The notes below the pieces were generated by a model. That model was not told where the DNA came from and made no database searches. It was given only the letters and a program-made list of their open reading frames with translations. From Felixounavirus LF82P2, in the sequence record OZ035741.1: a DNA stretch of 64,000 nt; one strand, written 5' to 3'. Numbering within the stretch: the first letter of the stretch is position 1; every line of letters begins with the position of its first letter. The translations under genes and the position numbers were made by a program. This document shows, piece after piece, positions 1 through 64,000 of this stretch.

Positions 1-1343
1 ACATTGACTCTAGGTACATCCCAGCAGCTACTTTGAGTAATCTTGCCAAGCTGAGTGATGCAAACACTTTCAGGTCTGCACAGGTTATCAATCTGAATGG
101 CTCATTGTTACAGCTAAAGAACACTACACAAGACAGAGAGCTTTACTTTGCTGGTCATAATGCTGATGGTGTTAGAAGGTGGTACATCGGTAATGGGGAA
201 CCATCCAACCCAACAAGATTTACTATCCGCAACGACAGAACTGCAACTACGCTTTATATGCAAGACGATTTCTTGTTGGATAAAACTGTCAGAATTACTG
301 GTCAAGTTCAACCTTCAGATTTCTCTAACTTAGATGCTAGATATTTCTTAAAAACAAAACTGTTAAACCAATCTTTAATGACAAGGACAGCTAATAGACT
401 GGATGACCCATCATCATTCAACAAAGATTGTTCAGGGTTTGTAAGAAACAACGCTATTGAGCAGGGTCTGAAAGATTTAGCCATCCATGTAGCACATTCT
501 GCTGGTATTGCTCATGCCAGAGGTATTGCTTTTACATATGGGTCTAAAGGTCTTGATGTCTTCACATACGCTTATGGGTCAGATGGAGCATATGTTGGAG
601 AGGCACAGTTGTATTCAACGGCATTTAAACCAGCCCCTTCAGATATTGGTGCATACACTAAAGCTGAAACTGACCAGAAGATTGCACAGGCAGTAAGTGA
701 CTCTACAGACCTTAACAAAATCTATCCAGTAGGTATTGTAACATGGTTTAACAGTAATGTTGACCCTAATACGGCACTTCCTGGTCTAACTTGGACGTAC
801 CTGAACAATGGTGTTGGTAGAACTATCAGAATTGCAGCAGCAAATGGTTCAGATGTTGCTACAACTGGCGGTTCAGATTCTGTAACGTTAGCTGTTGGTA
901 ACTTACCATCACACACCCACAGCTTCTCTGCTACCACTTCATCTTTTGATTATGGTACGAAGAGCACTAATAGCACTGGTGGTCATACTCACTCTGTAAG
1001 TGGTACAACAAGTGCTGCTGGTAACCACGCTCACCACTTAGGTCTGCTATTGGTTAATGGTGGTGATGCTCAGTACGGTTATACAACTGTTAGCAATAAC
1101 AAGACGAGAACTCTTGACTGGCTTGACAGAACTGATAACAAGTTCCCTAACACTAACACAACTGGTAACCATACACACACATGGTCTGGTACTACAAGTA
1201 ACACTGGTGCTCACACCCACTCTGTAGGTATTGGTGCTCACACCCATACAGTTAGTGGTAACACTGGTGGTACAGGTTCTGGTTCAGCATTTAGTGTCAC
1301 TAACCAGTTCTACAAGTTAATGGCTTGGGTGAGAACTGCTTAA
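1..1343 (+). CDS. tail fibre protein, distal/receptor-binding part (5' end truncated by window edge)
   Basis: Frame is open to window start; Gly/Ser/Thr-rich C-terminal region with repeated HTHS/HAHH/HTHT (HxH) motifs typical of phage fibre tips. Confidence 0.55.
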
Positions 1344-1349
1344 TCCCTT

Positions 1350-1378
1350 GTTGACTGATTGTTAAGATGGTGTTAATA
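1350..1378 (+). promoter_or_regulatory. sigma70-like promoter (TTGACT-17-TAATAT)
   Basis: Consensus-like -35/-10 hexamers with 17 nt spacer upstream of small ORFs at 1423. Confidence 0.35.
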
Positions 1379-1422
1379 TTCTTTATGGGTATTCTCACCA
1401 TCTTGGCTGATGAGGTGATTAA

Positions 1423-1617
1423 ATGCCTACAATCCTAGCAATTCTTCTAAAAAATCTAGGTAGCTTCTTCTGGAAACTCATTTTATCCCTTCTAAGTGAA
1501 TACATGATTGAGAAAGTGTTCTTTAAGCTTGCAAGATACCTTGCGAGTAAAACAGACACACCTATTGATGATGAGTTCGTAGATAACTTAGAAAAAGCTT
1601 TTAAGGGGGAGAAATAA
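1423..1617 (+). CDS. hypothetical small protein
   Basis: ORF with hydrophobic N-terminus; no recognisable motif. Confidence 0.3.
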   Translation: MPTILAILLKNLGSFFWKLILSLLSEYMIEKVFFKLARYLASKTDTPIDDEFVDNLEKAFKGEK

Positions 1618-1989
1618 ATGAAGTGGCTAGAGGAAGCTTTTAAAAATAATATTGGTGCAATTGTAGTTGGTATTTTTAGTGTTATTGGGATGTATACCAC
1701 TATGCAAGTTTCAAGTGGTAAGCAAGAAGTGTCTGTCACAACAAAGTTACAGCAGCTAGATAATTATTCCAAAAGTAACTATTCAGCTATTCGTGATTTA
1801 CAGTCTGACATGAGACTGATTCAGCTAGGGATGGAGAACCAGAAAGTTCAGTTAGAGAATGTTAAGGGTGAAAACGCAAAACTTACCAAAACTCTTGATA
1901 AATTCTCTGACAGTGTGAATAATCTGGCTCAATCAGTATCAGCCCTCCAAGCTATTACTGAAAAGAACACAAAGAATACTGAAAAATAA
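1618..1989 (+). CDS. hypothetical membrane-anchored coiled-coil protein
   Basis: N-terminal hydrophobic helix followed by heptad-like Q/L/E-rich sequence; GGGG-AGAAATAA-ATG RBS. Confidence 0.4.
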   Translation: MKWLEEAFKNNIGAIVVGIFSVIGMYTTMQVSSGKQEVSVTTKLQQLDNYSKSNYSAIRDLQSDMRLIQLGMENQKVQLENVKGENAKLTKTLDKFSDSVNNLAQSVSALQAITEKNTKNTEK

Positions 1990-1995
1990 AGTTTA

Positions 1996-2024
1996 AGGCT
2001 CCTTTTTACGGGAGCCTTTTTTGT
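1996..2024. terminator. rho-independent terminator (bidirectional hairpin)
   Basis: AGGCTCC-loop-GGAGCCT hairpin followed by T-run, between convergent genes. Confidence 0.5.
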
Positions 2025-2025
2025 T

Positions 2026-2925
2026 TTACTTACCTACTGACAGAGGTGCTTCAATCTTCCCTGCATGTTGGTAGTTGTTAATGCCACCAATAAAATCACT
2101 TGCAGTAAGATGTTTTAAGTCACTTAAAGTGTTAAGTGGTACACCAATCTCAAAAGTAGGTGCATGGAACTCTTCGTTGTTCATCAGTTCATAAACCTGC
2201 TTCATATGATTCTGATAAATCTGAGTATCCCCAAAGACACCTATCAAGTATCGTGGAGTGTACCCAGTCATCTTACAAAGAACTTCCAGAATAAAACCAT
2301 AAGACGCAATATTAAACGGAAGTCCTAAAAAGGTGTCTACAGAACGTTGATACCATTGTAAGTCAACTTCACCTTCGTTAGTGATATAAATCTGAAACAG
2401 AACATGACAAGGTGCTAAAGCCATCGAGTTGGCTGCAATATCTGCTGCATTCCAAGCATTAACAAGCATGTAACGGTCTGTGATATCACCTTTCATCTTC
2501 GTTACTAAGGTCTCTAACTGGTCTACAACACAACCATTATGACCTTCAAAGTTTCTCCACTGAACCCCGTAGATTCTCCCACCTGCATCCTCTAACCAGT
2601 CTTGCTCAGAAGAATAGTTAGAGCTTAACCAGCGTTTAAAGTCATCTGACCAGATAGTCCAGCGTTCTCCATCATTTTCACCCCAAGTACGGTAACGGAG
2701 TTCGCCAAGTTTATTCTCACCATTCAGGAACCATAAAGCTTCCCCAATAACTTGCCGTGTAAACACCTGTTTAGATGTTAAGAGTGGAAAACCAGTACGC
2801 ATATCAAAGCGAAACTGTGGTGGAGCAAATGCAGAGATAACATCTCCAGTTCTTGTAGTACGCAGTTCACCAACGGATAAAACATGGTTCAGTATATTTT
2901 TGTAACTTGAATCTGCTTGTGACAT
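2026..2925 (-). CDS. thyA: thymidylate synthase
   Basis: 299 aa; ThyA motifs including active-site PCH (ALAPCHVLFQ) and conserved N-terminal FPLLTSK region; ORF appears uninterrupted. Confidence 0.85.
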   Translation of the reverse strand: MSQADSSYKNILNHVLSVGELRTTRTGDVISAFAPPQFRFDMRTGFPLLTSKQVFTRQVIGEALWFLNGENKLGELRYRTWGENDGERWTIWSDDFKRWLSSNYSSEQDWLEDAGGRIYGVQWRNFEGHNGCVVDQLETLVTKMKGDITDRYMLVNAWNAADIAANSMALAPCHVLFQIYITNEGEVDLQWYQRSVDTFLGLPFNIASYGFILEVLCKMTGYTPRYLIGVFGDTQIYQNHMKQVYELMNNEEFHAPTFEIGVPLNTLSDLKHLTASDFIGGINNYQHAGKIEAPLSVGK

Positions 2926-2926
2926 A

Positions 2927-3472
2927 TCAAAAGTGTCCTTTTACTTGTGGAACATAGATTTCAAAGGTTGCTTTACCATCTACTGATGGTTTTGACTGAA
3001 TCTTAGCGAAAATTTGACGGTCATGCAACTTATCAAAGAAATTCTCAAAAGGTAGATGCACAGTTGCCTCTTCAGTAACTTCATGGAAAACTGTATGGAA
3101 CACTACATCAGCATACGGTAAAGCACTGACAAGAATACCTACACCACCAATTACGAAGACGTCTTCTTCAATATTACTATCAAGATACTTTAAAAATGCT
3201 CCAAAAGAATCTTGATGAGCCTTAGCAAACATAACATCATCTTTGGTGAAGTCCATACCATAATAAGGCACAGAATTTGTTAAGATGAGGTTTGTACGTT
3301 CTGGTAAAGGTTTATTGCCCAGAGTCTTAAAAGTCTCGTTACCCATAACTACTAAGTTGTCTTTAGTAAGTCTCTTAAACTCTTGCATATCCTGTTTATG
3401 TCTAGGCCACGGCATACCAGTCGGTGTACCAAATTCACCGTTTTCACCACTTGCAAATATTAGCTTAATCAT
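2927..3472 (-). CDS. frd: dihydrofolate reductase
   Basis: 181 aa; DHFR-like N-terminus (IKLIFA..GxxGxxxxMPW) and VVMGxxTF motif; adjacent to thyA. Confidence 0.8.
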   Translation of the reverse strand: MIKLIFASGENGEFGTPTGMPWPRHKQDMQEFKRLTKDNLVVMGNETFKTLGNKPLPERTNLILTNSVPYYGMDFTKDDVMFAKAHQDSFGAFLKYLDSNIEEDVFVIGGVGILVSALPYADVVFHTVFHEVTEEATVHLPFENFFDKLHDRQIFAKIQSKPSVDGKATFEIYVPQVKGHF

Positions 3473-3729
3473 TTTGTAAACCCTTTCTTAATGAACCAGT
3501 TGATGACACTCTTCACAGCTTTATTGCTATGGTAGATTAAGTGTGGTGTAGGTTGGTATGAACCATAAGCCCAGAAAGCAATGATTTCATTACACCCTGT
3601 ACACCTTGTACTCTCTTCAGCGATATGACCATTGACTATTTCACTTACCTCACCTTGCAAGTCTGTACATCCACAATGTGGACATCGGATAGGTGTTCCA
3701 TCAGACTCATAGCAGTGTTCAATTTTCAT
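3469..3729 (-). CDS. hypothetical zinc-ribbon protein
   Basis: CPHCGC ... CTGCN cysteine pairs. Confidence 0.35.
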   Translation of the reverse strand: MKIEHCYESDGTPIRCPHCGCTDLQGEVSEIVNGHIAEESTRCTGCNEIIAFWAYGSYQPTPHLIYHSNKAVKSVINWFIKKGFTK

Positions 3730-4245
3730 CTATTTAACCTCAAAAACTGGCTCAAGAACCAATATAAAGTCTACACAGTCATCTTCTTCATCCAGAATAC
3801 CATCAAAGTTCTTAGGAACGAAGTCGAAGAGGCTCATAACAAAACAGTCAGAAGTGACCCTGATAGTTCCTCCAATGTTCTCTACAGTTAACACTGTACG
3901 ACTTTCTTTTACCTCCCTCAGAAGATTACCCACAAAGTCATCTAAGAAGTACTTCATCAGTGACTTAAACCCTTTAGGATAATCTGTACCAGAGTATGTT
4001 TCAATCTGAGGCACAAGCTTAACATTTATACTAGTCTTTGTTAAGAACGTGTTAGAGAACATACTATCAGGTAACTTACAAACAGTCTTCCCAGTACCTT
4101 CATGTTCAATCTCAACAAAACCAGCTTCGTCGCCACATGTAACTATTTTAAAAGATGCTTCATTCTCATACTGTGAAGCCATAAACTTTTTAAGCATCTC
4201 TTTAAGGAAATCTGCATGAGCATCTTGTAAGTAGATATCAATCAT
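3730..4245 (-). CDS. hypothetical protein
   Basis: 171 aa ORF in minus-strand operon. Confidence 0.4.
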   Translation of the reverse strand: MIDIYLQDAHADFLKEMLKKFMASQYENEASFKIVTCGDEAGFVEIEHEGTGKTVCKLPDSMFSNTFLTKTSINVKLVPQIETYSGTDYPKGFKSLMKYFLDDFVGNLLREVKESRTVLTVENIGGTIRVTSDCFVMSLFDFVPKNFDGILDEEDDCVDFILVLEPVFEVK

Positions 4246-4258
4246 AGTTAATCACCTA

Positions 4259-4618
4259 TTATGGGAACAAACACTTAATGTCATCGTTTTTGAAAACGAA
4301 ACTTGTGTAGTTATGACCATCAACATCCAACCAAACAGCCTGAACATCTACACCATCAAGATTCTGGTAAAGCTCTTTGATGAAGTGGTCTTTCACAAGC
4401 TGACTGCTAGTTGTTTCCAGCTTAATGTTCGAGATTGCTGAACCTACAGCCATATAGCCCATGACACGTTTCTTCTCAGTATGCTTAATCTTACCATCTT
4501 TGTAAGCCATAATGAGATTGGAGAGAATCTTCACACCATAATACTTTTCAAGGTGAGTGGGTACGCCATAAAAGCCTAATGCGAAGTTTTCAGAGTGGAT
4601 AATGTTTTCACGTTTCAT
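4259..4618 (-). CDS. hypothetical protein
   Basis: 119 aa ORF in minus-strand operon. Confidence 0.4.
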   Translation of the reverse strand: MKRENIIHSENFALGFYGVPTHLEKYYGVKILSNLIMAYKDGKIKHTEKKRVMGYMAVGSAISNIKLETTSSQLVKDHFIKELYQNLDGVDVQAVWLDVDGHNYTSFVFKNDDIKCLFP

Positions 4619-4619
4619 A

Positions 4620-4949
4620 TTAATCTGCCAACCTTAAATTAAAATTAACACCAAATTTTTCACATACTTCCAACATATACTCAAGGGAGACGTTACCAGT
4701 GAGATGGATTATGTTGGATACACGAGCCTGAGAGATACCACAAATTTTAGCAACTTGCTCTTGAGAAAGACCTCTGGATTTAATCTCTCTCTTAAAACGA
4801 TGTGCAACGAAATCTCTCATTTCATCTACATCCATTGGACAAATATAACTCTCCATTTCAGCCTCTCTATCAGCCTCCCAATCATCTTGTGGAGCATAAG
4901 GGTCAAAAATCTCATTCATCTTTCTTCTTCCGTTTGCGTGAAGTGTCAA
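4620..4949 (-). CDS. helix-turn-helix DNA-binding protein (XRE-like)
   Basis: LSQEQVAKICGISQARVSNI helix-turn-helix-like segment. Confidence 0.45.
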   Translation of the reverse strand: MTLHANGRRKMNEIFDPYAPQDDWEADREAEMESYICPMDVDEMRDFVAHRFKREIKSRGLSQEQVAKICGISQARVSNIIHLTGNVSLEYMLEVCEKFGVNFNLRLAD

Positions 4950-5124
4950 TCAATGAATCTATGTTTGTAGCCCTAACCTTTTCACGTTCATCGTTAAGAT
5001 AATCGTCAAGAGCCTTTTCAATCTGTGAATCATCTTGACAGATGACTGTAAAGACTGTAAATCCGTCTGTATCGTCAATTATCTTACCATAACCGCTTCT
5101 GGGATGTAACTTTTTAAGAGCCAT
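4912..5124 (-). CDS. hypothetical protein
   Basis: 70 aa ORF; basic C-terminus. Confidence 0.3.
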   Translation of the reverse strand: MALKKLHPRSGYGKIIDDTDGFTVFTVICQDDSQIEKALDDYLNDEREKVRATNIDSLIDTSRKRKKKDE

Positions 5125-5125
5125 A

Positions 5126-5509
5126 TCAAATACCTGTGCAGCTTCTGTTTTCTAAGAAATACTCAACACCATACATAGCTTTTTGCATCAAATCTTCTTT
5201 AAACTGGATACGGTGGTTGAGCATAGTTTGTACATCAATATCGTCATGGTGTTTATCTTTAATATTTGCAGATTGCAGGAAATACTCTGCAAGAACACGA
5301 TATTGATAGTCAGTTACCTTATCAGTCATCTCTGTCAAAGACTCTTCAGAGATTGGTTTAAGTAGCTCACCTTTAGATAGAGCAACACCTTTAACAATCT
5401 GGCAAGTGTCTTCTGGGACACCTGATAAGTCCACATTGGGAAGTTCTGTTGCATTGACTGGTAAATTCATTGCCATAACCATTGCAGCAGCTAATAAAAT
5501 CTTTTTCAT
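5126..5509 (-). CDS. hypothetical secreted protein
   Basis: N-terminal signal-peptide-like MKKILLAAAMVMAMNLPVNA. Confidence 0.45.
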   Translation of the reverse strand: MKKILLAAAMVMAMNLPVNATELPNVDLSGVPEDTCQIVKGVALSKGELLKPISEESLTEMTDKVTDYQYRVLAEYFLQSANIKDKHHDDIDVQTMLNHRIQFKEDLMQKAMYGVEYFLENRSCTGI

Positions 5510-5599
5510 AATGACCTCAAAGTTATATTAAATTTTGTATTACGTTGAGTATAAAAATAAGCTATAACACCTGACTTGTCAACAGATTTTATAGCTTAT

Positions 5600-5900
5600 T
5601 TGGCAGATTTTTTATAAGGCTACTGCCATCCTTCCATACCTTACCTTACCACACCTAACCATACCTAACCAAACTACACCATACAATACCTTGTTAAAAG
5701 ACCCTTTTAAAGACATTTTAAAAAGGTAAGTCTCATTTTAATGTAGCTGAGACTAACTACCCTTACCTAACCTTACATCACCTTACAAAGCCAAACCTCA
5801 CAATACCGAACCATACCTAGCATCACTTAAAAACCCTCTTAAAAGACTCTTAAATGATGCTGGTGAGTACCCGTTGGTTTATGCTGCTCAGTATACTCAC
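5600..5900. repeat. two tandem ~140 bp units: C/A-rich ACCTAACC-type short repeats, then TTAAAAG-rich AT segment, then a hairpin
   Basis: Unit 1 about 5600-5760 (hairpin AGTCTCA..TGAGACT); unit 2 about 5760-5900 (hairpin GGTGAGTA..TACTCACC); no ORF. Confidence 0.5.
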
Positions 5901-5913
5901 CAAATTTTCTATG

Positions 5914-6102
5914 TCAACAACTTTCTAATAAAGTTTTATGAAGATTTTGCTTAACGACCCGCCTCACATGCCTGTGTTCTTTCTTAATAAAGAGTGACCT
6001 CTTCTTGTCAGAGCGCCTATTCTTGTAAGTATTACTAGGATACTTATCATGAACCGGACAACAGCTACCCGGATTTGTAAACTTGATAATCTCTCTTTTC
6101 AC
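5914..6102 (-). CDS. hypothetical small basic protein
   Basis: 62 aa ORF, Arg/Lys-rich; weak. Confidence 0.25.
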   Translation of the reverse strand: MKREIIKFTNPGSCCPVHDKYPSNTYKNRRSDKKRSLFIKKEHRHVRRVVKQNLHKTLLESC

Positions 6103-7202
6103 TATTCATAATCCCTAATAACTAGCCCAACAGGGAACTGTAAAGAACCCTTACGAGTCATCTTCTGGAACTGAACCGTTAAAGGCTTCCCGATAAACTC
6201 TTCAGGATGCTCAGCAAGATACTGTTTCTTCTCGTGTGTAGTTTTCCATGAAACATCTACAAAGACGTTAGGAAGAGTCTCTACAACGAACTTACCATGA
6301 CCACGCTTATCGGTCTTTACACCAGTCACTTTAAACTCTTCAGTGTGCATCTTCTTGTGCTTAATCAAGAAGTATGAACGGTGACAACACTCATAGAAGG
6401 AGTCTTCAGAGATTGAACGGTACATTGCACCTTCAAACTTAGCTTCAACCCACTTATCATGAGCTTCATCAAACTCTTCCCAAGAATTTACACGGATAGT
6501 CTGTACAGGAACAACTCTACAGGTATCCCCAAGCTCAACAATAGGTGAGTTATCAATAACTTCACGACGCTCAGGCCAAGATTTTGAATTGTCACAGATA
6601 TCATACCAGTAGAATTTAAGAAGGTGACGGTCTGGATTGTCAGCATTCTTAATCATAGATACAATATCTTCTAAGTCCCAACCATGAGCATAAATCTCTC
6701 CGTCAAAGTCTTCAACTTGCGGATGTAATTTAAGCAACAAAAGCAAATCTGGGATTAGTTCTGTTGGAACGTTGTAAACAGTATTCTCACGAGAATAAGC
6801 TGTGAAACTGACTGCATCAGCATCTCTTGAAATTCTACAACGGACACCATCAAGTTTTGGTTGAGCATCAGCAGGGAACTTCAGATACTTTGCATGACTA
6901 ACCTTTGCAGCATCATGAGCAAGCTGTACACCTACCTTCTCAGTATTCTGTGCAGACTCTTTTGTGTAAGCATAACCTTTGCGGTCAACTTGCTTTTTAT
7001 ACTTAGCAGCAACTTCAAAGAGGGCTTGCTGTTCAGCGTTACGCTCATTCTTTTTACCGATGTTTTTAGGCTCTGCTGTATACTCTTCAAACATCATCTT
7101 GCCATTTTCTTTACCGTAGGTTGTAATAACTTTGTCACCTACAGCAACGCATGACCAGACGTTGAAGGAACCGTCTTTATTTTGTTTGTACAGAATTGTC
7201 AT
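6102..7202 (-). CDS. ATP-dependent DNA ligase
   Basis: 366 aa; KxDG adenylation motif (PKLDGVRC) and nucleotidyltransferase-like layout. Confidence 0.7.
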   Translation of the reverse strand: MTILYKQNKDGSFNVWSCVAVGDKVITTYGKENGKMMFEEYTAEPKNIGKKNERNAEQQALFEVAAKYKKQVDRKGYAYTKESAQNTEKVGVQLAHDAAKVSHAKYLKFPADAQPKLDGVRCRISRDADAVSFTAYSRENTVYNVPTELIPDLLLLLKLHPQVEDFDGEIYAHGWDLEDIVSMIKNADNPDRHLLKFYWYDICDNSKSWPERREVIDNSPIVELGDTCRVVPVQTIRVNSWEEFDEAHDKWVEAKFEGAMYRSISEDSFYECCHRSYFLIKHKKMHTEEFKVTGVKTDKRGHGKFVVETLPNVFVDVSWKTTHEKKQYLAEHPEEFIGKPLTVQFQKMTRKGSLQFPVGLVIRDYE

Positions 7203-7504
7203 TTTCTCTTACCACCAATCTCTACGTCGATAACTTGAACATCGCCAGCAACATCAAACTTATGTATGATGCTTTCCACAGTATAAGTCCAACCATCAAT
7301 GCGAACCATCTCACCTTCTCGTGGAACTATTGGATTACGTTGAGCTACAGTTGTAGTGGAGTGAACAACATCATAACGATAGATATAGTTTACTAGGACT
7401 TCCATCGTGAAAACCTCACTCAATAACCGTAGTATGTGATTGTCCATTTTTGCCATAGCTGTAAGATGTTGTTGTTTGAGAGTTTGGACATCTGACAACA
7501 ACAA
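7199..7504 (-). CDS. hypothetical protein
   Basis: 101 aa ORF abutting ligase gene. Confidence 0.35.
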   Translation of the reverse strand: MLLSDVQTLKQQHLTAMAKMDNHILRLLSEVFTMEVLVNYIYRYDVVHSTTTVAQRNPIVPREGEMVRIDGWTYTVESIIHKFDVAGDVQVIDVEIGGKRK

Positions 7505-7676
7505 TATCTCTGCTTATAGCATCACCATGTAACTTGTATACTCTGCAATCTTGCATCTCTGGTGGGAGGCTATAAGAAGCATTTTTATCTTCATAAGAAG
7601 GGTTGCAGCCAGATAGAAAAATAACACCAAGCGCAATTACCACTTTCCACATAACACTACTCCTATTACTGTTCAC
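7416..7676 (-). CDS. hypothetical lipoprotein
   Basis: Signal peptide ending in lipobox-like LSGC. Confidence 0.4.
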   Translation of the reverse strand: MNSNRSSVMWKVVIALGVIFLSGCNPSYEDKNASYSLPPEMQDCRVYKLHGDAISRDIVVVRCPNSQTTTSYSYGKNGQSHTTVIE

Positions 7677-7908
7677 GATGTTCTACTTCTCTGTACGTTC
7701 GTCGATAGTATATAATAAGCTGTGCTAACTCGTTGCTTTTAACATCTGAACGTAGCAGTTGCCAATCAAAACCTTTACCGACTCTTCCATATAAACTAAA
7801 CAGTTTTACTTTGCGTTTCATTTTGGTATACCAATACTCAGAAGTCAATATTAATACGTTCGCCCTTAAGGACTCCAGTACGGTCTCTTGCAATCTTGCC
7901 GTCAACAA
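7666..7908 (-). CDS. hypothetical protein
   Basis: 80 aa ORF. Confidence 0.3.
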   Translation of the reverse strand: MLTARLQETVLESLRANVLILTSEYWYTKMKRKVKLFSLYGRVGKGFDWQLLRSDVKSNELAQLIIYYRRTYREVEHREQ

Positions 7909-8065
7909 TAAGGATATGTGCAGCCCTTAAAGAGTCACTATTAAAAGCTTTTACGAACTTACTAGGCATCACTACAATGGGCATCTCCTGAATCAACTCT
8001 GGAGTATAGCAATTGTCGTGAAGTTGCTGAATAACGTCTGCAAGTGTCATTTTTGATGTCTCCAA
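7838..8065 (-). CDS. hypothetical protein
   Basis: 75 aa ORF. Confidence 0.3.
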   Translation of the reverse strand: METSKMTLADVIQQLHDNCYTPELIQEMPIVVMPSKFVKAFNSDSLRAAHILIVDGKIARDRTGVLKGERINIDF

Positions 8066-8256
8066 TACTCAATGTCAATAAGTTCTTGTGCAATGCTTTT
8101 AAGGTTACCTTTCAAGAAAACCTTCTCAGAACCTGAAAGAGATGAATTGTCAATTAACCTGTTCATTCTCTCAAACAACTTCTGCTTACGATTTTTGATA
8201 GTCTCCTTTGAAGCACCTTTCATCATTGCTGCATGGGTTCTTCCACGATGGCTCAT
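8047..8256 (-). CDS. hypothetical protein
   Basis: 69 aa ORF. Confidence 0.3.
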   Translation of the reverse strand: MSHRGRTHAAMMKGASKETIKNRKQKLFERMNRLIDNSSLSGSEKVFLKGNLKSIAQELIDIEYWRHQK

Positions 8257-8307
8257 AAGCCCTCCTATATAAGATACAGTATAAGGTACTCTTCCATGAG
8301 CACCTTG

Positions 8308-8871
8308 TCAACTTAGTTTTGCAAACTCTCCGTGGAGTTTAATAGCAGCTTCACAGTAAGCTTTATGGGCTTCTTCTGGTGTGTCAAACATACCAAGATG
8401 ATAGTTTTTACCTTGTAAACGTATCATTGCTCGAAACCTTTTACTTATCTTCTGTACACCTTTTGGCAACCCAGATGGGGACTTTCTTGACCGATTGCAA
8501 GAGTTTTGTGAAGCTGTACAAACCCTTAAATTCAAGTACCTATTGTCCCAACCGTCCCCATTCTTATGGTCAACCTGTAAGTTTTTATCAGGCAGGTATC
8601 CATCCACATATAGTATTGCTAGACGGTTAGCTTGGTAGCCTTTACCATCAAGCAATAACTGAACAGACTTGTGACCATCTGTGTTTATCCTATAATTTCC
8701 TGCCTTTTTACCTCCAAAACGAGAGTTGAAGTTCTTATTGCCTCGTGATACCGGCTCTCTAAACTTCCAAGTAAAGACCCCTGTTTCGGGGTCGTAGTCC
8801 AATAGCTCCTTAAGACGAATTTCTGTAATCATTTCAACACCATCAATGTACTTCCAACCAGCTCTTACCAA
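8308..8871 (-). CDS. HNH homing endonuclease (AP2-like DNA-binding domain)
   Basis: GVFTW motif, HKNGDGWDNRYLNLRVCTASQN HNH core; paralogous to ORF 18423-18947. Confidence 0.65.
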   Translation of the reverse strand: MVRAGWKYIDGVEMITEIRLKELLDYDPETGVFTWKFREPVSRGNKNFNSRFGGKKAGNYRINTDGHKSVQLLLDGKGYQANRLAILYVDGYLPDKNLQVDHKNGDGWDNRYLNLRVCTASQNSCNRSRKSPSGLPKGVQKISKRFRAMIRLQGKNYHLGMFDTPEEAHKAYCEAAIKLHGEFAKLS

Positions 8872-11572
8872 CCTTACCTGTGCCAGTTACAAGCGTCTCA
8901 CTCTTCAAACCTAAATTCTTAGATGCCTGACCATACATCCAGTCAGTTATGGCTTTCACTTCTTGAGTCATACTTTCTGGACATTCCCAACTGTTTTCAT
9001 CGTGGTATGCCAGCAAAAGCCTAGCACCAATTGCTGGTTTTCGTCCATTTAATTTTGTCAACCCTTCTTCACATGCTCTTCTACAAGCAAGGTTAATTGC
9101 CTCATTTTGAATCTGAGCCTCCGAACCCATGAGCAAATAATTCAATAACTTATGTGGAGATTTACACCACAACCAAGCTCCAGCAACCTTTACGAAGCCA
9201 CCTTTAGAGATTGCAGCAGTCTTACCAAACACCTCTTCAAGTGCCTTTTTAGTTGCTTTGTAGTCAGCTTCCAAGTCATCTAGCAGCTTCTTAATTTTAG
9301 GCAAACGAATAAAGTAAGTCTGTTTAGTCAGTGCACCTTCCTGAGTAGTTGCAGCTTTAATCGTCTTAGCAAACTTCTCATCACCTGCACCGAACAGCAG
9401 TGCATAGATACCATTCTTAGCTTTCTTACGGCCTTTGCTAATCTCATGGAGGAGGTTCTCATCCTGAGTAGCTCGACAAGTCAAGATGTCCTGCTCATCA
9501 TTCAAGCTAAAGTAAATACTGTTCAGTGTATGTGCATCAGTCCCTGAATAGACAACGTACAGGTCATTTTCAGAGTCATAGCGAAGGTACTTATCAATCT
9601 CTGGGTTGAGGTACTCATCAAAATGTTTGCAGTAATAGCGTCCATCTTCTTGACGAATGAACTCAATTTCTTCTTTACCTTGCGTTACCGCTTTGGTGAA
9701 GTCCTTATCACCCATAAAGTTACAAAGCAGAACTAGCTGGGCTGAGTTCATGTCTACAGAGACAACGTTAGTACCTTCCTCACAAATCCACACTGCCCTC
9801 ATTGGTTCCCCATAGACAGCAGCACCAGACGGTACGTTTACAATACCATATTGTGTCATACGTCCAGTTGAAGTACCGAACACCATTGCACCAGCACTAA
9901 GGCGACCATCAGGACGAATCTGGTTCAACCAACCTTTTTCATCATCCTTTGAGTTCTCAATAGTTCTGCGTCGGTGCATCAAAGTATAGTACTTAGCAAT
10001 CTTCTGTCCAAGTTCACCTTCAATCGTATCATAAGATGATTCAGTAAGTTTTGGTGAAGTACGGATTAAGCAAGGCTCAAGCAAATCTGTGTATTTCTTC
10101 ACAGACCAGTTATGCTCGATGTACTGGACGCCTTCATGCTCGACATAACTCAATCCACACCGTTCTACCATCTCCTGCCACTTAGGATGTTTTGTAATCA
10201 TCTTTTTATTGTCTTTGAAACGACAAACTTTGACAGGGCGACCGTCTGAGTCTTTCTTGTAGTTCCAGTCATCTGGAATCCAACCAACTGATTTCAAGTA
10301 GTCTTTTACAACTGCTACCTGAGTCATACGAGAAACTTCAAACTCAATTGGTGTATATGGTGCATCAATCAATCCTGTGTAGCGACTTGACTCAAGTTCA
10401 AAGTGGTTAACAACGTGGCTGTTATAGTACTTCACAGTTTTGACTGTTTTTACTGGCTTCCAGTCTTTGCATTTCTTACCAATCTTTGCGTTCAACTCAT
10501 TGCAAATTGCACGAGCATCCTTCATTGCTACAAAGCCTTCCTTGTACTCTTCACCAGTTACAGAGTTGGTTGGTGTATAGCAATTTCTCTTTTCAATGTT
10601 AAAAATCTTTGTAGTTGGCTTACCAAATGGTTTGATTTCGTATGTCTGCATCTCACCGTTACGCACCTGTTGACGGTACTTCGTCTTAGGATACTTGGTG
10701 ATTCTCTTCAACCCATCTGCATGACCAAATGTTTCAACATACTCATTCCAAGCCTTTGCAAACTCTTCACCAGTTACTTTACCTTTGGTCTTAATAGTTG
10801 GAGGTAGATGTGGTTCAACCTCTGAAGCAAGCTCATTAGTCAACTTGTCAAGTTCCTTTACATGGAACTCCATAAGCTCTTTATCAGCTTTCCAACCATT
10901 GATAGCTTGCTGGCTCATCCAGAAAGATGTTTCTTTAGCTCGCATGTAGGTTTCATAAGTATCTATGCCACACTTCTTAAGCTTGAGATACTCATTATCA
11001 AGTGCCCGTTTAGTTTTGGCGTTAATACGGATATCTTCTACAACACGAGTGAAGATTTCTGCATTCCACACACCCCAATGTTCAATCTCTGGTTTACGAA
11101 CACCAACACGAGCACCCCATGCAGCCAAACCATGAGCACCTTTATAACCCTTTGGAGTTGGTCTATCCATCCACTGAACACGAGACTGGATAAGAGAATC
11201 CTGAAAGAAATTACTCCACGGTTTACACTTTGGGTTATCAAAGTTCCATAAATCAGGTGCAATGTGATTGAAAACCCACCAGTCATAACCGAGACCGTTA
11301 TGGATGCAAAGACGTTTTGCCTTTAACGCAAACTCAATACCTTCACGTAAGCCACCCTTGATGTACTTGGTGTACTTGTGACCGAGAATAGGTTCATCTG
11401 TAAAGACCCATACAGGTGGCTCTTCATCGTCAGATTTATAGTCTGCGAAAGCCATTACGTGCACTTTAGTGAACTCAAGGAGTAAACCATCAGTTTCTGT
11501 ATCACCAACTAAATGTAAGTTTTTAAAATCTACGTTTTCCATTTTTACTCCCTCTAAAATCATTAACCTCAT
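8843..11572 (-). CDS. DNA polymerase, family A, with 3'-5' exonuclease domain
   Basis: 909 aa; Exo I DTETDGL; Pol A motif B-like RKKAKNGIYALLFG and motif C YHDE. Confidence 0.8.
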   Translation of the reverse strand: MRLMILEGVKMENVDFKNLHLVGDTETDGLLLEFTKVHVMAFADYKSDDEEPPVWVFTDEPILGHKYTKYIKGGLREGIEFALKAKRLCIHNGLGYDWWVFNHIAPDLWNFDNPKCKPWSNFFQDSLIQSRVQWMDRPTPKGYKGAHGLAAWGARVGVRKPEIEHWGVWNAEIFTRVVEDIRINAKTKRALDNEYLKLKKCGIDTYETYMRAKETSFWMSQQAINGWKADKELMEFHVKELDKLTNELASEVEPHLPPTIKTKGKVTGEEFAKAWNEYVETFGHADGLKRITKYPKTKYRQQVRNGEMQTYEIKPFGKPTTKIFNIEKRNCYTPTNSVTGEEYKEGFVAMKDARAICNELNAKIGKKCKDWKPVKTVKTVKYYNSHVVNHFELESSRYTGLIDAPYTPIEFEVSRMTQVAVVKDYLKSVGWIPDDWNYKKDSDGRPVKVCRFKDNKKMITKHPKWQEMVERCGLSYVEHEGVQYIEHNWSVKKYTDLLEPCLIRTSPKLTESSYDTIEGELGQKIAKYYTLMHRRRTIENSKDDEKGWLNQIRPDGRLSAGAMVFGTSTGRMTQYGIVNVPSGAAVYGEPMRAVWICEEGTNVVSVDMNSAQLVLLCNFMGDKDFTKAVTQGKEEIEFIRQEDGRYYCKHFDEYLNPEIDKYLRYDSENDLYVVYSGTDAHTLNSIYFSLNDEQDILTCRATQDENLLHEISKGRKKAKNGIYALLFGAGDEKFAKTIKAATTQEGALTKQTYFIRLPKIKKLLDDLEADYKATKKALEEVFGKTAAISKGGFVKVAGAWLWCKSPHKLLNYLLMGSEAQIQNEAINLACRRACEEGLTKLNGRKPAIGARLLLAYHDENSWECPESMTQEVKAITDWMYGQASKNLGLKSETLVTGTGKVGKSWLEVH

Positions 11573-11612
11573 ACATTACTGCAAAAAATTATAAAAAGCA
11601 AGTTGACAATGC

Positions 11613-11642
11613 ACTTGACAAGGTGTTAATCTTTGCGAAGTG
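11613..11642 (+). promoter_or_regulatory. candidate promoter with conserved ACTTGACAAGGTG box
   Basis: 13-mer ACTTGACAAGGTG (contains TTGACA) in divergent intergenic region; same 13-mer at 27958 and 56007. Confidence 0.4.
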
Positions 11643-11799
11643 GGTTTTTACTTAAAAGGTTACTTAACAGTTTAACTATACAGATACTTTAAAACTCTTA
11701 AAAGATTATTTAATAGCTTTTAAAAAGCTTTAAAGTATAACGTATAGAATACGTTAAGATAAAAGATTAAAACTTAATAGTTACTTAAAAGAGGCTTAC

Positions 11800-12222
11800 A
11801 TGCAGAAAATGTTTGTTCACCCAGACATAGCTGACTTTGTTAGAGCTTTGCAGAAGTTGGAAGAACTTGACATTGCTGCTCAGCGGGAATATGCTCACCA
11901 TCACAGGAGAATGGTTGATATACAACATGAAATAGAGTTGTCTGAAAACTATGAAGACGACTTAAAATGCTCTGTATTTGAGCATATGAAAGATGTTGCT
12001 ACAGCGAGACGTAAAGCTAAAGACACAGTTGCTTTACTAGATTCTCTTAAAAAGAGGTTGCAAAGTGGTACAGACCTGTGTAATCTAGCGTCACTGATTA
12101 ACGATGTTGAAACTTCTTGGGATAGGCACTATTATCCACGTTCTGAAAAGACACTTGACTTTTCTTCATCCGAAAACTTAAAATGTTCTAGAAAGAAACT
12201 TAACCAACTGAGAGAGAAATAA
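11800..12222 (+). CDS. hypothetical protein
   Basis: 140 aa ORF; first gene of plus-strand block. Confidence 0.4.
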   Translation: MQKMFVHPDIADFVRALQKLEELDIAAQREYAHHHRRMVDIQHEIELSENYEDDLKCSVFEHMKDVATARRKAKDTVALLDSLKKRLQSGTDLCNLASLINDVETSWDRHYYPRSEKTLDFSSSENLKCSRKKLNQLREK

Positions 12223-12223
12223 T

Positions 12224-13036
12224 ATGAATATCGATGTAGAAAAGATGCTTGAAGAGAAAGGTGTTGATGAAGCATTCTTAATCAATGCCGTAGAAATCAT
12301 GGCTATGATTCTTCGTGGTAATAACTACACAGAACAGTTTATGCCTGCAAGCTATAACTTGCCTGAAGACAAGTCTGATAACGGTGCTTTTGCAGAACAG
12401 GTCAACATGATGTTAACAGACACTACACTTGCTCTGGCATCTATTGCGGTTGGTGTTGATGCACTTGCTGAGTTCATTTTTTATGAAATGCAAAAGAATG
12501 ACTATATCAGGATGTCAGACGAAGATAAGGAACTGTTGCTGACTAAGGACACTGATTTCATTATTGATACGCTTATCTCATCAACGAGTGCTGTTATGGC
12601 TGTTCTTGAGAAGCGTATGGAAGAGAAACTTTCACGATATGAAAAACTTGATTGGGGCGTAGAAGAATTAAACCCACGAATCAAAGAGATTATCCAGCAA
12701 ACTAAAGAGTCTTTGGAAGAAGCTGTTGAAAATGACTCTGTAGCTGACATTGAACCACTTCAGGTGAAAGTTGCACTGATGATTCCAGCTATCTCTACGA
12801 TGATGAATATCGTTGCACTAATCCAACTGTCACAGATGATGGGTGTGAGTATTGAGTTCATTGAGGAAATGACTGGTGGCGTTAGTATGCAAGCAATCAA
12901 TGATGTTCTGGTGAGCATTGGTGCTTCAATCATTGAAGAGAAGCTGCGCATTAACTTTGGTGATGATTTTGTGAAGCAAATCTCAGCTATGGCTGAAAAA
13001 GAGTATTCACAGGCTAATACTGACCAACTGCACTAA
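12224..13036 (+). CDS. hypothetical protein
   Basis: 270 aa ORF. Confidence 0.45.
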   Translation: MNIDVEKMLEEKGVDEAFLINAVEIMAMILRGNNYTEQFMPASYNLPEDKSDNGAFAEQVNMMLTDTTLALASIAVGVDALAEFIFYEMQKNDYIRMSDEDKELLLTKDTDFIIDTLISSTSAVMAVLEKRMEEKLSRYEKLDWGVEELNPRIKEIIQQTKESLEEAVENDSVADIEPLQVKVALMIPAISTMMNIVALIQLSQMMGVSIEFIEEMTGGVSMQAINDVLVSIGASIIEEKLRINFGDDFVKQISAMAEKEYSQANTDQLH

Positions 13037-13054
13037 GTCTTTATAAATCTTACA

Positions 13055-13078
13055 AGCCTCCTTAGTTGGGGGCTTTTT
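13055..13078 (+). terminator. rho-independent terminator
   Basis: AGCCTCC..GGGGGCT hairpin followed by TTTTT. Confidence 0.4.
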
Positions 13079-13097
13079 AGTAATTAATGGAGATAAG

Positions 13098-13841
13098 ATG
13101 AGTAATATTATAGCATTTACTGGAAAGGCGCGTTCTGGAAAAGACACCTCATGTTCTATTGTGAAGAACATCTTAGAGGATGAGCACGGCTACAATGTTG
13201 CAGTAATGGCCTTTGCAGACAACCTTAAACTATCTGCATCAAAGATATTTGACTTGACTTGGAATGACCTGTACGGTGAAACTAAAGAGACTCCGCAGGT
13301 ATTTGACTTATCATATCATGAACTGATGTTTAAAGTTACGGAAGCTATGGAGTTCACCTTCAGGGATGAACGTTACCATATGGACTTCAAGCTTATGTCA
13401 GAGTTAACCGGACGATTAATCATGGAGCTTAAGAAGGTTGCTAAACCGACTCTATTGACACGTCTGGGGTTTAGTAAAAAGTATAAATTCTCATCAAGAC
13501 AAATTCAACAGATTTGGGGTACTGAAGTTGTCCGTAAAGTAATGGGCGACAAGTTCTGGTCTAAAGACCTTGAAAAAAGAATGGTTAGATTCCATGAAAT
13601 GTGCTCACTTAGAAATCAATATGGTTTTGTCTTAATCAGTGATTTAAGATTTGACTCTGAAGCTGAATGGCTGAGTAGATTTGCACACCAAACTATTGAA
13701 GTAAAAAGAGACAATGTGGACAAAGTTTCATCACATGTTTCAGAAAATGGGATTTCTACAAAATATGAGCGTGACATTATTCATAATAATGGTACTCTTG
13801 CAGACCTTGAGAACAAGCTAAGAGCCATCATTAAAGTTTGA
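13098..13841 (+). CDS. deoxynucleoside monophosphate kinase-like P-loop protein
   Basis: N-terminal IAFTGKARSGKDT Walker A resembling phage dNMP kinases. Confidence 0.5.
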   Translation: MSNIIAFTGKARSGKDTSCSIVKNILEDEHGYNVAVMAFADNLKLSASKIFDLTWNDLYGETKETPQVFDLSYHELMFKVTEAMEFTFRDERYHMDFKLMSELTGRLIMELKKVAKPTLLTRLGFSKKYKFSSRQIQQIWGTEVVRKVMGDKFWSKDLEKRMVRFHEMCSLRNQYGFVLISDLRFDSEAEWLSRFAHQTIEVKRDNVDKVSSHVSENGISTKYERDIIHNNGTLADLENKLRAIIKV

Positions 13842-14050
13842 AAGAGATAATGAAGATGAGAGTAAAAGACAATTTTAAAGTTATTGACCACCGTTTAGTG
13901 GAACTCTCATCTCTTTCCAATGAGGTAATGATTGAACGTCTTAAGAGAGTTGAATCACGAAGGAAAGAGATTGCAGATGAAATTCATGAACTGGACAAGA
14001 TTGAAAATGGATTGAAGGCAGAACTACAACGAAGAGGTGCTAATGTCTAA
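13838..14050 (+). CDS. hypothetical coiled-coil protein
   Basis: 70 aa ORF, charged helical sequence. Confidence 0.35.
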   Translation: MKEIMKMRVKDNFKVIDHRLVELSSLSNEVMIERLKRVESRRKEIADEIHELDKIENGLKAELQRRGANV

Positions 14051-16028
14051 AGGTCGTAAATTGAAAGAGGCTGGTCAGTTTGTTGGTCATTGCGCATGTC
14101 CACGTTGTGGTTCATCAGATGCTGGTTCAATCTATCACCATGACGATGATTCTTATTCAATGACTTGCTTTAGTTGTAACAAAGGTTTCCCAGAGTGGGA
14201 TTTTGATAAAGGACAAATCGTGAGCACTTATTCTACTGGTTCAGACAATAAAAACCGTACTTTCCGTGGAATGGATTTAGACGATGTGAGAGAAAACCTT
14301 GAAGCAATGGACTTAAAGGACAGGAAGATTCCTGCAAAAGTTCTTGAGCGTTTGGGTATCAAGGTTGACATTGACAGTGACGGTGAAATTGATGCGCATT
14401 TCTATCCAACTTACAAACGTAATGAAGATGGTAAGCTAGAGCACGTCGGTTACCGTGTACGTCATCGTTATCCAGAAGACCATCCAAAAGAACACCTACG
14501 AGGTAAGCTAAAAGACTTCTCAGGTGGTGTTGGAGACATTAAAGGTGAACTGGCAATGTTCGGTTCATGGATTGCTCCAGAAGGTGGTAACCGTCTATTC
14601 ATCTGGGAAGGTGAGATGGAATGTGCGACAGCAATCTATATGACTTCTCTTGCGATTAAGGACAAGTCTCGTCGTAAGAATTACTGTCACGTATCTGTTC
14701 CATCAGGTGCAAACATCAAGTCTATCAAAGATAACTATCAGTACATTACATCCTTTGATGAAATTTACTTGTGCTTTGATAACGATGAAGCAGGTGCTAA
14801 AGCTACTAAAGAGGCTGCTGGTATCCTACCTATTGAGAAGGTTCGTTTATTCCAGTACCCAGAGGGTGTAAAAGACCTTAACGAATGGTGGACAAAGTTC
14901 TATAAAGAAAAAGATACAGTTCTGGAAGGATTTAAGCAGCGTATCTACAATGCACCTCGTTACTGCCCTGCTGGTATCAAGAACTTCGCAGATGGTTTTG
15001 AGGCAATGAAGAATCGTGGTCAGATTCCATTGATTCCTTTCCCAGAATCATTCGGAGATTTGAACAGACTGACTTATGGTGGTTATGGTTTAGGTGAGAT
15101 TACAACTCTGGCAGCACCCTCTTCAGTGGGTAAATCTGCATACACTCGTGAAATGATTTATACTGCTTGGAAAGATACCGATTACAATATTGGTGTAATT
15201 CCTGTAGAAGATACCTATGAAGAGTTGATGGAGATGCTCTGTGCAATCCACCTGAGCAAGCAGATTTCTGAGATTCCTTATGACGAACGTGATTGGGATG
15301 AATTGAAGAAGGCACACGCAGAACTGTCTAAAGGTCGTCGTATCCACATCGTTGACCATCAAGGGGCAATTGACCAAGATAACTTGCTGGAGTTTGTTGA
15401 CTATCTTGTTAACAGCTTAGACTGTAAGATTATTATTCTTGACCCTATTACGTTGGCTCTGTCACGTTCAGATACGGACGAAGAGGAAGTTTTATCTGAG
15501 CTATTGCGTCGTTGCAAACGCTACCAGTATGCACAGGTGAACGTCTGTCACGTTCGTAAGAGTGCAGGTGGTCAGAAGGCTAACTCCGAAGGTGGAGATA
15601 TCTCTGAAGAGGATATTAAAGGTTCTGGTGCGTATTTCCAGATTTCTATGAACAACATTCTGTTAATGCGTAACAAGGTTGACCCAGACCCTGTTAAGAA
15701 AAACTTGACAAAAATCAAGTTAACTAAATGCCGTCGTCACGGTAAGTCAACAGGTATTGCTGGTCATACTTGGTACAATCCAGATACAGGACGTCTCATT
15801 AAAGCCTCTGGTTGTGGAGTTGACATTGATGGTGCAGCAGAAAATATTCGCCAACAGTTTGGTATTGGTGAAGCTGAAGACCATTACGATGACTCTTTGC
15901 CACATTATGAGGATGAAGTGTTTGACCGTGAGACTGGTGAAGTCTATACTGAAGAGCAGCGTCAAAGCTCAACGATTCCACCTGTATTAAGTGAGGATGC
16001 AGATGACTGCCCGTTCGAAACTGAGTGA
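14037..16028 (+). CDS. bifunctional DNA primase/helicase (T7 gp4-like)
   Basis: N-terminal Cys4 zinc ribbon (CPRCG..CFSCN), central primase-like region, C-terminal Walker A (APSSVGKSAYT) helicase. Confidence 0.7.
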   Translation: MLMSKGRKLKEAGQFVGHCACPRCGSSDAGSIYHHDDDSYSMTCFSCNKGFPEWDFDKGQIVSTYSTGSDNKNRTFRGMDLDDVRENLEAMDLKDRKIPAKVLERLGIKVDIDSDGEIDAHFYPTYKRNEDGKLEHVGYRVRHRYPEDHPKEHLRGKLKDFSGGVGDIKGELAMFGSWIAPEGGNRLFIWEGEMECATAIYMTSLAIKDKSRRKNYCHVSVPSGANIKSIKDNYQYITSFDEIYLCFDNDEAGAKATKEAAGILPIEKVRLFQYPEGVKDLNEWWTKFYKEKDTVLEGFKQRIYNAPRYCPAGIKNFADGFEAMKNRGQIPLIPFPESFGDLNRLTYGGYGLGEITTLAAPSSVGKSAYTREMIYTAWKDTDYNIGVIPVEDTYEELMEMLCAIHLSKQISEIPYDERDWDELKKAHAELSKGRRIHIVDHQGAIDQDNLLEFVDYLVNSLDCKIIILDPITLALSRSDTDEEEVLSELLRRCKRYQYAQVNVCHVRKSAGGQKANSEGGDISEEDIKGSGAYFQISMNNILLMRNKVDPDPVKKNLTKIKLTKCRRHGKSTGIAGHTWYNPDTGRLIKASGCGVDIDGAAENIRQQFGIGEAEDHYDDSLPHYEDEVFDRETGEVYTEEQRQSSTIPPVLSEDADDCPFETE

Positions 16029-16280
16029 TAGCTATAAAAGAGAGGGGTTCACACCCTTATTTGAAGAAAAAAGCTTAAATAAATTTCATGAAGAGTGTTT
16101 GACAAAGATTGATAGGTTCTATAGAATGCTCCACATGAAATGCGATGGAGAAGTTGAAATAGAACAGCAGTTCCATCAAAGTATGATTACAGTCATCATT
16201 ACACTGCCTCAGCATAATATTGGTTGGCTGTTTATAATGAAAGAAAATGTGTTTGAATATCAAGTATATCGGAGAATATC

Positions 16281-16430
16281 ATGAAACACTCTAAAGCATT
16301 TGAAAAAGTTTTTGGGGATTCCTTAAAAGCCACTGCTGGAAAACCAGCAAAATACTATGAAGAAAAACGTGTAAGAACTGGAAAAACTGCACGTAAAGCA
16401 GCTTCTAAAGATAAGCACAACTTCCAGTAA
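16281..16430 (+). CDS. hypothetical small basic protein (49 aa, not in ORF track)
   Basis: GGAGAA RBS 5 nt before ATG; Lys-rich ORF. Confidence 0.3.
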   Translation: MKHSKAFEKVFGDSLKATAGKPAKYYEEKRVRTGKTARKAASKDKHNFQ

Positions 16431-16460
16431 TTAGTATTTGACAATAGAGTATCAACAAAT
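16431..16460 (+). promoter_or_regulatory. sigma70-like promoter (TTGACA-17-TAGAAT)
   Basis: Good -35/-10 match upstream of 16503 gene. Confidence 0.4.
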
Positions 16461-16502
16461 TAGAATTGATACTCTTCATAAATTGAGATAGAGGTTTAAA
16501 TA

Positions 16503-17360
16503 ATGTCTAAAGTTGTTAAAATGAAAGCTCCGGTAGAGAAGTACAACGGTACTGAACGTCAAACTCTGCGTTACCTGCTGAAAGATGTCTGGTTTTATTA
16601 CCTGAACACTTCACCACGTCCGGGTAAAGGTAAATCTATTGACAAGAAATTCCCAGGAAAAGATTGTAACTACAGCGTATCAATTCTGGCAGAAGACGGT
16701 AACAAACTCTTTAAAGAGTTTACTAAGTCTAAGAAGAACCCAGAGGGTTGGGATAAAGTTACTACTGAAGCAGTTGATGCAGATGACTTCGAAGAGAAGT
16801 TTGGCTGCAAACCACCATTTGAAGCAGACACTTACTACATCTTGAAAGTAAGTCGTGCAGCAGCTTATAAAGATGGTGCTGTATGGACAGCTAAACAGTC
16901 ATTCCCTGTAATGCTGATTGAAGAAGTGAATGGTAAGCGTGTAGCTGTTAAGCAGCCGATGAAGAAAATCAAAGCTCAAGCATCTGATAAACATGAAGAT
17001 GACAAGAACTATGATGTAATTCATCCAGATATCGCAGTTGGTAACGGTTCTTTTGGTAGTGTGATTCTTTCTACTCACTTCTACACTTTTGAGAACAATG
17101 TTCTGACAAAACCTATTCAGGAACAGTTTATCATCGATACCCTTGTACCTTACACTGGTGGTAACGGTGCTAATGGTGAACCTGAACTGGATGAAGATGA
17201 ACTGGCTATGCTTGGTCTTGATGGTGTCGAAGATAACGGTGAAATCACTGAAGAAGACGCAACAGACCATAAATCTTCGAATGATTCTGATGATGGTGAT
17301 GATGAAGATTTGCCAGACCCAGATGACGAAGAAGATGAAGACTTCGATACAGAAGACTAA
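16503..17360 (+). CDS. single-stranded DNA-binding protein (putative)
   Basis: Strongly acidic C-terminal tail (DDGDDEDLPDPDDEEDEDFDTED); sits between helicase and 5'-3' exonuclease. Confidence 0.4.
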   Translation: MSKVVKMKAPVEKYNGTERQTLRYLLKDVWFYYLNTSPRPGKGKSIDKKFPGKDCNYSVSILAEDGNKLFKEFTKSKKNPEGWDKVTTEAVDADDFEEKFGCKPPFEADTYYILKVSRAAAYKDGAVWTAKQSFPVMLIEEVNGKRVAVKQPMKKIKAQASDKHEDDKNYDVIHPDIAVGNGSFGSVILSTHFYTFENNVLTKPIQEQFIIDTLVPYTGGNGANGEPELDEDELAMLGLDGVEDNGEITEEDATDHKSSNDSDDGDDEDLPDPDDEEDEDFDTED

Positions 17361-17378
17361 TCTCTAAAAGTTACTTTA

Positions 17379-17407
17379 AAGCCCTGTACTTAGTATGGGG
17401 CTTTTTC
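17379..17407 (+). terminator. rho-independent terminator
   Basis: AGCCC..GGGGCT hairpin followed by TTTTT. Confidence 0.45.
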
Positions 17408-17422
17408 ATATGGAGAGCCATA

Positions 17423-18469
17423 ATGGAGAAGTACACATTAACAAAACTTCCCGATTCAGTTACACATGTTTTTATTGACTCTGACAGCATTGCCTATAAA
17501 GGTGCTTGTGTAGTTGAGAAAGCAAAATATAAATACGTCAATAAACTCACAGCAGAAGAATCTGAACCATTTGACAATGCGAAAGATGCTGCAAGATGGT
17601 TAGCAGACCAGAGAATCCTTGTGGAAGAACTTGGCCTGACATTTGATGAAGATGAATGGGAAAGACAGACTTGGAAAGAAGCTAAGAGTGAAAAAGAAGC
17701 TATCATGGCTACTCAACAGGTGCTTCAGGAATGGCTTAAGATTGTTGGTAAAGAAAGAACTTGGGTAGGCTATTTAACAGAGAAAGGTGTGCATAAACAT
17801 AAAGACATTAAAGGTCTTGAGCACCAATATCAAGGGAACCGTAAAGATGCTGTCACACCAACACACTTAGTCGCTTGTCGTGAATACCTTCTGTCAAGAC
17901 CAGAGTTCAAACTCTTAAAGGGAGGATTCGAAGCCGATTCAATCGTAATTGCTAAAGCTGAAAAGATGGGTAAGAAAGCTGCTCTTATGAGTATTGACAA
18001 AGACCTTCGACAAGCTGAAGGAACTTATTGTATTGATATGACTTATGAAAAGTCACCACTAATTTTTATCGCTGATAATAATGTTGGTGATATCTGGGAT
18101 TGTCCTATCAAATCAAAACCAAAAGCTGCAAAAACAGTTGGTGTAGGTTTTAAATTCTTGTGTTATCAGGCTGTTGCTGGAGATAATGCAGACAACTACT
18201 TCGGCCTAAAAGGTGCTGGTAAAGTAGCTGTGATGAATGCTTTAGATGGTAAAGAGACCTACAAAGAGTGTCTTGACGCTATCTATGAACTCTATGCTAA
18301 AAAAGACTCTTATACCTATGTGTCATGGGATGGACAGACTGTTACAAAGACACCGTTAGAGTTAATGGAACAGCATTTCTTCCTAGCTTATCAAGAGCGA
18401 AATAAATCAGATATTTTTTCATTTGAAAAGTATGGTTGGACTCCAAATGTTGACTCAGCAGATACTTAA
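17423..18469 (+). CDS. 5'-3' exonuclease / flap endonuclease
   Basis: H3TH-like GDNADNYFGLKGAGKVA motif and acidic residues near N-terminus. Confidence 0.55.
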   Translation: MEKYTLTKLPDSVTHVFIDSDSIAYKGACVVEKAKYKYVNKLTAEESEPFDNAKDAARWLADQRILVEELGLTFDEDEWERQTWKEAKSEKEAIMATQQVLQEWLKIVGKERTWVGYLTEKGVHKHKDIKGLEHQYQGNRKDAVTPTHLVACREYLLSRPEFKLLKGGFEADSIVIAKAEKMGKKAALMSIDKDLRQAEGTYCIDMTYEKSPLIFIADNNVGDIWDCPIKSKPKAAKTVGVGFKFLCYQAVAGDNADNYFGLKGAGKVAVMNALDGKETYKECLDAIYELYAKKDSYTYVSWDGQTVTKTPLELMEQHFFLAYQERNKSDIFSFEKYGWTPNVDSADT

Positions 18470-18947
18470 AGAATATCTACACTATGACCCCGAAACAGGG
18501 GTCTTTACGTGGATAAAGAAATCAGCTAACAGAACAGTTATAGGTTCCATTGCAGGTACACCACATAAGCGAGGTTATATTAGGATAAAAATTAAAAGAA
18601 AACCCTATATGGCTCATGATTTAGCAATCCTGTACACAGACGGTTTCCTACCTAACAGAGTAGACCATCGCAACGGTATTACTAATGATAATCGGAGATT
18701 AAATCTAAGGGTTTGCACACAAGCTGAAAACTCTTGGAATAGAAGAACACACTCCAACAACACATCTGGAGTTAAGGGTGTATCTTTCTATAAGGCTAAC
18801 CAAAAATGGAAGGCCAGAGTTATGACACACGGAGTATCTCACTTTCTGGGGTATTTTGACAGTATTGAAGATGCCAAAGATGCAGTCACAAAGAAAAGAG
18901 AAGAACTACATAAAGAGTTTTCAAATCACGGAGAAGCTTATGAATGA
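18423..18947 (+). CDS. HNH homing endonuclease (AP2-like)
   Basis: GVFTW motif; DHRNGITNDNRRLNLRVCTQAEN core; paralog of 8308-8871. Confidence 0.6.
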   Translation: MKSMVGLQMLTQQILKEYLHYDPETGVFTWIKKSANRTVIGSIAGTPHKRGYIRIKIKRKPYMAHDLAILYTDGFLPNRVDHRNGITNDNRRLNLRVCTQAENSWNRRTHSNNTSGVKGVSFYKANQKWKARVMTHGVSHFLGYFDSIEDAKDAVTKKREELHKEFSNHGEAYE

Positions 18948-19441
18948 AGATTAAAGGATTTGGCAATTGCCCCACCTATGGTCATTGGGTATCTTTATGT
19001 GGGGAAGTTGACCCCACTAAACATTTTGGCTTTGTCTATTTAGTACACTGTAAGAAGACTGGACAATATTATATCGGAAAGAAACAGCTTAATAGTGTGA
19101 CTAAAAGAAAAGTTGCTGGCAAGACTCGGAAGAAGGTAGTCACTAAGGAGAGTGATTGGATGACTTATGAGACTTCTTCTGAGTATATCAAAAAAGATAT
19201 TGAAAGCTTTGGAAAAGAATCTTTTGACTTTTATATTATTCAAACCTACTACACGAAAGGTGGTCTAGTTTATGGTGAAGCAAACCTCCAACATAAATTC
19301 GATGTAATGACAAAAAGGATTGACTCTAAGCTCAGACTCTTCTACAATGCCAATATTGCAGCAATTAAGTTTATTACTAAAGAAACTTATGAAGATGCTG
19401 AAAAAAGAATCCATAAGGTAATGAAAGCAAATTGTGCTTGA
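18944..19441 (+). CDS. hypothetical protein
   Basis: 165 aa ORF. Confidence 0.4.
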   Translation: MKIKGFGNCPTYGHWVSLCGEVDPTKHFGFVYLVHCKKTGQYYIGKKQLNSVTKRKVAGKTRKKVVTKESDWMTYETSSEYIKKDIESFGKESFDFYIIQTYYTKGGLVYGEANLQHKFDVMTKRIDSKLRLFYNANIAAIKFITKETYEDAEKRIHKVMKANCA

Positions 19442-19447
19442 TAACTA

Positions 19448-19711
19448 TTGAGAGAGAATAAAATGTTTAACAAAAGTAAAGCTGTGAGTCATGTAGCAAA
19501 GGTTGACAGCAAGATTGAAGAACTTGAGCGCATTCTTGCAAATGCCAGAGAGTCAATAATTAAAGAAGTTGAAGCTGTTGAATCCCAAATGCAGCACCTA
19601 ATGCTTAAACGTCAAGAGTTACGTGAGCATCTGGAATATATTGAAACACGAGAGCTAAAAGTTAACAGATATTTTAAGGAGTCCGAATGTTTAACTCAAG
19701 AGAATCAGTAA
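19448..19711 (+). CDS. hypothetical coiled-coil protein
   Basis: 87 aa ORF. Confidence 0.35.
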   Translation: MRENKMFNKSKAVSHVAKVDSKIEELERILANARESIIKEVEAVESQMQHLMLKRQELREHLEYIETRELKVNRYFKESECLTQENQ

Positions 19712-20442
19712 AAAACTGGAACCTTCGTTGTGGAAACACTCAAAAGCAACCTTACAGTAATGAGTATTGGGAATCTTTAAAATCTCAATCTCTGTGTATG
19801 CTTGAAGAAGCAAAAGAGCTTGTAAAAGCAATTGAAGAGAAAGACCCCATTGAGACACTGGATGCTCAGGCGGATTTACAATATGTTCTTGACGGTTTGA
19901 TTTACCTGTCACAACATGACCACAATGGTGCTATGAAAGCTGTTTGCCATAATAATGACCTGAAGTACACAGATGACTATGAAGAAGCTTTAAAACGTCT
20001 TGCAGACATTGAAAAGCGTACTGGTCAAGAGTGTATTATCAGAATGTCAGTAGTTGATGGTAAAGAGTGGTATGCGATTGTTCGTGCAGCCGATGGGAAG
20101 ATTATGAAGCAATCAAATCTCCCTAAAGTACAGCTTGGTGAATACATTGTAGAACTTGAAAGCCAAGAACTTTTTGTGGTAGTATCTGAGACATGCGTTA
20201 TCTGCAAAGGTATTGTAGGTAGCTTAAAGGATTTGGGTGTAGATGGTTTTGTAGAAGTTAATCCAATTACCTCTAAAGCAGATAAAGACTTCTGTAAAGA
20301 GAATGGACTATGGATTGCAGATATTGTCTACTATGATGGTGAGCAGTTCCATGTAACCTCATACCCGAAACTGAATTATGATGCTAATAACCTGAAGTGC
20401 TGGTTAAAAGGGGTTGGTTATAATGGATTCACAGAACATTAA
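19687..20442 (+). CDS. hypothetical protein
   Basis: AAGGAG RBS before ATG; 251 aa. Confidence 0.4.
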   Translation: MFNSRESVKNWNLRCGNTQKQPYSNEYWESLKSQSLCMLEEAKELVKAIEEKDPIETLDAQADLQYVLDGLIYLSQHDHNGAMKAVCHNNDLKYTDDYEEALKRLADIEKRTGQECIIRMSVVDGKEWYAIVRAADGKIMKQSNLPKVQLGEYIVELESQELFVVVSETCVICKGIVGSLKDLGVDGFVEVNPITSKADKDFCKENGLWIADIVYYDGEQFHVTSYPKLNYDANNLKCWLKGVGYNGFTEH

Positions 20443-20746
20443 TAAAGAGGGTGTGGCTCAGAAGAGCCACTTCTCAAACTACAACATTTCTATGACGGTG
20501 TTTATGAATGACCCGTTACTAGAAAAGTATGGTGAGACTCCAGATACACTTCTGGACAATGAACAAGTTTTAAAAGCAGTCCTGTACAAATACGGGATTG
20601 ACATTGAGAAAGAGTATTCTTTTGAAATCTGCCAACACAGGAATACTTTTGGGAAAGTTGTGATGGCCCCGCTCTTTATGGGTGTAGAAAGGACTGACTA
20701 TGGTTGGTTATATCTAAAAAGAAACTTGGAGAAATACCGTGTCTAA
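20423..20746 (+). CDS. hypothetical protein
   Basis: ORF; start moved to first ATG after purine-rich RBS. Confidence 0.35.
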   Translation: MDSQNINKEGVAQKSHFSNYNISMTVFMNDPLLEKYGETPDTLLDNEQVLKAVLYKYGIDIEKEYSFEICQHRNTFGKVVMAPLFMGVERTDYGWLYLKRNLEKYRV

Positions 20747-21077
20747 AGCAAAAAAGCTATCTTATGATGATATTGTCTCAGGTGCTAAGTTAGGCGTTGA
20801 CAGCCTCGGACAAGATGTTAAGCACGGGGACACAGTTATGTACTGTGATGACCGAAGAGGCAGAAGTGCAATCTTGTTTGGAAGAATTGTTTGCAAGATG
20901 CGAGGCAATTACGTTGTTGCAGACATGGATGTGAACGTTACACAAAAACTTGAAACACTTATGAATGATAATACACCATCATGGTTCTCCCTGAATTGTA
21001 TGCACACTTCTTCAGTCACAAAAGTAAGTGATAAGTTTTACGATATGTGGCAGAATGAGCAAATTTTCAAGATTTAA
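20739..21077 (+). CDS. hypothetical protein
   Basis: 112 aa ORF. Confidence 0.35.
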   Translation: MSKAKKLSYDDIVSGAKLGVDSLGQDVKHGDTVMYCDDRRGRSAILFGRIVCKMRGNYVVADMDVNVTQKLETLMNDNTPSWFSLNCMHTSSVTKVSDKFYDMWQNEQIFKI

Positions 21078-21081
21078 ACTA

Positions 21082-21105
21082 GGGAGCCTCTTCGGAGGCT
21101 CTTTT
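21082..21105 (+). terminator. rho-independent terminator
   Basis: GGGAGCCTC-TTCG-GAGGCTC hairpin followed by TTTT. Confidence 0.45.
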
Positions 21106-21123
21106 CATCTGTAGGATTCGAAA

Positions 21124-23358
21124 ATGATTAAGACAATTAAAAAATCAAATGGTACAGTAGTAAGCTTTGACCCAGAAAGACTGAATAAGTGGGCATCATG
21201 GGCAGATAAACGTGGAATTATCTGGTCAGAAGTCACTATGGAAGCTATGAAACGTGTCTATGAGGGTTGCACTACAAAAGAGATGCACCAAGCCATGATT
21301 GATGTTTGTGTTGATAAACAAACTCAAGAGTACTCAGATATGGCTGGGCGGCTACTTCTAGGGATTATCTACAAAGAAGCCTTTGGAGGCTTTACTAAGG
21401 TTCCTACGCTGATTACCTTCGTTAAAAATATGGAGAGAGCAGGACTTTGGGAGAAGATGGACTATTCACAGGAAGAGCTTGAATACCTGCAAGGTTACAT
21501 CGTACACTCAAAAGATATCTCTTACGGCTATGCGGTCTTGAAACAGTTCAGAGACAAGTACGGTATCCGTGATATTAAAACGGGAAGACTGTTTGAGTCA
21601 CCACAATTTATGTTTATGGGTATGGCTATGAAAGCCTTTGAGAAGCAACCAAAGCACCGTAGACTGCAAGATGTTATCAAGCTGTACACTTACCTATCTG
21701 ACCTGAAGATTAACGCTCCTACACCTTATTTAAACGGTTTAAGAGCAACTAAATCAGGCTATGCGTCATGCTGTTTGATTAAGGCAAATGATACTGCTGA
21801 GTCACTTGGTATTGCTGCAAAGGTTGCTTATGATATGACCACAAAGCAAGCTGGTATTGGTATGCTGATGGAGACTCGAACTATTGGTGATGGTATCCGT
21901 CAAAATACTATTGAGCACATGGGTAAGCTACCTTATTACAAGCTTGTACGTTCATCTGTAGAGGCAAACAAACAGAAGAGTCGTGGTGGTTCAGCTAATA
22001 ACTTCTACACTGCTCTAGACCCGCAGATTGAAGATTTACTGCGTTTGAAGCACCCTACAACGGTTCCTTCTAAACGTATTAATGAGATGGACTACTCATT
22101 CGGCACAAACGATTATTTCTGGCAGTGTGTCCAGTATGATACAGATTGGTTGCTATTCTCTTACAAAGATGCACCAAAACTCTATGACATGTTCTACACA
22201 GCATCTGCTGATGAGTTTGCTATGGCAGTTGGTCACGCAGTACATTCAGGTGTTAAACACAGACGGGTAAAGGCTCGTGAAATTGCTAAACTGTTTATTC
22301 AGCAGCGTTATGCTACAGGTCGTGTGTATCCATTCTTCACTAACAATGCAAACACACATACACCATTCAAAGAACCATTGAAGATGTCAAATCTTTGTAT
22401 GGAAATTGTATTGCCAGTGTATGGTTTTGAGAAAGAGACAGACCTTTACAGAGACGATGCTGTGAAAGAGGATGGTGAGGTGGCTCTTTGCTTCCTAGCT
22501 AGTTTGGTTGCAGGGAGAATTTCAGAAGATGAATACGCTGACGTTGCTTATTATGCTCTTGCAATGGTTGACTCCGTTATTGACCTTATGGATTATCCGT
22601 ATCCGTCGATGCGTAACCATGTTCAGAAGCGTCGTTCTGTTGGGATTGGCCTTACAAATGTGGCTCATTACCTTGCGAAGAACTACGTGAACTACTCTTC
22701 ACGAGCAGGTAAAACGAAGCTTCATGAACTTGCAGAGATGCACTCTTACTATCTACATGAAGCCTCTCTGAGACTTGCTAAAGAGCGTGGAGTTCCAGAG
22801 TACATGAAGTTCACTAAGTATCCTGAAGGCTGGGTTCCTCCAAAGACAGCCAACAAGAAGATTGATGAGAAGCATGATGCAAAACTAAGATATGATTGGG
22901 ATGACTTAGCACAACGTATCAAAGAAAATGGTGGAATCCGAAACTCTGTATTAGAAGCTTACATGCCTAATGAGAGTTCTTCACTAGCAACTAATACGAC
23001 AAACGGCTTGTACCCAATTCGTGACTTTATTTTAACTAAAAAGTCTGCAACTGGTAACGTACTGTTTATTGTTCCAGATTATGAAGAGTTGAAGTATGTA
23101 TATGAAATTGCTTGGGGTATTGACACCTTTGACCTGATTGATTGTTATGCAATTGTTCAAAAGTTCACTGGTCAAGCTATCTCTTCAGACTTCTATGTTG
23201 ACTATGCAAAGTCTAAGAAGGTATCATTGGCTCAAGCTTTGAAGTACATGATTTATGCCAACTCTGTAGGTATGAAAACCATGTACTACCTTAACAGTCG
23301 CATTGGTGTAGGTAAATCTGCACTGCAAGATGCTTATTGCGAGGGATGTGGTGTTTAG
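21124..23358 (+). CDS. nrdA: ribonucleotide reductase class I large subunit
   Basis: 744 aa; ATP-cone-like N-terminus, C-terminal CxxC tail (YCEGCGV). Confidence 0.8.
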   Translation: MIKTIKKSNGTVVSFDPERLNKWASWADKRGIIWSEVTMEAMKRVYEGCTTKEMHQAMIDVCVDKQTQEYSDMAGRLLLGIIYKEAFGGFTKVPTLITFVKNMERAGLWEKMDYSQEELEYLQGYIVHSKDISYGYAVLKQFRDKYGIRDIKTGRLFESPQFMFMGMAMKAFEKQPKHRRLQDVIKLYTYLSDLKINAPTPYLNGLRATKSGYASCCLIKANDTAESLGIAAKVAYDMTTKQAGIGMLMETRTIGDGIRQNTIEHMGKLPYYKLVRSSVEANKQKSRGGSANNFYTALDPQIEDLLRLKHPTTVPSKRINEMDYSFGTNDYFWQCVQYDTDWLLFSYKDAPKLYDMFYTASADEFAMAVGHAVHSGVKHRRVKAREIAKLFIQQRYATGRVYPFFTNNANTHTPFKEPLKMSNLCMEIVLPVYGFEKETDLYRDDAVKEDGEVALCFLASLVAGRISEDEYADVAYYALAMVDSVIDLMDYPYPSMRNHVQKRRSVGIGLTNVAHYLAKNYVNYSSRAGKTKLHELAEMHSYYLHEASLRLAKERGVPEYMKFTKYPEGWVPPKTANKKIDEKHDAKLRYDWDDLAQRIKENGGIRNSVLEAYMPNESSSLATNTTNGLYPIRDFILTKKSATGNVLFIVPDYEELKYVYEIAWGIDTFDLIDCYAIVQKFTGQAISSDFYVDYAKSKKVSLAQALKYMIYANSVGMKTMYYLNSRIGVGKSALQDAYCEGCGV

Positions 23359-23413
23359 TTTTAACAACTATGAGGGTCGTAAAAGACCCTCTAAAAATAA
23401 CTTTGGAGAGACC

Positions 23414-23671
23414 ATGAAAGATTTAATAGAAAAACATGAGCGACCAATATACTTGCTCTACAAACCCCGCAAAGCATTGTACTATGTGAGCAGCACAGGT
23501 ATCATGATAAAGCAGAATAATGACTTATGGGTCACTGGAGCCTCTTACATCTCTACAGCAGATGGTAAAATCTATGCAAGACCTTATGAGATGTTTAACA
23601 AAGAAAATTGGGAAGTTTTAGACAGAAAACAAGCCTTAGAAATGATAAAGAAAGGAGAAATCACGCTATGA
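23414..23671 (+). CDS. hypothetical protein
   Basis: GGAGAG RBS before internal ATG; lies between nrdA and nrdB. Confidence 0.3.
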   Translation: MKDLIEKHERPIYLLYKPRKALYYVSSTGIMIKQNNDLWVTGASYISTADGKIYARPYEMFNKENWEVLDRKQALEMIKKGEITL

Positions 23672-24741
23672 TTAACCAGCACCCAATCTTTTTAGGTGGT
23701 GAGAGAAAAACTTTTGACTCACTTAATAAGCACTACCCAAAAATCTTTGAGCTTTATAAACAACAAAAAGCACAAGATTGGTCAGAAGATGAGTTCCCTT
23801 TTGAACAATCACGTCTTGATTTTGAGAGTGTTCCAGCATCTATGTCAGGTGTAATGCTTGAGATTCTTAAGTGGCAGTGGGAAGCAGATACTCAAGTTGC
23901 TAAGAGCTTGGCATTTGCCTTTGCACCATTTATCTCTGATGACATCTATGCAACTGCAATTATGAAGCAGTCTGAGATTGAGAACCTTCATGCTTTGACT
24001 TACTCAGAGATTGTGAGGCAATGTATTAAAAACCCTGAAACAATCTTAGATGAGATTAACCAGAATGTTGCTGTGCAAGACCGATTAAAAACTGTGAATC
24101 GTGTTCTTGAAGAATTACTGGATGAAGGGATAAACTACCGACTGAGTTATGTCCGTGATTCACTTCTGGACAAAGACCCTTTACACTTCCATAAAGTGAT
24201 TCTGAAAGGTCTATTTGCAGTGACTGCACTGGAAGGTATATCTTTTATGGCATCCTTTGCATGTACTTTTGCACTTGATGCTCAAGATAAATTTCAGGGT
24301 ATTGCTCAAGCGGTACAGAAAATTATGCTTGACGAAATCCTTCACACTAAAATTGATATTGAAGTTTTAAAAGAAACTTTAAGAGATGATGAGTGGCAGA
24401 AAGCTTTTCAACAAGTTCTTCCAGAGATTAAAGTAATCTTAGATGAAGTAGTTGAAAGTGAAGAGAAATGGTCGTATTATATCTTCTCCGAAGGACGTGC
24501 TGTAGTTGGCTTAAATACAAAGCTTCTTCATGAGTGGGTTTACTATAATGCTGCACCACTGTATGATATGTTTGGCATTCCCAGAGATTTTGTAGCTCCT
24601 AAAGAACCACCTTTGAAGTACATGATTAAGAAGATGGAAATTGATAAAGAGCAGAATGCTAATCAGGAGCAACAGAACGGTGCGTACCTATTGAATACTG
24701 TTGTAGATGATTTGAATAGTGGATTTTTAGAGGTTCCTTAA
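23668..24741 (+). CDS. nrdB: ribonucleotide reductase class I small subunit
   Basis: AAAGGAG RBS before ATG at 23668; ferritin-like helices with conserved E/H spacing typical of R2. Confidence 0.65.
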   Translation: MINQHPIFLGGERKTFDSLNKHYPKIFELYKQQKAQDWSEDEFPFEQSRLDFESVPASMSGVMLEILKWQWEADTQVAKSLAFAFAPFISDDIYATAIMKQSEIENLHALTYSEIVRQCIKNPETILDEINQNVAVQDRLKTVNRVLEELLDEGINYRLSYVRDSLLDKDPLHFHKVILKGLFAVTALEGISFMASFACTFALDAQDKFQGIAQAVQKIMLDEILHTKIDIEVLKETLRDDEWQKAFQQVLPEIKVILDEVVESEEKWSYYIFSEGRAVVGLNTKLLHEWVYYNAAPLYDMFGIPRDFVAPKEPPLKYMIKKMEIDKEQNANQEQQNGAYLLNTVVDDLNSGFLEVP

Positions 24742-24983
24742 TGACTTATGTAATTTACTCCAAAACTGGATGCCCTCAGTGTGAGACTGCAAAGAATTTT
24801 GCAAAAGCTCGTGGTATTGACCATGTTGTGAGAATGTTAGGGCAGGATTATGAACTGTCAGACCTGATGGATATTGCACAGATGCCAGTTCGTCAGATGC
24901 CATTCATCATGAAGACTGATGGTCAAAATCTAAAACCTGTTGGGACGCTACAGAATTTTATGGCAGAGGTGAATAATGCTTAA
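24741..24983 (+). CDS. glutaredoxin/NrdH-like redoxin
   Basis: 80 aa with N-terminal CPQC active site; directly follows nrdB. Confidence 0.5.
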   Translation: MTYVIYSKTGCPQCETAKNFAKARGIDHVVRMLGQDYELSDLMDIAQMPVRQMPFIMKTDGQNLKPVGTLQNFMAEVNNA

Positions 24984-25182
24984 ACGCCTTTGGGAAGGTT
25001 TGGTTGTTGATGCACCAGCCATTGTGATTGGTATGCTTGTTGTTAACCTATTTACTGATTTTGAACAAGGTTCATTGTTTGGAGCCATGCTATTATGGGT
25101 TATCTTTGAAATATTAGAGATACAGCTAGGCATCACTGAAAAACTAAGAGAAATCTTTGCGAAGTTTTCTAAAAAGATTTAA
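24976..25182 (+). CDS. hypothetical small membrane protein
   Basis: Hydrophobic 68 aa ORF. Confidence 0.3.
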   Translation: MLKRLWEGLVVDAPAIVIGMLVVNLFTDFEQGSLFGAMLLWVIFEILEIQLGITEKLREIFAKFSKKI

Positions 25183-25188
25183 AATGAA

Positions 25189-25213
25189 AGGGTCTCTTCG
25201 GAGACCTTTTTAG
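25189..25213 (+). terminator. rho-independent terminator
   Basis: GGGTCTC-TTCG-GAGACC hairpin followed by TTTTT. Confidence 0.45.
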
Positions 25214-25230
25214 CATGTAAAGGGGCAATA

Positions 25231-27375
25231 ATGAACAAAGTACAGATTATTAAAAAGAATGGCTCACTTGAAGAACCTGATATCAAAAAAGTTTTAGCAG
25301 CAGTCACAAAGTCAGCTAACAGAGTTGGTTATAAAGAGCTTCCACCAGATGTTACTCAAGCTCTTGAGTCAGCATTTATGAGGATTCTGGTAAAGTCCAC
25401 TAAACAGAATAATTTGCTAATTTCGGTAAATGATATTCACAGTATTGTTGAGGGTGCTTTGGCAGAAGTCAATCACGAGATTTATGAGTCTTACTCAACA
25501 TATAGAAATTACCGTAAAGAGGTTGCTCAAAATTGGGATGAACTCTACCAGAAGACCAAAGATACACTCTTCTTAGGCGACCGAGAAAACGCTAATTTTG
25601 ACAGCAGTTTAATTTCTACAAAAGGCTCAATTATTCGTGGTTACCTGACTAAAGAAATCTTTAAACAGTACCATTTAACACCAGAGGAACTTGAAGCCAT
25701 TGAAAAAGGATTTATCTATATCCATGATTTAAGAGACCTAATTTTTGGTGGTATCAACTGTTGCCTGTTTGACATTGGTAAAGTCCTGAAAGGTGGCTTT
25801 GAAATGTCTGGCATCGAATATTGTGAACCGAAGTCTGTGCTGTCAGCCTTACAGGTTATTGGTGATGTAGTTCTTTCAGCAACTGCACAGCAATTTGGTG
25901 GCTTTACTTTAGCAGAGATTGATAAGGTACTTGTACCGTATGCTAAGAAGTCTCTACGCTATCATGCTGAGAAAGCAGCATCTTATGGTATTCCTAAAGA
26001 ACATTACCATAATTATGTCATGGAGCAGCTACAGATTGAATTAACTCAAGGTTTTCAGTCACTTGAAATGAAACTGAACACTGTACCTTGCAGCCGTGGT
26101 GATTTCGCATTCACAACTTTAACATTTGGGTTGCTCGACTCAGATATGTCTAATGAAGACAACCGACTACAATACATGATTGCAAGTACTCTCCTAGATG
26201 TTCGTATGAATGGACAAGGTAAGAGCAAGAAGCCTGTTGTATTTCCTAAACTGGTTTATATTTATGACCAGAAGAGACATGATGAAAATATCTGTCAAGG
26301 TCACCTGTACAGTAAAGCTATTGAGTGTTGCTCTAAAGCAATGTATCCAGATTTCTTAAGTGTATCTGGTCATGGTGCTGTAGCAGAGGCTTTTGAGCGT
26401 TCTGGCAAGGTTATTTCGCCGATGGGTTGCCGAGCGTTCTTATCTCCGTATCTTAACGAGAATGGGGAAGAGTTCTACGTTGGTCGTGCTAACATTGGTG
26501 CTGTATCTTTGAACTTACCAATGATTTACCAGTATTCTAAAGAGAATGGTTTAGATTTCTGGAAAGAGCTTGATAAGTACCTAGAAATGATTCGCAGCTT
26601 CCACAAGAAACGCTACGAAATGATTGCTAATATGCCAGCAAGTTCTAACCCTCTTGCATTCACGCAAGGTGGTCTGTACAAAGGGACTAAGAAGCCTACT
26701 GATAAGGTTGGTTGGGATATCGTGAAATCTTTCACAGCCTCTTTTGGGGTTACTGCTCTTGATGAGTTGTCTGTTCTTGCTGAGGGTAAACGACTCCATG
26801 AAGTTGGAAGCTGTAGTTTTGCATATGATGTTCTGGCATACATTAACATGAAAACTGAAGAGTTTAAGAACGAAGATGGCTTCTTGTATGCGGTATATGG
26901 CACTCCAGCAGAGTCATTGTGTGGAACTCAGCTAAAACAGTTCAGAGATATGTTTGGTGTTATTAAAGGCGTTTCTGACAAGGAATACTTTACAAACAGT
27001 TTCCATATGAATGTTGCAGCAAACATCTCACCATTTGAGAAGCAGGACTTAGAAGAGCCATTCTTCCATATCTGTAGAGGTGGCAGAATCCAGTATGTAA
27101 GGGTAGCTAACCCAGAAAACTTACCAGCACTTAAAAGTTGTATTACCAGAGGGATGTTGAAGGGTTTTTATCAGGGACTTAACTTTGACTTAGCAATCTG
27201 TGAACATTGTGGTAACAGACCAAAGGCTGATGTTGAAGAATGTGAGGTTTGTCATTCACACGATATCTCTGTGATTAACAGGGTGTGCGGGTACTTGTCA
27301 TTCACAAAAATTAAAGGTCAGTCTCGAATGAATGACGCTAAGATGGCAGAAATTAAGGATAGGGTTTCTATGTAG
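25231..27375 (+). CDS. nrdD: anaerobic ribonucleoside-triphosphate reductase
   Basis: 714 aa; C-terminal glycyl-radical motif RVCGYL and Cys-rich zinc site (CEHCG..CEVCH). Confidence 0.8.
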   Translation: MNKVQIIKKNGSLEEPDIKKVLAAVTKSANRVGYKELPPDVTQALESAFMRILVKSTKQNNLLISVNDIHSIVEGALAEVNHEIYESYSTYRNYRKEVAQNWDELYQKTKDTLFLGDRENANFDSSLISTKGSIIRGYLTKEIFKQYHLTPEELEAIEKGFIYIHDLRDLIFGGINCCLFDIGKVLKGGFEMSGIEYCEPKSVLSALQVIGDVVLSATAQQFGGFTLAEIDKVLVPYAKKSLRYHAEKAASYGIPKEHYHNYVMEQLQIELTQGFQSLEMKLNTVPCSRGDFAFTTLTFGLLDSDMSNEDNRLQYMIASTLLDVRMNGQGKSKKPVVFPKLVYIYDQKRHDENICQGHLYSKAIECCSKAMYPDFLSVSGHGAVAEAFERSGKVISPMGCRAFLSPYLNENGEEFYVGRANIGAVSLNLPMIYQYSKENGLDFWKELDKYLEMIRSFHKKRYEMIANMPASSNPLAFTQGGLYKGTKKPTDKVGWDIVKSFTASFGVTALDELSVLAEGKRLHEVGSCSFAYDVLAYINMKTEEFKNEDGFLYAVYGTPAESLCGTQLKQFRDMFGVIKGVSDKEYFTNSFHMNVAANISPFEKQDLEEPFFHICRGGRIQYVRVANPENLPALKSCITRGMLKGFYQGLNFDLAICEHCGNRPKADVEECEVCHSHDISVINRVCGYLSFTKIKGQSRMNDAKMAEIKDRVSM

Positions 27376-27382
27376 AATACAA

Positions 27383-27946
27383 ATGAATTACGAACTAATA
27401 TATAATGCAATTATTAAAAAGGCACATTCTGAAAGGGGTGTGCCTCTCACATACTACAAATGTCAAGGTAAGGGTTATGAAAGACACCATATCATACCAG
27501 TATGTCTAGGTGGCGATAAAATTAGTGGAGATAACATTGCTTTACTTACACCTAGAGAGCATTATATAGCTCATAAATTACTGGTTAAGATGTATCCAAA
27601 CAATCATAAGTTATGGTTTGCATGGAGCAGGTTAGCTCATGATGGCCTAGATAGGAAAATATCATCCAGAGACTATGAAAAGGTAAGGGCTTTAAACTCG
27701 AAAGCTCTATCGATTGTGAATAAAGGTAGGGTTTTCACTGAAGAGCATCGAAGACGATTAGGAGAAGTTCAAATAGGTAATACAAAGTCAAAAGGTTGTA
27801 AAAGGTCTATGGAAACAAGGAAGAAGATGTCAGAAGCCGGAAAAAAGCCAAAGAAAAAGAAAACTTGCCCGCATTGTGGCATGACTGGTGGTGCTGGTAA
27901 CATGACTCGATATCATTTTGACAATTGTAAGAAAAAAAAAAAATAA
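27383..27946 (+). CDS. HNH endonuclease
   Basis: ERHHIIPVCLGGDKISGDNIALLTPREHYIAH HNH core; start placed at ATG 27383 just after nrdD stop. Confidence 0.6.
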   Translation: MNYELIYNAIIKKAHSERGVPLTYYKCQGKGYERHHIIPVCLGGDKISGDNIALLTPREHYIAHKLLVKMYPNNHKLWFAWSRLAHDGLDRKISSRDYEKVRALNSKALSIVNKGRVFTEEHRRRLGEVQIGNTKSKGCKRSMETRKKMSEAGKKPKKKKTCPHCGMTGGAGNMTRYHFDNCKKKKK

Positions 27947-27957
27947 CCTTATGTAAA

Positions 27958-27990
27958 ACTTGACAAGGTGGTGTGGGTCTTGATAGGCTT
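27958..27990 (+). promoter_or_regulatory. candidate promoter with conserved ACTTGACAAGGTG box
   Basis: Same 13-mer as at 11613 and 56007. Confidence 0.4.
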
Positions 27991-28018
27991 ACATCACCTT
28001 TTTATTTGGAGTTACATT

Positions 28019-28354
28019 ATGGACTTGTGGCTTTATGTAGCAGTTTGTGGGATTGTATGTCTGATAATCTTATTTATTCTTGGAATAATGCGATTTAGAG
28101 ACATCATACAGTCAGATTTTTTACCTGAGTTTGCCATGATGGTTGGAGTTATTGCACTTTGTGTCTTGGCGGTGTTCTATTCATACAAAACTGTGATATG
28201 GATGAAGTCAAACAATTGTGTAAAAACTCATCAACATCGTGAGGTTACTTATTTTGTGAGTGTACTTAGTGGGAACACCACTGTACTTGTCCCACAAACT
28301 TCTGTAGAGTATCTTTACACATGTGATAATGGTAAAACTATATGGTGGAATTAA
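28019..28354 (+). CDS. hypothetical membrane protein
   Basis: Two predicted hydrophobic helices; start moved to ATG after GGAG RBS. Confidence 0.35.
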   Translation: MDLWLYVAVCGIVCLIILFILGIMRFRDIIQSDFLPEFAMMVGVIALCVLAVFYSYKTVIWMKSNNCVKTHQHREVTYFVSVLSGNTTVLVPQTSVEYLYTCDNGKTIWWN

Positions 28355-28557
28355 CAATGGCAACACTCTTAAAGGTATTGACACCCACACTACACATAGT
28401 AATCTTCTTCTTTGGTGTTAGTGTTATGGTATGGGGTTTTTCAGACCCACAATGGAATTTCTCATATCATGGTCAGATGGATTTATGGTCATGCTTCAAA
28501 CCATTTTTAGGGTTAGCTATAGCATTCAGTGCATTACCAACTAAGGTGAGATTATGA
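28342..28557 (+). CDS. hypothetical membrane protein
   Basis: 71 aa hydrophobic ORF. Confidence 0.3.
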   Translation: MVELTMATLLKVLTPTLHIVIFFFGVSVMVWGFSDPQWNFSYHGQMDLWSCFKPFLGLAIAFSALPTKVRL

Positions 28558-28949
28558 TTAAGTTGAACCAAAAACAATTAGAGTGGATTAAAGATTACGC
28601 CTCAGAGTGTGGCTCTTGCGAAAAGAATCATGTAAGATACTCAACATTCCACACAGTATTCACATTGTATATCGGCGACAATGTTCTAAGTGATTCTGTA
28701 GAAGATGGCGTAGCATTGCCTAACGAATTGCTTGACAAATTAGCTGTAGTCACTGGAACTTGGTCTGAAGAAGACGGTCATGAACTATCTAATGATATTG
28801 TCTTCTACAGTCTTGAAAACATTATGAATCCAGAGTACATTATGCTAATGACTTGTGCACAAGACTGTGTGCCATTACAAAGCTTCATTAAAGAGCACTG
28901 CGAAGAGTTTATTACTAAACAGGTTCCCTGTCAGGTGGTGTTTGAATGA
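28554..28949 (+). CDS. hypothetical protein
   Basis: 131 aa ORF. Confidence 0.35.
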   Translation: MIKLNQKQLEWIKDYASECGSCEKNHVRYSTFHTVFTLYIGDNVLSDSVEDGVALPNELLDKLAVVTGTWSEEDGHELSNDIVFYSLENIMNPEYIMLMTCAQDCVPLQSFIKEHCEEFITKQVPCQVVFE

Positions 28950-29245
28950 GTAAAACAATTCGAAGAAAAGGTTTAAAGAACGTTCATGGACTCTATGAGT
29001 GGAGAAATGAGGTACGTAACAGAGAAAATGCTTCAGATGTCTACTTCCATTCTGATATGATGTCCAGAAAAGGTGGCTCTTATGACTTTACAAGTCAGCC
29101 TTGTAGAGAGATTAAGCAGGCTACTAAACGTCTTACAAGAACACAAATCAGGCAGCTTTCTAAGACATCCTTCTTAGATGAAGACTTTGACATTGATAGC
29201 AAGTCTCCAAAGAAAGCCGCTAAGAACACTTATATGTATTGGTGA
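28946..29245 (+). CDS. hypothetical protein
   Basis: 99 aa ORF. Confidence 0.35.
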   Translation: MSKTIRRKGLKNVHGLYEWRNEVRNRENASDVYFHSDMMSRKGGSYDFTSQPCREIKQATKRLTRTQIRQLSKTSFLDEDFDIDSKSPKKAAKNTYMYW

Positions 29246-29254
29246 GGTAACTAG

Positions 29255-29740
29255 ATGAATTACATGGAGATTCGACCATTTGACACAGCTAATGGTGAAG
29301 GGGTTCGTGTAAGCCTCTTCGTAGCTGGTTGTAAGCATCACTGTGAAGGCTGCTTTAACAGGGAGTCTTGGAAGTTTAATGCTGGTAAAGTATTTACTTA
29401 TGCAAACCTCTACGTCATCATTAAGCTAATGGATGATGAGGCCATCAGTGGGTTGTCAATACTTGGTGGGGAGCCTCTGGATGATAGAAACATTCAAGAG
29501 GTCACCAACATATGCAAGCGTATTAAAACTGTTTATCCAGAAAAGTCTATATGGCTTTGGACAGGTTTTCAACTGCACGAAAAAATCCACTTAGATGTGA
29601 TGAAATATGTTGACGTGGTGATTGATGGTAAGTATGATTCATCTAAACCAACAGTTAAACCATATCGTGGTTCTGATAACCAAAACCTCTGGAGAAAAGA
29701 GTATGGGTGGCAAGGTGATTGCCAATGGCGAGCAGAATGA
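29255..29740 (+). CDS. nrdG: anaerobic ribonucleotide reductase activating protein (radical SAM)
   Basis: N-terminal CKHHCEGC (CxxxCxxC) radical-SAM cluster motif. Confidence 0.65.
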   Translation: MNYMEIRPFDTANGEGVRVSLFVAGCKHHCEGCFNRESWKFNAGKVFTYANLYVIIKLMDDEAISGLSILGGEPLDDRNIQEVTNICKRIKTVYPEKSIWLWTGFQLHEKIHLDVMKYVDVVIDGKYDSSKPTVKPYRGSDNQNLWRKEYGWQGDCQWRAE

Positions 29741-29978
29741 TTATTCTGGTAAGTGGACTTATGACATCAACAAGTTAGATGCCTGGATGATTTATACGAG
29801 AGAAAAATTTGGTGCACGTTCATTATGTGCTCTTGCAACGATGGTGAAGAACGTTACCTTTGAAATTCATGAATCAGATAAGTTTGGAGACTTCTACAGG
29901 ATTCAAAACATCAGAGAAGGTATAACTCCAATCGGTATCACTGAAGAAGAACTTCATAAGTTCTGTATTAAACTTTAA
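29703..29978 (+). CDS. hypothetical protein
   Basis: GGAG RBS before internal ATG; overlaps nrdG 3' end. Confidence 0.3.
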   Translation: MGGKVIANGEQNDYSGKWTYDINKLDAWMIYTREKFGARSLCALATMVKNVTFEIHESDKFGDFYRIQNIREGITPIGITEEELHKFCIKL

Positions 29979-30259
29979 TGAGAGAGACTAAAATGGGAAT
30001 TTTAGGCAATATTAAAGCTGGCTTTTTGAAGGTACTGGCAAAAGCAGCAGCAATCATTTCTATGACTGGGAAGCAGGTTGGTGTAGATGCTTCAGCAATT
30101 GCACAGGTTCTTGCAAGCCAAATTGAACAGCAGCCTTACATCCACGTTGGACGTGGTAAAGGTGGTAAAAAACAAGCACATCGACCAACTGGTGCAGCAG
30201 CAATTAAACGTGCAGCTAAGAAAGCTCGTAACCGTAAACGTAATAAGAAGGCTAAATAA
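29978..30259 (+). CDS. hypothetical basic protein
   Basis: Lys/Arg-rich C-terminus (KRAAKKARNRKRNKKAK). Confidence 0.35.
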   Translation: MRETKMGILGNIKAGFLKVLAKAAAIISMTGKQVGVDASAIAQVLASQIEQQPYIHVGRGKGGKKQAHRPTGAAAIKRAAKKARNRKRNKKAK

Positions 30260-30261
30260 TC

Positions 30262-30573
30262 ATGAGCAAAGTTTATAACACTCGTAAGATTCAGATTGCA
30301 GTTCTGTGTCAGTTTATGGTTGAGCAACATAACGCACATTATTGTGGTACGGGATTTCTAACCTTTGGTGGCGAACACATCCCATTTAAGAAAGCTGTGA
30401 AGATGTACAACGAATCTCTTGATGGTAGTAAAGAGCTAGAACAGCTTAAACTAACTTACAATAAGAAAGACAAGAAGATTGTATGTCTAAACCACTCTAT
30501 TAAACCTACAAATTACATTATAAGCAACATTGGCGAAGAAGGCTTCCTCAAAGTGTTGAAAATCTCACAGTAA
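30262..30573 (+). CDS. hypothetical protein
   Basis: 103 aa ORF. Confidence 0.35.
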   Translation: MSKVYNTRKIQIAVLCQFMVEQHNAHYCGTGFLTFGGEHIPFKKAVKMYNESLDGSKELEQLKLTYNKKDKKIVCLNHSIKPTNYIISNIGEEGFLKVLKISQ

Positions 30574-30586
30574 TATTATATGATTA

Positions 30587-30615
30587 GGGAACTGTAAAGG
30601 TTCCCTTTTTATTTT
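30587..30615 (+). terminator. rho-independent terminator
   Basis: GGGAAC..GTTCCC hairpin followed by TTTTTATTTT. Confidence 0.5.
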
Positions 30616-30624
30616 GGAGATAAC

Positions 30625-31140
30625 ATGTATCTGTCAAACCTGAAACGTTCGGCTGCAATGTCAGTTCTAAGACTCAGCTTTGAGGAACGTCAAGAATTTA
30701 TAGACTCCCACAAATATGACCCTTCAAATTCTAATCACATGGTTCTTTGGAATCGTGATAACTTCCGTGAAAGAGCACTTGTCCGTTATTACCCACACTA
30801 CACAATAGATAACCTGTATGAATGGTGTGTTGTGAAGAACACCATTGCAACACTGAACAATCTTTGCAGGTATACGGGTAAGCAAACATTTACACTAGGC
30901 CACCACAAACCTGTTACAAAAGGTGGTGAACATCACTGTGCGAACTGGTTTATCCAAACTAAAGCTGATAACCAGAAGCAAGGAGATAGCCTCCTAAGTA
31001 TCCCTAAGATGACCTATGAAGAGCAAGAGAAATATATCAAAAATAATATGCCAGATGTGCTTGACAACAACTATACAGATTTGGCAATATCTCTCCTGTT
31101 GAAGTTCGAGACAGTTTATAGGGCAACTTATAATGGCTAA
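30625..31140 (+). CDS. HNH endonuclease-like protein
   Basis: GHHKPVTKGGEHHCANWFIQTKADN resembles HNH core. Confidence 0.45.
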   Translation: MYLSNLKRSAAMSVLRLSFEERQEFIDSHKYDPSNSNHMVLWNRDNFRERALVRYYPHYTIDNLYEWCVVKNTIATLNNLCRYTGKQTFTLGHHKPVTKGGEHHCANWFIQTKADNQKQGDSLLSIPKMTYEEQEKYIKNNMPDVLDNNYTDLAISLLLKFETVYRATYNG

Positions 31141-31411
31141 AGAAAAGTGGGAGATTTTACCATTAGTCAGTGAAGGAGGTAATGGTTGTGAAATGTACAT
31201 GATACGTGGTCATGTTCCAGAGCCAATTGCACTTGAGATGGTAAACAACTTTACAGATGGTTCTTACAAAGACTTAGGCGAACCAACTGTCAAGCAACAA
31301 TGGGTTAAACCTGTACCAGACAGCACAGGTAACTGTAGTGTACTTTATCACGTTGTAGACCCTGCAAAATGCAAATCTGCAATGGCAGTAACAAACGTAA
31401 CTTTTGATTGA
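31133..31411 (+). CDS. hypothetical protein
   Basis: 92 aa ORF. Confidence 0.35.
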   Translation: MAKEKWEILPLVSEGGNGCEMYMIRGHVPEPIALEMVNNFTDGSYKDLGEPTVKQQWVKPVPDSTGNCSVLYHVVDPAKCKSAMAVTNVTFD

Positions 31412-31422
31412 GAGAGAAAACT

Positions 31423-32304
31423 ATGAAAACATCTATCCGTGTTACAGTTCATTCACCAACTAAAGGGACTCATGAAGAAGAGTTTAACATCGTCCAATTC
31501 CCTTCTGGTGAGATTGGTGGACACTTTTCGCCAGAGTTTGTTGATTTTACTGCTTATGCAGCATCATCCATCAACAATGTGATTATGATTGTAAAAGGTT
31601 ATGACAAGGACACATTGTTTGCTGTGGCACTTGCTAAAGAAGCAATTGATGATTTAATTCCTCATGATTATGCTTTAAAGACTGTCATCTTTTACTACTT
31701 ACCAAATGCACGATATGACCGTCACATGTTTAAAGGTGACGCAGCAGCTTTAAAGGTTTTTGCTAAACAGATTAATGCAATGGGATTTGGCGCAGTCTGT
31801 GCAGTTGACCCTCACAGTTATGTACCAGATAACCTGTTTAACTGCTTCCAAAGTATTCCTCAAAAGGAGATTGCAGTCCACTATGCAAATGACCCTCTAA
31901 TTGATTACTTAGTAGCCCCAGATGCAGGTGCTGCTAAGAAGATTGCAGAGACTGCTAAAGAGGTGGATAAACCATACATCACAATGTCTAAAGTGCGTAA
32001 CCTTAAGACTGGTGAAATTACTGGTATGCGAATCCTTGATGATGTTGATTTGACAGATAAAACCGTCATGATTCTGGATGATATCTGTGATGGTGGTCGA
32101 ACCTTCATAGAAGCAGCGAAGCATCTTCGTGAAGCAGGTGCAAAACGTGTGGAACTTTATGTAACACATGGTATCTTCTCTAAAGATGTTGAAAACCTTC
32201 TTGACAATGGTATCGACCATATTTACACTACAAACTCTTTAGGCGAAGCTAAAGACCGTGGCTTAACACATTACAGTCAAGTTACTGTAGCAAACCTTGA
32301 TTGA
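31423..32304 (+). CDS. phosphoribosyltransferase-fold protein, probable ribose-phosphate pyrophosphokinase
   Basis: PRPP-binding loop VMILDDICDGGRTF; adjacent to nadV. Confidence 0.5.
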   Translation: MKTSIRVTVHSPTKGTHEEEFNIVQFPSGEIGGHFSPEFVDFTAYAASSINNVIMIVKGYDKDTLFAVALAKEAIDDLIPHDYALKTVIFYYLPNARYDRHMFKGDAAALKVFAKQINAMGFGAVCAVDPHSYVPDNLFNCFQSIPQKEIAVHYANDPLIDYLVAPDAGAAKKIAETAKEVDKPYITMSKVRNLKTGEITGMRILDDVDLTDKTVMILDDICDGGRTFIEAAKHLREAGAKRVELYVTHGIFSKDVENLLDNGIDHIYTTNSLGEAKDRGLTHYSQVTVANLD

Positions 32305-32312
32305 AAGTTTAT

Positions 32313-32333
32313 AGGGGCTTAAAAGCCCCATTT
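32313..32333 (+). terminator. rho-independent terminator
   Basis: GGGGCTTAAAAGCCCC followed by ATTTT. Confidence 0.4.
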
Positions 32334-32349
32334 TGAGAGAGATTAAAAG

Positions 32350-34131
32350 ATGACTAAATCACTTTATGCAGTACCAGCAGGTTTAAACGCAGATGCTTAC
32401 AAATCTGGTCATGTTTACCAGTACCCTAGTGCAACAGAGTACTTGATGTTCAACCTGACACCACGTAGTGACAAATGGTTTAACAGCCCCTTAGCAATTG
32501 ATGGTGTAGTAGCTTTTGGTATTCAACGTTTCGTTAAAGATTACTTGATAGACCACTGGAACGCCACTTTCTTTGAACGTGATAAAAAAGAAGCCATTGA
32601 TGAAATCTTAGAAGTCATGAATGGTGTTCTGGGTAAAGATGCTATCAGTCGAGAGCATTGGGAAGCACTTCACGACTTAGGTTATCTACCAGTTGAAGTA
32701 TACGCTGTAGAAGAAGGTACAGTTGTCCCTATGCGTGTCCCAATGATTGTTTTCCAGAACACTGTTTCAGGTTTCCATTGGGTAGCAGGTTATCTGGAAG
32801 ATGCTTTCTCTGCTGAGATTTGGAAGGCTTGTACCATTGCAACTATTGCATTGCACTACAAACGTATCTGTAAGAAGTGGGCTGACCTTACTTGTGACAA
32901 CGACTTACATTTGCCTTATCAGTGCCATGACTTTGCTATGCGTGGTATGTCCGGCTTTACTGATGACGCATTTAACGCTGTAGGCCACTTAACCAGCTTT
33001 AAAGGAACTGATAGCTTCCCTGCTGTGTATACGGCTAAACGAATCTATGGACAGTCCTACCCAATCTCTGATATTGGTAGCTCTGTACCAGCCACTGAGC
33101 ACTCTGTAATGTGTGCAAACATTGCTTGGGAAGGTGGTAATGAGTTGATTGAAGAAGAAAGACGCTTTAAAGGTGAGTTACAAACCTTCCGTCGTTTCTT
33201 AACAGAAACTTACCCAACTGGTATTGCAAGTATTGTTTCAGATACTTATAACTTCTGGAGAACTGTGTCAGAAATCTTACCAGCACTCCGTAAAGAAATT
33301 ATGGAACGTGATGGTAAACTGGTAATTCGCCCTGACTCTGGAGACCCTGTACATATTGTCACAGGTTATAAAGCAATCCACTTAGAGTGTGCTAAAAAGG
33401 CTTATTACGAGCACCTAAGCAAGCTTGAAGCCAGCGACACAATGTTGAATGCTGTTCTGAACATGAAGCTTGAAAACATCAATTATGGTATTGCTGGATG
33501 GCTACTGTCAGAAGGCTACGAAATGGTTGTTGACAGAGAAGACTTTGAAGTTGCTGATACAGTGCTGTTGAAAAATGCTTATATGGTTGGTTCTGCAAAC
33601 GTTGTAACACGTCCTGTAGCGGAGATTGATGGAGCTATCAAGACACTGTATAACATCTTTGGAGGAACTATCAACTCTAAAGGTTTTAAAGTACTGGATG
33701 AGCATATCGGGCTTATTTATGGCGACTCTATCACGCTGGAACGTGCAAACGAAATACTGAAGCGTTTGTATGAAATGGGTTTTGCAAGCTCTAACGTAGT
33801 GTTTGGTGTAGGTTCTTACACTTACCAGTACATGACTCGTGACACCTTTGCATTTGCTGTCAAAGCAACTCTTGCAAGCATTGGTGGTAAAGAGATTATG
33901 CTTGCAAAAGACCCTAAAACAGATAGTGGTGTTAAGAAATCTGCCTTTGGTGGTGTAGCACCTATGTGGGATGGTGATAAGCTGAAAGCTGTAGATGGCT
34001 ATGGATTCCAGAGTTTTGCAGATGTACTTGACCACCCAGCTTGTGCTTTACGTTTAGTCTTTAGCGACTCTGAGCAGTTTGGTTACACAACTCTTGGGGA
34101 TATTCGAAATAATATTGACAAGCAGCTTTAA
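32350..34131 (+). CDS. nadV: nicotinamide phosphoribosyltransferase
   Basis: 593 aa; N-terminal DAYKSGH..YP signature of NAMPT family. Confidence 0.7.
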   Translation: MTKSLYAVPAGLNADAYKSGHVYQYPSATEYLMFNLTPRSDKWFNSPLAIDGVVAFGIQRFVKDYLIDHWNATFFERDKKEAIDEILEVMNGVLGKDAISREHWEALHDLGYLPVEVYAVEEGTVVPMRVPMIVFQNTVSGFHWVAGYLEDAFSAEIWKACTIATIALHYKRICKKWADLTCDNDLHLPYQCHDFAMRGMSGFTDDAFNAVGHLTSFKGTDSFPAVYTAKRIYGQSYPISDIGSSVPATEHSVMCANIAWEGGNELIEEERRFKGELQTFRRFLTETYPTGIASIVSDTYNFWRTVSEILPALRKEIMERDGKLVIRPDSGDPVHIVTGYKAIHLECAKKAYYEHLSKLEASDTMLNAVLNMKLENINYGIAGWLLSEGYEMVVDREDFEVADTVLLKNAYMVGSANVVTRPVAEIDGAIKTLYNIFGGTINSKGFKVLDEHIGLIYGDSITLERANEILKRLYEMGFASSNVVFGVGSYTYQYMTRDTFAFAVKATLASIGGKEIMLAKDPKTDSGVKKSAFGGVAPMWDGDKLKAVDGYGFQSFADVLDHPACALRLVFSDSEQFGYTTLGDIRNNIDKQL

Positions 34132-34145
34132 AAGTATATGATAAG

Positions 34146-34170
34146 AGGCTCCTACGGGAGCCTTTTTAAT
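34146..34170 (+). terminator. rho-independent terminator
   Basis: GAGGCTCC-TACG-GGAGCCT followed by TTTTT. Confidence 0.45.
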
Positions 34171-34181
34171 TTCTGGAGAAG

Positions 34182-34529
34182 ATGATGGATAGCCTTTCTA
34201 TATGGTTTAACAAGAAACCTGTGCAACCAAAATACTTACAAGTTGCCTATACAGACATCCTTGAAGTTCTCGGTAAAGAAAAGTTTGAAAAGTTTTGTGA
34301 AGGTATCTACAATCACCACTGCCAATTTGCTACAAAAGAAGGTATGTTTGTCATAGAACAATTCTTTGGCAGAGACCCAGATGACTATGAAGAGATTAGC
34401 TTTGTAATGAAATACATGATAGATTATATTGAAAATCGTGGATTCGAAGTTAATCCTGAGTTTTATGAACATGAGGGTGTACCTTTAGCAAAAGGTTTTG
34501 ATGGTATACTCGTTAACTGGACTTGGTGA
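34182..34529 (+). CDS. hypothetical protein
   Basis: 115 aa ORF. Confidence 0.35.
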   Translation: MMDSLSIWFNKKPVQPKYLQVAYTDILEVLGKEKFEKFCEGIYNHHCQFATKEGMFVIEQFFGRDPDDYEEISFVMKYMIDYIENRGFEVNPEFYEHEGVPLAKGFDGILVNWTW

Positions 34530-34870
34530 AAACTATGAAAATCAAAGAGATGAATATCAACATTGTCTTAGAAGAACGTTGGGAGAATATTAAGAAACCT
34601 GAAAATGGTCATAAGTTCCTTAACAAAATTTTAGTAGCAGCTAAAGAAGAACTGACTGGTAAGATTGCAGCAGCAATCACAATAAAGGTCTGCGTAAAAG
34701 GTCTTCCAGACAATCACCAATTTGCACTTGACGAGTTTAAAGGAAGCTTCTACAATCCAAACAAACAGATGCTTGAAAGTAACTTTGCAGTGTCTACAAG
34801 TATCGTTCATGACAGAAGCTTTATCCTTTACAAGAATATGAGAGGTGAGTCATGCAAGCATATTGGATAG
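34523..34870 (+). CDS. hypothetical protein
   Basis: 115 aa ORF. Confidence 0.35.
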   Translation: MVKTMKIKEMNINIVLEERWENIKKPENGHKFLNKILVAAKEELTGKIAAAITIKVCVKGLPDNHQFALDEFKGSFYNPNKQMLESNFAVSTSIVHDRSFILYKNMRGESCKHIG

Positions 34871-35028
34871 AAATTTTGCTGTCACTTGGTAGTGTAGCAG
34901 TATTTGTTTACCTCCTTTGTAAGTACTTTGCAGAGCACAAAAAATGTGACTACTGTAATGGAGAGGGGTACATAAGGGCAGGATGTTGCCCTATGTGTGG
35001 TGGTTCTGGTAAAATGTTTAATAAGTAA
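34852..35028 (+). CDS. small membrane-anchored protein with DnaJ-type zinc finger (58 aa, not in ORF track)
   Basis: GAGGTG RBS; N-terminal hydrophobic helix then CDYCNGEG and CPMCGGSG (CxxCxGxG x2). Confidence 0.35.
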   Translation: MQAYWIEILLSLGSVAVFVYLLCKYFAEHKKCDYCNGEGYIRAGCCPMCGGSGKMFNK

Positions 35029-35056
35029 TTTAACAGTAAACTGAGAGGAAAGTATT

Positions 35057-37423
35057 ATGCGCATGGTAAATGACCACGCAGAAGTGATTAAGAGTTCAAC
35101 TTCTTTAGAGACGTCTCAAGCACAGATTACAATGACACCTGAGATGTTCAGCCTTTTGAGTTCTGGTGTATATACCTTTAAAGAAAGGGCAGTGATTCGT
35201 GAACTGTCATGTAACGCAGTAGATGCTCAGAAAGAAGCTGGAAAAGAGAACATCCCATTCCATGTGCATTTACCTACTCGTTTTGAGCCTTACTTCGAAG
35301 TTCGTGATTTTGGAACTGGATTGACTCATGATAAAGTTATGAGTTTGTACCTAAACTATGGAGCTTCTACGAAGAATGACTCTAATGACTACATTGGTGC
35401 AATGGGTATCGGCTCAAAGTCACCATTTGCAATTGCTCAGTCATTCACAGTATCTAGTTATGTTGACGGTGTTGTTAATAAGTACTCTGTTTATCTTGAG
35501 AATGGTATCCCTCAAGTAACTAAGCTGACAACTAACCAAACAAAAGAACCTAATGGTTTAGCTGTACGTGTGGCAGTTGCTGACCACCGTATCTCAAAGT
35601 TCTTTGAAGAAGCTGGGAATGTGTACTCATACTTCACTGTAAAACCAGAAAGTAATATTGAGTACGACGATGTATTAGCAGATATGAACGTAATTGCCCG
35701 TGAAGAAGGTGTTTATGATGCCATGATTCATAAGCACAGCTGGCGTTCTAGTGATAACAGGACAGAGTTTAATGTGGTGATGGGTAACATTGCCTATCCA
35801 GTGAACATGGAAGCGTTACTTGGTGATGATTTCTTCAAAGTCTTGCCAGAGTTTTTCCGTAGGAGCGTAGACCTTGTAAACATCTACATGCCTATTGGTT
35901 CAGTTGCTATTGCAGCTTCTCGTGAAGCATTGCAGATGAATGACACGACAAAAAATGTTATCATTGAGGCTACTAAAAAGATAACTGAAGCAATTACAAA
36001 GGATGTTATCAAAAAGATTAACAATCAGCCCACACTCATGGATGCTGCACAGGCTTATGCTGAGTTGCGTTTGAACTCACGAGAAATGTTTAATGCTGTG
36101 TGTCCAAAGCTAGAGTGGGGAGGCGTTAAGCTTGATTCTCTGGAAGAAGAGTTGCTAAACATTCGTCGCGGGATTATCTACGCAGAAGACGGCTCAGTCA
36201 TTTATGAACGTGACGGTAAAGGTAACATTAAGGTTGATAGGAACGGAAACAACATCCCTAAAGTAGATTACCTTTATGACCCAGTTGCTTATGTCAAGTT
36301 CAACTCTTTAGAGAGTAAGATTCGTGCAACAGCACTTTCCTACACTCAAGAGGCAAGTATGTTCAATATCTTTGGTGCAATGCGTAAAAGCCAAATTGAA
36401 CAGTTTTTGTTTGTTATAAATGACCGTCGCAATAAAAATGGTACTGAGAAGACTGTAGGACGCAATCAAATCTTGCGTGGTGCATGTCGAGACTATGCCA
36501 GTGAGTCTAGTCTGTTTCACAGATACAATGGTATTGTCTTTGTATTCTCAACTGAAAAAGAGTTAGATGACCTAATCAATCTACACAAACTTGATAAAAG
36601 CTTGTTAAAGATTGTGAAGATGTCTGATAAGGAACACCATTATCAGCGTAAAGAAGCTGTAAGAGGTGTTGTAAAACTCTGGAAAGCTGTTCCAGCAGAA
36701 GGTGTAGCTTCCTATAAAGAGGTTTCAGAGGACTTTGATACAATTGAAGAACCCCAGCTTTACATTAAGGCAATTGGTGACACAGTTGATGGTGAATGTT
36801 TTTGCTCATCCCCAGAAGATGTAGCTAAGTCAGTTGCTAATGTTATTGGAAAGACAGTCTATGTTTTCCGAAAAGCAAATTGGAAAAAGATACCAGAAGA
36901 CTGGATTGAAGTAGATGAGAAACTCTTGAACGATAGCTTAACTGATGTTCATTGGATTAATCATAACAGGTATATGACACGTATCTATATGAATGGTGTC
37001 CTTGACCTTACAAGCAGTTGGATTATTGCCAGAAACTTTACGTTCAATAACAGGAAGATTTCTCGTGGCTATTGCTATTCACGGGATACAAACAAAACTA
37101 TCTTCCTAGAAGGTAATGAAGAGGCTGTAGAGGCAATGTTTGGTAAAATCCAGTATGTTGCTGCACCATTTGCATACACTTACACTATTAGTGTGTTGAA
37201 AACTTTGAAAGATTGTCTTGACAACGATACAAAGCTTTACAAGAAAATTAAGAAAGCTGGTGACCGTATGGTTATTAAGGTGACAAACTACCTTTCAAAA
37301 AGAAAACAAGAAAACTTCTTGCTTTCCCATTTAGATTGGAATAAAGTGTCACCCATCGAAGTGAGTAAGTTCTTAGGTTTTGATGTGAAGTGTGTTCCAG
37401 AAGGAACTACAGTTTACGATTAA
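35057..37423 (+). CDS. rIIA-like protein (GHKL-type ATPase fold at N-terminus)
   Basis: 788 aa; N-box-like RELSCNAVDA and G1-like VRDFGTGL; followed by rIIB-like gene. Confidence 0.5.
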   Translation: MRMVNDHAEVIKSSTSLETSQAQITMTPEMFSLLSSGVYTFKERAVIRELSCNAVDAQKEAGKENIPFHVHLPTRFEPYFEVRDFGTGLTHDKVMSLYLNYGASTKNDSNDYIGAMGIGSKSPFAIAQSFTVSSYVDGVVNKYSVYLENGIPQVTKLTTNQTKEPNGLAVRVAVADHRISKFFEEAGNVYSYFTVKPESNIEYDDVLADMNVIAREEGVYDAMIHKHSWRSSDNRTEFNVVMGNIAYPVNMEALLGDDFFKVLPEFFRRSVDLVNIYMPIGSVAIAASREALQMNDTTKNVIIEATKKITEAITKDVIKKINNQPTLMDAAQAYAELRLNSREMFNAVCPKLEWGGVKLDSLEEELLNIRRGIIYAEDGSVIYERDGKGNIKVDRNGNNIPKVDYLYDPVAYVKFNSLESKIRATALSYTQEASMFNIFGAMRKSQIEQFLFVINDRRNKNGTEKTVGRNQILRGACRDYASESSLFHRYNGIVFVFSTEKELDDLINLHKLDKSLLKIVKMSDKEHHYQRKEAVRGVVKLWKAVPAEGVASYKEVSEDFDTIEEPQLYIKAIGDTVDGECFCSSPEDVAKSVANVIGKTVYVFRKANWKKIPEDWIEVDEKLLNDSLTDVHWINHNRYMTRIYMNGVLDLTSSWIIARNFTFNNRKISRGYCYSRDTNKTIFLEGNEEAVEAMFGKIQYVAAPFAYTYTISVLKTLKDCLDNDTKLYKKIKKAGDRMVIKVTNYLSKRKQENFLLSHLDWNKVSPIEVSKFLGFDVKCVPEGTTVYD

Positions 37424-37502
37424 AGTGTTTGACAAGGGGCTTCAAAGCCCCTTAGAATAACCTCACAAAATGATTTATTAACTAACAAGAGAGAGTAATA
37501 AG

Positions 37503-38612
37503 ATGACTACTAAAACTAAAGCACAGATTGACGCAGAAATTTACAAACTGGTTAAAGAAGGTAAGCTGACTAAAACAGCTATTGCACAGAGATTTAATAC
37601 TTCAACCCGTTCAGTTGGTCGTGCTGTAGAGCGTCATGAAGCAACTTTAAAAGGGGATAAGAAGGCAACTTCTACACCAGCTACGAAGACTTTGAAGCAA
37701 GTTGCTAAGACATTTAAAAAGAAAGCTGACAAACCAGTTGAAAAGGTCGTTAAAGATGCTGTACAGAAAGCTCCAGTAAATAAACTGCATGAAGCTATGC
37801 AGAAAGATGACAAAATTGAGTACATGATTACTGGCGACTCTGTAATTATGACTTATGGTTCAGAATCTGAAATTGTTGAGTCTACTCATCCGAACTATCA
37901 AGAGATTGTAGTTCATGTTGTGAAAGGTGAGTTCAAGAAAGCCTTTGAACTGATGAATATTCGTAAGTCTATCGAAAACTTCACTCAGGGTGCTATCACA
38001 ATCAAAGGTGACAAGCTATTCTACGGTGCTGTTGAGATGCGTTCTACTCTGGTTGACCGTATTCTTCACATGATGAAGACTGGAGATAAAGGCTTTGAAC
38101 GCCTTGTGATGTTCTTCGAAAAACTGATGGAAAACCCATCTAAAGACTCTGTAGAACAACTTTGGGGCTTTGTATCTCACCTTGATGTTGAAATTGATGA
38201 AGAAGGCTACATCATTGGTTGGAAGAAAGTATCTACTCGTGAAGGTAAGCTGGTTGACTCCCACACCTACAAAGTTCCTAACGATTTGGGTAACATTGTA
38301 GAGATGCCACGTTGGATGGTTGATAATAACCGTAACGTGACTTGCTCTCAAGGTCTTCATGTTGGTGCTTGGGATTATGTTCGTAGCTTCTCAGGTGATA
38401 CAATCCTGAAAGTTCGTGTCCACCCACGAGATGTTGTATCTGTTCCAACTGATTACAATGATATGAAAATGCGTTCATCACGTTATGAAGTTGCAGCTAT
38501 CGTTGATAGCCAGCGTAATGTTCTGAAAGCATGGGATGGCAAGACTGAAGCTCTACATGTTATCGTTGGTACTGCTGGCGAACTTATTTCTCAGCGTAAA
38601 CGTGAAATCTAA
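37503..38612 (+). CDS. rIIB-like protein (putative)
   Basis: 369 aa immediately downstream of rIIA-like gene; assignment by synteny only. Confidence 0.3.
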   Translation: MTTKTKAQIDAEIYKLVKEGKLTKTAIAQRFNTSTRSVGRAVERHEATLKGDKKATSTPATKTLKQVAKTFKKKADKPVEKVVKDAVQKAPVNKLHEAMQKDDKIEYMITGDSVIMTYGSESEIVESTHPNYQEIVVHVVKGEFKKAFELMNIRKSIENFTQGAITIKGDKLFYGAVEMRSTLVDRILHMMKTGDKGFERLVMFFEKLMENPSKDSVEQLWGFVSHLDVEIDEEGYIIGWKKVSTREGKLVDSHTYKVPNDLGNIVEMPRWMVDNNRNVTCSQGLHVGAWDYVRSFSGDTILKVRVHPRDVVSVPTDYNDMKMRSSRYEVAAIVDSQRNVLKAWDGKTEALHVIVGTAGELISQRKREI

Positions 38613-38628
38613 TAAGTAATTCTCTTAA

Positions 38629-38657
38629 AAGGCTGCTTCGGCGGCCTTTTTTATTTG
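38629..38657 (+). terminator. rho-independent terminator
   Basis: AAGGCTGC-TTCG-GCGGCCTT followed by TTTTTATTT. Confidence 0.5.
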
Positions 38658-38713
38658 TATTTTGTGCAGAGTGCTGTATAATTGTTGTCACGATAAACTA
38701 AACAGGAGAACCA

Positions 38714-39262
38714 ATGAAGAAATTGATTCTAGGTTTGTGCTTAATGTTTACAGCACACTTATCTTATGCAGTTGACTGCCCAGAGCTATCAATTAGCCAA
38801 AAAGTGAACATGTTAAAAGCTTACCAGTATGGCGAGAATAACATGGGTAAAGGTTGGGGTATCACTCTAGCAGCTATAGCCTTACAAGAGTCAGAGTTAG
38901 GTCTGAAGGTAGAAAATAAAAAGACACATGATTATGGTATTTTCCAGAATCACTTGAAGACTGTTGTAAAGCGTAACAAAATTAGCCCTAATGTGGCTAA
39001 AAAGAAACTCTTAAGAGACTTTGATTATGCTGCGAAGGAAACTCACAAAGAGCTTGAGTTTTGGACAAAGGTGCATGGTCAGCCAAAGTCAAAGAAGACT
39101 TTACAAAAAGTTTTAGCATCATATAATGCTGGGTATTCGTACAGAATCCCTAAAGCTAAGAAGTATTCTCAAGATGTCTATAACAACATGAAAGTAATTG
39201 CTCAATGTGAATTTGCAACAAACATTTCTAAGGTAAATCATGAAAAAATTAAGAAAGTCTGA
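38714..39262 (+). CDS. hypothetical secreted protein (possible lytic transglycosylase-like)
   Basis: Signal peptide; ALQESELGL..GIFQ weakly resembles SLT catalytic region. Confidence 0.35.
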   Translation: MKKLILGLCLMFTAHLSYAVDCPELSISQKVNMLKAYQYGENNMGKGWGITLAAIALQESELGLKVENKKTHDYGIFQNHLKTVVKRNKISPNVAKKKLLRDFDYAAKETHKELEFWTKVHGQPKSKKTLQKVLASYNAGYSYRIPKAKKYSQDVYNNMKVIAQCEFATNISKVNHEKIKKV

Positions 39263-39935
39263 TGAAGTACTGTGTCATGCTTATGACTTACATCCTCATG
39301 AGTTAGGTCTTGATTCCTGTGTATGGTCTCCAGAACAGTGTAGGGATTTTGAAGACACTGCAAGAGAAGTTGTATGTTCACTTGAAGAGTTCCACACATC
39401 AGAACCAATTGTGAACGTTGTGGACAAAGAGACTGGACAATCTATAGGAGTAAGTCGTGATAGCTTAGTCATAGTCAATAAAGACCTTGTAGAAAAAGGG
39501 AATCTCATCTTAGCAGATATTGATGGTGTTCTTACAAATTTTAATCACGAAGATTGTTCAACGGAATTGACTGATGGGTCATTCTCACAGTACACTAATC
39601 TTCTTGATTCTGTAAGAGCAAAACCAACGTATGTTTTTAGTATTATTGATGCAATTGCTAATCATGCTGCCATTGGACTCTTGACAGCGAGAGGTGAATC
39701 TCAGAGAATACCTACTGAGATGTTTTTAAGGCATAACATAGAGCATGACTACATGCTTTTTATGCGTGGTTTTGGAACTAACTCTATAAGTGCAGAAAGT
39801 TTGAAAGTGAGGATGATTCAGTCTTGCATCCTGCCTTACTTTAATATAGTATGTTTTATAGAAGACACAGAGAAGAATGTGCAGAAGGTGAACAGAATCC
39901 TTCCACACATTAAAACCATGTTAGTTAAACATTGA
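39240..39935 (+). CDS. hypothetical protein
   Basis: 231 aa ORF. Confidence 0.4.
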   Translation: MKKLRKSDEVLCHAYDLHPHELGLDSCVWSPEQCRDFEDTAREVVCSLEEFHTSEPIVNVVDKETGQSIGVSRDSLVIVNKDLVEKGNLILADIDGVLTNFNHEDCSTELTDGSFSQYTNLLDSVRAKPTYVFSIIDAIANHAAIGLLTARGESQRIPTEMFLRHNIEHDYMLFMRGFGTNSISAESLKVRMIQSCILPYFNIVCFIEDTEKNVQKVNRILPHIKTMLVKH

Positions 39936-39945
39936 GAGAAAACTT

Positions 39946-40410
39946 ATGAACAATATCATTACGGTAGCACTGGACGATACGGTAAACAAATCTGCAATAG
40001 TTCGTAAAATGATTCAAGGTAACTTTGAAGGTAAAATTTTTCGTGCTGTTAATGTAAAAGCTGATGGCAGCATTCGTGAATATCGTGCATTATTGAATGT
40101 TAAAAAACACGTAAAAGGTGCTGGTTCAACTACTGCACACAAAGAAAACCTGATGACTATCTATGATATGGGCAAGGCTTCAGAGTTAGGTGCTGAAGGT
40201 ATCGTTAAAGAAGGTGCTCCGTATCGCTCTTTCAATCTGGAAACTACTCTTATGCTTTCCTTTACAAGTGGTTCTAAAACAATCACTTATCTCTTTACTG
40301 ATGCTGCAACGGTATCTGCTATTAAGGATAGCACTGTCAAAGCTGGCGTAGTTGCTGCTGCAAAAGCTTCTTCGATGGCTGCGAATATCCTTGCTAAAGT
40401 CCTCGGTTAA
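39946..40410 (+). CDS. hypothetical protein
   Basis: 154 aa ORF, Ala/Gly-rich C-terminus. Confidence 0.4.
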   Translation: MNNIITVALDDTVNKSAIVRKMIQGNFEGKIFRAVNVKADGSIREYRALLNVKKHVKGAGSTTAHKENLMTIYDMGKASELGAEGIVKEGAPYRSFNLETTLMLSFTSGSKTITYLFTDAATVSAIKDSTVKAGVVAAAKASSMAANILAKVLG

Positions 40411-40420
40411 GGTTAAGATA

Positions 40421-40450
40421 CAGGCTCCTTCGGGAGCCTTTTTCATTTTA
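40421..40450 (+). terminator. rho-independent terminator
   Basis: CAGGCTCC-TTCG-GGAGCCT followed by TTTTCATTTT. Confidence 0.45.
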
Positions 40451-40462
40451 GGAGATTGTTAA

Positions 40463-40810
40463 ATGACATTTAAAGAGTTCTGTCAAGCTACTTTCATAAT
40501 TGTTTTCTTAGTTGGTGCAGGTGTCTGGGGAGGATACTCTTACAGAGACTATCAAGTTGCTGAAACTGAGCTAAATAATGAGAAACTAATAAGTGTTGCT
40601 AAAGATGCTTATCAGGAAGGTTTAGCCACACTCAGCACCAATTACAAAAATGATTTGAAAGATGTGCTTGCTAAGAATAAGCATACAAAAGAGGTACTAA
40701 CATATGAAAAAACTAAGCCAGAGTTTTATAATGTTTGTGTTACTGATAACTATGTCAGGGTGTTCAACGAACAAAGTGAGCAGTACATTCAAAAACTCCC
40801 AAGTAAGTGA
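40463..40810 (+). CDS. i-spanin-like protein (putative)
   Basis: N-terminal TM helix then helical periplasmic-type domain; 3' end overlaps lipoprotein ORF in another frame. Confidence 0.35.
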   Translation: MTFKEFCQATFIIVFLVGAGVWGGYSYRDYQVAETELNNEKLISVAKDAYQEGLATLSTNYKNDLKDVLAKNKHTKEVLTYEKTKPEFYNVCVTDNYVRVFNEQSEQYIQKLPSK

Positions 40811-40973
40811 GGGTGATAAGTACACCCAAGAAGAATCACGGTATATCATCAAAGGCAACACAGGCAGCGATGTAGCAGCAGCCCTTGAGTTCTATCGTGA
40901 CGGCTTTTACCAGTGCACAATCAAAGCTAACAACCTTATTGACATGATTTTATTAGGGAATAAGCAGCAATGA
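40704..40973 (+). CDS. o-spanin-like lipoprotein (putative)
   Basis: Signal peptide with lipobox LITMSGC; embedded/overlapping with preceding TM protein gene. Confidence 0.35.
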   Translation: MKKLSQSFIMFVLLITMSGCSTNKVSSTFKNSQVSEGDKYTQEESRYIIKGNTGSDVAAALEFYRDGFYQCTIKANNLIDMILLGNKQQ

Positions 40974-41239
40974 CAGAGAATCAAGATACTTTTTACGTAG
41001 AAGGGTACTTACTGTTACCACGACCAAAAGAGACTTATATGCGAATTGATTTCTCACCAACCATTATGGATAATGTGATGTGCCATATCTTTATGCAAGG
41101 TGTCACAGCACAGCTTAAACATGTTGGTAAAGAGTGCAAAATAAAGGTTGACACTCATCCAGAAATCAAAGAGAATCACTACACATGGTTCTTACCAGAT
41201 TCTAAAGAAATCTTAGCAGTTCTTAAAACGAGGAAGTAA
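40970..41239 (+). CDS. hypothetical protein
   Basis: 89 aa ORF. Confidence 0.35.
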   Translation: MTENQDTFYVEGYLLLPRPKETYMRIDFSPTIMDNVMCHIFMQGVTAQLKHVGKECKIKVDTHPEIKENHYTWFLPDSKEILAVLKTRK

Positions 41240-41241
41240 CT

Positions 41242-41568
41242 ATGCAGATTAATGGAAGAGACTTTGTAGCCGTTTACTATGAGAAAGGTAAAGAAGTTGG
41301 CGTAGCACAAGTATCTTATGGCAATGGTAAGTGGCTATATGGAACAATCGCAGTAGTAGGAACAAGAAGTGATACAAAAACCTTTAAAGATTGTGTTGAC
41401 CTTCTTGAAGAATCCATCCAGAATCATTGGTGTCTGATATGGATGACTGATAACGAAGTGATGGAGCGTTTCAAAAAGATTGATATCAACATTGACAGTA
41501 TTGAGCATGTTGATTTATATGAACTAACTGAGAAGGTAAACTATGAAAGTAATACTAGCCAGAGATAA
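41242..41568 (+). CDS. hypothetical protein
   Basis: 108 aa ORF. Confidence 0.35.
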   Translation: MQINGRDFVAVYYEKGKEVGVAQVSYGNGKWLYGTIAVVGTRSDTKTFKDCVDLLEESIQNHWCLIWMTDNEVMERFKKIDINIDSIEHVDLYELTEKVNYESNTSQR

Positions 41569-41770
41569 AAAGACACGAAAACTTATAAGGTCAGCAGTAT
41601 TCATTGGACGAAATGAGGTCATCCCATTTACAGCAAATGATGTGATAGCTTACAGGAAGAACTTAGTATTCACTGACTGCTTACGTGGCTTCATCTCTGA
41701 ACCATTGGAAGACTTTAAAAGTCGTTGTGGTAAAGGTATCATCATTCAAGAGGCAATTATTCATGGCTGA
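41543..41770 (+). CDS. hypothetical protein
   Basis: 75 aa ORF. Confidence 0.3.
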   Translation: MKVILARDKKTRKLIRSAVFIGRNEVIPFTANDVIAYRKNLVFTDCLRGFISEPLEDFKSRCGKGIIIQEAIIHG

Positions 41771-41963
41771 CTTCTGTAAAGACTGTTCTATCGAAATGTT
41801 CGGACGTGATACAGGTGACTTAAAAGGTCTTATCACTGAAGATGATTTTAAAGCTGGTTATGCAATGCCAGTAATCTGTGAAGGTTGTGGGTGCATCTGG
41901 GTAGACCATGAGGGGCAACGTGTAAAACCTTCAGAAGATAAAGAATCTTGGGAGAGATGCTAA
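41763..41963 (+). CDS. hypothetical Cys-rich small protein
   Basis: CKDCS ... CEGCGC cysteine pairs; start moved to internal ATG. Confidence 0.3.
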   Translation: MADFCKDCSIEMFGRDTGDLKGLITEDDFKAGYAMPVICEGCGCIWVDHEGQRVKPSEDKESWERC

Positions 41964-42749
41964 ATGGGTATTGTAAAAATCATCAATGGTGATATCTTTG
42001 CTGCATTTGATAAAGGTAAGTTTGACATCATTGGTCATGGTTGTAACTGCATGAACCTAATGGGCGCAGGTATCGCTGACAAGATTTCTAAACTTTACCC
42101 AAAAGCATATGAGACCGATACAGAAGTTTATCTCTATGCAGGTGGTATAGGTCACAAACCCTGTGAGAATTTACTAGGTAATTTCTCTGTAGCACGCTTA
42201 AAACAAGGTCGTATAGCTAACCTTTACACTCAGCTTAAGACTGGTAAAGATGCCCGATACAGTGCTTTAGAGTCATCTTTGAAACAGCTTAACAGATACT
42301 GTGAAGTTAATCAGTTGAAGAAAGTTGGTTTACCTATGATTGGTGCAGGTATCGGTGGACTTGACCCTCAAGCCATCACAGTTATCATCAATCAGGTGAT
42401 GAAGAGTGTAGATGTTTATCTGTATGTCTATGAAGGCGAGATGTACCACAAGTTACGCTCAGGTTGGAAGAACTACTGTGAACCAGAATACTTTGCAGGT
42501 GTAGCAGTGTTCACAGATAACGCAGTTACCCTCTTCAGACGAAGAAAAGGTAAGATACATCAAAGTAACCCTCCGGTTGAAAAGATGTCTCTAAGTAACG
42601 CTCTAGTTACCCACCTGTCAAAGAGCAATCACAGAATTGCTGTAACATTTGGTAGTGATGCAGAAGCTTATATCTATGCAAGAACTGATGAGGATATCGA
42701 GGCAATCTTCTCTTCACCAGAAGTTACCTTCTTAGACGCAAAGAACTAA
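41964..42749 (+). CDS. macro-domain protein (ADP-ribose binding/processing)
   Basis: N-terminal IINGDIF..GHGCNCMNLMGAGIA resembles macro-domain core. Confidence 0.45.
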   Translation: MGIVKIINGDIFAAFDKGKFDIIGHGCNCMNLMGAGIADKISKLYPKAYETDTEVYLYAGGIGHKPCENLLGNFSVARLKQGRIANLYTQLKTGKDARYSALESSLKQLNRYCEVNQLKKVGLPMIGAGIGGLDPQAITVIINQVMKSVDVYLYVYEGEMYHKLRSGWKNYCEPEYFAGVAVFTDNAVTLFRRRKGKIHQSNPPVEKMSLSNALVTHLSKSNHRIAVTFGSDAEAYIYARTDEDIEAIFSSPEVTFLDAKN

Positions 42750-42817
42750 GAAACTCTGTAGGATATTCACAATAGCCTAAGCCTTTCTTATCTGGTAAAT
42801 TTTTCAGGTAAGGAGGG

Positions 42818-43000
42818 CTTTTTCATTTTAGAATTGTGCAGGTAGAGTTCTGTAGAGAAATCTGTAGAGAGAATTTTGAACTCCAAAGAGAAAATTCATT
42901 TTCAAACTGTGCAGGTAATCTCCAAAGAGCTTTTTCATTTTCAAAACGTGCAGACCCCGCTCAGGTCGGGCAAGAAAAATCATTTTAGAATTGTGCAGGT
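42818..43000. repeat. four direct repeats of ~25 bp (TTTTCATTTTAGAATTGTGCAGGTA consensus)
   Basis: Copies at about 42818, 42893, 42931, 42975, irregular spacing; followed by C-rich tract 43021-43056. Confidence 0.6.
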
Positions 43001-43179
43001 AGGTTTTTATAGACAGCCAGCCCAACCCCTCTCCCCCTCTTACTCCCCCTCTCCCCAAAAGTCAAGAGAAAAATTTGTAGCGGATTGAAAAATAATTCTT
43101 GATTTGCGTTCTGTTTTGTGGTAGTCGTGCGCACCCGTTTCATTACAGTTTTGCCAAAAATATTTTTAAAATTTTTATT

Positions 43180-43208
43180 GACTCTTTGAACGTGGTTATC
43201 TAATATTT
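43180..43208 (+). promoter_or_regulatory. sigma70-like promoter (TTGACT-17-TAATAT)
   Basis: Immediately upstream of conserved leader hairpin. Confidence 0.45.
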
Positions 43209-43210
43209 AC

Positions 43211-43269
43211 ATCAACGGGGAGGGAATGACCTTCCCCACTAAATAAAATCCTAAACTGGAGATTCAAAA
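43211..43269 (+). promoter_or_regulatory. conserved leader module type A (hairpin + RBS)
   Basis: CATCAACGGGGAGGGAATGACCTTCCCCACTAAATAAA..CCTAAACTGGAGATTCAAAAATG; near-identical copies end at 44259, 45525, 45855. Confidence 0.6.
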
Positions 43270-43458
43270 ATGGCATCAAGAAAAATTAAAGTTGGCGATG
43301 AGGTTAACATTAAGCACGAATACTCTTACAAAATGCTAACTATACGCTCTTATAAGGTTTATCAGGTGGAAGCTATCCACAAAGATAATACTTTTTCCTT
43401 AAAAGGGTATAGCGAACGTTTCCCTGCTGAACTCTTTGAGAAATGGAGCGCGAAATAA
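43270..43458 (+). CDS. hypothetical small protein (cassette ORF)
   Basis: Starts right after type A leader. Confidence 0.45.
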   Translation: MASRKIKVGDEVNIKHEYSYKMLTIRSYKVYQVEAIHKDNTFSLKGYSERFPAELFEKWSAK

Positions 43459-43664
43459 TGCTTTACAGTCGCGAATTGATGGTTACAACTAACGTTAACA
43501 CAAAGGCAAAACGTTTTTACATGCAAATCTGTGGCGTATGGTCCAGAATATCAGAAGCTGACTATTGCAACTATGTAGAAACAGCTATAAACTCTAATTG
43601 CTACCTTACAAGAAATACTAAAAAATTTACGAGACAGACAGCAATTTACTACTACGATAAATAA
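43443..43664 (+). CDS. hypothetical small protein
   Basis: 73 aa ORF overlapping previous stop. Confidence 0.35.
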   Translation: MEREIMLYSRELMVTTNVNTKAKRFYMQICGVWSRISEADYCNYVETAINSNCYLTRNTKKFTRQTAIYYYDK

Positions 43665-43666
43665 AA

Positions 43667-43753
43667 AGTACTTTACAAGGGGCTTATAGTTCGATAAAGT
43701 AAGCCCCAGATAAAGAGCTTTACCACTCAATCCTAAATTGGAGAACTTAAAAA
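43667..43753 (+). promoter_or_regulatory. conserved leader module type B (terminator-like hairpin + RBS)
   Basis: AGTACTTTACAAGGGGCTT..AAGCCCCAGATAAAGAGCTTTACCACTCAATCCTAAATTGGAGA..ATG; second copy 44508-44593. Confidence 0.55.
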
Positions 43754-44158
43754 ATGGCTATTAATAACCGTGAATTATCAACCTTAAAAGCACGTTTGAC
43801 CGTTAATCGAATCAACATTATGACATCATCAGCGCCTGATGAGACATTGCACAACATTATCGGAAAGATTCAAAGCGTTATTTTAGACGTTGAAAACGTA
43901 AAAAATTCATTGGCTGACGTTGCAGCAGGTATCACGCTAGACGGTGCGCAATATGAAATGTCCGACATGTTAGGCAAATCTAAGGTAATGAATAAAGAGT
44001 TAGATTTGAAAATGTTCCGATTTGCTGTTAAAGTGTGGCTATCTGTCGAGTATGATGCTAACTTTGCAATCGCTGACTTTTTCGCCACTTGGTTGCAGCG
44101 TAATTTGACTAATCATGACTTCCGTAATATCTGTGATGCAATTTATGCAGAACTTTAA
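43754..44158 (+). CDS. hypothetical protein (cassette ORF)
   Basis: Preceded by type B leader. Confidence 0.45.
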   Translation: MAINNRELSTLKARLTVNRINIMTSSAPDETLHNIIGKIQSVILDVENVKNSLADVAAGITLDGAQYEMSDMLGKSKVMNKELDLKMFRFAVKVWLSVEYDANFAIADFFATWLQRNLTNHDFRNICDAIYAEL

Positions 44159-44166
44159 AAAATTTT

Positions 44167-44259
44167 GTTGACACTGATTTTTAGATAGGTTAAATTACAC
44201 ATCAACGGGGAGGGAATGACCTTCCCCACTAAATAAAGTCCTAAACTGGAGATTCTAAA
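44167..44259 (+). promoter_or_regulatory. promoter (TTGACA-17-TAAATT) plus leader module type A
   Basis: Hairpin GGGGAGGGAATGACCTTCCCC at 44207-44227; GGAG RBS. Confidence 0.55.
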
Positions 44260-44508
44260 ATGATGAATTTTTTAAATATCCCTGATACTTGCCGACTGTT
44301 GACGCAACCAGAAAATTTAGGCAAACCTTTCCTGTACCATATGCCAGACAATACACCAAAAACATATAGCTACACGGTTAACCGCTTTACGGGTTACGCT
44401 GCAAAAAACGGTTACAAGGTTACTACTCAAAAAGTAACACTATTTACAAATATCGAAGAGCTTCCAACAATCGCTGTAAAACTAATATTTACGAAGAAGA
44501 CGCAATAA
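44260..44508 (+). CDS. hypothetical small protein (cassette ORF)
   Basis: Preceded by type A leader. Confidence 0.45.
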   Translation: MMNFLNIPDTCRLLTQPENLGKPFLYHMPDNTPKTYSYTVNRFTGYAAKNGYKVTTQKVTLFTNIEELPTIAVKLIFTKKTQ

Positions 44509-44593
44509 AGTACTTTACAGGGGGCTTGGAAGTTGATATCTTAAGCCCCAGATAAAGAGCTTTACCACTAAATCCTAAACTGGAGATTCAAAA
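44508..44593 (+). promoter_or_regulatory. conserved leader module type B
   Basis: Hairpin GGGGCTTGGAAGTTGATATCTTAAGCCCC then AGATAAAGAGCTTTACCACTAAATCCTAAACTGGAGATTCAAAAATG. Confidence 0.55.
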
Positions 44594-45136
44594 ATGAAAT
44601 GTTTTCACGGTACTACTCAAGAAAATTTCCTCAACCTGATTAATAACGGTGATAAACCATCAGGCGCATGGAATTGTTCGGATATGGACGGCAATTTTTA
44701 CGTGTATCCAGAAAATAAAATCTATGGCGACGATGAGGAAGAAATAATCTCTGAAGGTATCCAGCAAGCTCTTGGCAATGCCACTATAACGGCAGCTTTT
44801 CAGATGAAAACTCAAAATATTGTTATCTTGGAACTTGATATTCCAGAGGATGAGTTGAATGATGATTATTCTTGTGATAATATGTCGAGCGTGGCAAGTT
44901 TTACAGAGTATTTTGATATAAGCTGGATTAAAAAGGTTTACATCACTGAATTTAATGCCATGTTTTCACCTTTTTGTCTTCCTTCATTGGATAACCCAAA
45001 TTTAAATTATCTTGATGAGTCTCTGGAGCTTCTTGCTAAAAGTGTTCAACAGTCGGACAGTATTCAGGTTTTTTGTGACATCATGGATACACTAACAGGA
45101 AACATCACAGAAGAAGATTTAAAGAGCTTTTTCTAA
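44594..45136 (+). CDS. hypothetical protein (cassette ORF)
   Basis: Preceded by type B leader; 180 aa. Confidence 0.45.
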   Translation: MKCFHGTTQENFLNLINNGDKPSGAWNCSDMDGNFYVYPENKIYGDDEEEIISEGIQQALGNATITAAFQMKTQNIVILELDIPEDELNDDYSCDNMSSVASFTEYFDISWIKKVYITEFNAMFSPFCLPSLDNPNLNYLDESLELLAKSVQQSDSIQVFCDIMDTLTGNITEEDLKSFF

Positions 45137-45167
45137 AAACCTATGCAATCACCTTATAAACACTAAT

Positions 45168-45189
45168 CAGCCCCTCACAGGGGCTTTTA
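45168..45189 (+). terminator. rho-independent terminator
   Basis: AGCCCCTCACAGGGGCT followed by TTT; identical hairpin recurs at 46144. Confidence 0.45.
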
Positions 45190-45202
45190 GGGGGCTTAAA
45201 TC

Positions 45203-45436
45203 ATGCTAACAACCATTTATCTCATCCTCTCAATTTGTAATGGCCATTCATGTGATTTTAAAGGGCTTGAGGAGTTCACAGGAAGTAAAGAAAATGCTAT
45301 TCAAGTTTGCCAGATAGCAAGGCAAGACTACCCCGCAAGTGATGATATTCAGTGTTACTTTAAGACAGAAGATGACGACGGAATCTATTTCGATAGTGTT
45401 GATGGTCAGTATGAAATTATCATTGAAAAAGACTAG
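45203..45436 (+). CDS. hypothetical small protein
   Basis: 77 aa ORF. Confidence 0.4.
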   Translation: MLTTIYLILSICNGHSCDFKGLEEFTGSKENAIQVCQIARQDYPASDDIQCYFKTEDDDGIYFDSVDGQYEIIIEKD

Positions 45437-45460
45437 ACAAGCCTGATAAAAGTCTGTAAA

Positions 45461-45525
45461 TTGTCAATCAACGGGGAGGGAATGACCTTCCCCACTAAAT
45501 AAAGTCCTAAACTGGAGTTATCAAG
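45461..45525 (+). promoter_or_regulatory. leader module type A
   Basis: Hairpin GGGGAGGGAATGACCTTCCCC 45473-45493; GGAG RBS. Confidence 0.55.
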
Positions 45526-45789
45526 ATGGAAAACGTAGAATTAACCACACTTTTACAAATTGCAACCGACAAAGAAAACGTAGCTTTATTTCACCGCATC
45601 GAAAGTGATTTGTTCAATGGTGAAATCATCAAAGAGTCTTACGAGGTTGTTGGATTCAAAGATGGTAAAACATTTGGATTCTTTGACCTCGAAAAAGGCA
45701 ACGCTGTTACAAAATATGATGTTTTATCTTGTGAGATTCTTACAAAATACAACGAAAAAAGGCTTGCAACATACGCCAATATGCAGTAA
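45526..45789 (+). CDS. hypothetical small protein (cassette ORF)
   Basis: Preceded by type A leader. Confidence 0.45.
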   Translation: MENVELTTLLQIATDKENVALFHRIESDLFNGEIIKESYEVVGFKDGKTFGFFDLEKGNAVTKYDVLSCEILTKYNEKRLATYANMQ

Positions 45790-45796
45790 ATTACTA

Positions 45797-45855
45797 ATCA
45801 ACGGGAGGCGATAACCTCCCCACTAAATAAAACCCTTAAACTAGGAGATTCAAAA
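45797..45855 (+). promoter_or_regulatory. leader module type A (variant hairpin)
   Basis: Hairpin GGGAGGCGATAACCTCCC with compensatory changes; same downstream ACTAAATAAA..GGAGATTCAAAAATG. Confidence 0.5.
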
Positions 45856-46104
45856 ATGGCAACTATCCGCGCTACTGTTAACGAGTTCGGTTTTTCCTCT
45901 CTGGATGTTAAATTTGACATTGCAGGCACTGATAACGCCTTTGAAATGGTGAAAGGTCTTATCAGTCAGACCATCAAAGACTATAATCCTTCTGATGAGT
46001 TCTGGAAAGAAACAAAACAGGAAGTTCTCAAAGAGGGTTATTCTTATCACTATTGGGGTGAAAAAATTGTCTCTCTGTACTACGACAAAGAAGGCACTAA
46101 CTAA
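45856..46104 (+). CDS. hypothetical small protein (cassette ORF)
   Basis: Preceded by type A leader variant. Confidence 0.45.
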   Translation: MATIRATVNEFGFSSLDVKFDIAGTDNAFEMVKGLISQTIKDYNPSDEFWKETKQEVLKEGYSYHYWGEKIVSLYYDKEGTN

Positions 46105-46143
46105 ACGCCGCAGCGGGGCTAAATAGCCCCAGATACCTTTATA

Positions 46144-46167
46144 CAGCCCCTCACAGGGGCTTTTTTA
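46144..46167 (+). terminator. rho-independent terminator
   Basis: AGCCCCTCACAGGGGCT followed by TTTTTT. Confidence 0.5.
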
Positions 46168-47713
46168 CGTCTATCCAATCCTTATACAATCCCTTTCCTC
46201 ACCTTTTCAGAATCTTATCAGACCTTAAAAGCAATAACTCTATAGTCTACTCTATAGCCTTTTATCAAATCAACTTAAATATAAGCCAATAACCCCAGAA
46301 AGGGGATGGCCCACTTAAACGCTCTATAAAGCGCTATAACAACCTTATCAATCTAACTTAAGGGATTGCATTAACTCACCCTTAAAAGCTCTTTACAGGG
46401 CTTTATAGAGGCTTAAAAGAATCTTATAAGGTTATGAGCTTTATTGTCTCGTTAGTATCTTGTGAATAGTTAAACAATCCCCTTGATAGTCACTAAAAAG
46501 TATGTTATAGGGGCTATAAAGTTACTTCAAAGTTACGTAAAAGGGGCTATAAAGTTACGTAAATGCTAGCCCCCTTAACATTTTCTTAACAATTTCTTAA
46601 CAATCCCTACATAGTTATGCTTTTAAGGCACTTGTTAGCAACTTGTTAGTCCCTTGTTAAATCTCTGTTAAGACCACGTAAAAGCCTTGTAAGAGTCTTT
46701 GACATAGCCTTAAAAGCTCCTGTAAAGCCCTATAAAGAGCTATCTGTACAGTTGGGGGGATAGATACTAGGAAGAGGCTTAAAAGGGCTTATAAAGAGCT
46801 ATAGAGAGCTTTTAAGAGGTATGTTTAAGGAATCACTAAGAAAGGGAAGGGAACGATAAGAAAAGAGATAGTGACCGTGTTAATAGCTTGTTAAAAAGAT
46901 TAGACACTTGTTAGAAACTTGTTAATTATCTTAACAAAATAACTCTTAAAAATTAACTTGTTAGCTCTTGTTAGTCATCTGTTAAGAGACTATAAAGACC
47001 ATGTATCGACTGTTAAGAACTTGTTACAGCTTTGTTAGTTCTGTTAAGAGTCTGTTAAGACCTCTGAAGAGATGTTAAGAGGATGTAATAGTTGTTAAGA
47101 GATTGTTAATGATATTTTAAAATTCTGAAAAGGGGGGTGTTACAGGGATGTTAAGGGCTACCAAGCAGATATACATCTTCTACAGATATTTTTCAGTTCC
47201 TTCAGAGACCCTAAAAAATGACTTGATAGTCCTATTTTATAAAAATTTTAAGATTCTGAATAATTACCTATACAGCCTTTTAAAAATACAGGTAATAACA
47301 GGCTTATAAGATACCTTGTTAGTACCGTGTTAGACCTTGTGAGATAAGGTCTGTAAAGATATTCCTGTTAAGTTTGTTAAAACAGTCTATATAGAGGCTT
47401 AGTAGCACCTAGTGAACACCTATAGAGAGTATCATAGCTTACCTAGAGATTAAGAGGTGTATAGGAGCTTCTAAGAGGGTATAGAGAGAGGGTTAAGGTG
47501 ATTGTATAGGTTGTTAAGAAGGCTTGTTAGAGGGCTAGTTAGAAGGGTTATACAGAGGTCTATTAAGACCACTAGATAGATACTAAGATACTATATAGTA
47601 CTATATAACTATATAGAGAGTAAGATTAAGAAGGTTGTTAAGAAGGGTAGATATTTTGTTCACATATGATGGTGACCCAGAGGTTGGGACAACCGATAAA
47701 ATTTTATAAAAGT

Positions 47714-47738
47714 AAAAAGCCCCCAATTAAGGAGGCTC
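47714..47738 (-). terminator. rho-independent terminator (minus strand)
   Basis: Reverse complement GAGCCTCC..GGGGGCTTTTT downstream of minus-strand gene ending at 47749. Confidence 0.4.
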
Positions 47739-47748
47739 TTAAGATATT

Positions 47749-48372
47749 TTAAATCAGTGTTTCCAGAACTGTTTTTAGGGATGACTTAGTTGTCTGATAA
47801 AAATGAGTGAATCCGTTGTTATTATCGAATATCTGCATCATGATATCATCTCCCTTGATTGGATACACTCGGATATCATAGTGAAACCCATTAAAGACAG
47901 CAGAACCATTACAGAACACACTAAAATCATCCACTGAGATGTACTCTTCATGACCTGTGATTTTTATACAAACGCCTTTACTCGGTCTCTTAGGGTTGAT
48001 ATCTTCCATCACAGAAATACTCTGTCCACCAAGAGATACCATAGTGACCACTTTACGGTTCTTCTGTTTAAAGTACATCTTAACTTTCTGCAAAGTGTCT
48101 TCATAGAATGGATAAGACCTTTCTACAAAGATTCCTTCAAGTGGCTCTTTACCATTTTCAACTTCTCGGTTATGCCGTACTGCAAAGATAATTTGTTCGA
48201 ACCAGTCAAGATTTTCTTCGGAGAGTGCTTCTCGAACATCACTCCAGTCAAGTACTAGGTAGTTACCTTCAACTTCTTTTAAGTTATCTTTTTCCATAGA
48301 TATCACACCATTATCGTAAAACTTGATATTCTGGTACTGCGAATTTATTACTATTGTTCTTGATGAGGTCAT
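47749..48372 (-). CDS. hypothetical protein
   Basis: 207 aa ORF. Confidence 0.45.
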   Translation of the reverse strand: MTSSRTIVINSQYQNIKFYDNGVISMEKDNLKEVEGNYLVLDWSDVREALSEENLDWFEQIIFAVRHNREVENGKEPLEGIFVERSYPFYEDTLQKVKMYFKQKNRKVVTMVSLGGQSISVMEDINPKRPSKGVCIKITGHEEYISVDDFSVFCNGSAVFNGFHYDIRVYPIKGDDIMMQIFDNNNGFTHFYQTTKSSLKTVLETLI

Positions 48373-48775
48373 CCTCTGAAACTAAAAATGTAATACCACA
48401 TAAGTGTCTGTAACGACTATCATACTCGAATATCTTAAACAGATATTTACCATCATGATAAACCTGTTGCACTTCACCTTCTGCAACAATCTCGCCTGTA
48501 ATAAAATTTTTTAGTTTATACACATTACCAACCTTAGGTACTGTTTTCATCTCAGGCTCTTTTAGTGCTACGCCTATTTTTACATCACCGAGTAAATGAG
48601 AACTCTCAAAAGCTACGTGTTTCATATAGGCTTCTGAGCATTCCCAAATAAAACAATGTACAAGAACCTTAGCAGCATGTCTTGAGCAGTTCAACTTATC
48701 ACAAATTTCTGTGTACATCTCATCTTTAGTAGAATTGTCAAGCATTGCTCTTTGCACTACTTCTTTAATTTTCAT
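48311..48775 (-). CDS. hypothetical protein
   Basis: 154 aa ORF. Confidence 0.4.
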   Translation of the reverse strand: MKIKEVVQRAMLDNSTKDEMYTEICDKLNCSRHAAKVLVHCFIWECSEAYMKHVAFESSHLLGDVKIGVALKEPEMKTVPKVGNVYKLKNFITGEIVAEGEVQQVYHDGKYLFKIFEYDSRYRHLCGITFLVSEDDLIKNNSNKFAVPEYQVLR

Positions 48776-49193
48776 AAGCTCTCCGAATAACCCTATTAAG
48801 CATCTCTAAAGTCAGCTTTCCAGATTCTAAATGTGGCATGATGAGTTTTAAAGCTTTTTCAACATCATTCACAACATCTATTATACCTTCTGCATAGGCT
48901 TCTACAAGGATATCTTTTACGTTTTGTTGGTTACCTTTTTGTGGTATCACTAGACGCATATCAAAATCATTTGCTTGAGGATGGTCACTGCCACGCCAAT
49001 AACCCTCTTTGTTAAAGCTGATGTAGTTACCGTGGTAAAAGTGTATACCATTAACTTTAAACTTTTCCAGTACAAGGCATTGAATGGGGTATTCAGTATA
49101 CCAATCCCTGACTCCTAGAGCCTTCACTGTTGCGATATACTTCTGTGTTTTTGCATCTATGATGTCAAGTTCTCGACCAGCAATGATTTGCAT
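48765..49193 (-). CDS. hypothetical protein
   Basis: 142 aa ORF. Confidence 0.4.
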   Translation of the reverse strand: MQIIAGRELDIIDAKTQKYIATVKALGVRDWYTEYPIQCLVLEKFKVNGIHFYHGNYISFNKEGYWRGSDHPQANDFDMRLVIPQKGNQQNVKDILVEAYAEGIIDVVNDVEKALKLIMPHLESGKLTLEMLNRVIRRAYEN

Positions 49194-49247
49194 ATTCGCT
49201 ACCTTCTAAGTTCTATAAAGGGGCTATCAAGTAACCCCCTCAAGTTA

Positions 49248-49472
49248 CTACTCAGACTTTTCAGTCTTCTTATCGGATTTCTTGCTAGTCTTCTTCTCAG
49301 CTTTCTGCTCAGGTTCCTTCTCAGAAGTTGCCTTGATAACCATATCAAGAAGTTCTGATAAGTCACTCTTCAGAAGCGTTACAGGCTGCTCATTATAGAA
49401 GTTTTTGTCAAGATAAACTTTAAACTCTTCTATAGAAGGAAATCCAAAAATTGGTACAGGTGTCTTAATCAT
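49248..49472 (-). CDS. hypothetical protein
   Basis: 74 aa, Lys/Glu-rich C-terminus. Confidence 0.35.
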   Translation of the reverse strand: MIKTPVPIFGFPSIEEFKVYLDKNFYNEQPVTLLKSDLSELLDMVIKATSEKEPEQKAEKKTSKKSDKKTEKSE

Positions 49473-49548
49473 TACTTAGTCTCTCCATAGGCATCTTTTA
49501 AGATTGCCTTGTTAATCATTTCAGCGATTGCAAAACGAATACATACAG

Positions 49549-50082
49549 CTATAATTGTAGGTTGCATTCTTTACTTACCTCTTCAAGTTTAACCTCAGAG
49601 TCCTTAAGTCGTTTCTTATGAACTCTGAATCTCATTAGTGAGATGATGATACCAACTAAAGGAGCAGTATACAAGTACCAGATATCATGTAGCTTTGCAG
49701 TAATCTGTGTAATGGTCAAGTCTTGAGCTATGTAGCTGATTGCTGATACGGCTAGTAATGTTGCTAAGAAGAAAACCAGTATCATAACAATATTCAGACA
49801 ACCTCTGGCGTGGTATTCATGCTTAATGCACTTATTCTTCTCTTCAACAACCCTGTTGTAGTCATTTGTAAAGTCTCTGTAGAAAGCTTTCAAGTATTCT
49901 TGAGTGTAGCCTTCAAAGCAACCTGTACCGTACCAATAATCACCACCAAAATGTGCTATGATACCAGTATCCCCATTTGGTTTGGTTACTCTTAAAGAAG
50001 TATGGTGGCGAGTATCCTGATAGTCTATCTTATATCTTTCTTCGTAAATCATTTCCCAACCCCTCTCAATCGTTTGTTCCAT
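49549..50082 (-). CDS. hypothetical membrane protein
   Basis: Two hydrophobic helices in C-terminal half. Confidence 0.4.
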   Translation of the reverse strand: MEQTIERGWEMIYEERYKIDYQDTRHHTSLRVTKPNGDTGIIAHFGGDYWYGTGCFEGYTQEYLKAFYRDFTNDYNRVVEEKNKCIKHEYHARGCLNIVMILVFFLATLLAVSAISYIAQDLTITQITAKLHDIWYLYTAPLVGIIISLMRFRVHKKRLKDSEVKLEEVSKECNLQL

Positions 50083-50267
50083 TCAAGGTCAACAAATCTT
50101 TGCAGAACTTTTCCTCTAGGTGTTACACCTTTTAAATCTGCATCGTAACAATGGTAAAAGTCACCTTCAGCGTGCTTACCATAGCATTTTCTTATATTCT
50201 GGCTTCTGCGATACTGTTCTAACAAGGACAGTTTGTAGTAATCTTCAACTGTAGTTAGTTTTTTCAT
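50049..50267 (-). CDS. hypothetical protein
   Basis: 72 aa ORF. Confidence 0.3.
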   Translation of the reverse strand: MKKLTTVEDYYKLSLLEQYRRSQNIRKCYGKHAEGDFYHCYDADLKGVTPRGKVLQRFVDLEWNKRLRGVGK

Positions 50268-50809
50268 TCTTTCACCATAGCATTTCTGAACTGGCGTTGT
50301 GTTTCTCTTGTAATTTCGTTTGGGGTAAACCCTGCTTTTAGCATATCTCTGAAAAGAACTTCTAAGTGGTCCCTCTCAATGATGTAAATAGCATTCTGAA
50401 TAGCTGTTTTACGCTCCTTCAGGTCACTACTAATTTCTTCGCACTTACTGGTAAGTTCTGTATCAACTTTCTTATAGACTGGCATAACATGTGCGTAGCA
50501 ACCTTTATTAGTCTCCATGAAAAATTTAAAAGATTCTTCAGAATCCTTTAGAGCAATCCCTATAAAGTTTTTGTAAGCACCTGTGAAAGATAAGGAATCA
50601 ATCTCAGCAGTTGAGTATACAGTCCCTGCACACAGTCTTGCAGAAGTACTGAATGTGTGGTTTGGTGTTGTGTCAAAGTCTAAGTTCTTCAGTGGTCGGA
50701 AATAAACTGTACCATTGTGTGAGATGTGTGTTACAACAGCCTCAACACTCTTTGAAGGATTCTGTTTAACATACAAAATAATTTTATCGTGTTCTTTCAC
50801 TTTAGCCAT
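50264..50809 (-). CDS. hypothetical protein
   Basis: 181 aa ORF. Confidence 0.4.
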   Translation of the reverse strand: MAKVKEHDKIILYVKQNPSKSVEAVVTHISHNGTVYFRPLKNLDFDTTPNHTFSTSARLCAGTVYSTAEIDSLSFTGAYKNFIGIALKDSEESFKFFMETNKGCYAHVMPVYKKVDTELTSKCEEISSDLKERKTAIQNAIYIIERDHLEVLFRDMLKAGFTPNEITRETQRQFRNAMVKE

Positions 50810-50881
50810 ATCTACTCTCCAGAAACTAAAAAGGGAACTACCTCTCGATAGCTCCCATCATAGTCAATATTGTATACTCGG

Positions 50882-51463
50882 TCAAGAGTATTTTTTAGGC
50901 AGCAATGCACTGCGCTTGTTACTCTCTTCACTCAATAGTGCAATGAAATCATCACTTTTACCTTTCCACGGGCTGAATGAAGGGATATGTTCGCGGATAG
51001 CCTCAATCACTGTTTTAAGTGCTGTGTTCTTCATCCACCAATCAGAATCTGCTGATGCTACCACGTAGTATCCACCGTCATCAGTTAAAATTGGCTCTGA
51101 AATACATGGCGAAATCAAAGTGGTGATGATTGAACCATTGTTCATGTAGTATGTACGCTTAATAACCTTTTCAAGAAGCTTGTGTAGGTCACCAAACAGT
51201 GTGACAAGCTCTTTATGGTCAATGTCTTTTTCGAGGCTTGCTCGATACTTCAATAGTGCAGCATCAACTTCTCTGTCATTGAATTTGAAGTATTGTACTT
51301 CATCAACAAGGCAAACACTGATATTGTTGACATTCATAGTCAACTTACAGACTTTTGCAGGAGAATTGATACTTGGTTGAAAAAGTGCAACACAACCTTC
51401 AATGTTCCCAAAATGTTGGACTAGTGTTACTTGTGGGGTAATATTCTGTTGCTCTTCGGACAT
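50882..51463 (-). CDS. hypothetical protein
   Basis: 193 aa ORF. Confidence 0.4.
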   Translation of the reverse strand: MSEEQQNITPQVTLVQHFGNIEGCVALFQPSINSPAKVCKLTMNVNNISVCLVDEVQYFKFNDREVDAALLKYRASLEKDIDHKELVTLFGDLHKLLEKVIKRTYYMNNGSIITTLISPCISEPILTDDGGYYVVASADSDWWMKNTALKTVIEAIREHIPSFSPWKGKSDDFIALLSEESNKRSALLPKKYS

Positions 51464-51807
51464 TACAGTTTCCTCATTAAATACTTTTTAAGTTGTGTGT
51501 TAGGTTTCTCAAAAACTTCTATAGAAGATATCTTGACAGATTCACCACGCATACCTGTATGTTTGAATATATAGTACTCTAGCATTCCTATATACTTTGC
51601 TGGTAAGTCATGTTTGACATACACCGTTACAGAATCTTCAAATTCAACAACCTTTGTACCATCTTTGTAGTTAAACTCTTTAGGATGATTGTAGTTATCT
51701 ATGTCATACATTAAAAAGAGTCTTTTACGTTGTAAGTCAAGCTTATTTGTTAAAGACTCTTTGATATCTGAGAAGTTTTTGTACACTGTGACATGGAGCT
51801 TACTCAT
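51463..51807 (-). CDS. hypothetical protein
   Basis: 114 aa ORF. Confidence 0.4.
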   Translation of the reverse strand: MSKLHVTVYKNFSDIKESLTNKLDLQRKRLFLMYDIDNYNHPKEFNYKDGTKVVEFEDSVTVYVKHDLPAKYIGMLEYYIFKHTGMRGESVKISSIEVFEKPNTQLKKYLMRKL

Positions 51808-52093
51808 CGTTAAACTCTCTGACGAAGAAATAGTTGACTTTGTTATTACCTACCATAAGGTCAAAGCAGGTATTCTCAAAAGGTTTGTTGTAGGCATCAT
51901 AGGTAGTGTATGTATCAGCTACTTGTTTAGTATTGAGCTTTTTACTTGATGGGTTTAAGAGGCCACCATACAGTTTCTTGATAGCCTCTTCTACAACAGA
52001 CCAGATAATTTCGTCAGTAATTTCTTCGTACAGGTCAAGTTCACGCTCTAGTGAGAAGTCACAAATAGGGAAAACAACCTGTACTTTACTCAT
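51800..52093 (-). CDS. hypothetical protein
   Basis: 97 aa ORF. Confidence 0.35.
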   Translation of the reverse strand: MSKVQVVFPICDFSLERELDLYEEITDEIIWSVVEEAIKKLYGGLLNPSSKKLNTKQVADTYTTYDAYNKPFENTCFDLMVGNNKVNYFFVREFNDE

Positions 52094-52482
52094 TAACGAA
52101 TAACCTGTGAGACTTGAATTGCTTCGGTTACTGACAAGTCACCTACTTTCTCTTCTTTGATAAAAGTGAAGGTAAGTTCAACGGGTTCTTGCTCTTCTTG
52201 CTCAACTGGAATACCGTTAAGCTCATCGCGGATTGATTGAGTTGTCCAGTCTTCTCCACCATCTGGATAATGGATGGCATAAAGAGGAAACTCCATATCA
52301 TACCAGCCAAATACAGGGCAACCATCTTCATCATCTCGCACTCTGCGAAGGGTGCTACCTGAGTCTGTAAAACGAAGACTAATATTACCGTTACACTCAA
52401 AAATTATTGCATCAGCGAGACCAATATCTTCTCGACCATCATGAGCAAAAGTGTCAACTTTTACTTGAATCTCTTTATTCAT
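52093..52482 (-). CDS. hypothetical protein
   Basis: 129 aa ORF. Confidence 0.4.
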   Translation of the reverse strand: MNKEIQVKVDTFAHDGREDIGLADAIIFECNGNISLRFTDSGSTLRRVRDDEDGCPVFGWYDMEFPLYAIHYPDGGEDWTTQSIRDELNGIPVEQEEQEPVELTFTFIKEEKVGDLSVTEAIQVSQVIR

Positions 52483-52873
52483 AAAAACCTCTCTCTGCTT
52501 GTTCGATTTTTGCTCTTAAAGTTTCGCAATGCTGTAAATGGTAGTTAGCTTCTTGTTCATGTGTTGCTAACTGCCTTTCCAGAACAGATTTATAGTAACC
52601 TGCAAGTTGCTCTTTTGTCAATGGGTGCTCTGAAATAATATCAAGTCCACTTTCACCAAGAGGGTTGAATTGTCCATGTTCGTTGACATTGTAAGTCTCA
52701 AACTTGAACAGGCCATTGTTCACAGACTCAATAGGCGACAGTTCAACAAGTTCTACAGTAAACCGTGTATACACCTTGTCGCCTCTTGAAACAACATTGT
52801 TTCCTACAATGCGTACAAGAGAACCATTACGAGTGTATTTAAAAGTTCCAAAGTCACTAGCCCAAAGTTTCAT
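52475..52873 (-). CDS. hypothetical protein
   Basis: 132 aa ORF. Confidence 0.4.
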   Translation of the reverse strand: MKLWASDFGTFKYTRNGSLVRIVGNNVVSRGDKVYTRFTVELVELSPIESVNNGLFKFETYNVNEHGQFNPLGESGLDIISEHPLTKEQLAGYYKSVLERQLATHEQEANYHLQHCETLRAKIEQAERGFYE

Positions 52874-52888
52874 AGTTTTCTCCTTAGA

Positions 52889-52916
52889 AAATAAAAAAGG
52901 CTCCCGAAGGAGCCTA
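52889..52916 (-). terminator. rho-independent terminator (minus strand)
   Basis: Reverse complement AGGCTCC-TTCG-GGAGCCTTTTTTATTTT downstream of lysozyme gene. Confidence 0.5.
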
Positions 52917-52924
52917 TGAAGATA

Positions 52925-53389
52925 TTACTTTGGATATACACTGTCAAGATAAATGTCAGCTTCCATTCTACGTCTGTTTTTCAGGCCGTTTGAAGTGACT
53001 TTCTGACCTTTGACTGTAACCTTGTTCCACCACTGCATAGCCTCTGCACAACCTACCTTATTACCAGCGTTGTGGCGCTTGATAAATGTGGAATCCTGCA
53101 TAGCTGTGATACCAATGTTGTATGTTTCACTTACAAGTGCGTCAAACTCATTCTGAGAAGTTGGAACCTTGATGGCTTTGTTCACTGCTGCAACGAACTT
53201 TTCAACATCTGCGAGAAGATACTGTTCAGCTTGTTCAGCGGTAATCTTCATACCCATCTTAACAGGTTTACCAGCAATACGGATAGTCCCGTACCCAATT
53301 GTTGGGATTCCAGCAGAATCTTCGTAAGCCTCTAGCTTAAGACCTTCAAAGAACTTAATAGCTTCTAAACCTTTTCTTGAGAGTTGCAT
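52925..53389 (-). CDS. lysozyme (T4 e-like, GH24 endolysin)
   Basis: N-terminal LEAIKFFEGLKLEAYEDSAGIPTIGYGT matches catalytic Glu/Asp/Thr region of T4-type lysozymes. Confidence 0.75.
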   Translation of the reverse strand: MQLSRKGLEAIKFFEGLKLEAYEDSAGIPTIGYGTIRIAGKPVKMGMKITAEQAEQYLLADVEKFVAAVNKAIKVPTSQNEFDALVSETYNIGITAMQDSTFIKRHNAGNKVGCAEAMQWWNKVTVKGQKVTSNGLKNRRRMEADIYLDSVYPK

Positions 53390-54522
53390 TATGCCTCCCC
53401 TGCTGGGTTAACAGTAACTGTTGCTGCATTAGATGTTACAGAACCACCTGCACCAGTAACTACACAGGTGTAGCTTCCTGCATCAGCAGCGGTTGCACCT
53501 TCTTTGGTGTAAGTTGCAGTAGTTGCATCGAGGATGTCTTCCTCACCTTTCTTCCACTGGTAACCTGTCGCACCTGTTGCCACAACATTCAGCGTTAAGG
53601 TATCACCTTCAGTGATTTCTTGATTGGTTGGCTGTTGAGTGATTACTGGAAGTGCATTCACAGTTACTACAGCAGCATTAGATTCCACTACACCACCTGC
53701 ACCTGTTACAACGCAAGTGTATGAACCAGCATCTGCTGGCAGCGCACCAGACTTGCTATAGGTAGCATCTGTAGCCGAAGGAATGTCAGAGCCATCTTTC
53801 TTCCACTGGTAGCCTGTTGCACCTGTTGCAGTCACTTCCAAGTTAATGCTTTCACCCTCATTGATGGTCTGGCTAGAAGGTTGCTGTGTAATCACAGGCA
53901 GTGCGTTGACAGTAACTGTTGCCGCATCTGAGGTAACACTTGTCCCAGCCTCTCCAGACACAACACAAGTATAGGAACCAGCATCAGAAGGTGCTACAGA
54001 CTGTTTTGTGTAGGTTGCAGATGTGGCGCTAGTGATATCCTCACCATTCTTTTTCCATTGATATCCAGTGGCATTAGTTGCAATAACGCTTAGGGTAAGT
54101 GTGCCACCTTCATTTACTGTTTGGTTGGTTGGTTGCTGAGTGATTGATGGTGGCTTGATAGCATCCTTCAGCTTAGCATTCAACATTGAGAATGGCTTAA
54201 CTCTTGCCAACCATTCACAATAAACTGTATCAACGTCTTTACCATTGATAATTGCATATTGTAAGTCCATGAAGAAGTCAGAAGTTCTCATTTGAGCGCC
54301 GATGCTGTAAAGCAACTCATCACTAAATGGGACTTTATAGTCGGGTTTGTAGTCAAACTTCTCAACTTCTGCAATATCAGCTTCAGGCCAATATGAACTA
54401 TAGGTAAGTGGTAAAATAGCCTCTTGATATGTTCTAAAATCATATCTCTTACCAGCCTTTACATTTGCAATGAAACCCTTCACAAACTCTTTGAAGTCTG
54501 GGTAAGTCTTTGCTTTAATCAT
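53389..54522 (-). CDS. virion-associated protein with three Ig-like repeats (putative)
   Basis: Three tandem ~90 aa repeats each containing GATGYQWKK..DAGSYTCVV (Ig-like); N-terminal domain paralogous to 54519-54890. Confidence 0.5.
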   Translation of the reverse strand: MIKAKTYPDFKEFVKGFIANVKAGKRYDFRTYQEAILPLTYSSYWPEADIAEVEKFDYKPDYKVPFSDELLYSIGAQMRTSDFFMDLQYAIINGKDVDTVYCEWLARVKPFSMLNAKLKDAIKPPSITQQPTNQTVNEGGTLTLSVIATNATGYQWKKNGEDITSATSATYTKQSVAPSDAGSYTCVVSGEAGTSVTSDAATVTVNALPVITQQPSSQTINEGESINLEVTATGATGYQWKKDGSDIPSATDATYSKSGALPADAGSYTCVVTGAGGVVESNAAVVTVNALPVITQQPTNQEITEGDTLTLNVVATGATGYQWKKGEEDILDATTATYTKEGATAADAGSYTCVVTGAGGSVTSNAATVTVNPAGEA

Positions 54523-54890
54523 TTCTTTTTAGCCTCTAAATGTGCGTTTAGTCTAAAATAACCTTTGTGATGCGGAGATACATCACCAACAACAATACCT
54601 TTAACCTTATAGCCTTTACCAATTACATACTGGATATCCATAAGGAATCTTCCAAGACCAACAATATGGAACATTGGATATAATAGATTCTCAGAATCTG
54701 GAATATTGATTTCAGGTTTGTAGGTGCGTTGTTCGCTTGTTGGTGTAATATCTTCTTCAGGCCATTTACTGAGTCTCCATGTCAAAGGTGTTGGGATAAC
54801 ATCATTAAGGTTGTACCTTTCACCATTTTGCACGGAATTGATATAGGATTGTAGGAAGCAATAAAAGTCTTTTGCACTCTTAGCTTTCAT
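54519..54890 (-). CDS. hypothetical protein, paralog of N-terminal domain of Ig-repeat protein
   Basis: Shares FxxFxxxYIxxVxxGxRY and MDxQYxI motifs with 53389-54522 N-terminus. Confidence 0.4.
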   Translation of the reverse strand: MKAKSAKDFYCFLQSYINSVQNGERYNLNDVIPTPLTWRLSKWPEEDITPTSEQRTYKPEINIPDSENLLYPMFHIVGLGRFLMDIQYVIGKGYKVKGIVVGDVSPHHKGYFRLNAHLEAKKK

Positions 54891-54937
54891 TAAATATCCT
54901 TATAAATAGTTAAAGGGGCATCAGCCCCTATTCACAC

Positions 54938-55528
54938 TTAAGCTTTGGTCTTAAGTAGGTTCTTAAGTTTTTTAAGATTCATACTCTCATCAAACTTAAA
55001 ACCAAATCCATTGACATAATCAATGAACTCGGATTTCTTACTGAGTGACAATGCGTAACTCATATCAAAGTTCTTACTTGTTTCTGCGTCTGGACTAGAG
55101 TTCACATCAAATGAAATTTCTGTAGGCTCTTGCTTACTTTTCCTCATATTATCAACCAACAAACATGTATAGTTTGCTGGATAGAAGTTTACACTACCAT
55201 CAACGTAGCTGTACTTATTATTATGGATAAGGTTGGAAAATACCTTAAGGAATGTTTCTGAGTCGTGGCAAACAAGTTTGAATTGGCTGCTCTCTCCAAG
55301 CGCAACTAATGAGTACGGACTTTCACTATCAAAGTCATAATTTGGATTCGATGCCGTCACTGTTACACGCATCAAGTTATTAGCAATAGTCTTCTGTTTA
55401 AAAGAATTTTGAACATAGTGAAGACCTCTATCACACTGATTGACTAGCTCTTTAAGTAGGTCATTTGCATATGGTGAATTAATTGATACAGAGCCATCAC
55501 TATTGTAATTAAAACTTACTGTTAACAT
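54938..55528 (-). CDS. hypothetical protein
   Basis: 196 aa ORF. Confidence 0.4.
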   Translation of the reverse strand: MLTVSFNYNSDGSVSINSPYANDLLKELVNQCDRGLHYVQNSFKQKTIANNLMRVTVTASNPNYDFDSESPYSLVALGESSQFKLVCHDSETFLKVFSNLIHNNKYSYVDGSVNFYPANYTCLLVDNMRKSKQEPTEISFDVNSSPDAETSKNFDMSYALSLSKKSEFIDYVNGFGFKFDESMNLKKLKNLLKTKA

Positions 55529-55755
55529 TTTTCAGTTCTCCTGCGATTTATGATTTTGCTGCAATAGAGAAACGAAGTAAACTCACTGGAAGAAACCATT
55601 AAGTGTTGTTCACTAGATTGAGCCATTGCCCTGAAATACATTCCAGTCAAAGCATCATAGTGACTATTCTTTCCAATTGAGGTTATATAGCCATGACTCT
55701 TTGCAGTTTGATATAAATCTATAATATCTGCGATTTCTAATTGGGAACTACACAT
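55522..55755 (-). CDS. hypothetical protein
   Basis: 77 aa ORF. Confidence 0.3.
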   Translation of the reverse strand: MCSSQLEIADIIDLYQTAKSHGYITSIGKNSHYDALTGMYFRAMAQSSEQHLMVSSSEFTSFLYCSKIINRRRTEKC

Positions 55756-55919
55756 AGATAATCCTCTTGTCTTCTGTAATTTTGAAAGAACAGGTACAGA
55801 CCAATTTCAGAGGATGAATAGTAGATTGACTCTACCCTTTTTGATTCCTTACAGTGATTGGTATTCTTACCTTTCTTCGGTTTATTTGATTTTCTCATTA
55901 AGTCTCCTTTGTAGAACAA
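55737..55919 (-). CDS. hypothetical protein
   Basis: 60 aa basic ORF. Confidence 0.3.
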   Translation of the reverse strand: MFYKGDLMRKSNKPKKGKNTNHCKESKRVESIYYSSSEIGLYLFFQNYRRQEDYLCVVPN

Positions 55920-56006
55920 GGCAGACCTACAGCTTTAAGTAAGATGGTACAGTAATCCATACAACAAGTCAAGAACTATTGCAAGTTAAAAAAGTTGTTG
56001 ACAAAG

Positions 56007-56040
56007 TACTTGACAAGGTGTAGGCTTATAAATACTTAGA
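56007..56040 (+). promoter_or_regulatory. candidate promoter with conserved ACTTGACAAGGTG box
   Basis: Third copy of 13-mer; in divergent intergenic region before 56148 gene. Confidence 0.4.
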
Positions 56041-56147
56041 AGATTACTTAAAAGGTTCCTCTAAAAAGGCTATTTAAACAGATATCTTTCTGGATATCTA
56101 TCTTTTATCTTAAAAGCCTTTTAAGAGGTCTTATAAGAGGCATACCA

Positions 56148-56519
56148 ATGAAAAACAGAACAAACAAAGGCCAGTTTAAAAAAGGCCAATCTGGAAACCC
56201 ATCTGGAAGACCAAAAGGCTCTCGCAACAAAAGCTCACTTGTAAAAGCTCAACTGACCATTGACAATTCTGCTGAGTTTGCTGCAAAGTTATTTGAAGCG
56301 ATTGTTACAAGGGATGCTGCTAAGCTTGCAGAGTTCGGGTTAAACACAGATGACGTAACCATCAAGAGTATGATTGAGGTCGGTAAAACTATCTTTACTC
56401 ACTCAGCAGGTGAGATGAAAGCACTTGCAGCAGACACTAAGAAGACTCCTGATAATGGTGGTCAACAACAGACAGATAACAAACCAACGTTCTCTGCTGT
56501 AGCGACTCTTAAAAAATAA
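56148..56519 (+). CDS. hypothetical protein with N-terminal GNPSGRPKG motif
   Basis: 123 aa ORF; basic Gly/Pro-rich N-terminus. Confidence 0.4.
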   Translation: MKNRTNKGQFKKGQSGNPSGRPKGSRNKSSLVKAQLTIDNSAEFAAKLFEAIVTRDAAKLAEFGLNTDDVTIKSMIEVGKTIFTHSAGEMKALAADTKKTPDNGGQQQTDNKPTFSAVATLKK

Positions 56520-56600
56520 TTTTAAAAGGTGTTGACAGACTCTATAAAGTTGCTCTAAAGTCTGTCACATCAAACAACAAATGAGAGAAGAGAGTAAAAT

Positions 56601-58016
56601 ATGAGCGAATTATTTAAACATGCGCACCTTCATGCAGGTCGAACTGAAAATGGTGCTGTAAACCATACTTCATCAATGTCTGCTCTTGTAGACTTTTACA
56701 AAGCTGCTGGTTCAAGCCGTAGCAATGTAGAAATCTTACCAGACCTGTTCTACAAAGCTTTGCGTGAGGATGTTGATGTTGCAGTTCGTATTTTACTGCA
56801 TATGCGAGATGTACGAGAAGGTATGGGTGAGCGTAAAGCCTTCAGAACTGTTTTGCTTCAAGCAATTGAAGATAAAGTTTTAGAGCCTACACAGGTTCTT
56901 CGCATTATGGATAAGATTGCAGAACTTGGTCGTTTTGATGACTTCAAAATCTTCGTAGGTACTCGTTTCGAGACAGATGCCTTCAAACATTTAGAAGCAG
57001 CATTACTAGACCCTGCAACAGCAGGTTTGGCAGCTAAGTGGTTACCACGAGTAAAACCACGTCACAAACAGTTTGTAAAACGTTTCTGCAAGTTTGCAAA
57101 CTTGAGTGAGAAGGAGTATCGCACACTGTTATCTGCACTGTCTGATACGGTTGAGCAAAAAATCTCTGCTAATGAGTTTGGTAAGATTGACTACAGTAAG
57201 ATTCCTTCACTTGCTGCTGCACGTTACCAAAAACTCTTTAACCGTAAAGATGGAGAACGCTACAAAGCTTACATTGAGTCCTTATCAAAGGGCGAGACTA
57301 AGATTAATGCTGGTGCTGTTTATCCATACGATGTGATTAAATCTGTTAAGTATGGTAATGCAGATGTTGCTAATGAGCAGTGGAAAGCACTACCAAACTG
57401 GATGGCAGAGGGTGAAAACATTCTATGTATGTCTGATGTTTCAAGTTCAATGTCTTGGGTGAATTTTGGTTCAATTACTGCTCTTGATATTGGTGTTTCA
57501 CTTGCATTGTATGTAGCAGAACGTAATACAGGTTGCTTTAAGAATGAGTTGATGGTTTATTCAACAAACCCTCACTTCATTGAACTGAGTGGTGATTTAC
57601 GAAACCGTCATCGTCAGGTGATGCGACACGTTGAATATGGCTCAACTAACTTACAAGCAGCTTTTGACCGTATTCTTGAGACAGGTAAAAGAAACAACTT
57701 GACTCAGAAAGATATGCCAAGTAAGCTTATCATCTTCTCCGATATGGAGTTCAATCAGGTTGATGGAGCTAACGGTCGTACAAACTTTGAAGCAATTCAG
57801 AGTAAGTACAAAAAAGCTGGATATGAGATGCCACAACTGGTATTCTGGTACTTAGCAAACCGTAATGGTACTTGCGAAGTATCTGTTAAGGATAACGGTG
57901 TAGCAATGGTATCAGGGTTCTCTCCAGCCACTTTAAAAGCTCTGCTTGGTGGTGAGAAGTTTGACCCAATCAGTGTAATGCTCAAAGCAGTAATGATTGA
58001 CCGTTATATCTGGTAA
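56601..58016 (+). CDS. von Willebrand factor A (vWA) domain protein
   Basis: 471 aa; MIDAS-like DVSSSMS (DxSxS) near residue 280 followed by Rossmann-like pattern; helical N-terminal domain. Confidence 0.4.
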   Translation: MSELFKHAHLHAGRTENGAVNHTSSMSALVDFYKAAGSSRSNVEILPDLFYKALREDVDVAVRILLHMRDVREGMGERKAFRTVLLQAIEDKVLEPTQVLRIMDKIAELGRFDDFKIFVGTRFETDAFKHLEAALLDPATAGLAAKWLPRVKPRHKQFVKRFCKFANLSEKEYRTLLSALSDTVEQKISANEFGKIDYSKIPSLAAARYQKLFNRKDGERYKAYIESLSKGETKINAGAVYPYDVIKSVKYGNADVANEQWKALPNWMAEGENILCMSDVSSSMSWVNFGSITALDIGVSLALYVAERNTGCFKNELMVYSTNPHFIELSGDLRNRHRQVMRHVEYGSTNLQAAFDRILETGKRNNLTQKDMPSKLIIFSDMEFNQVDGANGRTNFEAIQSKYKKAGYEMPQLVFWYLANRNGTCEVSVKDNGVAMVSGFSPATLKALLGGEKFDPISVMLKAVMIDRYIW

Positions 58017-58035
58017 AAAGTTTTAAAAAGGGTAT

Positions 58036-58064
58036 TGACAATGTGTTTAATACCCTTTAATATG
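58036..58064 (+). promoter_or_regulatory. sigma70-like promoter (TTGACA-17-TAATAT) upstream of tRNA cluster
   Basis: Consensus -35 and near-consensus -10. Confidence 0.45.
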
Positions 58065-58171
58065 TTCTACATAGAAGCGAAATGAGAGCTTTTCTAAGAT
58101 ACTGAAAAATATTTTAAAAAAGCTCTTGACAACCACTAAAAAATAATGTTAAAGTGGTTACATAGAGTTTG

Positions 58172-58248
58172 AAAAGTTTATCTCTGTTTAGCTCAGCTTG
58201 GTAGAGCGTTCCGTTTGGGGCGGTAAGGCCGGAGGTTCAAGTCCTCCA
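58172..58248 (+). tRNA. tRNA-Pro (anticodon TGG)
   Basis: 7 bp acceptor stem, T-loop GGTTCAAGTCC, anticodon loop TTTGGGG, encoded CCA. Confidence 0.7.
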
Positions 58249-58265
58249 ACAGAGACCAAATTAAT

Positions 58266-58343
58266 GTTCCAGTAGACAAAATGGTATAGTCACCACTCTT
58301 TCAAAGTGGACATCTGAGGGTTCAAATCCCTTCTGGAACGCCA
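58266..58343 (+). tRNA. tRNA-Glu (anticodon TTC)
   Basis: Acceptor GTTCCAG/CTGGAAC, anticodon stem CCACT/AGTGG, loop CTTTCAA. Confidence 0.65.
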
Positions 58344-58434
58344 GTTTTGACAGAAGACCAAATACAGCAAACTTAATCTTATTCATCTGAAGGTAAATCG
58401 GACAAAGAAGAGATTTGGTCTGGTCATTAAGAAT

Positions 58435-58511
58435 TGCGGGTATAGAGAAAGGGCGTCTCACATGTCTCATTAGCATGGTATCGGCAGGTTCGACTCCTGC
58501 ACCCGCCTCCA
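58435..58511 (+). tRNA. tRNA-Met (anticodon CAT), atypical (T at position 37, mismatch at pair 1-72)
   Basis: Anticodon stem CATGT/GCATG, loop CTCATTA, T-loop GGTTCGACTCC. Confidence 0.5.
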
Positions 58512-58594
58512 AATTTACAGAAGACCGTTTACAGCAACATTTATTAAATTTTTAGCGGAAAAATTGAAAGATACGGTCTGGTAATACTAAACAT

Positions 58595-58671
58595 GGTTAG
58601 GAAGCACATAAGGTATGTGCGGTCGCCTGTTAAGCGAATGGCACAGGGTTCGAATCCCTGACTAACCGCCA
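58595..58671 (+). tRNA. tRNA-Asn (anticodon GTT)
   Basis: Anticodon loop CTGTTAA; T-loop GGGTTCGAATCCC; CCA encoded. Confidence 0.65.
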
Positions 58672-58740
58672 AATTTAGGAGAGAAGCGATTGCTCACCGA
58701 TTTGTAAGGTGCAAGTCCTTAGCCTGAATAGAAATTAAAT

Positions 58741-58828
58741 GTGTCGTTATCCCGTAGATGGTAGCGGTGGGGACTGTAAATCCCTTGTCATTGAGACTCG
58801 GTAGGTTCGACTCCTACACGGCACACCA
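58741..58828 (+). tRNA. tRNA-Tyr (anticodon GTA), long variable arm
   Basis: Acceptor GTGTCGT/ACGGCAC, anticodon stem GGGGA/TCCCT loop CTGTAAA, 88 nt. Confidence 0.7.
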
Positions 58829-58833
58829 ATAAA

Positions 58834-58911
58834 GGTTATGTAGTTTAATTTGGTTAAAATACTCCCCTGTCACGGGAGATGATGAGGGTTCAAATCCCTT
58901 CGTAACCGCCA
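58834..58911 (+). tRNA. tRNA-Asp (anticodon GTC)
   Basis: Acceptor GGTTATG/CGTAACC, anticodon stem CTCCC/GGGAG loop CTGTCAC. Confidence 0.7.
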
Positions 58912-59081
58912 ATTTTGAGAGGGCTATTTAGCCCCTCCCTTAAAGGGTTCTTACGAGTATCCTTTAAAGGAGCAGAAGACCAAATACAGCAAGTTACTTA
59001 AAATTTCAAGCCAATTTAATTTTGAAAAATTTAAAACTTGGTCTGGCTCAACAAATTTACAGAAGACCGTTTACAGCAAAA

Positions 59082-59178
59082 CTTAAACAATCTATTTCTC
59101 GGTAAAGAAAAGGCGAAGGTTCGATTCCTTCACTCGGCAGATGTCGAGTTGGTGTAATGGTAGCACTTAAGATGATAA
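59082..59178 (+). pseudogene. tRNA halves in permuted order (3' half upstream of 5' half); possible circularly permuted tRNA or rearranged pseudogene
   Basis: 3' part 59082-59139 (CTTAA, variable-arm hairpin, T-arm GAAGG-TTCGATT-CCTTC, acceptor ACTCGGC) then 5' part 59143-59178 (acceptor GTCGAGT, D-arm, TTAAG, loop ATGATAA). Confidence 0.35.
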
Positions 59179-59339
59179 ACAACGGTCTGGTAATTATCTT
59201 TGTAGATAAGTTATTAAGCTTACCTGTGAGTATGCGACCACAAAGGGTGAAAGGGTAAATTCTAGATTTAAACCCAAAAAGGCACATCGCTACAGACCTT
59301 AAGCAAGTCTGGGTAGCTTATCTACAAAGATAATTTAAT

Positions 59340-59415
59340 GGAAGTGTAGCAGAATGGTGATGCGGCAGACTTTTAATCTGACAGGCGATGGGTTCGAATC
59401 CCTCCACTTCTACCA
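59340..59415 (+). tRNA. tRNA-Lys (anticodon TTT)
   Basis: Acceptor GGAAGTG/CACTTCT, anticodon loop CTTTTAA, T-loop GGGTTCGAATCCC. Confidence 0.65.
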
Positions 59416-59419
59416 ATAT

Positions 59420-59496
59420 GGTTCAGTCGCAGATAAGGTAATGCAAGGGTCTCATAAGCCCTATGAATGTGGGTTCGAATCCCATCTGAACCTCCA
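59420..59496 (+). tRNA. tRNA-Met (anticodon CAT), GGG/CCC anticodon stem (initiator-like feature)
   Basis: Anticodon arm AGGGT-CTCATAA-GCCCT; acceptor GGTTCAG/CTGAACC fully paired. Confidence 0.65.
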
Positions 59497-59498
59497 AT

Positions 59499-59573
59499 TG
59501 TGGGTTAGCATAAATGGTAATGCAAACGGCTGATAACCGTTAGAAGAGGGTTCGATACCCTCACCTACAACCA
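59499..59573 (+). tRNA. tRNA-Ile (anticodon GAT)
   Basis: Anticodon arm AACGG-CTGATAA-CCGTT; T-loop GGGTTCGATACCC. Confidence 0.7.
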
Positions 59574-59591
59574 AGTTCAATAAAGTTGTTG

Positions 59592-59620
59592 ACATTGAGA
59601 TGTGACTACTTTATAGTAAC
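59592..59620 (+). promoter_or_regulatory. sigma70-like promoter inside tRNA cluster (TTGACA-17-TATAGT)
   Basis: Consensus -35 and good -10 in spacer after tRNA-Ile. Confidence 0.45.
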
Positions 59621-59821
59621 CTTAGTTTTCGTTGCGTAGCGTCTATTTTGCAAATTTAAAATAAATGCAAACGACAATGTTTTTCTGGCAGTAGCTTGAT
59701 AGGCTAAACACCAGTGAGGTCTTCCAATCCCTCATCAAAGAATTTGGCGTACTCGCCCACGGTATGATTAATAAGGTGGGCATCTTTAAGGGCTTTCTAA
59801 GAGAGTCTTTAAAGATAATTA

Positions 59822-59903
59822 CGGGGCGTATCTCAGCGGTCTTCTAAACCGCCGTTAACCGAGTAAGTGGAGTATGCGGGTTCGAGTCCTGCCGCCTCGA
59901 CCA
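59822..59903 (+). tRNA. atypical tRNA-like gene (possible Arg, anticodon TCT), non-canonical arm arrangement
   Basis: Acceptor CGGGGCG/CGCCTCG plus T-arm GCGGG-TTCGAGT-CCTGC and CCA; perfect hairpin GCGGT-CTTCTAA-ACCGC sits where the D-arm should be. Confidence 0.4.
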
Positions 59904-60046
59904 ATTTAGTTAGCAGATTACTTAGACGACCTAAGCGGGTCTTCCTGTAGGGAGGTGGTCTGTATCTCATGTTTTCCAGAACATGTAAATAATCTGAGAA
60001 GGGGCTTTACAGTGTTGAGATAATACGGTAAGCTTCGAATTATAGT

Positions 60047-60129
60047 ATGGGACGATGTTAAGACTCTAAGGCATGAGCAACGGCCTCCAAAACCGTTTCA
60101 AAGGGGTTCAACTCCTCCGTCCCATGCCA
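60047..60129 (+). tRNA. tRNA-Trp (anticodon CCA), enlarged D region (83 nt)
   Basis: Perfect acceptor ATGGGAC/GTCCCAT, anticodon arm ACGGC-CTCCAAA-ACCGT, T-loop GGGGTTCAACTCC. Confidence 0.5.
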
Positions 60130-60142
60130 AAGTCTTATTAGG

Positions 60143-60230
60143 GGTAGGTAGCGGCTAATGGCAGCCAAACAGTCTTGAAAACTGTTGCCACTGTAGAGAT
60201 ACGGTGAGGGTTCGACTCCTTTACTTACCG
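60143..60230 (+). tRNA. tRNA-Ser (anticodon TGA), long variable arm, CCA not encoded
   Basis: Anticodon arm ACAGT-CTTGAAA-ACTGT; long variable arm; T-loop GGGTTCGACTCC. Confidence 0.65.
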
Positions 60231-60488
60231 CCTAATAAGATTTTTAAAGCCAAGCTTCATTCGGATGTTGCTTTGGTATCCCTCGTGTATTGTCGTACAC
60301 ACTGATAAAACACCTAGTAGGTGTCACGGAGAAGAGATAATATCAAGCTCTCCAAAGGTTCTAGTCACCGGATTAAACAAGACTATGCAAAGACCTTTTA
60401 GGTCTTTTTAGAGGGCTTCTAAGGTTATTACAGCTTGTTGTGGAACCTTGTTGCTTAGGTTCTTAGAAGTTCTCTAAAAAGATTTAAT

Positions 60489-60566
60489 GGGAGATTGACG
60501 GTAATTGGTAAACCTATCTCGCTTAGAACGAGATGTTTGAGGGTTCGAATCCCTTGTCTCCTACCA
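60489..60566 (+). tRNA. tRNA-Leu (anticodon TAG) with short variable loop
   Basis: Anticodon arm TCTCG-CTTAGAA-CGAGA perfect; discriminator A; T-loop GGGTTCGAATCCC. Confidence 0.55.
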
Positions 60567-60573
60567 AATTAAT

Positions 60574-60649
60574 GCAGGTGTAGCAAAATGGTTATGCGGC
60601 TGACTCTTAATCAGTAAGACGATGGGTTCAATTCCCTCCACCTGTACCA
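60574..60649 (+). tRNA. tRNA-Lys (anticodon CTT)
   Basis: Scaffold similar to tRNA-Lys(TTT); anticodon arm GCTGA-CTCTTAA-TCAGT. Confidence 0.55.
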
Positions 60650-60655
60650 AACAAT

Positions 60656-60731
60656 GGGGTCATAGTTTATATGGTTAAAATTCGAGTTTTGCAAACTTGG
60701 GAACTGAGTTCAATTCTCAGTGACTCCACCA
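60656..60731 (+). tRNA. tRNA-Ala (anticodon TGC)
   Basis: Acceptor GGGGTCA/TGACTCC with G3-T70 wobble; anticodon loop TTTGCAA. Confidence 0.65.
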
Positions 60732-60737
60732 ATTAGT

Positions 60738-60812
60738 GCATCCATAGTTTAAACGGGAAAATTACAGTCTTCCAAACTGAGGTTGAGGGTTCGATTCCCT
60801 CTGGATGCTCCA
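60738..60812 (+). tRNA. tRNA-Gly (anticodon TCC)
   Basis: Acceptor GCATCCA/TGGATGC; anticodon arm ACAGT-CTTCCAA-ACTGA. Confidence 0.65.
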
Positions 60813-60826
60813 AATTAAGGTGTGAT

Positions 60827-61240
60827 ATGAAAATATGCAGTACTTGCAGAATACCAAAAGATGAAAGCTTATTCCATAAGAATAAGAACAAGAAAGACGG
60901 TCTTCAAAGTCAATGCAAAGATTGTGCAAGACTCCGTGATGCAAAGAGTTATCAAGCAAATGATAAAAGGAAAGAGGCTATTAAAAGCACTCGTAACTTC
61001 AAGAGAGAGCATAACAAGACTCTAGCTAGAAGGTACAAAGCTTTATGCAAATGTCATATATGTGGTGAGAAAGAACCAGTTGCACTGGATTTACACCATA
61101 CAGACCCTTCCCAGAAAGATTTGAATCCTGCATCACTTTATTCATACTCCACAAAAAGATTAAAAGATGAAATCAGAAAGTGCATTGTCTTGTGCGCTAA
61201 CTGTCACAGAAAAGTACATGCTGGTATCATAAAAGTTTAA
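60827..61240 (+). CDS. HNH endonuclease embedded in tRNA cluster
   Basis: Cys-rich N-terminus and C-terminal DLHHTD..CANCHRKVH HNH motif. Confidence 0.6.
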   Translation: MKICSTCRIPKDESLFHKNKNKKDGLQSQCKDCARLRDAKSYQANDKRKEAIKSTRNFKREHNKTLARRYKALCKCHICGEKEPVALDLHHTDPSQKDLNPASLYSYSTKRLKDEIRKCIVLCANCHRKVHAGIIKV

Positions 61241-61241
61241 T

Positions 61242-61318
61242 GCTGCTTTCGTATAATTGGCTATTACACATCCCTTGTAAGGATGGAAATGCAGGTTCGA
61301 GTCCTGTGAGCAGCACCA
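61242..61318 (+). tRNA. tRNA-Thr (anticodon TGT)
   Basis: Anticodon arm CATCC-CTTGTAA-GGATG; T-loop GGTTCGAGTCC. Confidence 0.7.
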
Positions 61319-61413
61319 ATTCAGAGGTCAAGTGAAAGACCGCTGGTGTCAACTGAAGACCGTAACAAATTCCACGGAGTTGAGTTAGCGGCACAACTTC
61401 AGACCTCTTTCAT

Positions 61414-61488
61414 ACTCGCTTAGTTTATATGGTAAAACATCACCCTTACAAGATGAAGAAAAAGGTTCAAGTCCTTTAGTGAGTACCA
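61414..61488 (+). tRNA. tRNA-Val (anticodon TAC), one mismatch in anticodon stem
   Basis: Acceptor ACTCGCT/AGTGAGT; anticodon arm TCACC-CTTACAA-GATGA (C-A mismatch). Confidence 0.5.
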
Positions 61489-61489
61489 T

Positions 61490-61567
61490 GTTCCAGTATC
61501 CCAATTGGCAGAGGATGCAAGCTCAAACCTTGTACTAGTGACGGTTCGAATCCGTCTTGGAACACCA
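61490..61567 (+). tRNA. tRNA-Leu (anticodon CAA) with short variable loop
   Basis: Anticodon arm GCAAG-CTCAAAC-CTTGT; discriminator A; T-loop GGTTCGAATCC. Confidence 0.55.
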
Positions 61568-61572
61568 ATTTT

Positions 61573-61648
61573 GCAGGATTAGTTCAAATGGATAGAGCAA
61601 CAGTCTACGAAGCTGTTAATAGGGGTTCGAATCCCTTATCCTGCGCCA
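61573..61648 (+). tRNA. tRNA-Arg (anticodon ACG)
   Basis: Acceptor GCAGGAT/ATCCTGC; anticodon arm ACAGT-CTACGAA-GCTGT. Confidence 0.7.
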
Positions 61649-61667
61649 ATTTAAAGAGGCTATTTAG

Positions 61668-62225
61668 ATGAGATATTTGAAGTATGCTTCATGGATTTTC
61701 TTAGCTTTGTTAGAACCATTTGCAGCAATCTTAGCAGTTATCTTAGCACCTTTTGTAGTTCCATTTTACAGTGAGAAGAAAGGACACTTACCTTTCGGAT
61801 TTAGATGGATGGAAACTTATGACAACCCAATTGATGGTGATGAAGGTCACGTTAAAAGATGGGCTAATATTAGATGGATTGGTAAGCTTGGTGTCTATAT
61901 GCAGAGAGTCGGTTGGCTCTGGAGAAACAAAGCTTATAACTTCTCTTACCATGTGTTAGGAAGAGATGTAAAAGATGTTACTAAGTGGAAAGGTAATATC
62001 AACGTAAGTTCTAACCCTGAAGATAATCAGACAGGTTATCTCCTAATGTGGAACAGCAATGCTTGGGGATTATTCGCTTTTATACCATCAATTAAAATCT
62101 TTGGTAAACAGTTCTACTGGAGAATTTATATTGGGTGGAAGCTAAAAAGTGTTGTCCCAGAAGAAAGAGCATTCTCAAGGGAAAGAGTTATGTTGGCATT
62201 CTTTATTCATCCACTAAGAAATTAA
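61668..62225 (+). CDS. hypothetical membrane protein embedded in tRNA cluster
   Basis: 185 aa; hydrophobic N-terminal segment, Trp-rich. Confidence 0.4.
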   Translation: MRYLKYASWIFLALLEPFAAILAVILAPFVVPFYSEKKGHLPFGFRWMETYDNPIDGDEGHVKRWANIRWIGKLGVYMQRVGWLWRNKAYNFSYHVLGRDVKDVTKWKGNINVSSNPEDNQTGYLLMWNSNAWGLFAFIPSIKIFGKQFYWRIYIGWKLKSVVPEERAFSRERVMLAFFIHPLRN

Positions 62226-62233
62226 AGATTTAA

Positions 62234-62309
62234 AGGGGATTAGTTTACAAGGTTAAAACCTCGGTCTTTGAAATCGAAGAAGTTGGTTCAATTCCAACAT
62301 CCCCCGCCA
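62234..62309 (+). tRNA. tRNA-Gln (anticodon TTG)
   Basis: Anticodon arm TCGGT-CTTTGAA-ATCGA; T-loop GGTTCAATTCC; pair 1-72 mismatched. Confidence 0.6.
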
Positions 62310-62311
62310 AT

Positions 62312-62390
62312 GCTCCATTACTCCAATTGGCAGAGAGGCCAGACTTAAAATCTGTGTTATGTATCGGTTCGAATCCGATATGGAGTACCA
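62312..62390 (+). tRNA. tRNA-Leu (anticodon TAA) with intermediate-length variable region
   Basis: Anticodon loop CTTAAAA; discriminator A; D region similar to tRNA at 61490. Confidence 0.5.
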
Positions 62391-62395
62391 AATTT

Positions 62396-62471
62396 AGCGG
62401 TATAGCATAACTGGCAATGCAACAGTCTCTGAAGCTGTCTTATTAAGGTTCAAATCCTTATGCCGCTGCCA
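62396..62471 (+). tRNA. tRNA-Gln (anticodon CTG)
   Basis: Anticodon arm ACAGT-CTCTGAA-GCTGT; T-loop GGTTCAAATCC. Confidence 0.55.
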
Positions 62472-62502
62472 CTTCTAAGGGTTCTTACGAGAGTCCTTAA
62501 AT

Positions 62503-62578
62503 GTGGCCTTATCATAAATGGTAATGACCCATGCTGTGAACATGGTCTATACGGGTTCAAATCCCGTAGGTCACCCCA
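62503..62578 (+). tRNA. tRNA-His (anticodon GTG)
   Basis: Anticodon arm CCATG-CTGTGAA-CATGG; discriminator C. Confidence 0.7.
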
Positions 62579-62583
62579 ATTTA

Positions 62584-62660
62584 TAGTCCAAGTAGCTTAT
62601 ATGGTTAAAGCGCGTGTCTGAAAAACATGAGAAGAGGGTTCAAATCCCACTGGACTACCA
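62584..62660 (+). tRNA. tRNA-Phe (anticodon GAA)
   Basis: Acceptor TAGTCCA/TGGACTA; anticodon loop CTGAAAA. Confidence 0.6.
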
Positions 62661-62676
62661 ATTTCAAAGGTGCTTA

Positions 62677-63411
62677 ATGAAAGAGATGACAGAACAAGGT
62701 AAGGAGATTTTTAATCTCTTAAAAACCGGTAAAGGGTTTTCTAACCCACTTATTACTGGTGCAGCAGTTCTCGGTGGAACCGTAGCTGCTTCTACATCAC
62801 TTGTAAGCTCTATTAGTTCTGTAACAGACCCTACAATGCAGGAGAAACTTGTTGCTGCTGGACTTACAACAGTCCTTCTAAACAGCTTTACAACAAGCCT
62901 TACAAGCACTACAGCAACTACTAAGACCCTGACAGACTACGGTCAAAAATCTATTGATGAGTTTTCATCACGTATGCAGGTAGCAAAGGGATATTCCAAT
63001 GTTATGGGTGCAGCAGGAGAACAAGTTGGTTGTACACCGTTCAGTGGTATTATGGGTGTTGCTACAGAATATGGTCAAAAAGCTATTGATACGATTAACA
63101 GTACACTAGAGAGTGTTAACAATGTATTAAGTGACTTACAAGACGCTATTGACAAGGGTCTTGATACTGTTTCTGATTTAGCTAACCAAGCTGTCAGTAA
63201 GATTAATGAAGGTATCTCAAAGATTACAGCTTATGCAGATGAAGTTGTGCAGATGATTGAAGAAGAATCTGCCCTTATTGCAGAGTACCTTAAAACGAAT
63301 ATCAATGGGTTCTTAGCAGGTATCTTACCAGACTGGTTTGATGATGCCTGTAAAACTGGTGTAATTGACACTATTGCAACACCAGAAATGAAGAACGCAT
63401 TACAGAAATAA
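62677..63411 (+). CDS. hypothetical protein embedded in tRNA cluster
   Basis: Track ORF 62614-63411 overlaps tRNA-Phe; start moved to ATG 62677 after AAAGG RBS; Thr/Ser-rich then helical. Confidence 0.45.
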   Translation: MKEMTEQGKEIFNLLKTGKGFSNPLITGAAVLGGTVAASTSLVSSISSVTDPTMQEKLVAAGLTTVLLNSFTTSLTSTTATTKTLTDYGQKSIDEFSSRMQVAKGYSNVMGAAGEQVGCTPFSGIMGVATEYGQKAIDTINSTLESVNNVLSDLQDAIDKGLDTVSDLANQAVSKINEGISKITAYADEVVQMIEEESALIAEYLKTNINGFLAGILPDWFDDACKTGVIDTIATPEMKNALQK

Positions 63412-63412
63412 T

Positions 63413-63505
63413 GGAAGATTAACCCTAAAAGGTAAGGGAGCAGTTTGCTAAACTGACAGTAGCTGAGAAATCGGTGTACCAGTTCAAGTCTGGTATCTTC
63501 CTCCA
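63413..63505 (+). tRNA. tRNA-Ser (anticodon GCT), long variable arm
   Basis: Perfect acceptor GGAAGAT/ATCTTCC; anticodon loop TTGCTAA; 93 nt. Confidence 0.65.
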
Positions 63506-63509
63506 ATTT

Positions 63510-63585
63510 GAATCCGTGACAGAAATGGCTATGTGCCTGTCTGCAAAACAGGTTTATAAGGGTTCGAGTCCCTTCGGATTCTCCA
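63510..63585 (+). tRNA. tRNA-Cys (anticodon GCA)
   Basis: Acceptor GAATCCG/CGGATTC; anticodon arm CCTGT-CTGCAAA-ACAGG. Confidence 0.7.
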
Positions 63586-63622
63586 AGTTATTTTACTCTC
63601 TCTCAATTAAAATAATAATAAT

Positions 63623-63682
63623 GCCCTGCTATAAGTATTCTTCCTTTCGCTACCGAAGAGTATTTTTAGACAGGGCTTTTTT
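63623..63682 (+). terminator. rho-independent terminator closing tRNA cluster
   Basis: Long hairpin GCCCTG..CAGGGC followed by TTTTTT. Confidence 0.5.
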
Positions 63683-63807
63683 ACAGAGTTATACTTTATA
63701 GGAAGACTTATACAGTATGTCTCTGACGTACATTGTGGTTTCTCCTTGACGGTCTCTGTGCCGTCTTTTTTAAGGGGAAACATGGTTAATTATTTGGAGA
63801 AAACATA

Positions 63808-64000
63808 ATGAGTGAGACCGTTTACAAAGAACTTTATGAAGCTAATAAAAAGCTAGAATTTATGCAGAACACTATCATGGCAATTGCAGATAGATTATCT
63901 GTAGCAACAGGTATTGATATTAAAGAAGCATCTATGGATGCACTTCTTGATGCTGTTGATGAAAAGTTCGAAGTTAAAAAAGAAGAGACTGCTACAGACT
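63808..64000 (+). CDS. hypothetical protein (3' end truncated by window edge)
   Basis: GGAGAAAACATA-ATG RBS; ORF runs to window end. Confidence 0.4.
   Translation, partial: MSETVYKELYEANKKLEFMQNTIMAIADRLSVATGIDIKEASMDALLDAVDEKFEVKKEETATD

Follow-up and report, generated by a model that had tools for sequence, protein, structure and literature searches.

What is the function of a cluster of short direct repeats lying between the last gene of a long operon and the first accessory-gene cassette of a Felixounavirus? The window analyzed here is 64 kb of a Felixounavirus genome, and all coordinates are given in the numbering of its + strand. A sequence-only reading had described four direct copies of a unit of about 25 bp, followed by a C-rich tract, in a non-coding gap of some 500 bp, and had regarded them as typical of a replication origin or of the operators of a regulator. 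Our analysis confirmed both the gap (42750–43269, 520 bp, bounded by the stop of a macro-domain gene at 42749 and the following ATG at 43270) and the four copies, which lie within 1–2 nt of where they had been placed (as 25-mers, 42820–42844, 42893–42917, 42932–42956 and 42977–43001). The repeat unit is a two-part element of 19 bp, TCATTT[T/C]-N6-GTGCA[G/T], present in four direct copies at 42823, 42896, 42935 and 42980. The pattern TCATTTTNNAANNGTGCAG matches exactly at these four positions; beyond them, the 64 kb contain a single further match, with two mismatches (0.41 expected), and none of 100 shuffled sequences reached five matches.

The copies are similar but not identical, and all are read on the + strand. 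R1 (42823–42841) and R4 (42980–42998) both read TCATTTTAGAATTGTGCAG and are followed by GTA; R2 (42896–42914) reads TCATTTTCAAACTGTGCAG, is also followed by GTA and is preceded by ACTCCAAAGAG-AAAAT. R3 (42935–42953), with the sequence TCATTTTCAAAACGTGCAG followed by ACC, represents a distinct subtype, ending in GTGCAGACC where the other copies have GTGCAGGTA. This subtype occurs as CGTGCAG-A in most Felixounavirus sequences and as TGTGCAG-A in a few Felixounavirus-like and all Mooglevirus-like sequences. The two halves of each unit are about one helical turn apart, and a 5-nt A- or T-tract precedes each site. The long spacer between R1 and R2 holds two tandem 12-nt units with CTGTAGAG (42844–42867, + strand), which are partly conserved and may be either a further motif or what is left of a repeat that has decayed; AAATCTGTAGAGA from these units is unique in the genome. 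A related sequence, AAAT[T/C]TGTAG, was also noticed at about 43070.

Several GenBank records carry hypothetical proteins at this place, and in Felixounavirus a minus-strand frame (42828–43058) with the recurring motif YLHxLKM is open from R4 to R1, which could be read as a small repeat protein. The frame is open across R4–R1 because two of the spacings, 39 and 45 nt, are multiples of three. The distances between successive repeats are 73/39/45 nt here, 75–77/39–41/45 nt in Mooglevirus-like phages and 37/37/39 nt in the Erwinia phage phiEa21-4, a Kolesnikvirus, and a spacing of 43 nt occurs in contig L021. Accordingly, the 41-nt spacing of the Mooglevirus-like sequences, the 43-nt spacing of L021 and the 37/37-nt spacings of Kolesnikvirus all break the frame, whose start varies with the allele, being either a TTG or an internal ATG after a stop. 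Furthermore, the conserved “codons” are free of synonymous changes at a level of divergence at which the neighboring macro gene is 59–75% identical, while the changes in N6 are non-synonymous. On the grounds of frame and substitution pattern, coding potential of the array was rejected for both strands; spacings of 37, 41, 43, 73, 75 and 77 nt break any reading frame, and the stretch is thus regarded as non-coding. That the frame encodes a protein is extremely improbable.

On the left, the gap is bounded by the macro-domain gene (41964–42749, + strand; Pfam Macro, 3.9e-07; phrog_335), which is T4 Tk.4-like, carries the annotation “phosphatase” and is the final gene of a long rightward operon running from rIIA. 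Nearly all relatives keep it as the direct upstream neighbor of the repeats, and this synteny was seen in Felixounavirus, Suspvirus, Mooglevirus-like phages, Kolesnikvirus and the contigs L056/L094. The operon is closed by a Rho-independent terminator (42779–42830, + strand), which consists of a 17-pair hairpin at 42779–42820 and a T-tail overlapping the start of R1, and which is annotated in ASO1A and KhF3. The first description of the repeats therefore needs one correction, in that the T-rich start of R1 doubles as the U-tail of this terminator. The 5′ arm of the hairpin has been rebuilt in Mooglevirus-like and Si3-type genomes, with the 3′ arm CAGGTAAGGAGGGC retained.

On the right, R4 is followed by a variable 60-nt segment (42999–43058, + strand), which exists as two alleles of equal length. 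The window has the C-rich allele, as do 12 of 23 unique sequences, and the remaining 11 carry an unrelated segment that is G-rich at its start. The length is 60 nt in nearly all Felixounavirus sequences (50 nt in one) and 54–56 nt in the other genera. The C-rich allele includes the poly-C tract (43026–43056), reading CCCCTCTCCCCCTCTTACTCCCCCTCTCCCC on the + strand and GGGGAGAGGGGGAGTAAGAGGGGGAGAGGGG on the minus strand, where it represents a canonical G-quadruplex motif. Thus, the C-rich outlier reported by the sequence-only reading is real at 43026–43056 but is not universal, with about half of the Felixounavirus sequences carrying the 60-nt replacement. With 27 C in 40 nt (mean 7.4, standard deviation 2.5), the tract surpasses every other 40-mer of the window in C content, and it holds, on the minus strand, the sole (G3+N1-7)x4 motif in about 84 kb (the window plus the 20 kb that complete it in a close relative). 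Its letters also make up a perfect homopurine/homopyrimidine mirror repeat of the H-DNA type, with 13-nt arms around CTTAC. Judged by its letters, the tract has the features of both a G-quadruplex and H-DNA former: at least four G-runs of at least three, loops of 1–7 nt and mirror symmetry. It coincides with the break points of several public assemblies.

Beyond the variable segment, an inverted repeat designated block B (43059–43105) is conserved and unique in the genome; its arms are AGTCAAGA (43060–43067) and TCTTGATT (43098–43105), and the second arm reads TCTTGACT in Mooglevirus-like genomes. A pure A/T block of 24 nt follows (43156–43179, AAAAATATTTTTAAAATTTTTATT), whose core AAAATATTTTTAAAA is invariant among Felixounavirus, Suspvirus and Mooglevirus-like sequences. 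It lies 155 bp from R4, has a local stability z of about 2.8–3.1 and abuts a −35 element, so that it could serve as an UP element or as a local region of easiest melting. The −35 element belongs to a sigma-70 early promoter, TTGACT-17-TAATAT (43178–43206, + strand), which serves the first accessory-gene cassette, is annotated in ASO1A and is followed by a stem-loop (43217–43237), a ribosome-binding site and the ATG at 43270. Among relatives, R4 and the −35 element stay 193–199 bp apart. The gene downstream is not conserved and differs between genera; an adjoining conserved gene as the partner of the repeats was rejected for this reason.

The array could also work through RNA, with read-through or antisense transcripts serving as a non-coding RNA or as a sponge for proteins and with the C-tract as a rut (Rho-loading) site backing the intrinsic terminator. 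The composition of the + strand at 43007–43068 is rut-like (C-rich and nearly G-free, with 28 C and 6 G in 60 nt), phiEa21-4 and L056 have C-rich and G-poor stretches at the corresponding position, and both alleles contain a weak leftward promoter-like sequence, TTGACT-17-TAAGAG. However, this promoter-like sequence has a putative −10 element without its final T and was not picked up by the promoter scan; the alternative allele starts with a half that is G-rich on the + strand and a poor fit to a rut site; and a strong terminator precedes the repeats, with the next promoter only beyond them. RNAalifold gave a covariation term of −0.84 with 1 of 50 pairs compensatory, and the Rfam search gave no family, with only a chance match to a CRISPR direct repeat (E 0.42) inside the macro gene. 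We therefore consider a role as RNA to be distinctly unlikely. Recognition of double-stranded DNA fits the pattern of conservation in two rigid blocks with free bases between them.

This pattern extends across the subfamily. The order of the repeats is kept in all the Ounavirinae lineages sampled, namely Felixounavirus, Suspvirus, Mooglevirus-like phages, Kolesnikvirus phiEa21-4 and the divergent contig L056, and the number of copies is usually four (three in Si3-type genomes and about five in L056). At the core positions, 47–52 of 52 bases (90–100%) are identical to the window, compared with an identity of 59–75% for the macro gene next to them; at N6 only 11–21 of 24 are, and the identity of the spacers falls to 24–54%. 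Each copy holds its own subtype across genera, which points to purifying selection and not to homogenization among copies. The array is the best-conserved non-coding sequence found in the region. The sequence-only reading had named absence or lack of conservation in close relatives as the evidence that would speak against it; this is clearly not what was found, since the repeats are the best-conserved bases of the region across at least four genera.

The motif is also confined to this site. No further copies with at most one mismatch were found in the window or in the additional 20 kb of a close relative, and none beyond the array in the phiEa21-4 genome, except for two weak matches. A promoter scan revealed no promoter in the repeats, and the motif stands upstream of no other gene. 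Its uniqueness fits a cis-acting site present once per genome and not a family of promoters. The repeats as sigma-70 promoters were rejected separately; only R1 has an 8/12 match (TTTTCA-17-TAGAGT), and R2–R4 are each without either a −35 or a −10 element. A two-repeat pattern gave no match in any Enterobacterales genome, and its 19 other matches were unrelated repeat arrays in metagenome-assembled genomes. All the viral contigs matching the repeats belong to Ounavirinae, with the exception of L048, whose match (two identical 50-bp repeats) is probably due to chance. No previous description of the array was found in the literature searched, and the repeats are not mentioned in the Felix O1 genome paper, the Felixounavirus comparative paper, or the Bas63 PhageMaP and Bas63 cryo-EM studies.

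Taken together, we propose, with a probability of roughly four in five, that the four repeats are the sites of one sequence-specific DNA-binding protein, most likely encoded by the phage. The sites all have the same orientation, so the protein should bind head-to-tail, and it would act as a monomer or with two DNA-reading modules. Our analysis thus supports the earlier idea of an array of binding sites, and fits either of its two versions, origin or operator. The binder suggested at that time, a helix-turn-helix protein encoded at 4620–4949, is a genuine HTH_3 protein, but it was rejected because it is missing from phiEa21-4, although that phage keeps four repeats. The protein occurs in 260 records, nearly all of Felixounavirus, Suspvirus or Mooglevirus, with no record from an Erwinia phage, and tblastn against the whole phiEa21-4 genome gave only E > 3.

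The search for another binder covered annotation, Pfam, PHROGs and PDB sequence searches, and no DNA-binding protein other than the HTH_3 protein was detected by them. Pfam revealed nothing in 17 proteins of no assigned function (8 from the cassettes and 9 from the replication module), Pfam and PHROGs applied to 20 proteins returned only the HTH_3 protein, the macro domain and an HNH endonuclease, and the PDB sequence search of three such proteins gave no match. A single transcriptional regulator is named in the D4 annotation, and no initiator resembling Rep, DnaA or O was found in the D4 or phiEa21-4 annotation, nor by family and sequence searches. Among host proteins, IHF and Dam were rejected as binders, there being no IHF consensus and no GATC in this phage. 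Host DnaA could be imagined to bind the GTGCA half of the repeats, as at oriC or as proposed for the injection stop of T5. The conserved core TGCACA corresponds to positions 4–9 of TTWTNCACA, and the phiEa21-4 repeats each contain a one-mismatch DnaA box on the minus strand (CTATGCACA in three copies and TTATGCACG in one), the former being found also in L056. By contrast, Felixounavirus (including the window), Suspvirus and Mooglevirus read ACCTGCACA, with three mismatches at positions 1–3, and none of the four window repeats matches TTWTNCACA within one mismatch. In addition, nothing in DnaA boxes corresponds to the TCATTT half, and comparable arrays were not found in Enterobacterales genomes. 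DnaA is thus a very unlikely partner of the array.

As for what a bound array would do, an iteron-type replication origin, or a complex associated with one, is in our opinion the most likely function, although a tentative one. At least three conserved direct repeats of about 17–22 bp in one orientation are expected of iterons, and the four 19-bp repeats correspond to this. The array is comparable with the three to seven 17–22-bp repeats of the same orientation in R6K gamma, RK2 oriV, pSC101, P1 oriR and lambda ori, where a monomeric two-domain initiator is bound head-to-tail, as is proposed here. The order of direct repeats, G/C-rich segment, A/T block and promoter also resembles that of iteron origins, which have a nearby A/T-rich block for unwinding and a close promoter; RK2 oriV has a G/C-rich segment. 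The flexible number of repeats (three to about five) is usual for iterons. In the proposed scenario, the bound array would bend the DNA and stress the adjoining G/C tract, the inverted repeat and the 24-bp A/T block, and the strong promoter for host RNA polymerase at 43178 would either activate the site by transcription or supply the T7-like primase-helicase and polymerase with a primer.

Several features set the array apart from iteron origins. The spacing of 73/39/45 nt lacks the regular helical phasing of about 22 bp, and only some pairs of repeats are in phase (73 nt is about 7 turns and 84 nt is 8 turns). The cognate initiator expected of such an origin was not found in annotation, Pfam, PHROGs and PDB sequence searches, and no gene of the Rep, pi, TrfA or O type was found in the genome or beside the repeats. 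The A/T block is short (24 bp) and lies 155 bp from the last repeat, and consensus sites for DnaA or IHF are absent in this phage. The replacement of the poly-C tract in about half of the relatives was also counted against an origin. The least stable DNA of the window is located at 11.69–11.79 kb, with the DNA polymerase gene on one side and the replisome operon on the other; the stretch at 47.2–47.7 kb is nearly as unstable, and the repeat region ranks only about 200th. The minimum of cumulative GC skew falls in the same least stable region, at about 12 kb, no switch of skew was seen at the repeats, and to the right of them the skew drops and does not rise.

The closest phage parallel for an origin is oriE of T4, also a virulent myovirus, where a cluster of short direct repeats lies in non-coding DNA by a host-type early promoter and small early genes, is conserved at syntenic positions in related phages, and was assigned its function by resemblance to plasmid origins (PMC3016281). 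It combines iterons with an early promoter, and a role of the iterons in replication has never been established (PMC3016281). Unlike its evenly spaced 12-mers, the units here are 19 bp long, two-part and irregularly placed (37–77 bp), and no homologue of repEA/repEB was detected by family searches.

A second, possible but more doubtful role is that of an operator or insulator, at which a phage regulator or a host nucleoid protein would bind between two transcription units. The array lies exactly between the terminator and the first strong early promoter, and the conserved distance from R4 to the promoter, together with the conserved length of the variable segment, suggests a fixed geometry; the conserved inverted repeat of block B and the invariant A/T palindrome upstream of the −35 element are consistent with it. 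Such an array could stop transcripts of the rIIA-to-macro operon from running on, or could act as a switch for the first early promoter, for instance through a loop to block B and the promoter about 195 bp away; it would thereby contribute to the early-to-middle shift of Felix O1. According to the Felix O1 genome paper, the temporal regulation of this phage is not understood, and neither a phage RNA polymerase nor a sigma-modifying protein is known (PMC3185647). However, the sites lie 180–355 bp upstream of the promoter without overlapping it, and the promoters of the other cassettes have no such sites, so that the array would govern no more than one of the many early promoters. The sole recognizable regulator, the HTH_3 protein, is missing from phiEa21-4. 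Dimers of the Cro/C1 type usually bind palindromes, whereas the sites here are asymmetric direct repeats and not palindromic half-sites. By analogy only, they recall the marbox, the asymmetric two-part site of the monomeric two-HTH regulators MarA, SoxS and Rob: both are about 20 bp long and non-palindromic, with GCAC and A-rich elements about one turn apart (CTGCAC-N6-AAAATGA on the minus strand here). Unlike in the marbox, the elements are separated by 6 nt and not 8, there is no promoter at the required distance, and no protein of the AraC family was detected in the phage.

The position of the array toward one end of the genome brings in another role, as a cis site tied to the genome ends through packaging, concatemer processing or DNA entry; it might be an accessory site for the terminase or an end-binding protein, or an injection stop like that of T5. 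The 581-bp terminal repeat of D4 maps to 46569–47162 in the window, so that the array lies about 3.6 kb before the right terminal repeat here and about 7 kb before it in D4, and the interval consists of small early genes only, transcribed toward the end. In L056, the repeats directly adjoin eight TTAACA repeats; in Felixounavirus and Kolesnikvirus, the terminal-repeat region is full of this motif. The T5 injection stop is a conserved, repeat-rich, untranslated block by the pre-early, host-takeover genes near the genome end, and, like the array, it exceeds the ORFs around it in conservation (bioRxiv 10.1101/866236). Its 1.2 kb, however, lie within a 10-kb terminal repeat and contain inverted repeats, palindromes and paired DnaA boxes, whereas here four direct repeats lie outside a terminal repeat of 0.6 kb and DnaA boxes are absent in this phage. 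Two-step DNA injection is not known from Ounavirinae. Judged by the D4 repeat, the array is neither at nor beside the physical ends; short terminal repeats were reported independently for this phage group by PhageTerm in three papers (among them PMC6454146 and PMC11984208). Its distance from the end varies from 4 to 7 kb between strains, the terminal region holds dense repeat arrays of its own that are better candidates for the terminase, and the clustering of public contig ends near the array reflects assembly breaks. A link to the genome ends is therefore unlikely. A terminus at the poly-C tract itself, where the Andreotti record starts (window position 43020) and near which several IMG/VR contigs end within 300–415 nt of the macro gene, was rejected, because that record is a collapsed 83-kb assembly with its other end in the cassette repeats and the D4 terminal repeat lies at 46569–47162.

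Finally, the array could be the site of a protein of a not yet recognized fold and, together with it, a new kind of origin or genome-organizing site for the whole Ounavirinae, which we regard as rather improbable, though less so than a link to the genome ends. In one version, the four head-to-tail sites, the tract prone to G-quadruplex/H-DNA formation and the early promoter for host polymerase would together start replication without a Rep-like initiator. In the other, the array would be an entry checkpoint that splits the host-takeover DNA near the end from the remainder of the genome, the Felix O1 counterpart of the first-step transfer of T5.

Phages of the Felix O1 type are the classical typing phages of Salmonella and are in wide use in biocontrol, diagnostics and phage-therapy cocktails. 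The poly-C/G-quadruplex tract at assembly breaks will be of use to those assembling their genomes. Since the array of accessory genes is a natural site for payloads and deletions, it should be noted that removing or splitting the region of 42.8–43.2 kb might cripple the phage. Present once per genome and easily mutated, the repeat array offers a handle on a replication origin, a temporal switch or DNA entry in this group of phages.

Sequence comparison places the window within Felixounavirus, among the Felix O1-like myoviruses: positions 42000-44000 showed 99.5% identity to Felixounavirus LF82P5 by Megablast, with matches in 232 phage records, and the 521-nt gap alone was 100% identical to LF82P5 and matched 288 records. 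The same region is carried at 88-91% identity by GU169904 (Staphylococcus phage SA1) and MG065664 (Campylobacter phage A132), which are most likely chimeric or contaminated assemblies. The gap holding the repeats (520 bp) lies between a macro-domain gene (41964-42749, 261 aa, annotated as "phosphatase") and the ATG at 43270, where a run of small early genes begins. Annotated relatives have a rho-independent terminator at the gap start and a sigma-70 promoter at its end, and a sequence scan located these at 42779-42820 and 43178-43206. The "phosphatase" comprises an N-terminal Macro (ADP-ribose-binding) domain and about 120 residues without assigned function; in the distant viral contig L056 the macro part occurs alone (148 aa), with a DNA adenine methylase-like gene just before it. 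An anti-defence role could be considered for this gene.

The four direct repeats described in the sequence-only reading are real, and the positions given there are off by no more than 2 nt. Exact matches to the pattern TCATTTTNNAANNGTGCAG lie at 42823, 42896, 42935, and 42980 (R1-R4), and the sole other match in the 64 kb is an unrelated one with two mismatches (0.41 expected). No further copy with at most one mismatch turned up in the window, in the other 20 kb of a close relative, or, apart from two weak matches, in the Erwinia phage phiEa21-4. The flanking conserved pieces (the inverted repeat at 43059-43105, called block B, CTGTAGAG, and the terminator 3' arm) are also unique. Since no other copies were found, the motif can be regarded as a one-per-genome site rather than one of a family of promoters or terminators. 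When 185,579 species genomes of bacteria and archaea were scanned, no such arrays were found in Enterobacterales, which speaks against a counterpart on the host chromosome. In the viral contig L048 (IMGVR_UViG_3300018080_002802), which is unrelated and 10 kb long, two identical 50-bp direct repeats at ~6254-6321, both with TCATTTTAACATAGTGCAG, precede a promoter-like site; this match is probably due to chance.

The region was gathered from 29 IMG/VR loci (via the macro protein), GenBank records, phiEa21-4, and a pattern scan of viral contigs. The conservation in relatives that the sequence-only reading had proposed to check was borne out: the array occupies the same place in every Ounavirinae lineage sampled. 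Four copies, with spacings of ~73-77, 39-41, and 45 nt, are present in Felixounavirus, Suspvirus, and Mooglevirus-like genomes; phiEa21-4 also has four, spaced by 37, 37, and 39 nt and ending in GTGCAT; contig L056/L094, a more distant one, has a degenerate copy besides four good ones; and Si3-type genomes have three, and there both the upstream gene and the terminator differ. Where DNA identity in the macro gene is down to 59-75%, 47-52 of the 52 core positions agree with the window, against 11-21 of 24 for the central six bases and down to 24-54% for the spacers. From genus to genus each copy retains its own character, so the copies are conserved one by one and not homogenised; R3 always lacks the GTA tail, and the 5-nt tract preceding TCATTT is alternately T-rich and A-rich among the copies. 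Each repeat consists of two rigid blocks one helical turn apart, with free bases between them, a single orientation, and no dyad symmetry. Such a form would be the trace of a sequence-specific protein that reads two major grooves in succession, and we estimate the probability that the repeats are an array of protein-binding sites at roughly 80%.

A coding explanation was rejected, since the minus-strand ORF at 42828-43058 owes its open frame in Felixounavirus solely to spacings, 39 and 45, that are divisible by three; elsewhere, spacings of 37, 41, 43, and 73-77 nt break its frame, and the cores lack synonymous-type change. A small ORF is a minor possibility, as is an RNA-level or Rho-loading role. 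A detectable structured RNA was rejected, with no Rfam family and essentially no covariation beyond the terminator hairpin. The 5' arm of this terminator has been swapped at least twice for unrelated, still pairing sequence (compare L029, L031, L033, L046, and L070), with the 3' arm, CAGGTAAGG[A/T/C]GG[G/C]C, kept; for this reason the 3' arm seems to be constrained by more than hairpin formation. A perfect Shine-Dalgarno-like TAAGGAGG lies inside it. DnaA binding is likewise a minor possibility: the repeats of this phage are not DnaA boxes, although each phiEa21-4 version is one mismatch away from one. The protein at 4620-4946 (4620-4949 in the sequence-only reading, which named it as a candidate binder) is a true HTH_3 protein and occurs in Felixounavirus, Suspvirus, and Mooglevirus, but phiEa21-4 bears the repeats without a homologue, and the repeats were rejected as its operators.

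After R4 comes a 60-nt segment (42999-43058) with two unrelated alleles, both of 60 nt in nearly all Felixounavirus sequences (one exception has 50 nt). The poly-C tract at 43026-43056 does stand out, as the sequence-only reading had noted, no other 40-mer of the window being as rich in C (27/40; mean 7.4, SD 2.5), but it is not universal in relatives. Read on the minus strand, the tract provides the sole canonical G-quadruplex motif of the window and the other 20 kb of LF82P5, and it is also a perfect 13-nt homopyrimidine mirror repeat. The C-rich allele (12 of 23 unique sequences) is probably ancestral, because all three enterobacterial genera carry it and phiEa21-4 shows a faint form of it. 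In the remaining 11, among them L025, L034, and L012, it is replaced by an allele with a G-rich start and an extra GTGCAGGT half-site; the G-runs lie on the minus strand in the C-rich allele and on the plus strand at the start of the other (GGTGGGTGCAGGTGGGG). Given this replacement, the poly-C sequence itself is dispensable, but the spacing appears to be constrained. Block B (AGTCAAGA ... TCTTGA[T/C]T), a variable stretch, an invariant A/T block, and the promoter complete the gap, and R4 is separated from the -35 element by 193-199 bp in three genera.

Several independent public assemblies, namely the Andreotti record and at least three IMG/VR contigs of 51-89 kb from sample 3300045988, stop at or just past the poly-C tract (43020-43165; L009, L010, L030, L003), one of them within it. 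These were rejected as true ends and regarded as assembly breaks, likely because sequencing or assembly drops out at the G4/C-rich mirror repeat and because the graph branches at the junction of conserved DNA and variable array. A genome end at the array was also rejected, as phage D4, which has direct terminal repeats according to PhageTerm (PMC11737134), has identical 581-bp ends that map to 46569-47162; a 613-bp repeat is reported for another FelixO1-like phage, and short terminal repeats for Kolesnikviruses (PMC6454146, PMC11984208). A role related to the genome ends is suggested by the end-proximal array of host-takeover genes and by L056, whose repeats directly adjoin TTAACA repeats, the kind that fills the terminal-repeat region, but it is improbable. 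That region (46126-47660), ~1.5 kb of non-coding DNA with the short direct terminal repeat inside it (placed at ~46569-47162 from homology to D4), is full of TTAACA/TGTTAA units with an 11-bp period, three TTAACA at the left repeat boundary and then at least 15 inverted copies, and is dense in CTTAAAAG/CTATAAAG-type repeats. Two of the window's least stable stretches fall within it; phiEa21-4 shows the same clustering of TTAACA at 17045-17832, and the TTATTAACA "DnaA*" boxes reported from the terminal repeat of T5 are similar to the units. It is likely a packaging or end-processing site.

Downstream of the gap, two recurring modules, each with promoter, stem-loop, and RBS, precede unrelated small genes, the first type at 43178-43270, 44168-44262, 45434-45526, and 45770-45857 and the second at 43672-43745 and 44514-44594. 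Gene content of this array varies between strains. The modules resemble the promoter-early-stem-loop cassettes that shuffle in T4-type hyperplastic regions; one matches a 57-bp repeat listed in the Felix O1 paper.

The suggestion of an origin or operator in the sequence-only reading held, on the conservation pattern, as far as a clustered putative protein-binding array. An iteron-type replication origin is our tentative first choice, because the array occurs once per genome in a single orientation, has a flexible copy number, shows a fitting element layout (repeats, G/C segment, A/T block, promoter), and has a precedent in T4 oriE, where iterons also lie beside an early promoter (PMC3016281). 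Against it, repeat spacing is irregular, no initiator was found in the annotations of relatives or in family and PDB sequence searches of selected proteins, and the T4 iterons themselves have no proven role (PMC3016281). Furthermore, DNA stability and cumulative GC skew are both lowest at ~11.7 kb, in the gap that separates the polymerase gene from the replisome operon, a kind of position that T4 origins favour (PMC3016281). The divergent intergenic region there (11573-11799; DNA polymerase gene on the minus strand, replisome operon on the plus strand) includes the least stable 100-bp stretch of the 64 kb (z = 4.6) and a 27-nt near-palindrome, and is a candidate alternative origin. Just downstream of the polymerase gene lies a homing-endonuclease-like gene with HNH_3 and AP2 domains (8308-8868, minus strand). 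The main rival to an origin at the repeats, somewhat less probable, is an operator or insulator array between two transcription units, which fits the position and fixed geometry but leaves unexplained why this promoter alone among many would be controlled.

The searchable literature does not mention the repeats; this includes the Felix O1 genome paper, whose list of repeats is restricted to exact ones of at least 24 bp and which states that temporal control is not understood (PMC3185647). In conclusion, the array can be described as a conserved, iteron-like putative binding array, apparently new to the literature searched. Its interest is moderate and would grow if marker-frequency sequencing or a pull-down assigned a function to it.

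Follow-up and report, generated by a model that had tools for sequence, protein, structure and literature searches.

The window, which is the whole 64-kb stretch of DNA analysed, is a Felixounavirus genome (Felix O1-like, Ounavirinae), and from 43.2 to 46.2 kb it holds an array of eight ORFs in six expression units with six leaders, four of type A and two of type B. The sequences and coordinates of these two repeat families are as an earlier note had described them (ATG at 43270, 44260, 45526 and 45856 for type A; at 43754 and 44594 for type B), and its statement that a leader stands before each of the eight ORFs is right for six of them and wrong for those starting at 43458 and 45203. The features are:

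42779..42823, + strand: intrinsic terminator at the left array boundary; behind the Macro-domain/phosphatase gene (41964-42749), it ends the unit that precedes the array
43178..43272, + strand: type A leader 1; -35 TTGACT 43178-83, 17-bp spacer, -10 TAATAT 43201-06, hairpin 43217-43237, SD GGAG 43258-61, ATG 43270
43270..43664, + strand: cassette 1; ORF f22 (62 aa, 43270-43458) and ORF f11 (68 aa, 43458-43664)
43662..43756, + strand: type B leader 1; stop TAA 43662, -35 TTTACA 43672-77, -10 TAAAGT 43695-43700, upper stem-loop 43679-43707, outer helix arms 43665-75 and 43711-21, SD 43740-43, ATG 43754
43754..44158, + strand: cassette 2; ORF f2, 134 aa, phrog_4327 (function-unknown family)
44168..44262, + strand: type A leader 2; -35 TTGACA, -10 TAAATT 44191-96, hairpin 44207-44227, SD 44248-51, ATG 44260
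44260..44508, + strand: cassette 3; ORF f28, 82 aa
44506..44596, + strand: type B leader 2; -35 TTTACA 44514-19, TG-extended -10 TATCTT 44537-42, upper stem-loop 44521-44549, outer helix arms 44507-17 and 44553-63, SD 44582-85, ATG 44594
44594..45436, + strand: cassette 4; ORF f0 (180 aa, 44594-45136), terminator 45168-45188, ORF f1 (77 aa, 45203-45436)
45434..45528, + strand: type A leader 3; -35 TAGACA, -10 TAAATT 45457-62, hairpin 45473-45493, SD 45514-17, ATG 45526
45526..45789, + strand: cassette 5; ORF f20, 87 aa, phrog_7022
45764..45858, + strand: type A leader 4; -35 TTGCAA, -10 TAAATT 45787-92, shortened hairpin 45803-45821 (GGGAGG/CCTCCC), ATG 45856
45856..46104, + strand: cassette 6; ORF f3, 82 aa, phrog_4559
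46115..46166, + strand: array end; truncated type-B-like hairpin GGGGCTAAATAGCCCC-AGATA 46115-46135, then intrinsic terminator 46144-46166 (z -3.27)

The two ORFs without leaders are reached in different ways: f11 is translationally coupled, its start overlapping the f22 stop (TAATG), and f1 lies behind the true intrinsic terminator at 45168-45188 with a short RBS of its own. Both ORFs of cassette 1 match function-unknown families (phrog_15633 and phrog_5293), and no function is assignable to any of the cargo proteins. The terminator at the left boundary has the sequence of Felix O1 t13 (PMC3185647, Table 2). At the other end the hairpin 46115-46135 is a ‘half’ element, lacking promoter and RBS, the first 21 nt of the terminator that follows it are identical to the terminator at 45168, and this array-end hairpin has a type A promoter joined to it at CGGGG in L004 and L010. 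RT-PCR in Felix O1 placed array genes 16, 20, 21 and 22 in the 5-minute class (PMC3185647, Table 3); these timing classes do not separate by leader type, with both type B genes (16 and 20 peaking at 5 min, 17 at 25 min) and type A genes (21 and 22 at 5 min, 19 and 23 at 25 min) on either side.

Three matches to a type A core of 27 nt and two to a type B core of 21 nt, against none expected for either in 100 shuffles, exclude chance repetition. Profile HMMs recover the leader copies with E-values of 1e-22 to 1e-27, and no other place in the 64 kb scores comparably; the complete Felix O1 genome has four type A and three type B copies, in the array only. One 3' translation-initiation module, CCACTAAAT..CCT(T)AAACT(A)GGAGATTCAAAAATG, is common to the two families, and the 20 nt 5' of the -35 box are 78% AT against 61% genome-wide.

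Type A has the layout of a sigma-70-type promoter followed by a G/C-clamped hairpin that begins 11 nt past the -10 box, and so about 4 nt into the predicted mRNA (~+4), and then by the common SD module. Folded from its predicted start site, leader 1 gives dG -18.7 and z -3.25. The promoter spacer is 17 bp in 165 of 168 unique leaders and the -10 box TAAATT in 124 of them; the -35 box exists in six variants, each set in a different coding or stop-codon context. The stop codon of f1 sits within the -35 TAGACA of leader 3; the -35 of leader 4 lies within the 3' end of f20, whose own stop codon is within the -10 TAAATT. Leader 4, which has SD variant 2 (CCTTAAACTAGGAG), had been credited with compensatory changes: its stem is indeed a perfect 6 bp (GGGAGG...CCTCCC), with both arms shortened relative to GGGGAGGG...CCTTCCCC and no base substitutions.

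Type B also contains a promoter, one that the earlier note missed, of the extended -10 type, TTTACA-N17-tGnTAnnnT (TTTACA-N17-TAAAGT at 43672-43700 and TTTACA-N17-TATCTT at 44514-44542). Its hairpins come straight after stop codons. The space between -35 and -10 holds a 9-bp stem-loop whose 3' arm reaches into the -10 box, and in an outer helix the -35 region pairs with +4 to +14, so that the complete structure (two helices of ~20 bp with a 3x3 internal loop) is possible only on read-through RNA. Transcripts initiated at the predicted type B start would contain the 5' half of neither helix and be unstructured. The folds agree: read-through RNA gives -23.4 (z -2.75) for leader 1 and -25.7 (z -2.35) for leader 2, against z -0.6 and z +1.0 for their own transcripts. 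TTTACA is present in 161 of 162 type B leaders with a spacer of 17 bp (154) or 18 bp (8); the -10 box takes twelve different hexamers, all keeping T1, A2 and T6, the TA of the loop never varies, and at least 90% retain G-14.

Among 36 related genomes there are 364 leader copies with a downstream ORF; the IMG/VR sample was chosen by the presence of ORF f0. The copies align from promoter through RBS, promoter spacing and key bases are conserved and the stems covary, also in a distant genus of Erwinia phages. The layout is common to Felixounavirus, Moogle-like phages and Kolesnikvirus, both helices having compensatory changes, and variation falls mostly in loops and spacers, with paired and promoter positions constrained. 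The type B upper stem is 91.7% paired, against 79.1 +/- 1.0% with shuffled partners and at most 57% with slid partners, and has two-sided changes at depths 7-9; half of the variants have U.G at depth 5, indicating + strand RNA. Its outer helix is 98-99% paired, higher than in all 500 shuffles, with one covarying pair (G-C 89, U-A 13) broken in 9-10 sequences; most of its columns are invariant and the helix is confounded with the -35 box. Erwinia phage Rouille retains the type B layout with GGUG/CACC replacing GGGG/CCCC. Type A stems are 84.1% paired against 72.8 +/- 1.1% shuffled, and at equal distance from -10 there stand GGGGAGGG/CCTTCCCC, GGGAGG/CCTCCC, GGGGC/GCCCC, GGGA/TCCC and GGGGAAG/CTTCCCC. 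The base-anchored stem census takes the best local hairpin and is thereby biased towards pairing. Because of indels, RNAalifold on a plain MAFFT alignment retains just three type A G-C pairs.

Whatever their position in the array, the leaders share 82-91% identity over 60-90 nt, whereas the genes that they separate are unrelated; this makes the leaders portable homology. The pan-array is collinear, with cassettes varying by presence or absence; relatives have cassettes f18 and f28 in both orders (f28 before or after f18). Deletion and insertion junctions are chimeric: all eight of eight same-type ones switch within the shared core, and one such leader is type A leader 3, where the cassettes f6 and f7 of relatives are missing. 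At A x B junctions the crossover is in the shared SD module, and SD-module variants switch at the same cassette among genomes. Crossover intervals are scattered along the leader (-10 to hairpin, loop to SD, SD module), and one deletion, g18|g5 in L004, does not involve a leader. The array is matched contiguously (at least 80% coverage) in 1 of 253 relatives, compared with 251 of 260 and 233 of 257 records for control regions. Paralogous leaders (0.82-0.86 similar) are nearly as alike as orthologous ones (0.87-0.91), and within-genome homogenisation is unsupported, paralogues from the same genome being no more similar (0.824) than those from different genomes (0.819).

Probably, then, the 43.2-46.2 kb region is a hyperplastic accessory-gene array in which a composite regulatory cassette of ~75-95 nt heads each unit and the leaders double as recombination points. 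That this is a modular cassette system, as had been proposed, is supported both by alignment with covariation and by the gain, loss and reordering of cassettes in related genomes with breakpoints within leaders. As judged from its sequence, the element common to the cassettes is primarily a transcriptional one, both types being promoters whose activity and start sites are predicted from consensus and conservation; the shared translational or RNA-processing control earlier suggested is plausible. In type A a host sigma-70-type promoter (-35 / 17 bp / TAAATT) would drive each cassette and the 5'-terminal hairpin may shield early messages from 5'-end-dependent decay. The two-helix structure of type B may attenuate read-through RNA or be processed, either of which would insulate adjacent units from one another and provide the upstream message with a protective hairpin at its 3' end. 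Recombination of leader with leader among co-infecting relatives, by whatever machinery acts on them, would delete, insert and reorder cassettes.

Might the leaders instead be mainly a shared post-transcriptional control element, its hairpin and SD module read by a hypothetical factor that co-regulates the cassettes, with recombination a side effect? This is a tentative possibility, and one compatible with the composite-cassette reading. The factor, phage- or host-encoded, could be a RegB-like GGAG endonuclease, a RegA-like translational repressor or RNase III, and the ~20-bp type B read-through structure is reminiscent of the RNase III sites in the T7 early region. The conserved stretch far exceeds what an SD requires, and SD pairing with an upstream anti-SD is maintained between variants (UCC/GGA, CCU/AGG and, in Erwinia phages, CCUU/AAGG and CCUC/GAGG). 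However, this mini-helix is of 3-4 bp only, and the partial pairing possible in 93% of 3' modules, against 33-36% of controls, comes from homologous copies and so does not represent independent events. Moreover the conservation of promoter features (spacing, T-12/A-11/T-7, G-14) does not depend on the structure, which makes the element at least also transcriptional. Plain transcription terminators between independent genes, an unlikely alternative, would suit the stop codons directly preceding type B hairpins and the similar GGGG..CCCC stem-loops of RB49, which cut lacZ expression like a strong terminator (PMC2839356). Yet neither hairpin has a U-tract 3' of it on the coding strand (CCCCACTAAAT; CCCCAGATAAAG), leaving termination unsupported by sequence, whereas the two canonical terminators of the array (45168-45188, 46144-46166) have U-tracts and display what this phage's terminators look like. 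The KhF3 GenBank record does label type A hairpins Rho-independent terminators, but on the opposite strand, and a type A hairpin, being 3' of its own promoter, would as a terminator end its own message.

A role of the inverted repeats at the DNA level, whether as operators at which a dimeric repressor would shut off early promoters or as hairpin/cruciform targets of a site-specific recombinase (attC-like), is very improbable. The repeats do overlap the -10 (type B) or start site (type A), typical operator positions, hairpin-forming repeats do lie between small cassettes, and a stem-loop-binding recombination protein was speculated upon for comparable elements (PMC2839356, discussion). But stems that vary with complementarity kept do not fit a fixed protein recognition sequence, and the structures are strand-specific, since G.U pairs, which make up 41 of 454 paired cells in type B, would turn into C.A mismatches on the opposite strand. 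Crossovers spread along the leader suit homologous recombination and not a site-specific kind, the cassettes, in contrast to those of integrons, carry a promoter each, and no integrase gene was seen among the annotations of array neighbourhoods. Least credible is that the leaders are neutral leftovers of recent duplication or gene conversion with just ordinary promoter and RBS function: the near equality of paralogous and orthologous similarity and the exchange of segments would accord with it, but not the layout maintained across genera with both helices compensated, nor variable loops and spacers beside constrained pairs and promoters.

The nearest known elements are the PeSLs (promoter-early stem-loops) of the T4-like phages RB49/phi1, PST/T4 and nt-1/KVP40 (PMC2839356, PMC4122927), and the resemblance drawn in the earlier note holds feature by feature against their published definition (PMC2839356 section 14; PMC4122927). 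Both combine an AT-rich stretch holding the upstream stop codon, -35 and -10 boxes of sigma-70 type spaced 17 bp apart, a stem-loop that pairs a G-run with a C-run and includes G.T pairs, and, at the 3' end, an SD with its ATG. Some PeSL stem-loops lie between -35 and -10 or overlap -10, which is the type B arrangement; others follow -10, as the type A hairpin does. Both cluster in a hyperplastic region of small ORFans where indels, replacements and displacements among close relatives end within the elements, and both include ‘half’ elements. The present phages, however, belong to a different subfamily, and their leaders have no sequence homology to the T4-type elements; they form two discrete families only, each highly conserved across 75-95 nt (the entire 5' UTR included), with one common 3' module, a type A stem-loop clearly within the transcript and, in type B, the added outer helix. 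By this likeness the Felix O1-like leaders are functional analogues, not homologues, of PeSLs, whose promoter and terminator activity and mini-circles are experimental, the present leaders being known from sequence alone. No description of PeSL-like elements was found in the literature for the Felix O1-like group, where the Felix O1 paper entered two of them merely as "direct repeats" (PMC3185647). Elements of a kind previously known from T4-like phages thus occur in an unrelated subfamily, Ounavirinae.

Other likenesses are partial. Integron attC cassettes likewise have small unrelated ORFs, hairpin-capable repeats between them and content variable among relatives; the present array differs in its promoter per unit, crossovers along the repeat and structures apparently selected on the sense RNA strand. 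The T7 RNase III sites R0.3-R1.3, reportedly between early genes and without promoters, resemble type B as irregular hairpins (lower stem, internal loop, upper stem, ~20 bp) that separate the short early cistrons of a read-through transcript; a hypothetical T7-like cleavage in the type B internal loop would put a 3' hairpin on the upstream mRNA, but that loop is symmetric (3x3) and the helices short. Type A recalls the stabilising 5'-terminal stem-loops of the ompA 5' UTR and T7 phi10 leader, with a stable G/C-rich hairpin at most ~4 nt from the 5' end, an unstructured A/U-rich spacer, a strong SD and ATG, its 5' end and stabilisation being predicted. The morons of lambdoid phages, reportedly autonomously expressed accessory genes inserted among others, are like the present cassettes in that respect, and differ in having no common repeated leader and being flanked by a promoter and a canonical terminator.

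The 3.3-kb array region matches 253 phage records, nearly all of them Felix O1-like myoviruses (Felixounavirus, Ounavirinae), and is the counterpart of Felix O1 genes 15–23; its best match shows 94% identity, but split into seven pieces. Repeat searching returned two families, one of 72 nt in four copies and one of 80 nt in two, here called type A and type B leaders, with three and two core matches respectively against none expected (100 shuffles). Profile HMMs built from many copies and run over the whole 64 kb found only the six array leaders and a weak element standing apart from them, between the rIIA- and rIIB-like genes. The earlier note had placed each of the eight small ORFs behind a conserved leader, which holds for six. 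The ORF at 43458 lacks one and is translationally coupled to the preceding ORF (TAATG), and the ORF at 45203, likewise leaderless, comes after a genuine terminator (45168–45188).

42779–42823: left border of the array, the terminator of a Macro-domain/phosphatase gene
43178–43272, + strand: type A leader
43662–43756, + strand: type B leader
44168–44262, + strand: type A leader
44506–44596, + strand: type B leader
45434–45528, + strand: type A leader
45764–45858, + strand: type A leader
46180–47740: right neighbour of the array, a conserved non-coding stretch of about 1.5 kb

A type A leader runs from an AT-rich stretch through a −35 box (TTGACT, TTGACA, TAGACA or TTGCAA), 17 bp and a −10 box (TAATAT or TAAATT) to 10 nt ending in ATCAAC, the hairpin GGGGAGGGAAUGACCUUCCCC (8 bp, one G.U included), ACUAAAUAAAGU, CCUAAACUGGAGAUUCAAAA and AUG. 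Since the hairpin starts 11 nt past the −10 box, it lies inside the transcript, at about +4. Type B opens with a stop codon, AAAGUA, C-TTTACA (the −35), a 17-bp spacer and TAnnnT (the −10); here the hairpin GGGGCUUA...UAAGCCCC occupies the spacer, its 3′ arm overlapping the −10 box, and is followed by AGAUAAAGAGCUUUACCACU and the same translation-initiation part (SD module) as in type A. As the predicted type B start falls at the end of the hairpin's 3′ arm, RNA from the leader's own promoter cannot form the hairpin. That type B is also a promoter by sequence corrects the earlier note. In folding predictions type A mRNAs have the 5′ hairpin, with total dG of −14.6 to −19.9 and z of −1.8 to −3.3; type B RNA reading through from upstream forms a two-helix structure of about 20 bp (dG −23.4 and −25.7, z −2.75 and −2.35), and type B RNA from its own promoter is unstructured (z −0.6 and +1.0). 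GGAG stands 8–10 nt upstream of the ATG in all six window leaders. Part of the SD is complementary to a CC(U) anti-SD lying 6 nt before it (UCC/GGA or CCU/AGG, e.g. at 43249–43260 and 45838–45846; CCUU/AAGG and CCUC/GAGG in an Erwinia phage). Such pairing occurs in 93% of leader modules and about 35% of controls, the copies being homologous and the helix only 3–4 bp; weak as it is, this pairing may tune translation.

The comparative sample comprised 12 annotated GenBank loci and 24 IMG/VR loci, the latter found via the 180-aa cassette protein f0, with AYO145A, an Erwinia phage (Kolesnikvirus) and the whole Felix O1 genome added later. From the first 13 sources nhmmer recovered about 65 copies of type A and 56 of type B; in 36 genomes there are 364 leaders with a downstream ORF, every one of them on the coding strand and within the array, and in the complete Felix O1 genome both families are confined to it. 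Type B matches 287 phage records, 29 Erwinia phages among them; type A matches 250, from Felixounavirus and Moogle-like phages. All matches are to Ounavirinae apart from single records named for Staphylococcus and Campylobacter.

Across these copies the promoter architecture is conserved. The type A spacer is 17 bp in 165 of 168 parsed unique leaders, the boxes matching consensus at a mean of 4.7/6 (−35) and 4.0/6 (−10), and the −10 is TAAATT in 124 of the 168. Six −35 variants with differing upstream contexts all keep TTG-like matches; TAGACA includes the stop codon of the ORF f1, and TTGCAA and TTGACG lie inside coding sequence. Among 162 unique type B leaders the −35 is TTTACA in 161 and the −10 TAnnnT in all, with a spacer of N17 in 154 and N18 in 8. 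The twelve type B −10 hexamers hold T-12, A-11 and T-7 constant and vary in the middle three bases, and an unbiased MAFFT alignment shows the loop TA invariant and the G at −14 at least 90% conserved; such a pattern is typical of extended −10 promoters. AT content over the 20 nt preceding the −35 is 78% (genome 61%), the upstream gene's stop codon lies 0–25 nt 5′ of the −35 or within the promoter, and the Erwinia phage leaders have the same promoter pattern. Going by these patterns, the leaders would be active promoters with starts at the predicted sites.

Covariation of the hairpins across leader copies, for which the earlier note proposed a test, is borne out for both types, with pairing above that of shuffled partners and compensatory stem variants. 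For the type B upper stem a base-anchored census of 50 unique hairpins, which picks the best local hairpin, gave C-G 22, U.G 25 and U-A 3 at depth 5; U-A 36 and A-U 12 at depth 7; A-U 36 and U-A 10 at depth 8; and A-U 18, C-G 11, U-A 10 and U.G 8 at depth 9. Altogether 91.7% of cells are paired; shuffled partners give 79.1 ± 1.0% (82.2% at the highest in 500 shuffles) and slid partners no more than 57%. On a plain MAFFT alignment of 114 unique type B cores RNAalifold recovered this stem and predicted an outer helix besides, AAGU.CUUUA/UAAAG.AGCUU. The outer helix is 99.1% paired as against 97.7 ± 0.2% shuffled (none of 500 shuffles reaching it) and at most 66% slid; most of its columns are invariant, with one pair varying (G-C 89, U-A 13, 9 broken) and two passing through G.U intermediates. 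With the Erwinia copies counted in, a register-free census finds 98.1% paired versus 96.2 ± 0.2% for shuffled partners. Erwinia phage Rouille has GGUG...CACC as its upper stem, a change of G-C to U-A at depth 3, and its outer arms co-change, AAAAGU/GCUUUU standing against AUAAAG/CUUUAU.

The type A hairpin is 84.1% paired in the base-anchored census (72.8 ± 1.1% shuffled) and occurs as at least seven distinct stems at a constant distance from the −10 box; those of divergent Moogle-like genomes include GGGGC/GCCCC, GGGC/GCCC, GGGA/TCCC and GGGGAAG/CTTCCCC. From a MAFFT alignment of 150 type A leaders RNAalifold recovered merely three G-C pairs, because paired indels shift the register. The structures appear to be selected on the RNA strand: their G.U pairs make them strand-specific, which favours sense-strand RNA over a palindrome in duplex DNA. 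Rfam gave only tRNAs at gathering thresholds and, with E up to 10, two chance-level matches in the array.

What the hairpins do has several candidate answers, of which intrinsic (Rho-independent) termination finds no adjoining U-tract: one was sought 3′ of the leader hairpins and none was present, the next bases being ACUAAAU or AGAUAAAG, and intrinsic terminators are predicted in the region only at 42779, 45169 and 46145. That at 45169 is called on the − strand, yet has its T-run on the + strand. The mid-array terminator (45168–45188) and that at the array end (46144–46166) share an identical 21-nt core, CAGCCCCTCACAGGGGCTTTT, and the latter is preceded by a truncated type-B-like hairpin (46115–46135). 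In the record of phage KhF3 (KT184315) type A hairpins at 1818–1838, 2683–2703 and 4242–4262 carry a Rho-independent terminator annotation, which is placed on the other strand from the genes and is probably an automatic-prediction artefact. A 5′-terminal stem-loop is an established stabilizer of mRNA, as in ompA and T7 phi10, and by analogy the type A hairpin may serve in that way. Type B read-through RNA, in its predicted two-helix fold of about 20 bp, resembles in shape the RNase III processing sites of T7, which consist of some 20 bp of interrupted helix with an internal loop and lie on a polycistronic early transcript. The type B structure would work on read-through RNA only, either attenuating it or marking it for processing.

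Plasticity of the genome is concentrated in the array. A contiguous match to at least 80% of it exists in one of 253 records, the corresponding figures for control regions being 251 of 260 (nucleotide metabolism) and 233 of 257 (the small-ORF region immediately upstream). The genomes have one collinear pan-array in common, in which cassettes are present or absent; missing from the window are a five-cassette block (seven ORFs in the reference) bounded by two type B leaders and, bounded by two type A leaders, a further two cassettes. When each junction leader was aligned with both parental leaders of a relative retaining the block, all eight junctions had the 5′ flank of the left parent and the 3′ flank of the right, with the switch within the shared core. 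In the window, the identical core at f11|f2 is 59 nt long, and at f1|f20 the switch falls after the −10 box and before the hairpin. Those eight join leaders of one type; where A meets B, the switch is in the 25–30-nt SD module common to both types. Cassette families f18 and f28 occur in both orders, with f28 alleles differing between the arrangements, and close relatives differ in which SD-module variant (CCTAAACTGGAG or CCTTAAACTAGGAG) one and the same cassette carries. Leaders mediate the turnover of cassettes, and the gain, loss and shuffling at leaders that the earlier note proposed to look for are seen in the chimeric junctions and the f18/f28 swap, the sole exception being a leader-independent deletion, g18|g5, in the related locus L004.

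The varying crossover positions point to recombination that is homologous and not site-specific. An integron attC array would have IntI, which is a tyrosine recombinase, would cross over at one fixed point and would hold cassettes without promoters; here crossover intervals vary and each unit has its own promoter, and neither the annotated neighbourhoods nor the annotation of the Felix O1 genome shows an integrase. Concerted evolution inside single genomes is not supported, same-genome paralogues being 0.824 identical and leaders of different genomes 0.819. Nor are cassettes f22 and f18 a duplication: BLASTP finds no similarity, and their merged cluster 'g4' is a single-linkage artefact.

The promoter early stem-loop (PeSL) of T4-like phages is defined (PMC2839356, section 14; PMC4122927, figure 3 legend) by sigma-70-like −35 and −10 boxes about 17 bp apart, which in sequence both leader types match, and by a stable stem-loop, typically polyG...polyC, in or beside the promoter, with five positional subclasses. 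The type B stem-loop lies between −35 and −10 and overlaps the −10, and that of type A is downstream of it; both stems are GGGG...CCCC with G.U pairs included. PeSLs are further known for stem-loops that work in vivo as terminators or attenuators and for mini-circles arising when neighbouring elements recombine. The likeness extends to an AT-rich stretch 5′ of the −35 with an upstream stop codon, to an SD and start codon at the 3′ end, to residence in a hyperplastic region rich in small ORFans, and to indels or replacements between close relatives ending in the leaders (L004 g18|g5 excepted). The resemblance first noticed from the sequence is therefore sustained for every feature of the definition that sequence can test, save descent from, or occurrence in, T4-like phages. 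The host belongs to Ounavirinae and is not a T4-like myovirus, and the leaders show no relatedness to described PeSL sets; because of that host and the confinement of matches to it, two records aside, they are analogues of the T4-type PeSLs and not members by descent. That they constitute a PeSL-type system in a second, unrelated phage lineage is well supported, and we found no earlier description of them as such. They extend a known principle and are not a new one.

In the Felix O1 genome paper type B, as a 57-bp repeat, and the type A promoter, as a 39-bp repeat, figure simply among the direct repeats, and promoters and temporal control are called unknown (PMC3185647). Its RT-PCR puts array genes 16, 20, 21 and 22 in a 5-minute class and 17, 19 and 23 in a 25-minute class (PMC3185647); leader type bears no relation to timing in that table. 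One isolated promoter is annotated in the GenBank record of AYO145A, the Felixounavirus comparative paper does not mention the region, and the searchable literature, which leaves subscription journals (e.g. the phiEa21-4 genome paper) outside its scope, has no paper linking PeSLs to Felix O1-type phages.

A fuller scheme is offered tentatively, as one we consider somewhat less probable than its negation. The same ~60 nt of type B would be coded twice, as an extended −10 promoter on DNA and, only in RNA arriving from upstream, as the two-helix structure of ~20 bp, which would be cleaved (e.g. by RNase III) or would halt polymerase. Each cassette would so be set apart from its neighbours transcriptionally and post-transcriptionally, and type B together with the type A 5′-hairpin leader would form a standardized 'plug-and-play' socket for expression and recombination, conserved across at least three Ounavirinae lineages (Felixounavirus, Moogle-like phages and Kolesnikvirus) and used among these phages in exchanging host-takeover or anti-defence genes. 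The promoter-within-structure design of type B is a testable model for the insulation of densely packed early genes.

The PeSL principle is not peculiar to T4-like phages, expression joined to homology for shuffling having arisen in unrelated and widely used phages: Felix O1 is used for typing and biocontrol of Salmonella, and common coliphages make up its relatives. More than 250 sequenced relatives with both leader families are a large natural data set for cassette turnover, and the leaders suggest themselves as ready-made places at which payload genes might be engineered into these phages.

About 25 accessory gene families, none with a known function, make up the pool that the leaders mark; they are likely to act in early host takeover or against host defences. 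Pfam has no matches for the eight array proteins, all eight of which fall in PHROGs of unknown function. Homologues of f0 are found only in Felix O1-like and Moogle-like phages, where all are 'hypothetical', and in a 142-kb contig of a much larger, different phage (IMGVR_UViG_3300037962_000518, locus L036, 2000–2479; 42% identity). The AlphaFold model of f0 is poor (pLDDT 57), and Foldseek against the PDB gave nothing below E = 0.67. Neither leader type occurs near the homologue in the 142-kb contig, so that cargo moves, or persists, outside the leader system.

Elsewhere in the window, the interval from the upstream terminator to the first array promoter holds TCATTTT(A/C)RAAYYGTGCAG in four copies (42823, 42896, 42935 and 42980) and after them a C-rich tract (43021–43056). 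Rouille has the same arrangement (locus L038, ~3150–3330; four copies of TTTTTCATTTTnnAnnTGTGCAT and a C-rich tract), which is thus conserved across genera; the copies could be regulator-binding sites or iterons. The ~1.5 kb at 46180–47740, between the + strand array and − strand genes, is conserved in 194 of 255 relatives and rich in short repeats (e.g. a tandem 33-nt repeat, 46496–46561); some GenBank records place 'repeat_region' features in it, and it may hold an origin or genome termini. A single-copy, leader-like design at 37429–37458, between the rIIA-like (35057–37423) and rIIB-like (37503–38612) genes, consists of TTGACA, an 18-nt spacer with the hairpin GGGGCTTCAAAGCCCC, and TAGAAT, and recurs in Felix O1 at 2298. 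The 35-nt motif TAAAAAG..GTTGACAA.G.ACTTGACAAGGTGT, which contains two TTGACA-like boxes, has three copies (11592–11626, 37715–37749 and 55987–56021), at least one within a coding region. At 58182–63582 are 24 clustered tRNA genes, typical of Felix O1-like phages, and at 53404–53938 three 37-nt repeats with exactly 249-nt spacing suggest an internally repeated domain in a gene.

Follow-up and report, generated by a model that had tools for sequence, protein, structure and literature searches.

What occupies the 1.6 kb between two seemingly convergent gene arms of a Felix O1-like phage, and why should so much of it consist of short repeated words? The window analyzed here is a 64-kb Felixounavirus stretch; the region under study is 46105-47748 (~1.6 kb), and the other 62 kb served as background. 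An earlier note, made from the letters of the window, had described the region as ORF free and saturated with degenerate repeats, and had offered a replication origin, a packaging or injection-stop region, an array of protein-binding sites, or a noncoding RNA locus as possible functions. The direct terminal repeat (DTR) discussed below is already known in Felixounavirus. Our literature searches on Felix O1-like phages turned up DTR lengths for several of them but neither the word lattice nor the boundary motif reported here, and the region is not discussed in the Felix O1 genome paper.

Coding content and transcription signals

The region contains no ORF of at least 60 aa, as the earlier note had stated, and its longest open frame reaches 53 aa (47148-47309). 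Substitutions in the 53-, 41-, and 33-aa ORFs of the region lacked codon-position bias (p = 0.99, 0.35, and 0.12, respectively), unlike those in both flanking coding sequences, where the third-position excess was strong (p below 1e-7); an open frame combined with a third-codon-position excess was found nowhere in the region. An Rfam scan of the region at a permissive E-value returned only two sub-threshold chance matches (25.3 and 18.9 bits versus gathering thresholds of 55 and 34), and zero tRNAs were found in it. Sigma-70-like sites were not enriched in the region (12 versus 8.6 expected, sd 3.1); the best match consists of the repeated words themselves and is not conserved across the alignment. 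Both flanking ORFs finish with an intrinsic-terminator-like hairpin that, in a terminator scan, points into the region. Their products belong to PHROG families of unknown function and gave zero Pfam matches. The region is 65% A+T versus 61% for the window.

A phased lattice of two word families

The k-mer comparison that the earlier note had proposed confirmed that the region is enriched in short repeats relative to the rest of the window. Two families of words, 7 to 8 nt each and about one helical turn apart, run throughout the 1.6 kb: class A, built on a TGTTA[AG] core, and class B, exemplified by CTTAAAAG and CTATAAAG. In all, more than 60 copies of 7- to 8-nt words are spread over this length. 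8-mers of the CTNNNNAG type number 63, versus 16.6 expected from their window-wide density, and reach 16, 22, and 19 per 500 nt in the region versus a window mean of 5.0 (sd 3.2). Seven copies of CTTGTTAG, mostly 10-12 or 20-23 nt apart, lie in the region and none in the other 62 kb; ACTTGTTA likewise occurs six times in the region and nowhere else in the window. The corresponding counts, region versus elsewhere in the window, are 6 versus 1 for TATAGAG, 9 versus 7 for TGTTAAGA, 5 versus 6 for CTATAAAG, and 5 versus 14 for CTTAAAAG. At 46900-47120, the interval singled out earlier for its repeat density, we counted 12 TGTTA[AG] cores, and arrays of at least three class-A words inside 60 nt were found nowhere else in the 64 kb.

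Spacing within the lattice is regular. Successive forward TGTTA[AG] cores are separated by 10-12 nt in 10 of 25 cases; random placement gave 1.0 such spacings on average and 7 at most, and none of 10,000 trials reached 10. The 10.5-nt periodicity of WW dinucleotides scores 13.3 in the region versus 4.1 in the background (sd 2.0, maximum 14.6), near the top of the window's range. The features of the region are collected in Table 1.

Table 1. Features of the region, in window coordinates; placements in the virion are predicted from the chromosome ends of relatives.
Feature	Position	Strand	Remarks
Hairpin GGGGCTAAATAGCCCC	46115-46130	+	Directly 3' of the stop codon of an 82-aa ORF (45856-46104); pattern search; kept in 11/11 aligned genomes
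Intrinsic-terminator-like hairpin and T-run	46145-46168	+	Ends the + strand gene arm; terminator scan; terminator annotated in AYO145A; stem varies yet is retained
Left unique noncoding flank	46169-46566	.	In the virion, just inside the right-end DTR copy
Left-flank class-B words CTTAAAAG, CTTTACAG, CTTTATAG, CTTATAAG, CTCTATAG, CTATAAAG	five consecutive at 46381-46430		10-12-nt spacing
Block CTTAAAAGAATCTTATAAGG, left flank	46412-46431		Invariant in three genera
AAAGTTAC(GTA) repeats, left flank	46518-46563
Direct terminal repeat (DTR), ~592-618 bp	46567-47164	.	Single in the assembly, two copies in virion DNA; from relatives' ends
Left boundary motif TAGCCCCCTTAACAT	46567-46581	+	One of only two copies in 64 kb; invariant or near-invariant in 11 genomes
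Three reverse class-A words, CTTAACA x3	46574-46604	-	Period 11 nt; DTR left edge; conserved in all aligned genomes
Four forward class-A words CTTGTTAG, CTTGTTAG, CTTGTTAA, CTGTTAAG	46631-46672	+	Spacing exactly 11 nt
Class-B block within DTR: CTTGTAAG, CTTAAAAG, CTGTAAAG, CTATAAAG, CTTAAAAG, CTTATAAAG, CTATAGAG, CTTTTAAG	46686-46820	.
Main forward class-A array, ~15 TGTTA[AG] cores	46876-47110	+	Spaced 9-11 or 20-22 nt; 3-5-nt spacers variable, cores conserved
AT-rich conserved block GATATTTTAAAATTCTG	47111-47127	.	~40 nt inside the right boundary; recognizable in phiEa21-4
Right boundary motif, ATGTTAAGGGCTA on + strand	47148-47160	-	Inverted copy of the left motif; invariant in 11 genomes
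Invariant block GCAGATATACA	47165-47175	.	Directly outside the right DTR boundary
Right unique noncoding flank	47165-47714	.	In the virion, just inside the left-end DTR copy
Invariant AT block, right flank	47232-47248
Invariant 43-mer with class-A and class-B words, right flank	47298-47340
CTATATAG repeats, right flank	47587-47617
TCACATATGATGGTGACCCA, right flank	47660-47679
Intrinsic-terminator-like hairpin and T-run	47715-47740	-	Ends the - strand gene arm; terminator scan; terminator annotated in AYO145A and Michonne

Conservation of the words

The region is conserved at the same position in 255 records of Felixounavirus, Mooglevirus, and Suspvirus, and it was aligned across 11 genomes from several genera. 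Compared with other genera, it is 74-80% identical, versus 62-68% at the nucleotide level and ~50% at the amino acid level for the flanking coding sequences. Identity to sequences of other genera is 86% at TGTTA[AG] positions versus 71.5% for the remaining region, and, for the union of all words, the observed difference was attained in 0 of 2000 circular shifts, figures to be read knowing that repeated words can look more conserved than they are when repeat-rich DNA is aligned. Conservation tracks words rather than stems. Most indels between genomes measure 10-12 or 22 nt, i.e., whole repeat units, and the copy number of the class-A array at 46631-46672 differs by 11 or 22 nt among genomes. 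As judged from the alignment, the word cores are under selection and the spacers drift, and this apparently selective conservation lends support to the protein-binding array among the earlier suggestions.

A more distant comparison was provided by Erwinia phage phiEa21-4, which belongs to a different genus and has a syntenic 1.4-kb gap. Its terminal region yields a blastn match to the window's region of just 124 nt at 70% identity. Nine copies of TGTTAAGA lie in the gap versus one in the other 43.5 kb, and the gap shows the reverse-then-forward word polarity together with recognizable homologs of both boundaries, that of the left boundary motif being TTAGCCACTTTTACAT. The phiEa21-4 terminal region carries words of its own, CTTCTAAG and CTTCTCAG; its promoter region keeps CTTAAAAG-type words. 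Between Felixounavirus and Kolesnikvirus, words of the class-B type differ.

Chromosome ends and the boundary motif

Comparison of the region's position with the termini of related phages, a check that the earlier note had recommended, proved decisive: the ends map inside the region. The GenBank record of UAB_69 annotates a 618-bp DTR that corresponds to window positions 46567-47164 at 91.8% identity; positions 15150-15767 of UAB_Phi87 match it at 100%. In the ECP2307 record, an exact repeat of 592 bp opens and closes the sequence, and it maps to 46569-47162 of the window. The records of H12, D4, CRP22, and I14.1 start at the equivalent of 46569, that of I14.1 matching the region at both its ends. 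Records from different laboratories thus start or end at the equivalents of 46567/46569 and 47162/47164, indicating fixed, unpermuted ends; the two determinations (46567/47164 and 46569/47162) disagree by 2 nt per end. PhageTerm has called DTRs in Felix O1-like relatives (PMC11737134, PMC8303462, PMC6454146), including H12, D4, and I14.1 (PMC11737134), and two more phages of the Felix O1-like group have reported DTR lengths of 581 and 613 bp (PMC8303462, PMC6454146). In UAB_Phi87, for which the ends were also studied by run-off sequencing, the Bal31-sensitive SpeI fragments are 4322 and 2819 bp (PMC4837284). Ends located in the region predict fragments of 4433 and 2754 bp (SpeI sites 13014 and 19582), an approximate fit that is off by up to 111 bp. 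The large terminase of UAB_Phi87 and Felix O1 clusters with DTR-type terminases (PMC4837284), the gene for this subunit lying outside the window in the phage studied here, and a small terminase is unrecognized in the Felix O1-like group (PMC3185647, PMC4837284).

The relatives with determined ends are 88-94% identical to the window phage over the region, and they have what defines a short exact DTR of the T7 type, namely, a repeat at both ends and fixed, reproducible termini. Headful packaging from a pac site, in which one cut is followed by permuted ends, does not describe them: both ends are defined, the DTR is fixed, and the relatives are classed as DTR phages by PhageTerm (PMC11737134, PMC6454146). 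By homology, it is well supported that the virion chromosome of the window phage starts at ~46567/46569 and ends at ~47162/47164; the ~600 bp between the mapped start and end would therefore be a direct terminal repeat. The packaging or termini option raised earlier is thereby supported, in that the region holds the DTR and its boundaries (UAB_69, ECP2307, and the record starts). The description of a tract between convergent gene 3' ends holds in part, since the flanking ORFs do converge, but only on the circularized assembly map; in the virion, they lie at the two chromosome ends. Read onto the mapped termini, each of the seemingly convergent gene arms is one end of the linear genome, where transcription runs outward until a terminator stops it.

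Termini ~15 kb away, in the tRNA region, were first suggested by a 542-bp repeat at the ends of the UAB_Phi87 record (JN225449). This placement was rejected because of the identity of the UAB_69 DTR, because the Bal31/SpeI data fit here and not at the record ends, and because other records start here. The 542-bp repeat is probably an assembly overlap. Most of the ~250 public genomes of the group have been opened elsewhere, so that the chromosome ends appear in them as an unexplained internal gap, in which some place hypothetical genes; the coordinates and boundary motif allow consistent orientation.

The motif TAGCCC(CC)TTAACAT occurs exactly twice in the 64 kb, inverted, once at each DTR boundary, and its 13-15 nt are invariant or near-invariant across the 11 aligned genomes. 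Read inward, the two physical ends share their opening motif and the orientation of their words. Measured from the motif, the cut positions lack mirror symmetry, with an offset of ~4 nt. A hairpin, GGGGCTA...TAGCCCC, spanning the left boundary was also considered as a candidate feature and was set aside, as it is not conserved in Bas63 or Mooglevirus sequences.

Likeness to known systems

When analyzed likewise, the T7 junction contained 13 CCTAAAG and 6 CATAAAG words in and around its 160-bp repeat, 13 or 26 nt apart. These short-repeat arrays flanking the 160-bp repeat are said to bear the names SRL and SRR, going back to Dunn and Studier in 1983. Both phages have a short exact DTR in noncoding DNA, with degenerate 7- to 8-nt words present more than 15 times, at regular spacing, in the repeat and in both unique flanks; even the word shapes compare, YYTAAAG in T7 and CTWTAAAG in the window phage. 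The two differ in that T7 uses a spacing of 13/26 nt, one word family, and a junction of ~0.6 kb, whereas spacing here is 10-12 nt, with two families over 1.6 kb. Furthermore, the T7 junction is transcribed across by the phage's own RNA polymerase, whereas that of the window phage is bracketed by inward-facing terminators, and the phages are unrelated, one a podovirus and the other an Ounavirinae myovirus. The resemblance is one of analogy, not of membership by descent. It nevertheless weakens the premise of the earlier note that such DNA is unusual in a compact phage genome, since T7 too has noncoding repeat-rich DNA around its DTR.

The boundary motif has a counterpart in another group. In Twort-like and SPO1-like Staphylococcus myophages, a short inverted sequence stands at both edges of a long terminal repeat, which suggests one recognition element used on opposite strands. 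The inverted sequence lies exactly at the repeat edges there, as in the window phage, but those repeats are several kilobases long and contain genes, and we know of no phased word lattice in them. Phased short repeats also flank the cleavage site in lambda cosB (R1-R3), P1 pac (hexamers), and SPP1 (pacL/pacR), where they are bound by the small terminase and the DNA is bent or wrapped. These systems differ in having 3-7 subsites over 100-300 bp, compared with more than 60 words over 1.6 kb and a distance of 600 bp between two cleavage sites here, and in having a known small terminase, whereas none is identified in the window phage's group. The sheer number of words is far above the needs of known pac and cos recognition sites, which counts against a packaging reading.

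Proposed explanation

We consider it probable that the region is the T7-type concatemer junction, or maturation region, of a Felix O1-like (Ounavirinae) myophage and that the words are phased protein-binding sites, a role that we infer for them from sequence. Replication would yield concatemers in which each junction has a single DTR copy. The packaging machinery would recognize the inverted boundary motif and cut or nick opposite strands at the two boundaries, after which strand-displacement synthesis would duplicate the DTR, in line with the T7 model. The phased words would be putative sites for an accessory protein of the terminase, or for some other DNA-binding protein of the phage, which, arranged along one face of the helix, may wrap the junction or make it stiffer, set the nuclease in place at both boundaries, and mark a unique start for packaging.

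A more ambitious version, which we offer as speculation with the odds clearly against it, is that the phage has dedicated proteins that bind the two word families and form a wrapped, telomere-like complex over ~1.6 kb. In such a complex, the inverted motifs, which lie 600 bp from each other, would be brought side by side so that nicking of opposite strands and duplication of the DTR are coordinated, and the reader of class B, acting also at the early divergent promoters, would couple the shift from early transcription to genome maturation. If true, this would be a way of initiating packaging that dispenses with a canonical small terminase and is conserved across the Ounavirinae.

Diagnostics and therapy make use of Felix O1-like phages, Felix O1 and Bas63 among them, and these phages also serve as models; synthetic genome rebooting, transducing vectors, and genome minimization all depend on knowledge of the elements that act in cis at the ends and in packaging. 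Even in T7, the cutting and duplication of short exact terminal repeats are poorly understood. An inverted boundary motif and a conserved phased lattice in a second, unrelated lineage offer mutable elements for examining the nick-and-displace model and for the search for the DNA-recognition subunit.

Alternative explanations

The origin, injection-stop, and noncoding RNA readings are weaker than the packaging reading. It is unlikely that the lattice is instead a replication element, its words being either iterons bound by a phage initiator or sites where a phi29 p6-like architectural protein nucleates to open or prime the DNA close to the chromosome ends, and that the DTR merely lies within it. 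The short repeats are phased, direct and inverted, and conserved as words, as in the iteron origins lambda ori, P1 oriR, and P4 ori/crr, and conserved AT-rich blocks are present at 47111-47127 and 47232-47248. However, classical iteron origins comprise 4-8 repeats of 17-22 nt, whereas the words here are 7-8 nt long and exceed 60 copies; a set of so few and such long repeats next to an AT-rich unwinding element and boxes for host factors was not found in the region. No clean form of the DnaA box was seen in reading the alignment by eye, no recognizable initiator gene adjoins the region (the flanking proteins being without Pfam match), and the A+T content is just 4 points above that of the window. 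In addition, the physical ends and the boundary motif fall together, an indication of cutting and not of initiation. That no origin is named for the Felix O1-like group in PMC3185647 speaks for the replication element.

We regard it as improbable that the arrays act in DNA entry or end protection, either as a T5-like pause or anchor signal or as a platform for a protein that shields the ends from RecBCD. The left terminal repeat of T5 has a repeat-rich noncoding region, a proposed injection stop signal, and both phages have a large conserved untranscribed repeat-rich stretch near the chromosome end of a DTR phage. The T5 repeat, however, is ~10 kb long with genes, and two-step entry is documented for T5 and not for Felix O1-like phages, where we know of no evidence for it. 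The words lie within ~1.2 kb of both physical ends, which share their starting motif and word orientation when read inward, and Bas63 is without a RecBCD inhibitor according to the PhageMaP preprint, whose study of Bas63 targeted genes. Against a role in entry or protection, the arrays continue beyond the DTR in both directions and, at each end, take in DNA that is internal, and the sequence gives nothing to separate such a role from packaging.

An equally improbable reading makes the words, or at least those of class B, operators at which a DNA-binding regulator of the phage or its host, or a nucleoid protein, would silence or insulate the junction and control early divergent promoters, the packaging signals being the boundary motifs only. 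Phased class-B words (CTTAGAAG, CTTAAAAG, CTAAAAAG, CTTAAAAG, CTTTTAAG, and CTTATAAG) lie near sigma-70-like TTGACA boxes in the divergent promoter region at 56035-56137, and the divergent region of phiEa21-4 carries the same phased class-B trio; at least class B may therefore serve regulation rather than packaging. The 57-bp intergenic repeats of the Felix O1 paper, which contain CTTAAAAG and CTGTAAAG, also count for operators, as does the near-maximal WW periodicity. The class-A arrays, however, are exclusive to the terminal region. A single protein binding both the terminal and promoter regions is unsupported because the phiEa21-4 words differ between the two places, its promoter region being without the words of its terminal region (CTTCTAAG) in a test for co-variation.

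We disfavor, as very improbable, the idea that replication slippage in freely drifting noncoding DNA left the words behind as by-products without function. The unit-sized indels show that slippage occurs, but the region outconserves the neighboring genes in comparisons with other genera, word cores are more conserved than spacers, and the same class-A word and boundary blocks persist in phiEa21-4, even though its blastn match to the region otherwise spans only 124 nt. A noncoding RNA locus, one of the earlier suggestions, or a set of small unannotated genes, as the small hypothetical ORFs annotated within the region in some GenBank records might imply, is barely credible given sub-threshold Rfam matches, zero tRNAs, no sigma-70 enrichment or conserved promoter, terminators facing in from both sides, small ORFs without codon-position bias, and conservation of words and not of stems, the left-boundary hairpin included.

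Distribution of array-bearing loci

A scan of IMG/VR with the right-boundary block returned 78 stretches, of which 30 were extracted as array bearing; all 30 belong to the four genera already known from the comparison. The remainder were chance matches without arrays, and the 78 stretches held zero new lineages. Loci of the Ounavirinae type have 8-17 TGTTA[AG] cores in the 330 nt upstream of the GCAGATATACA block, versus 0-2 in all other matches.

Chromosome ends and the direct terminal repeat

The region at 46105-47748 very probably contains the direct terminal repeat (DTR) and both chromosome ends, which were determined in relatives and are placed here by homology. The earlier note had suggested comparing its position with the termini of related phages, and the DTR of those relatives does map inside it. 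A 618-bp "DTR" annotated in Salmonella phage UAB_69 corresponds to window 46567-47164 and is 100% identical to UAB_Phi87 15150-15767 (the two phages come from one laboratory). Given SpeI sites at 13014 and 19582 of UAB_Phi87, ends in the region would leave terminal fragments of 4433 and 2754 bp, compared with 4322 and 2819 bp for the published Bal31-sensitive SpeI fragments (PMC4837284). The ECP2307 record has an exact 592-bp repeat at both termini, equivalent to window 46569-47162, and the two end determinations disagree by 2 nt at either end. Records for H12, D4, CRP22, and I14.1 open at window-equivalent 46569, and PhageTerm assigned H12, D4, and I14.1 a linear genome with a DTR (PMC11737134). 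DTR lengths of 581 bp (PMC8303462) and 613 bp (PMC6454146) have been reported for two further Felix O1-like phages. In membership tests, the region showed the features of T7-type DTR ends and lacked those of a headful pac site. Because the ends of relatives map inside it, the region is laid out in three parts, the DTR and a unique flank on either side.

We initially placed the termini ~15 kb away, at window 61893-62434, from a 542-bp repeat at both ends of the UAB_Phi87 record (JN225449; L004:1-542 and L006:3063-3604), and this placement was overturned. Termini there would yield a 1134-bp SpeI fragment, unlike the published fragments. The 542-bp repeat sits in the tRNA region, apart from the experimentally determined DTR, and is probably a circular-assembly overlap; it may mislead whoever equates record ends with termini.

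As the earlier note claimed, the region has no ORF of at least 60 aa. Its description of convergent gene 3' ends holds on the assembly map only: in the virion the arms run outward to opposite ends, each stopping at one chromosome terminus, and the convergence is an artifact of circularized assembly. Matches to the region come from 255 phage records (75-94% identity), each of them a Felixounavirus, Mooglevirus, or Suspvirus (Ounavirinae), and the same two gene arms flank the region in every record. The flanking hairpins carry terminator annotation in AYO145A and Michonne.

Features of the region and of the class B words in the divergent intergenic region
Feature	Position	Strand	Remark
82-aa ORF	45856-46104	+	Left neighbor; stop codon abuts region
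Intrinsic-terminator-like hairpin	46145-46168	+	Points into region
Left unique flank	46169-46566		
DTR	~46567-47164		
Left boundary motif, TAGCCC(CC)TTAACAT	46567-46581	+	
Right boundary motif, TAGCCC(CC)TTAACAT	47148-47160	-	
Right unique flank	47165-47714		
Intrinsic-terminator-like hairpin	47740-47715	-	Points into region
207-aa ORF	47749-48372	-	Right neighbor; stop codon abuts region
Class B words, divergent region	56035; 56047; 56061		CTTAGAAG; CTTAAAAG; CTAAAAAG
Class B words, divergent region	56109; 56118; 56130		CTTAAAAG; CTTTTAAG; CTTATAAG

Repeated words and the boundary motif

The reported enrichment of short words was borne out by k-mer counts against the rest of the window. CTNNNNAG-type 8-mers occur 63 times in the region (16.6 expected), at 16-22 per 500 nt versus a window mean of 5.0 (SD, 3.2). 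There are seven copies of CTTGTTAG (none in the other 62 kb), six of ACTTGTTA (none elsewhere in the window), six of TATAGAG (one elsewhere), and nine of TGTTAAGA (seven elsewhere). Class A words share the core TGTTA[AG] (e.g., CTTGTTAG and CTGTTAAGA), and 12 such cores were counted in the dense repeats at 46900-47120, matching the first reading; class B words are near-palindromic (CTTAAAAG, CTATAAAG, CTATAGAG, CTTATAAG, and CTATATAG). Word-to-word distances are mostly 10-12 or 20-23 nt. For forward class A cores, 10 of 25 spacings were 10-12 nt, versus a mean of 1.0 under random placement, where 10 was reached in 0 of 10,000 trials. Arrays of at least three class A words within 60 nt are exclusive to the region within the 64-kb window.

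The motif TAGCCC(CC)TTAACAT has exactly two copies in 64 kb, inverted, one per DTR boundary; read 5' to 3' inward, the ECP2307 ends are GGTAGCCCTTAACAT... and GCCCCCTTAACAT.... Both copies, and the block GCAGATATACA directly outside the right boundary, are invariant or nearly so in 11 genomes from three genera. The symmetry is imperfect, the end position relative to the motif differing by ~4 nt between sides. Two conserved blocks outside the words have a GTGACC core in common: 46839-46876, a purine-rich run inside the DTR whose 3' part is ATAGTGACC, and 47660-47679, close to the right terminator (TCACATATGATGGTGACCCA).

Conservation and noncoding status

A MAFFT alignment covered 11 genomes, including four from other genera. 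Identity to these four is 74-80% across the three parts of the region but only 62-68% (nucleotides) in the flanking coding sequences, and the 207-aa protein reaches ~50% amino acid identity. Conservation was 86% at TGTTA[AG] core positions versus 71.5% elsewhere in the region, and 79.7% for the union of all words versus 69.0% elsewhere, a difference matched by 0 of 2,000 circular shifts of the word mask. Spacers between cores vary freely, and most indels are whole repeat units (10-12 or 22 nt). Judged from this alignment, the words are under selection.

No conserved coding frame, the counterevidence named in the earlier note, was found: substitutions were not biased by codon position in the 53-, 41-, and 33-aa ORFs (P = 0.99, 0.35, and 0.12, respectively), both flanking coding sequences had a third-position excess (P below 1e-7), and the region failed to classify as a coding gene. 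Several GenBank records (e.g., ULIM3, UAB_Phi87, UAB_69, H12, and Michonne [gp118]) annotate hypothetical proteins of 25-67 aa inside it; since the three small ORFs tested lack codon-position bias, these are probably overannotations. Sigma-70-like sites were not enriched in the region, and the best one was made of words and was not conserved.

Erwinia phage phiEa21-4 (Kolesnikvirus; NC_011811) was absent from blastn matches to the region, and a related IMG/VR contig gave only a 124-nt match at 70% identity. Its genome has a syntenic, noncoding 1.4-kb gap at 16472-17912 with nine copies of TGTTAAGA (one in the other 43.5 kb) and the same word polarity as the window, reverse (TTAACA) copies preceding forward ones. 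Local alignment located a left boundary, TTAGCCACTTTTACATTTCGTTAACAA, and a right boundary, ...ACCACTAA followed by GCAGATATACA, which predict an unannotated DTR of ~443 bp at roughly 17026-17468. The flanks carry other words (CTTCTAAG and CTTCTCAG), again spaced 11-12 nt apart; class A words and boundary blocks thus extend across the subfamily, whereas the second word family is lineage specific. The annotated gp32 (17660-17881) falls within the flank that is rich in repeats and may be spurious. Scanning IMG/VR with the right-boundary block gave bimodal loci (8-17 versus 0-2 class A cores in the 330 nt upstream), and all 30 array-bearing loci extracted belong to genera already seen.

Proposed role and alternatives

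The analysis shows where the DTR lies (from homology), an inverted motif at its boundaries, and words that are phased and selectively conserved; beyond this, we infer that the region is a concatemer junction. In the T7 model for short exact DTRs, concatemers hold one repeat per junction, and opposite-strand nicks at the two boundaries and subsequent strand-displacement synthesis leave a repeat copy on each daughter end, which requires inverted use of one recognition element at both boundaries. Words at 10-11-nt spacing would line bound proteins along one helix face, the usual layout for oligomeric proteins that bend DNA or wrap it (initiators, or the small terminases that act at cosB, pac, or pacL). 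Because the inverted motif fits the T7 model and the phasing fits a wrapping or bending protein, we propose that the lattice acts as a platform, for both recognition and DNA architecture, in the maturation of the ends and the initiation of packaging. A specific role of the words in packaging or maturation is a tentative assignment, a little short of an even chance.

A replication origin or end-replication complex is unlikely, given that repeat size and number are unfitting, no recognizable initiator gene adjoins the region, AT-richness is only modest, and the region did not classify as an iteron origin. Less likely still is a DNA entry pause or end protection: both chromosome ends are similar when read inward, but two-step entry is not known in the Felix O1-like group. 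We give a similarly low probability to word binding by a regulator or nucleoid protein, although phased class B words are also found in the divergent promoter region (56035-56137), with the same class B trio in the phiEa21-4 divergent region (L023:21244-21280), since the phiEa21-4 terminal words are unlike its promoter words, which speaks against one reader common to the two sites. Slippage junk is highly improbable for a region more conserved than its flanking coding sequences, with cores more conserved than the rest. A noncoding RNA locus or small genes are the least probable, with no Rfam match above threshold and no tRNA in the region, and no codon-position bias in its small ORFs.

Comparison with known systems

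By analogy, the T7 concatemer junction is the closest counterpart of the region. Analyzed likewise, it comprises a 160-bp repeat and, distributed over this repeat and both flanks, 13 copies of CCTAAAG and 6 of CATAAAG spaced 13 or 26 nt apart. The region differs in its period (10-12 versus 13 nt), word families (two versus one), extent (1.6 versus ~0.6 kb), and insulation from transcription by terminators, and the phage lineage is unrelated to T7. The boundary inverted repeat also recalls the edges of long terminal repeats in Twort-like phages. The ~600-bp DTR of Felix O1-like phages is already known, with one GenBank record annotating it at this position, and the region is a DTR junction with short-repeat arrays, a known type and not a new kind of element. 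Neither the phased lattice of two word families nor the inverted boundary motif, nor their conservation across Ounavirinae, turned up in our literature search. The finding is unlikely to surprise a specialist greatly; it remedies a common oversight in annotation and supplies concrete cis-elements for work on DTR maturation.

Similar words elsewhere in the window

The intergenic region 55920-56147 separates a minus-strand arm from a plus-strand arm and combines tandem sigma-70-like TTGACA boxes with phased class B words, which extend to the start codon at 56148; it may be an operator for a regulator. GGGGC...GCCCC hairpins lie between small plus-strand early genes at 32314, 37436, 43679, and 44521, with loops resembling class B words (e.g., GGGGCTTAAAAGCCCC), and the Felix O1 paper describes similar 57-bp intergenic repeats (GGGGCTTAAAAGTCTGTAAAGTAAGCCCC).
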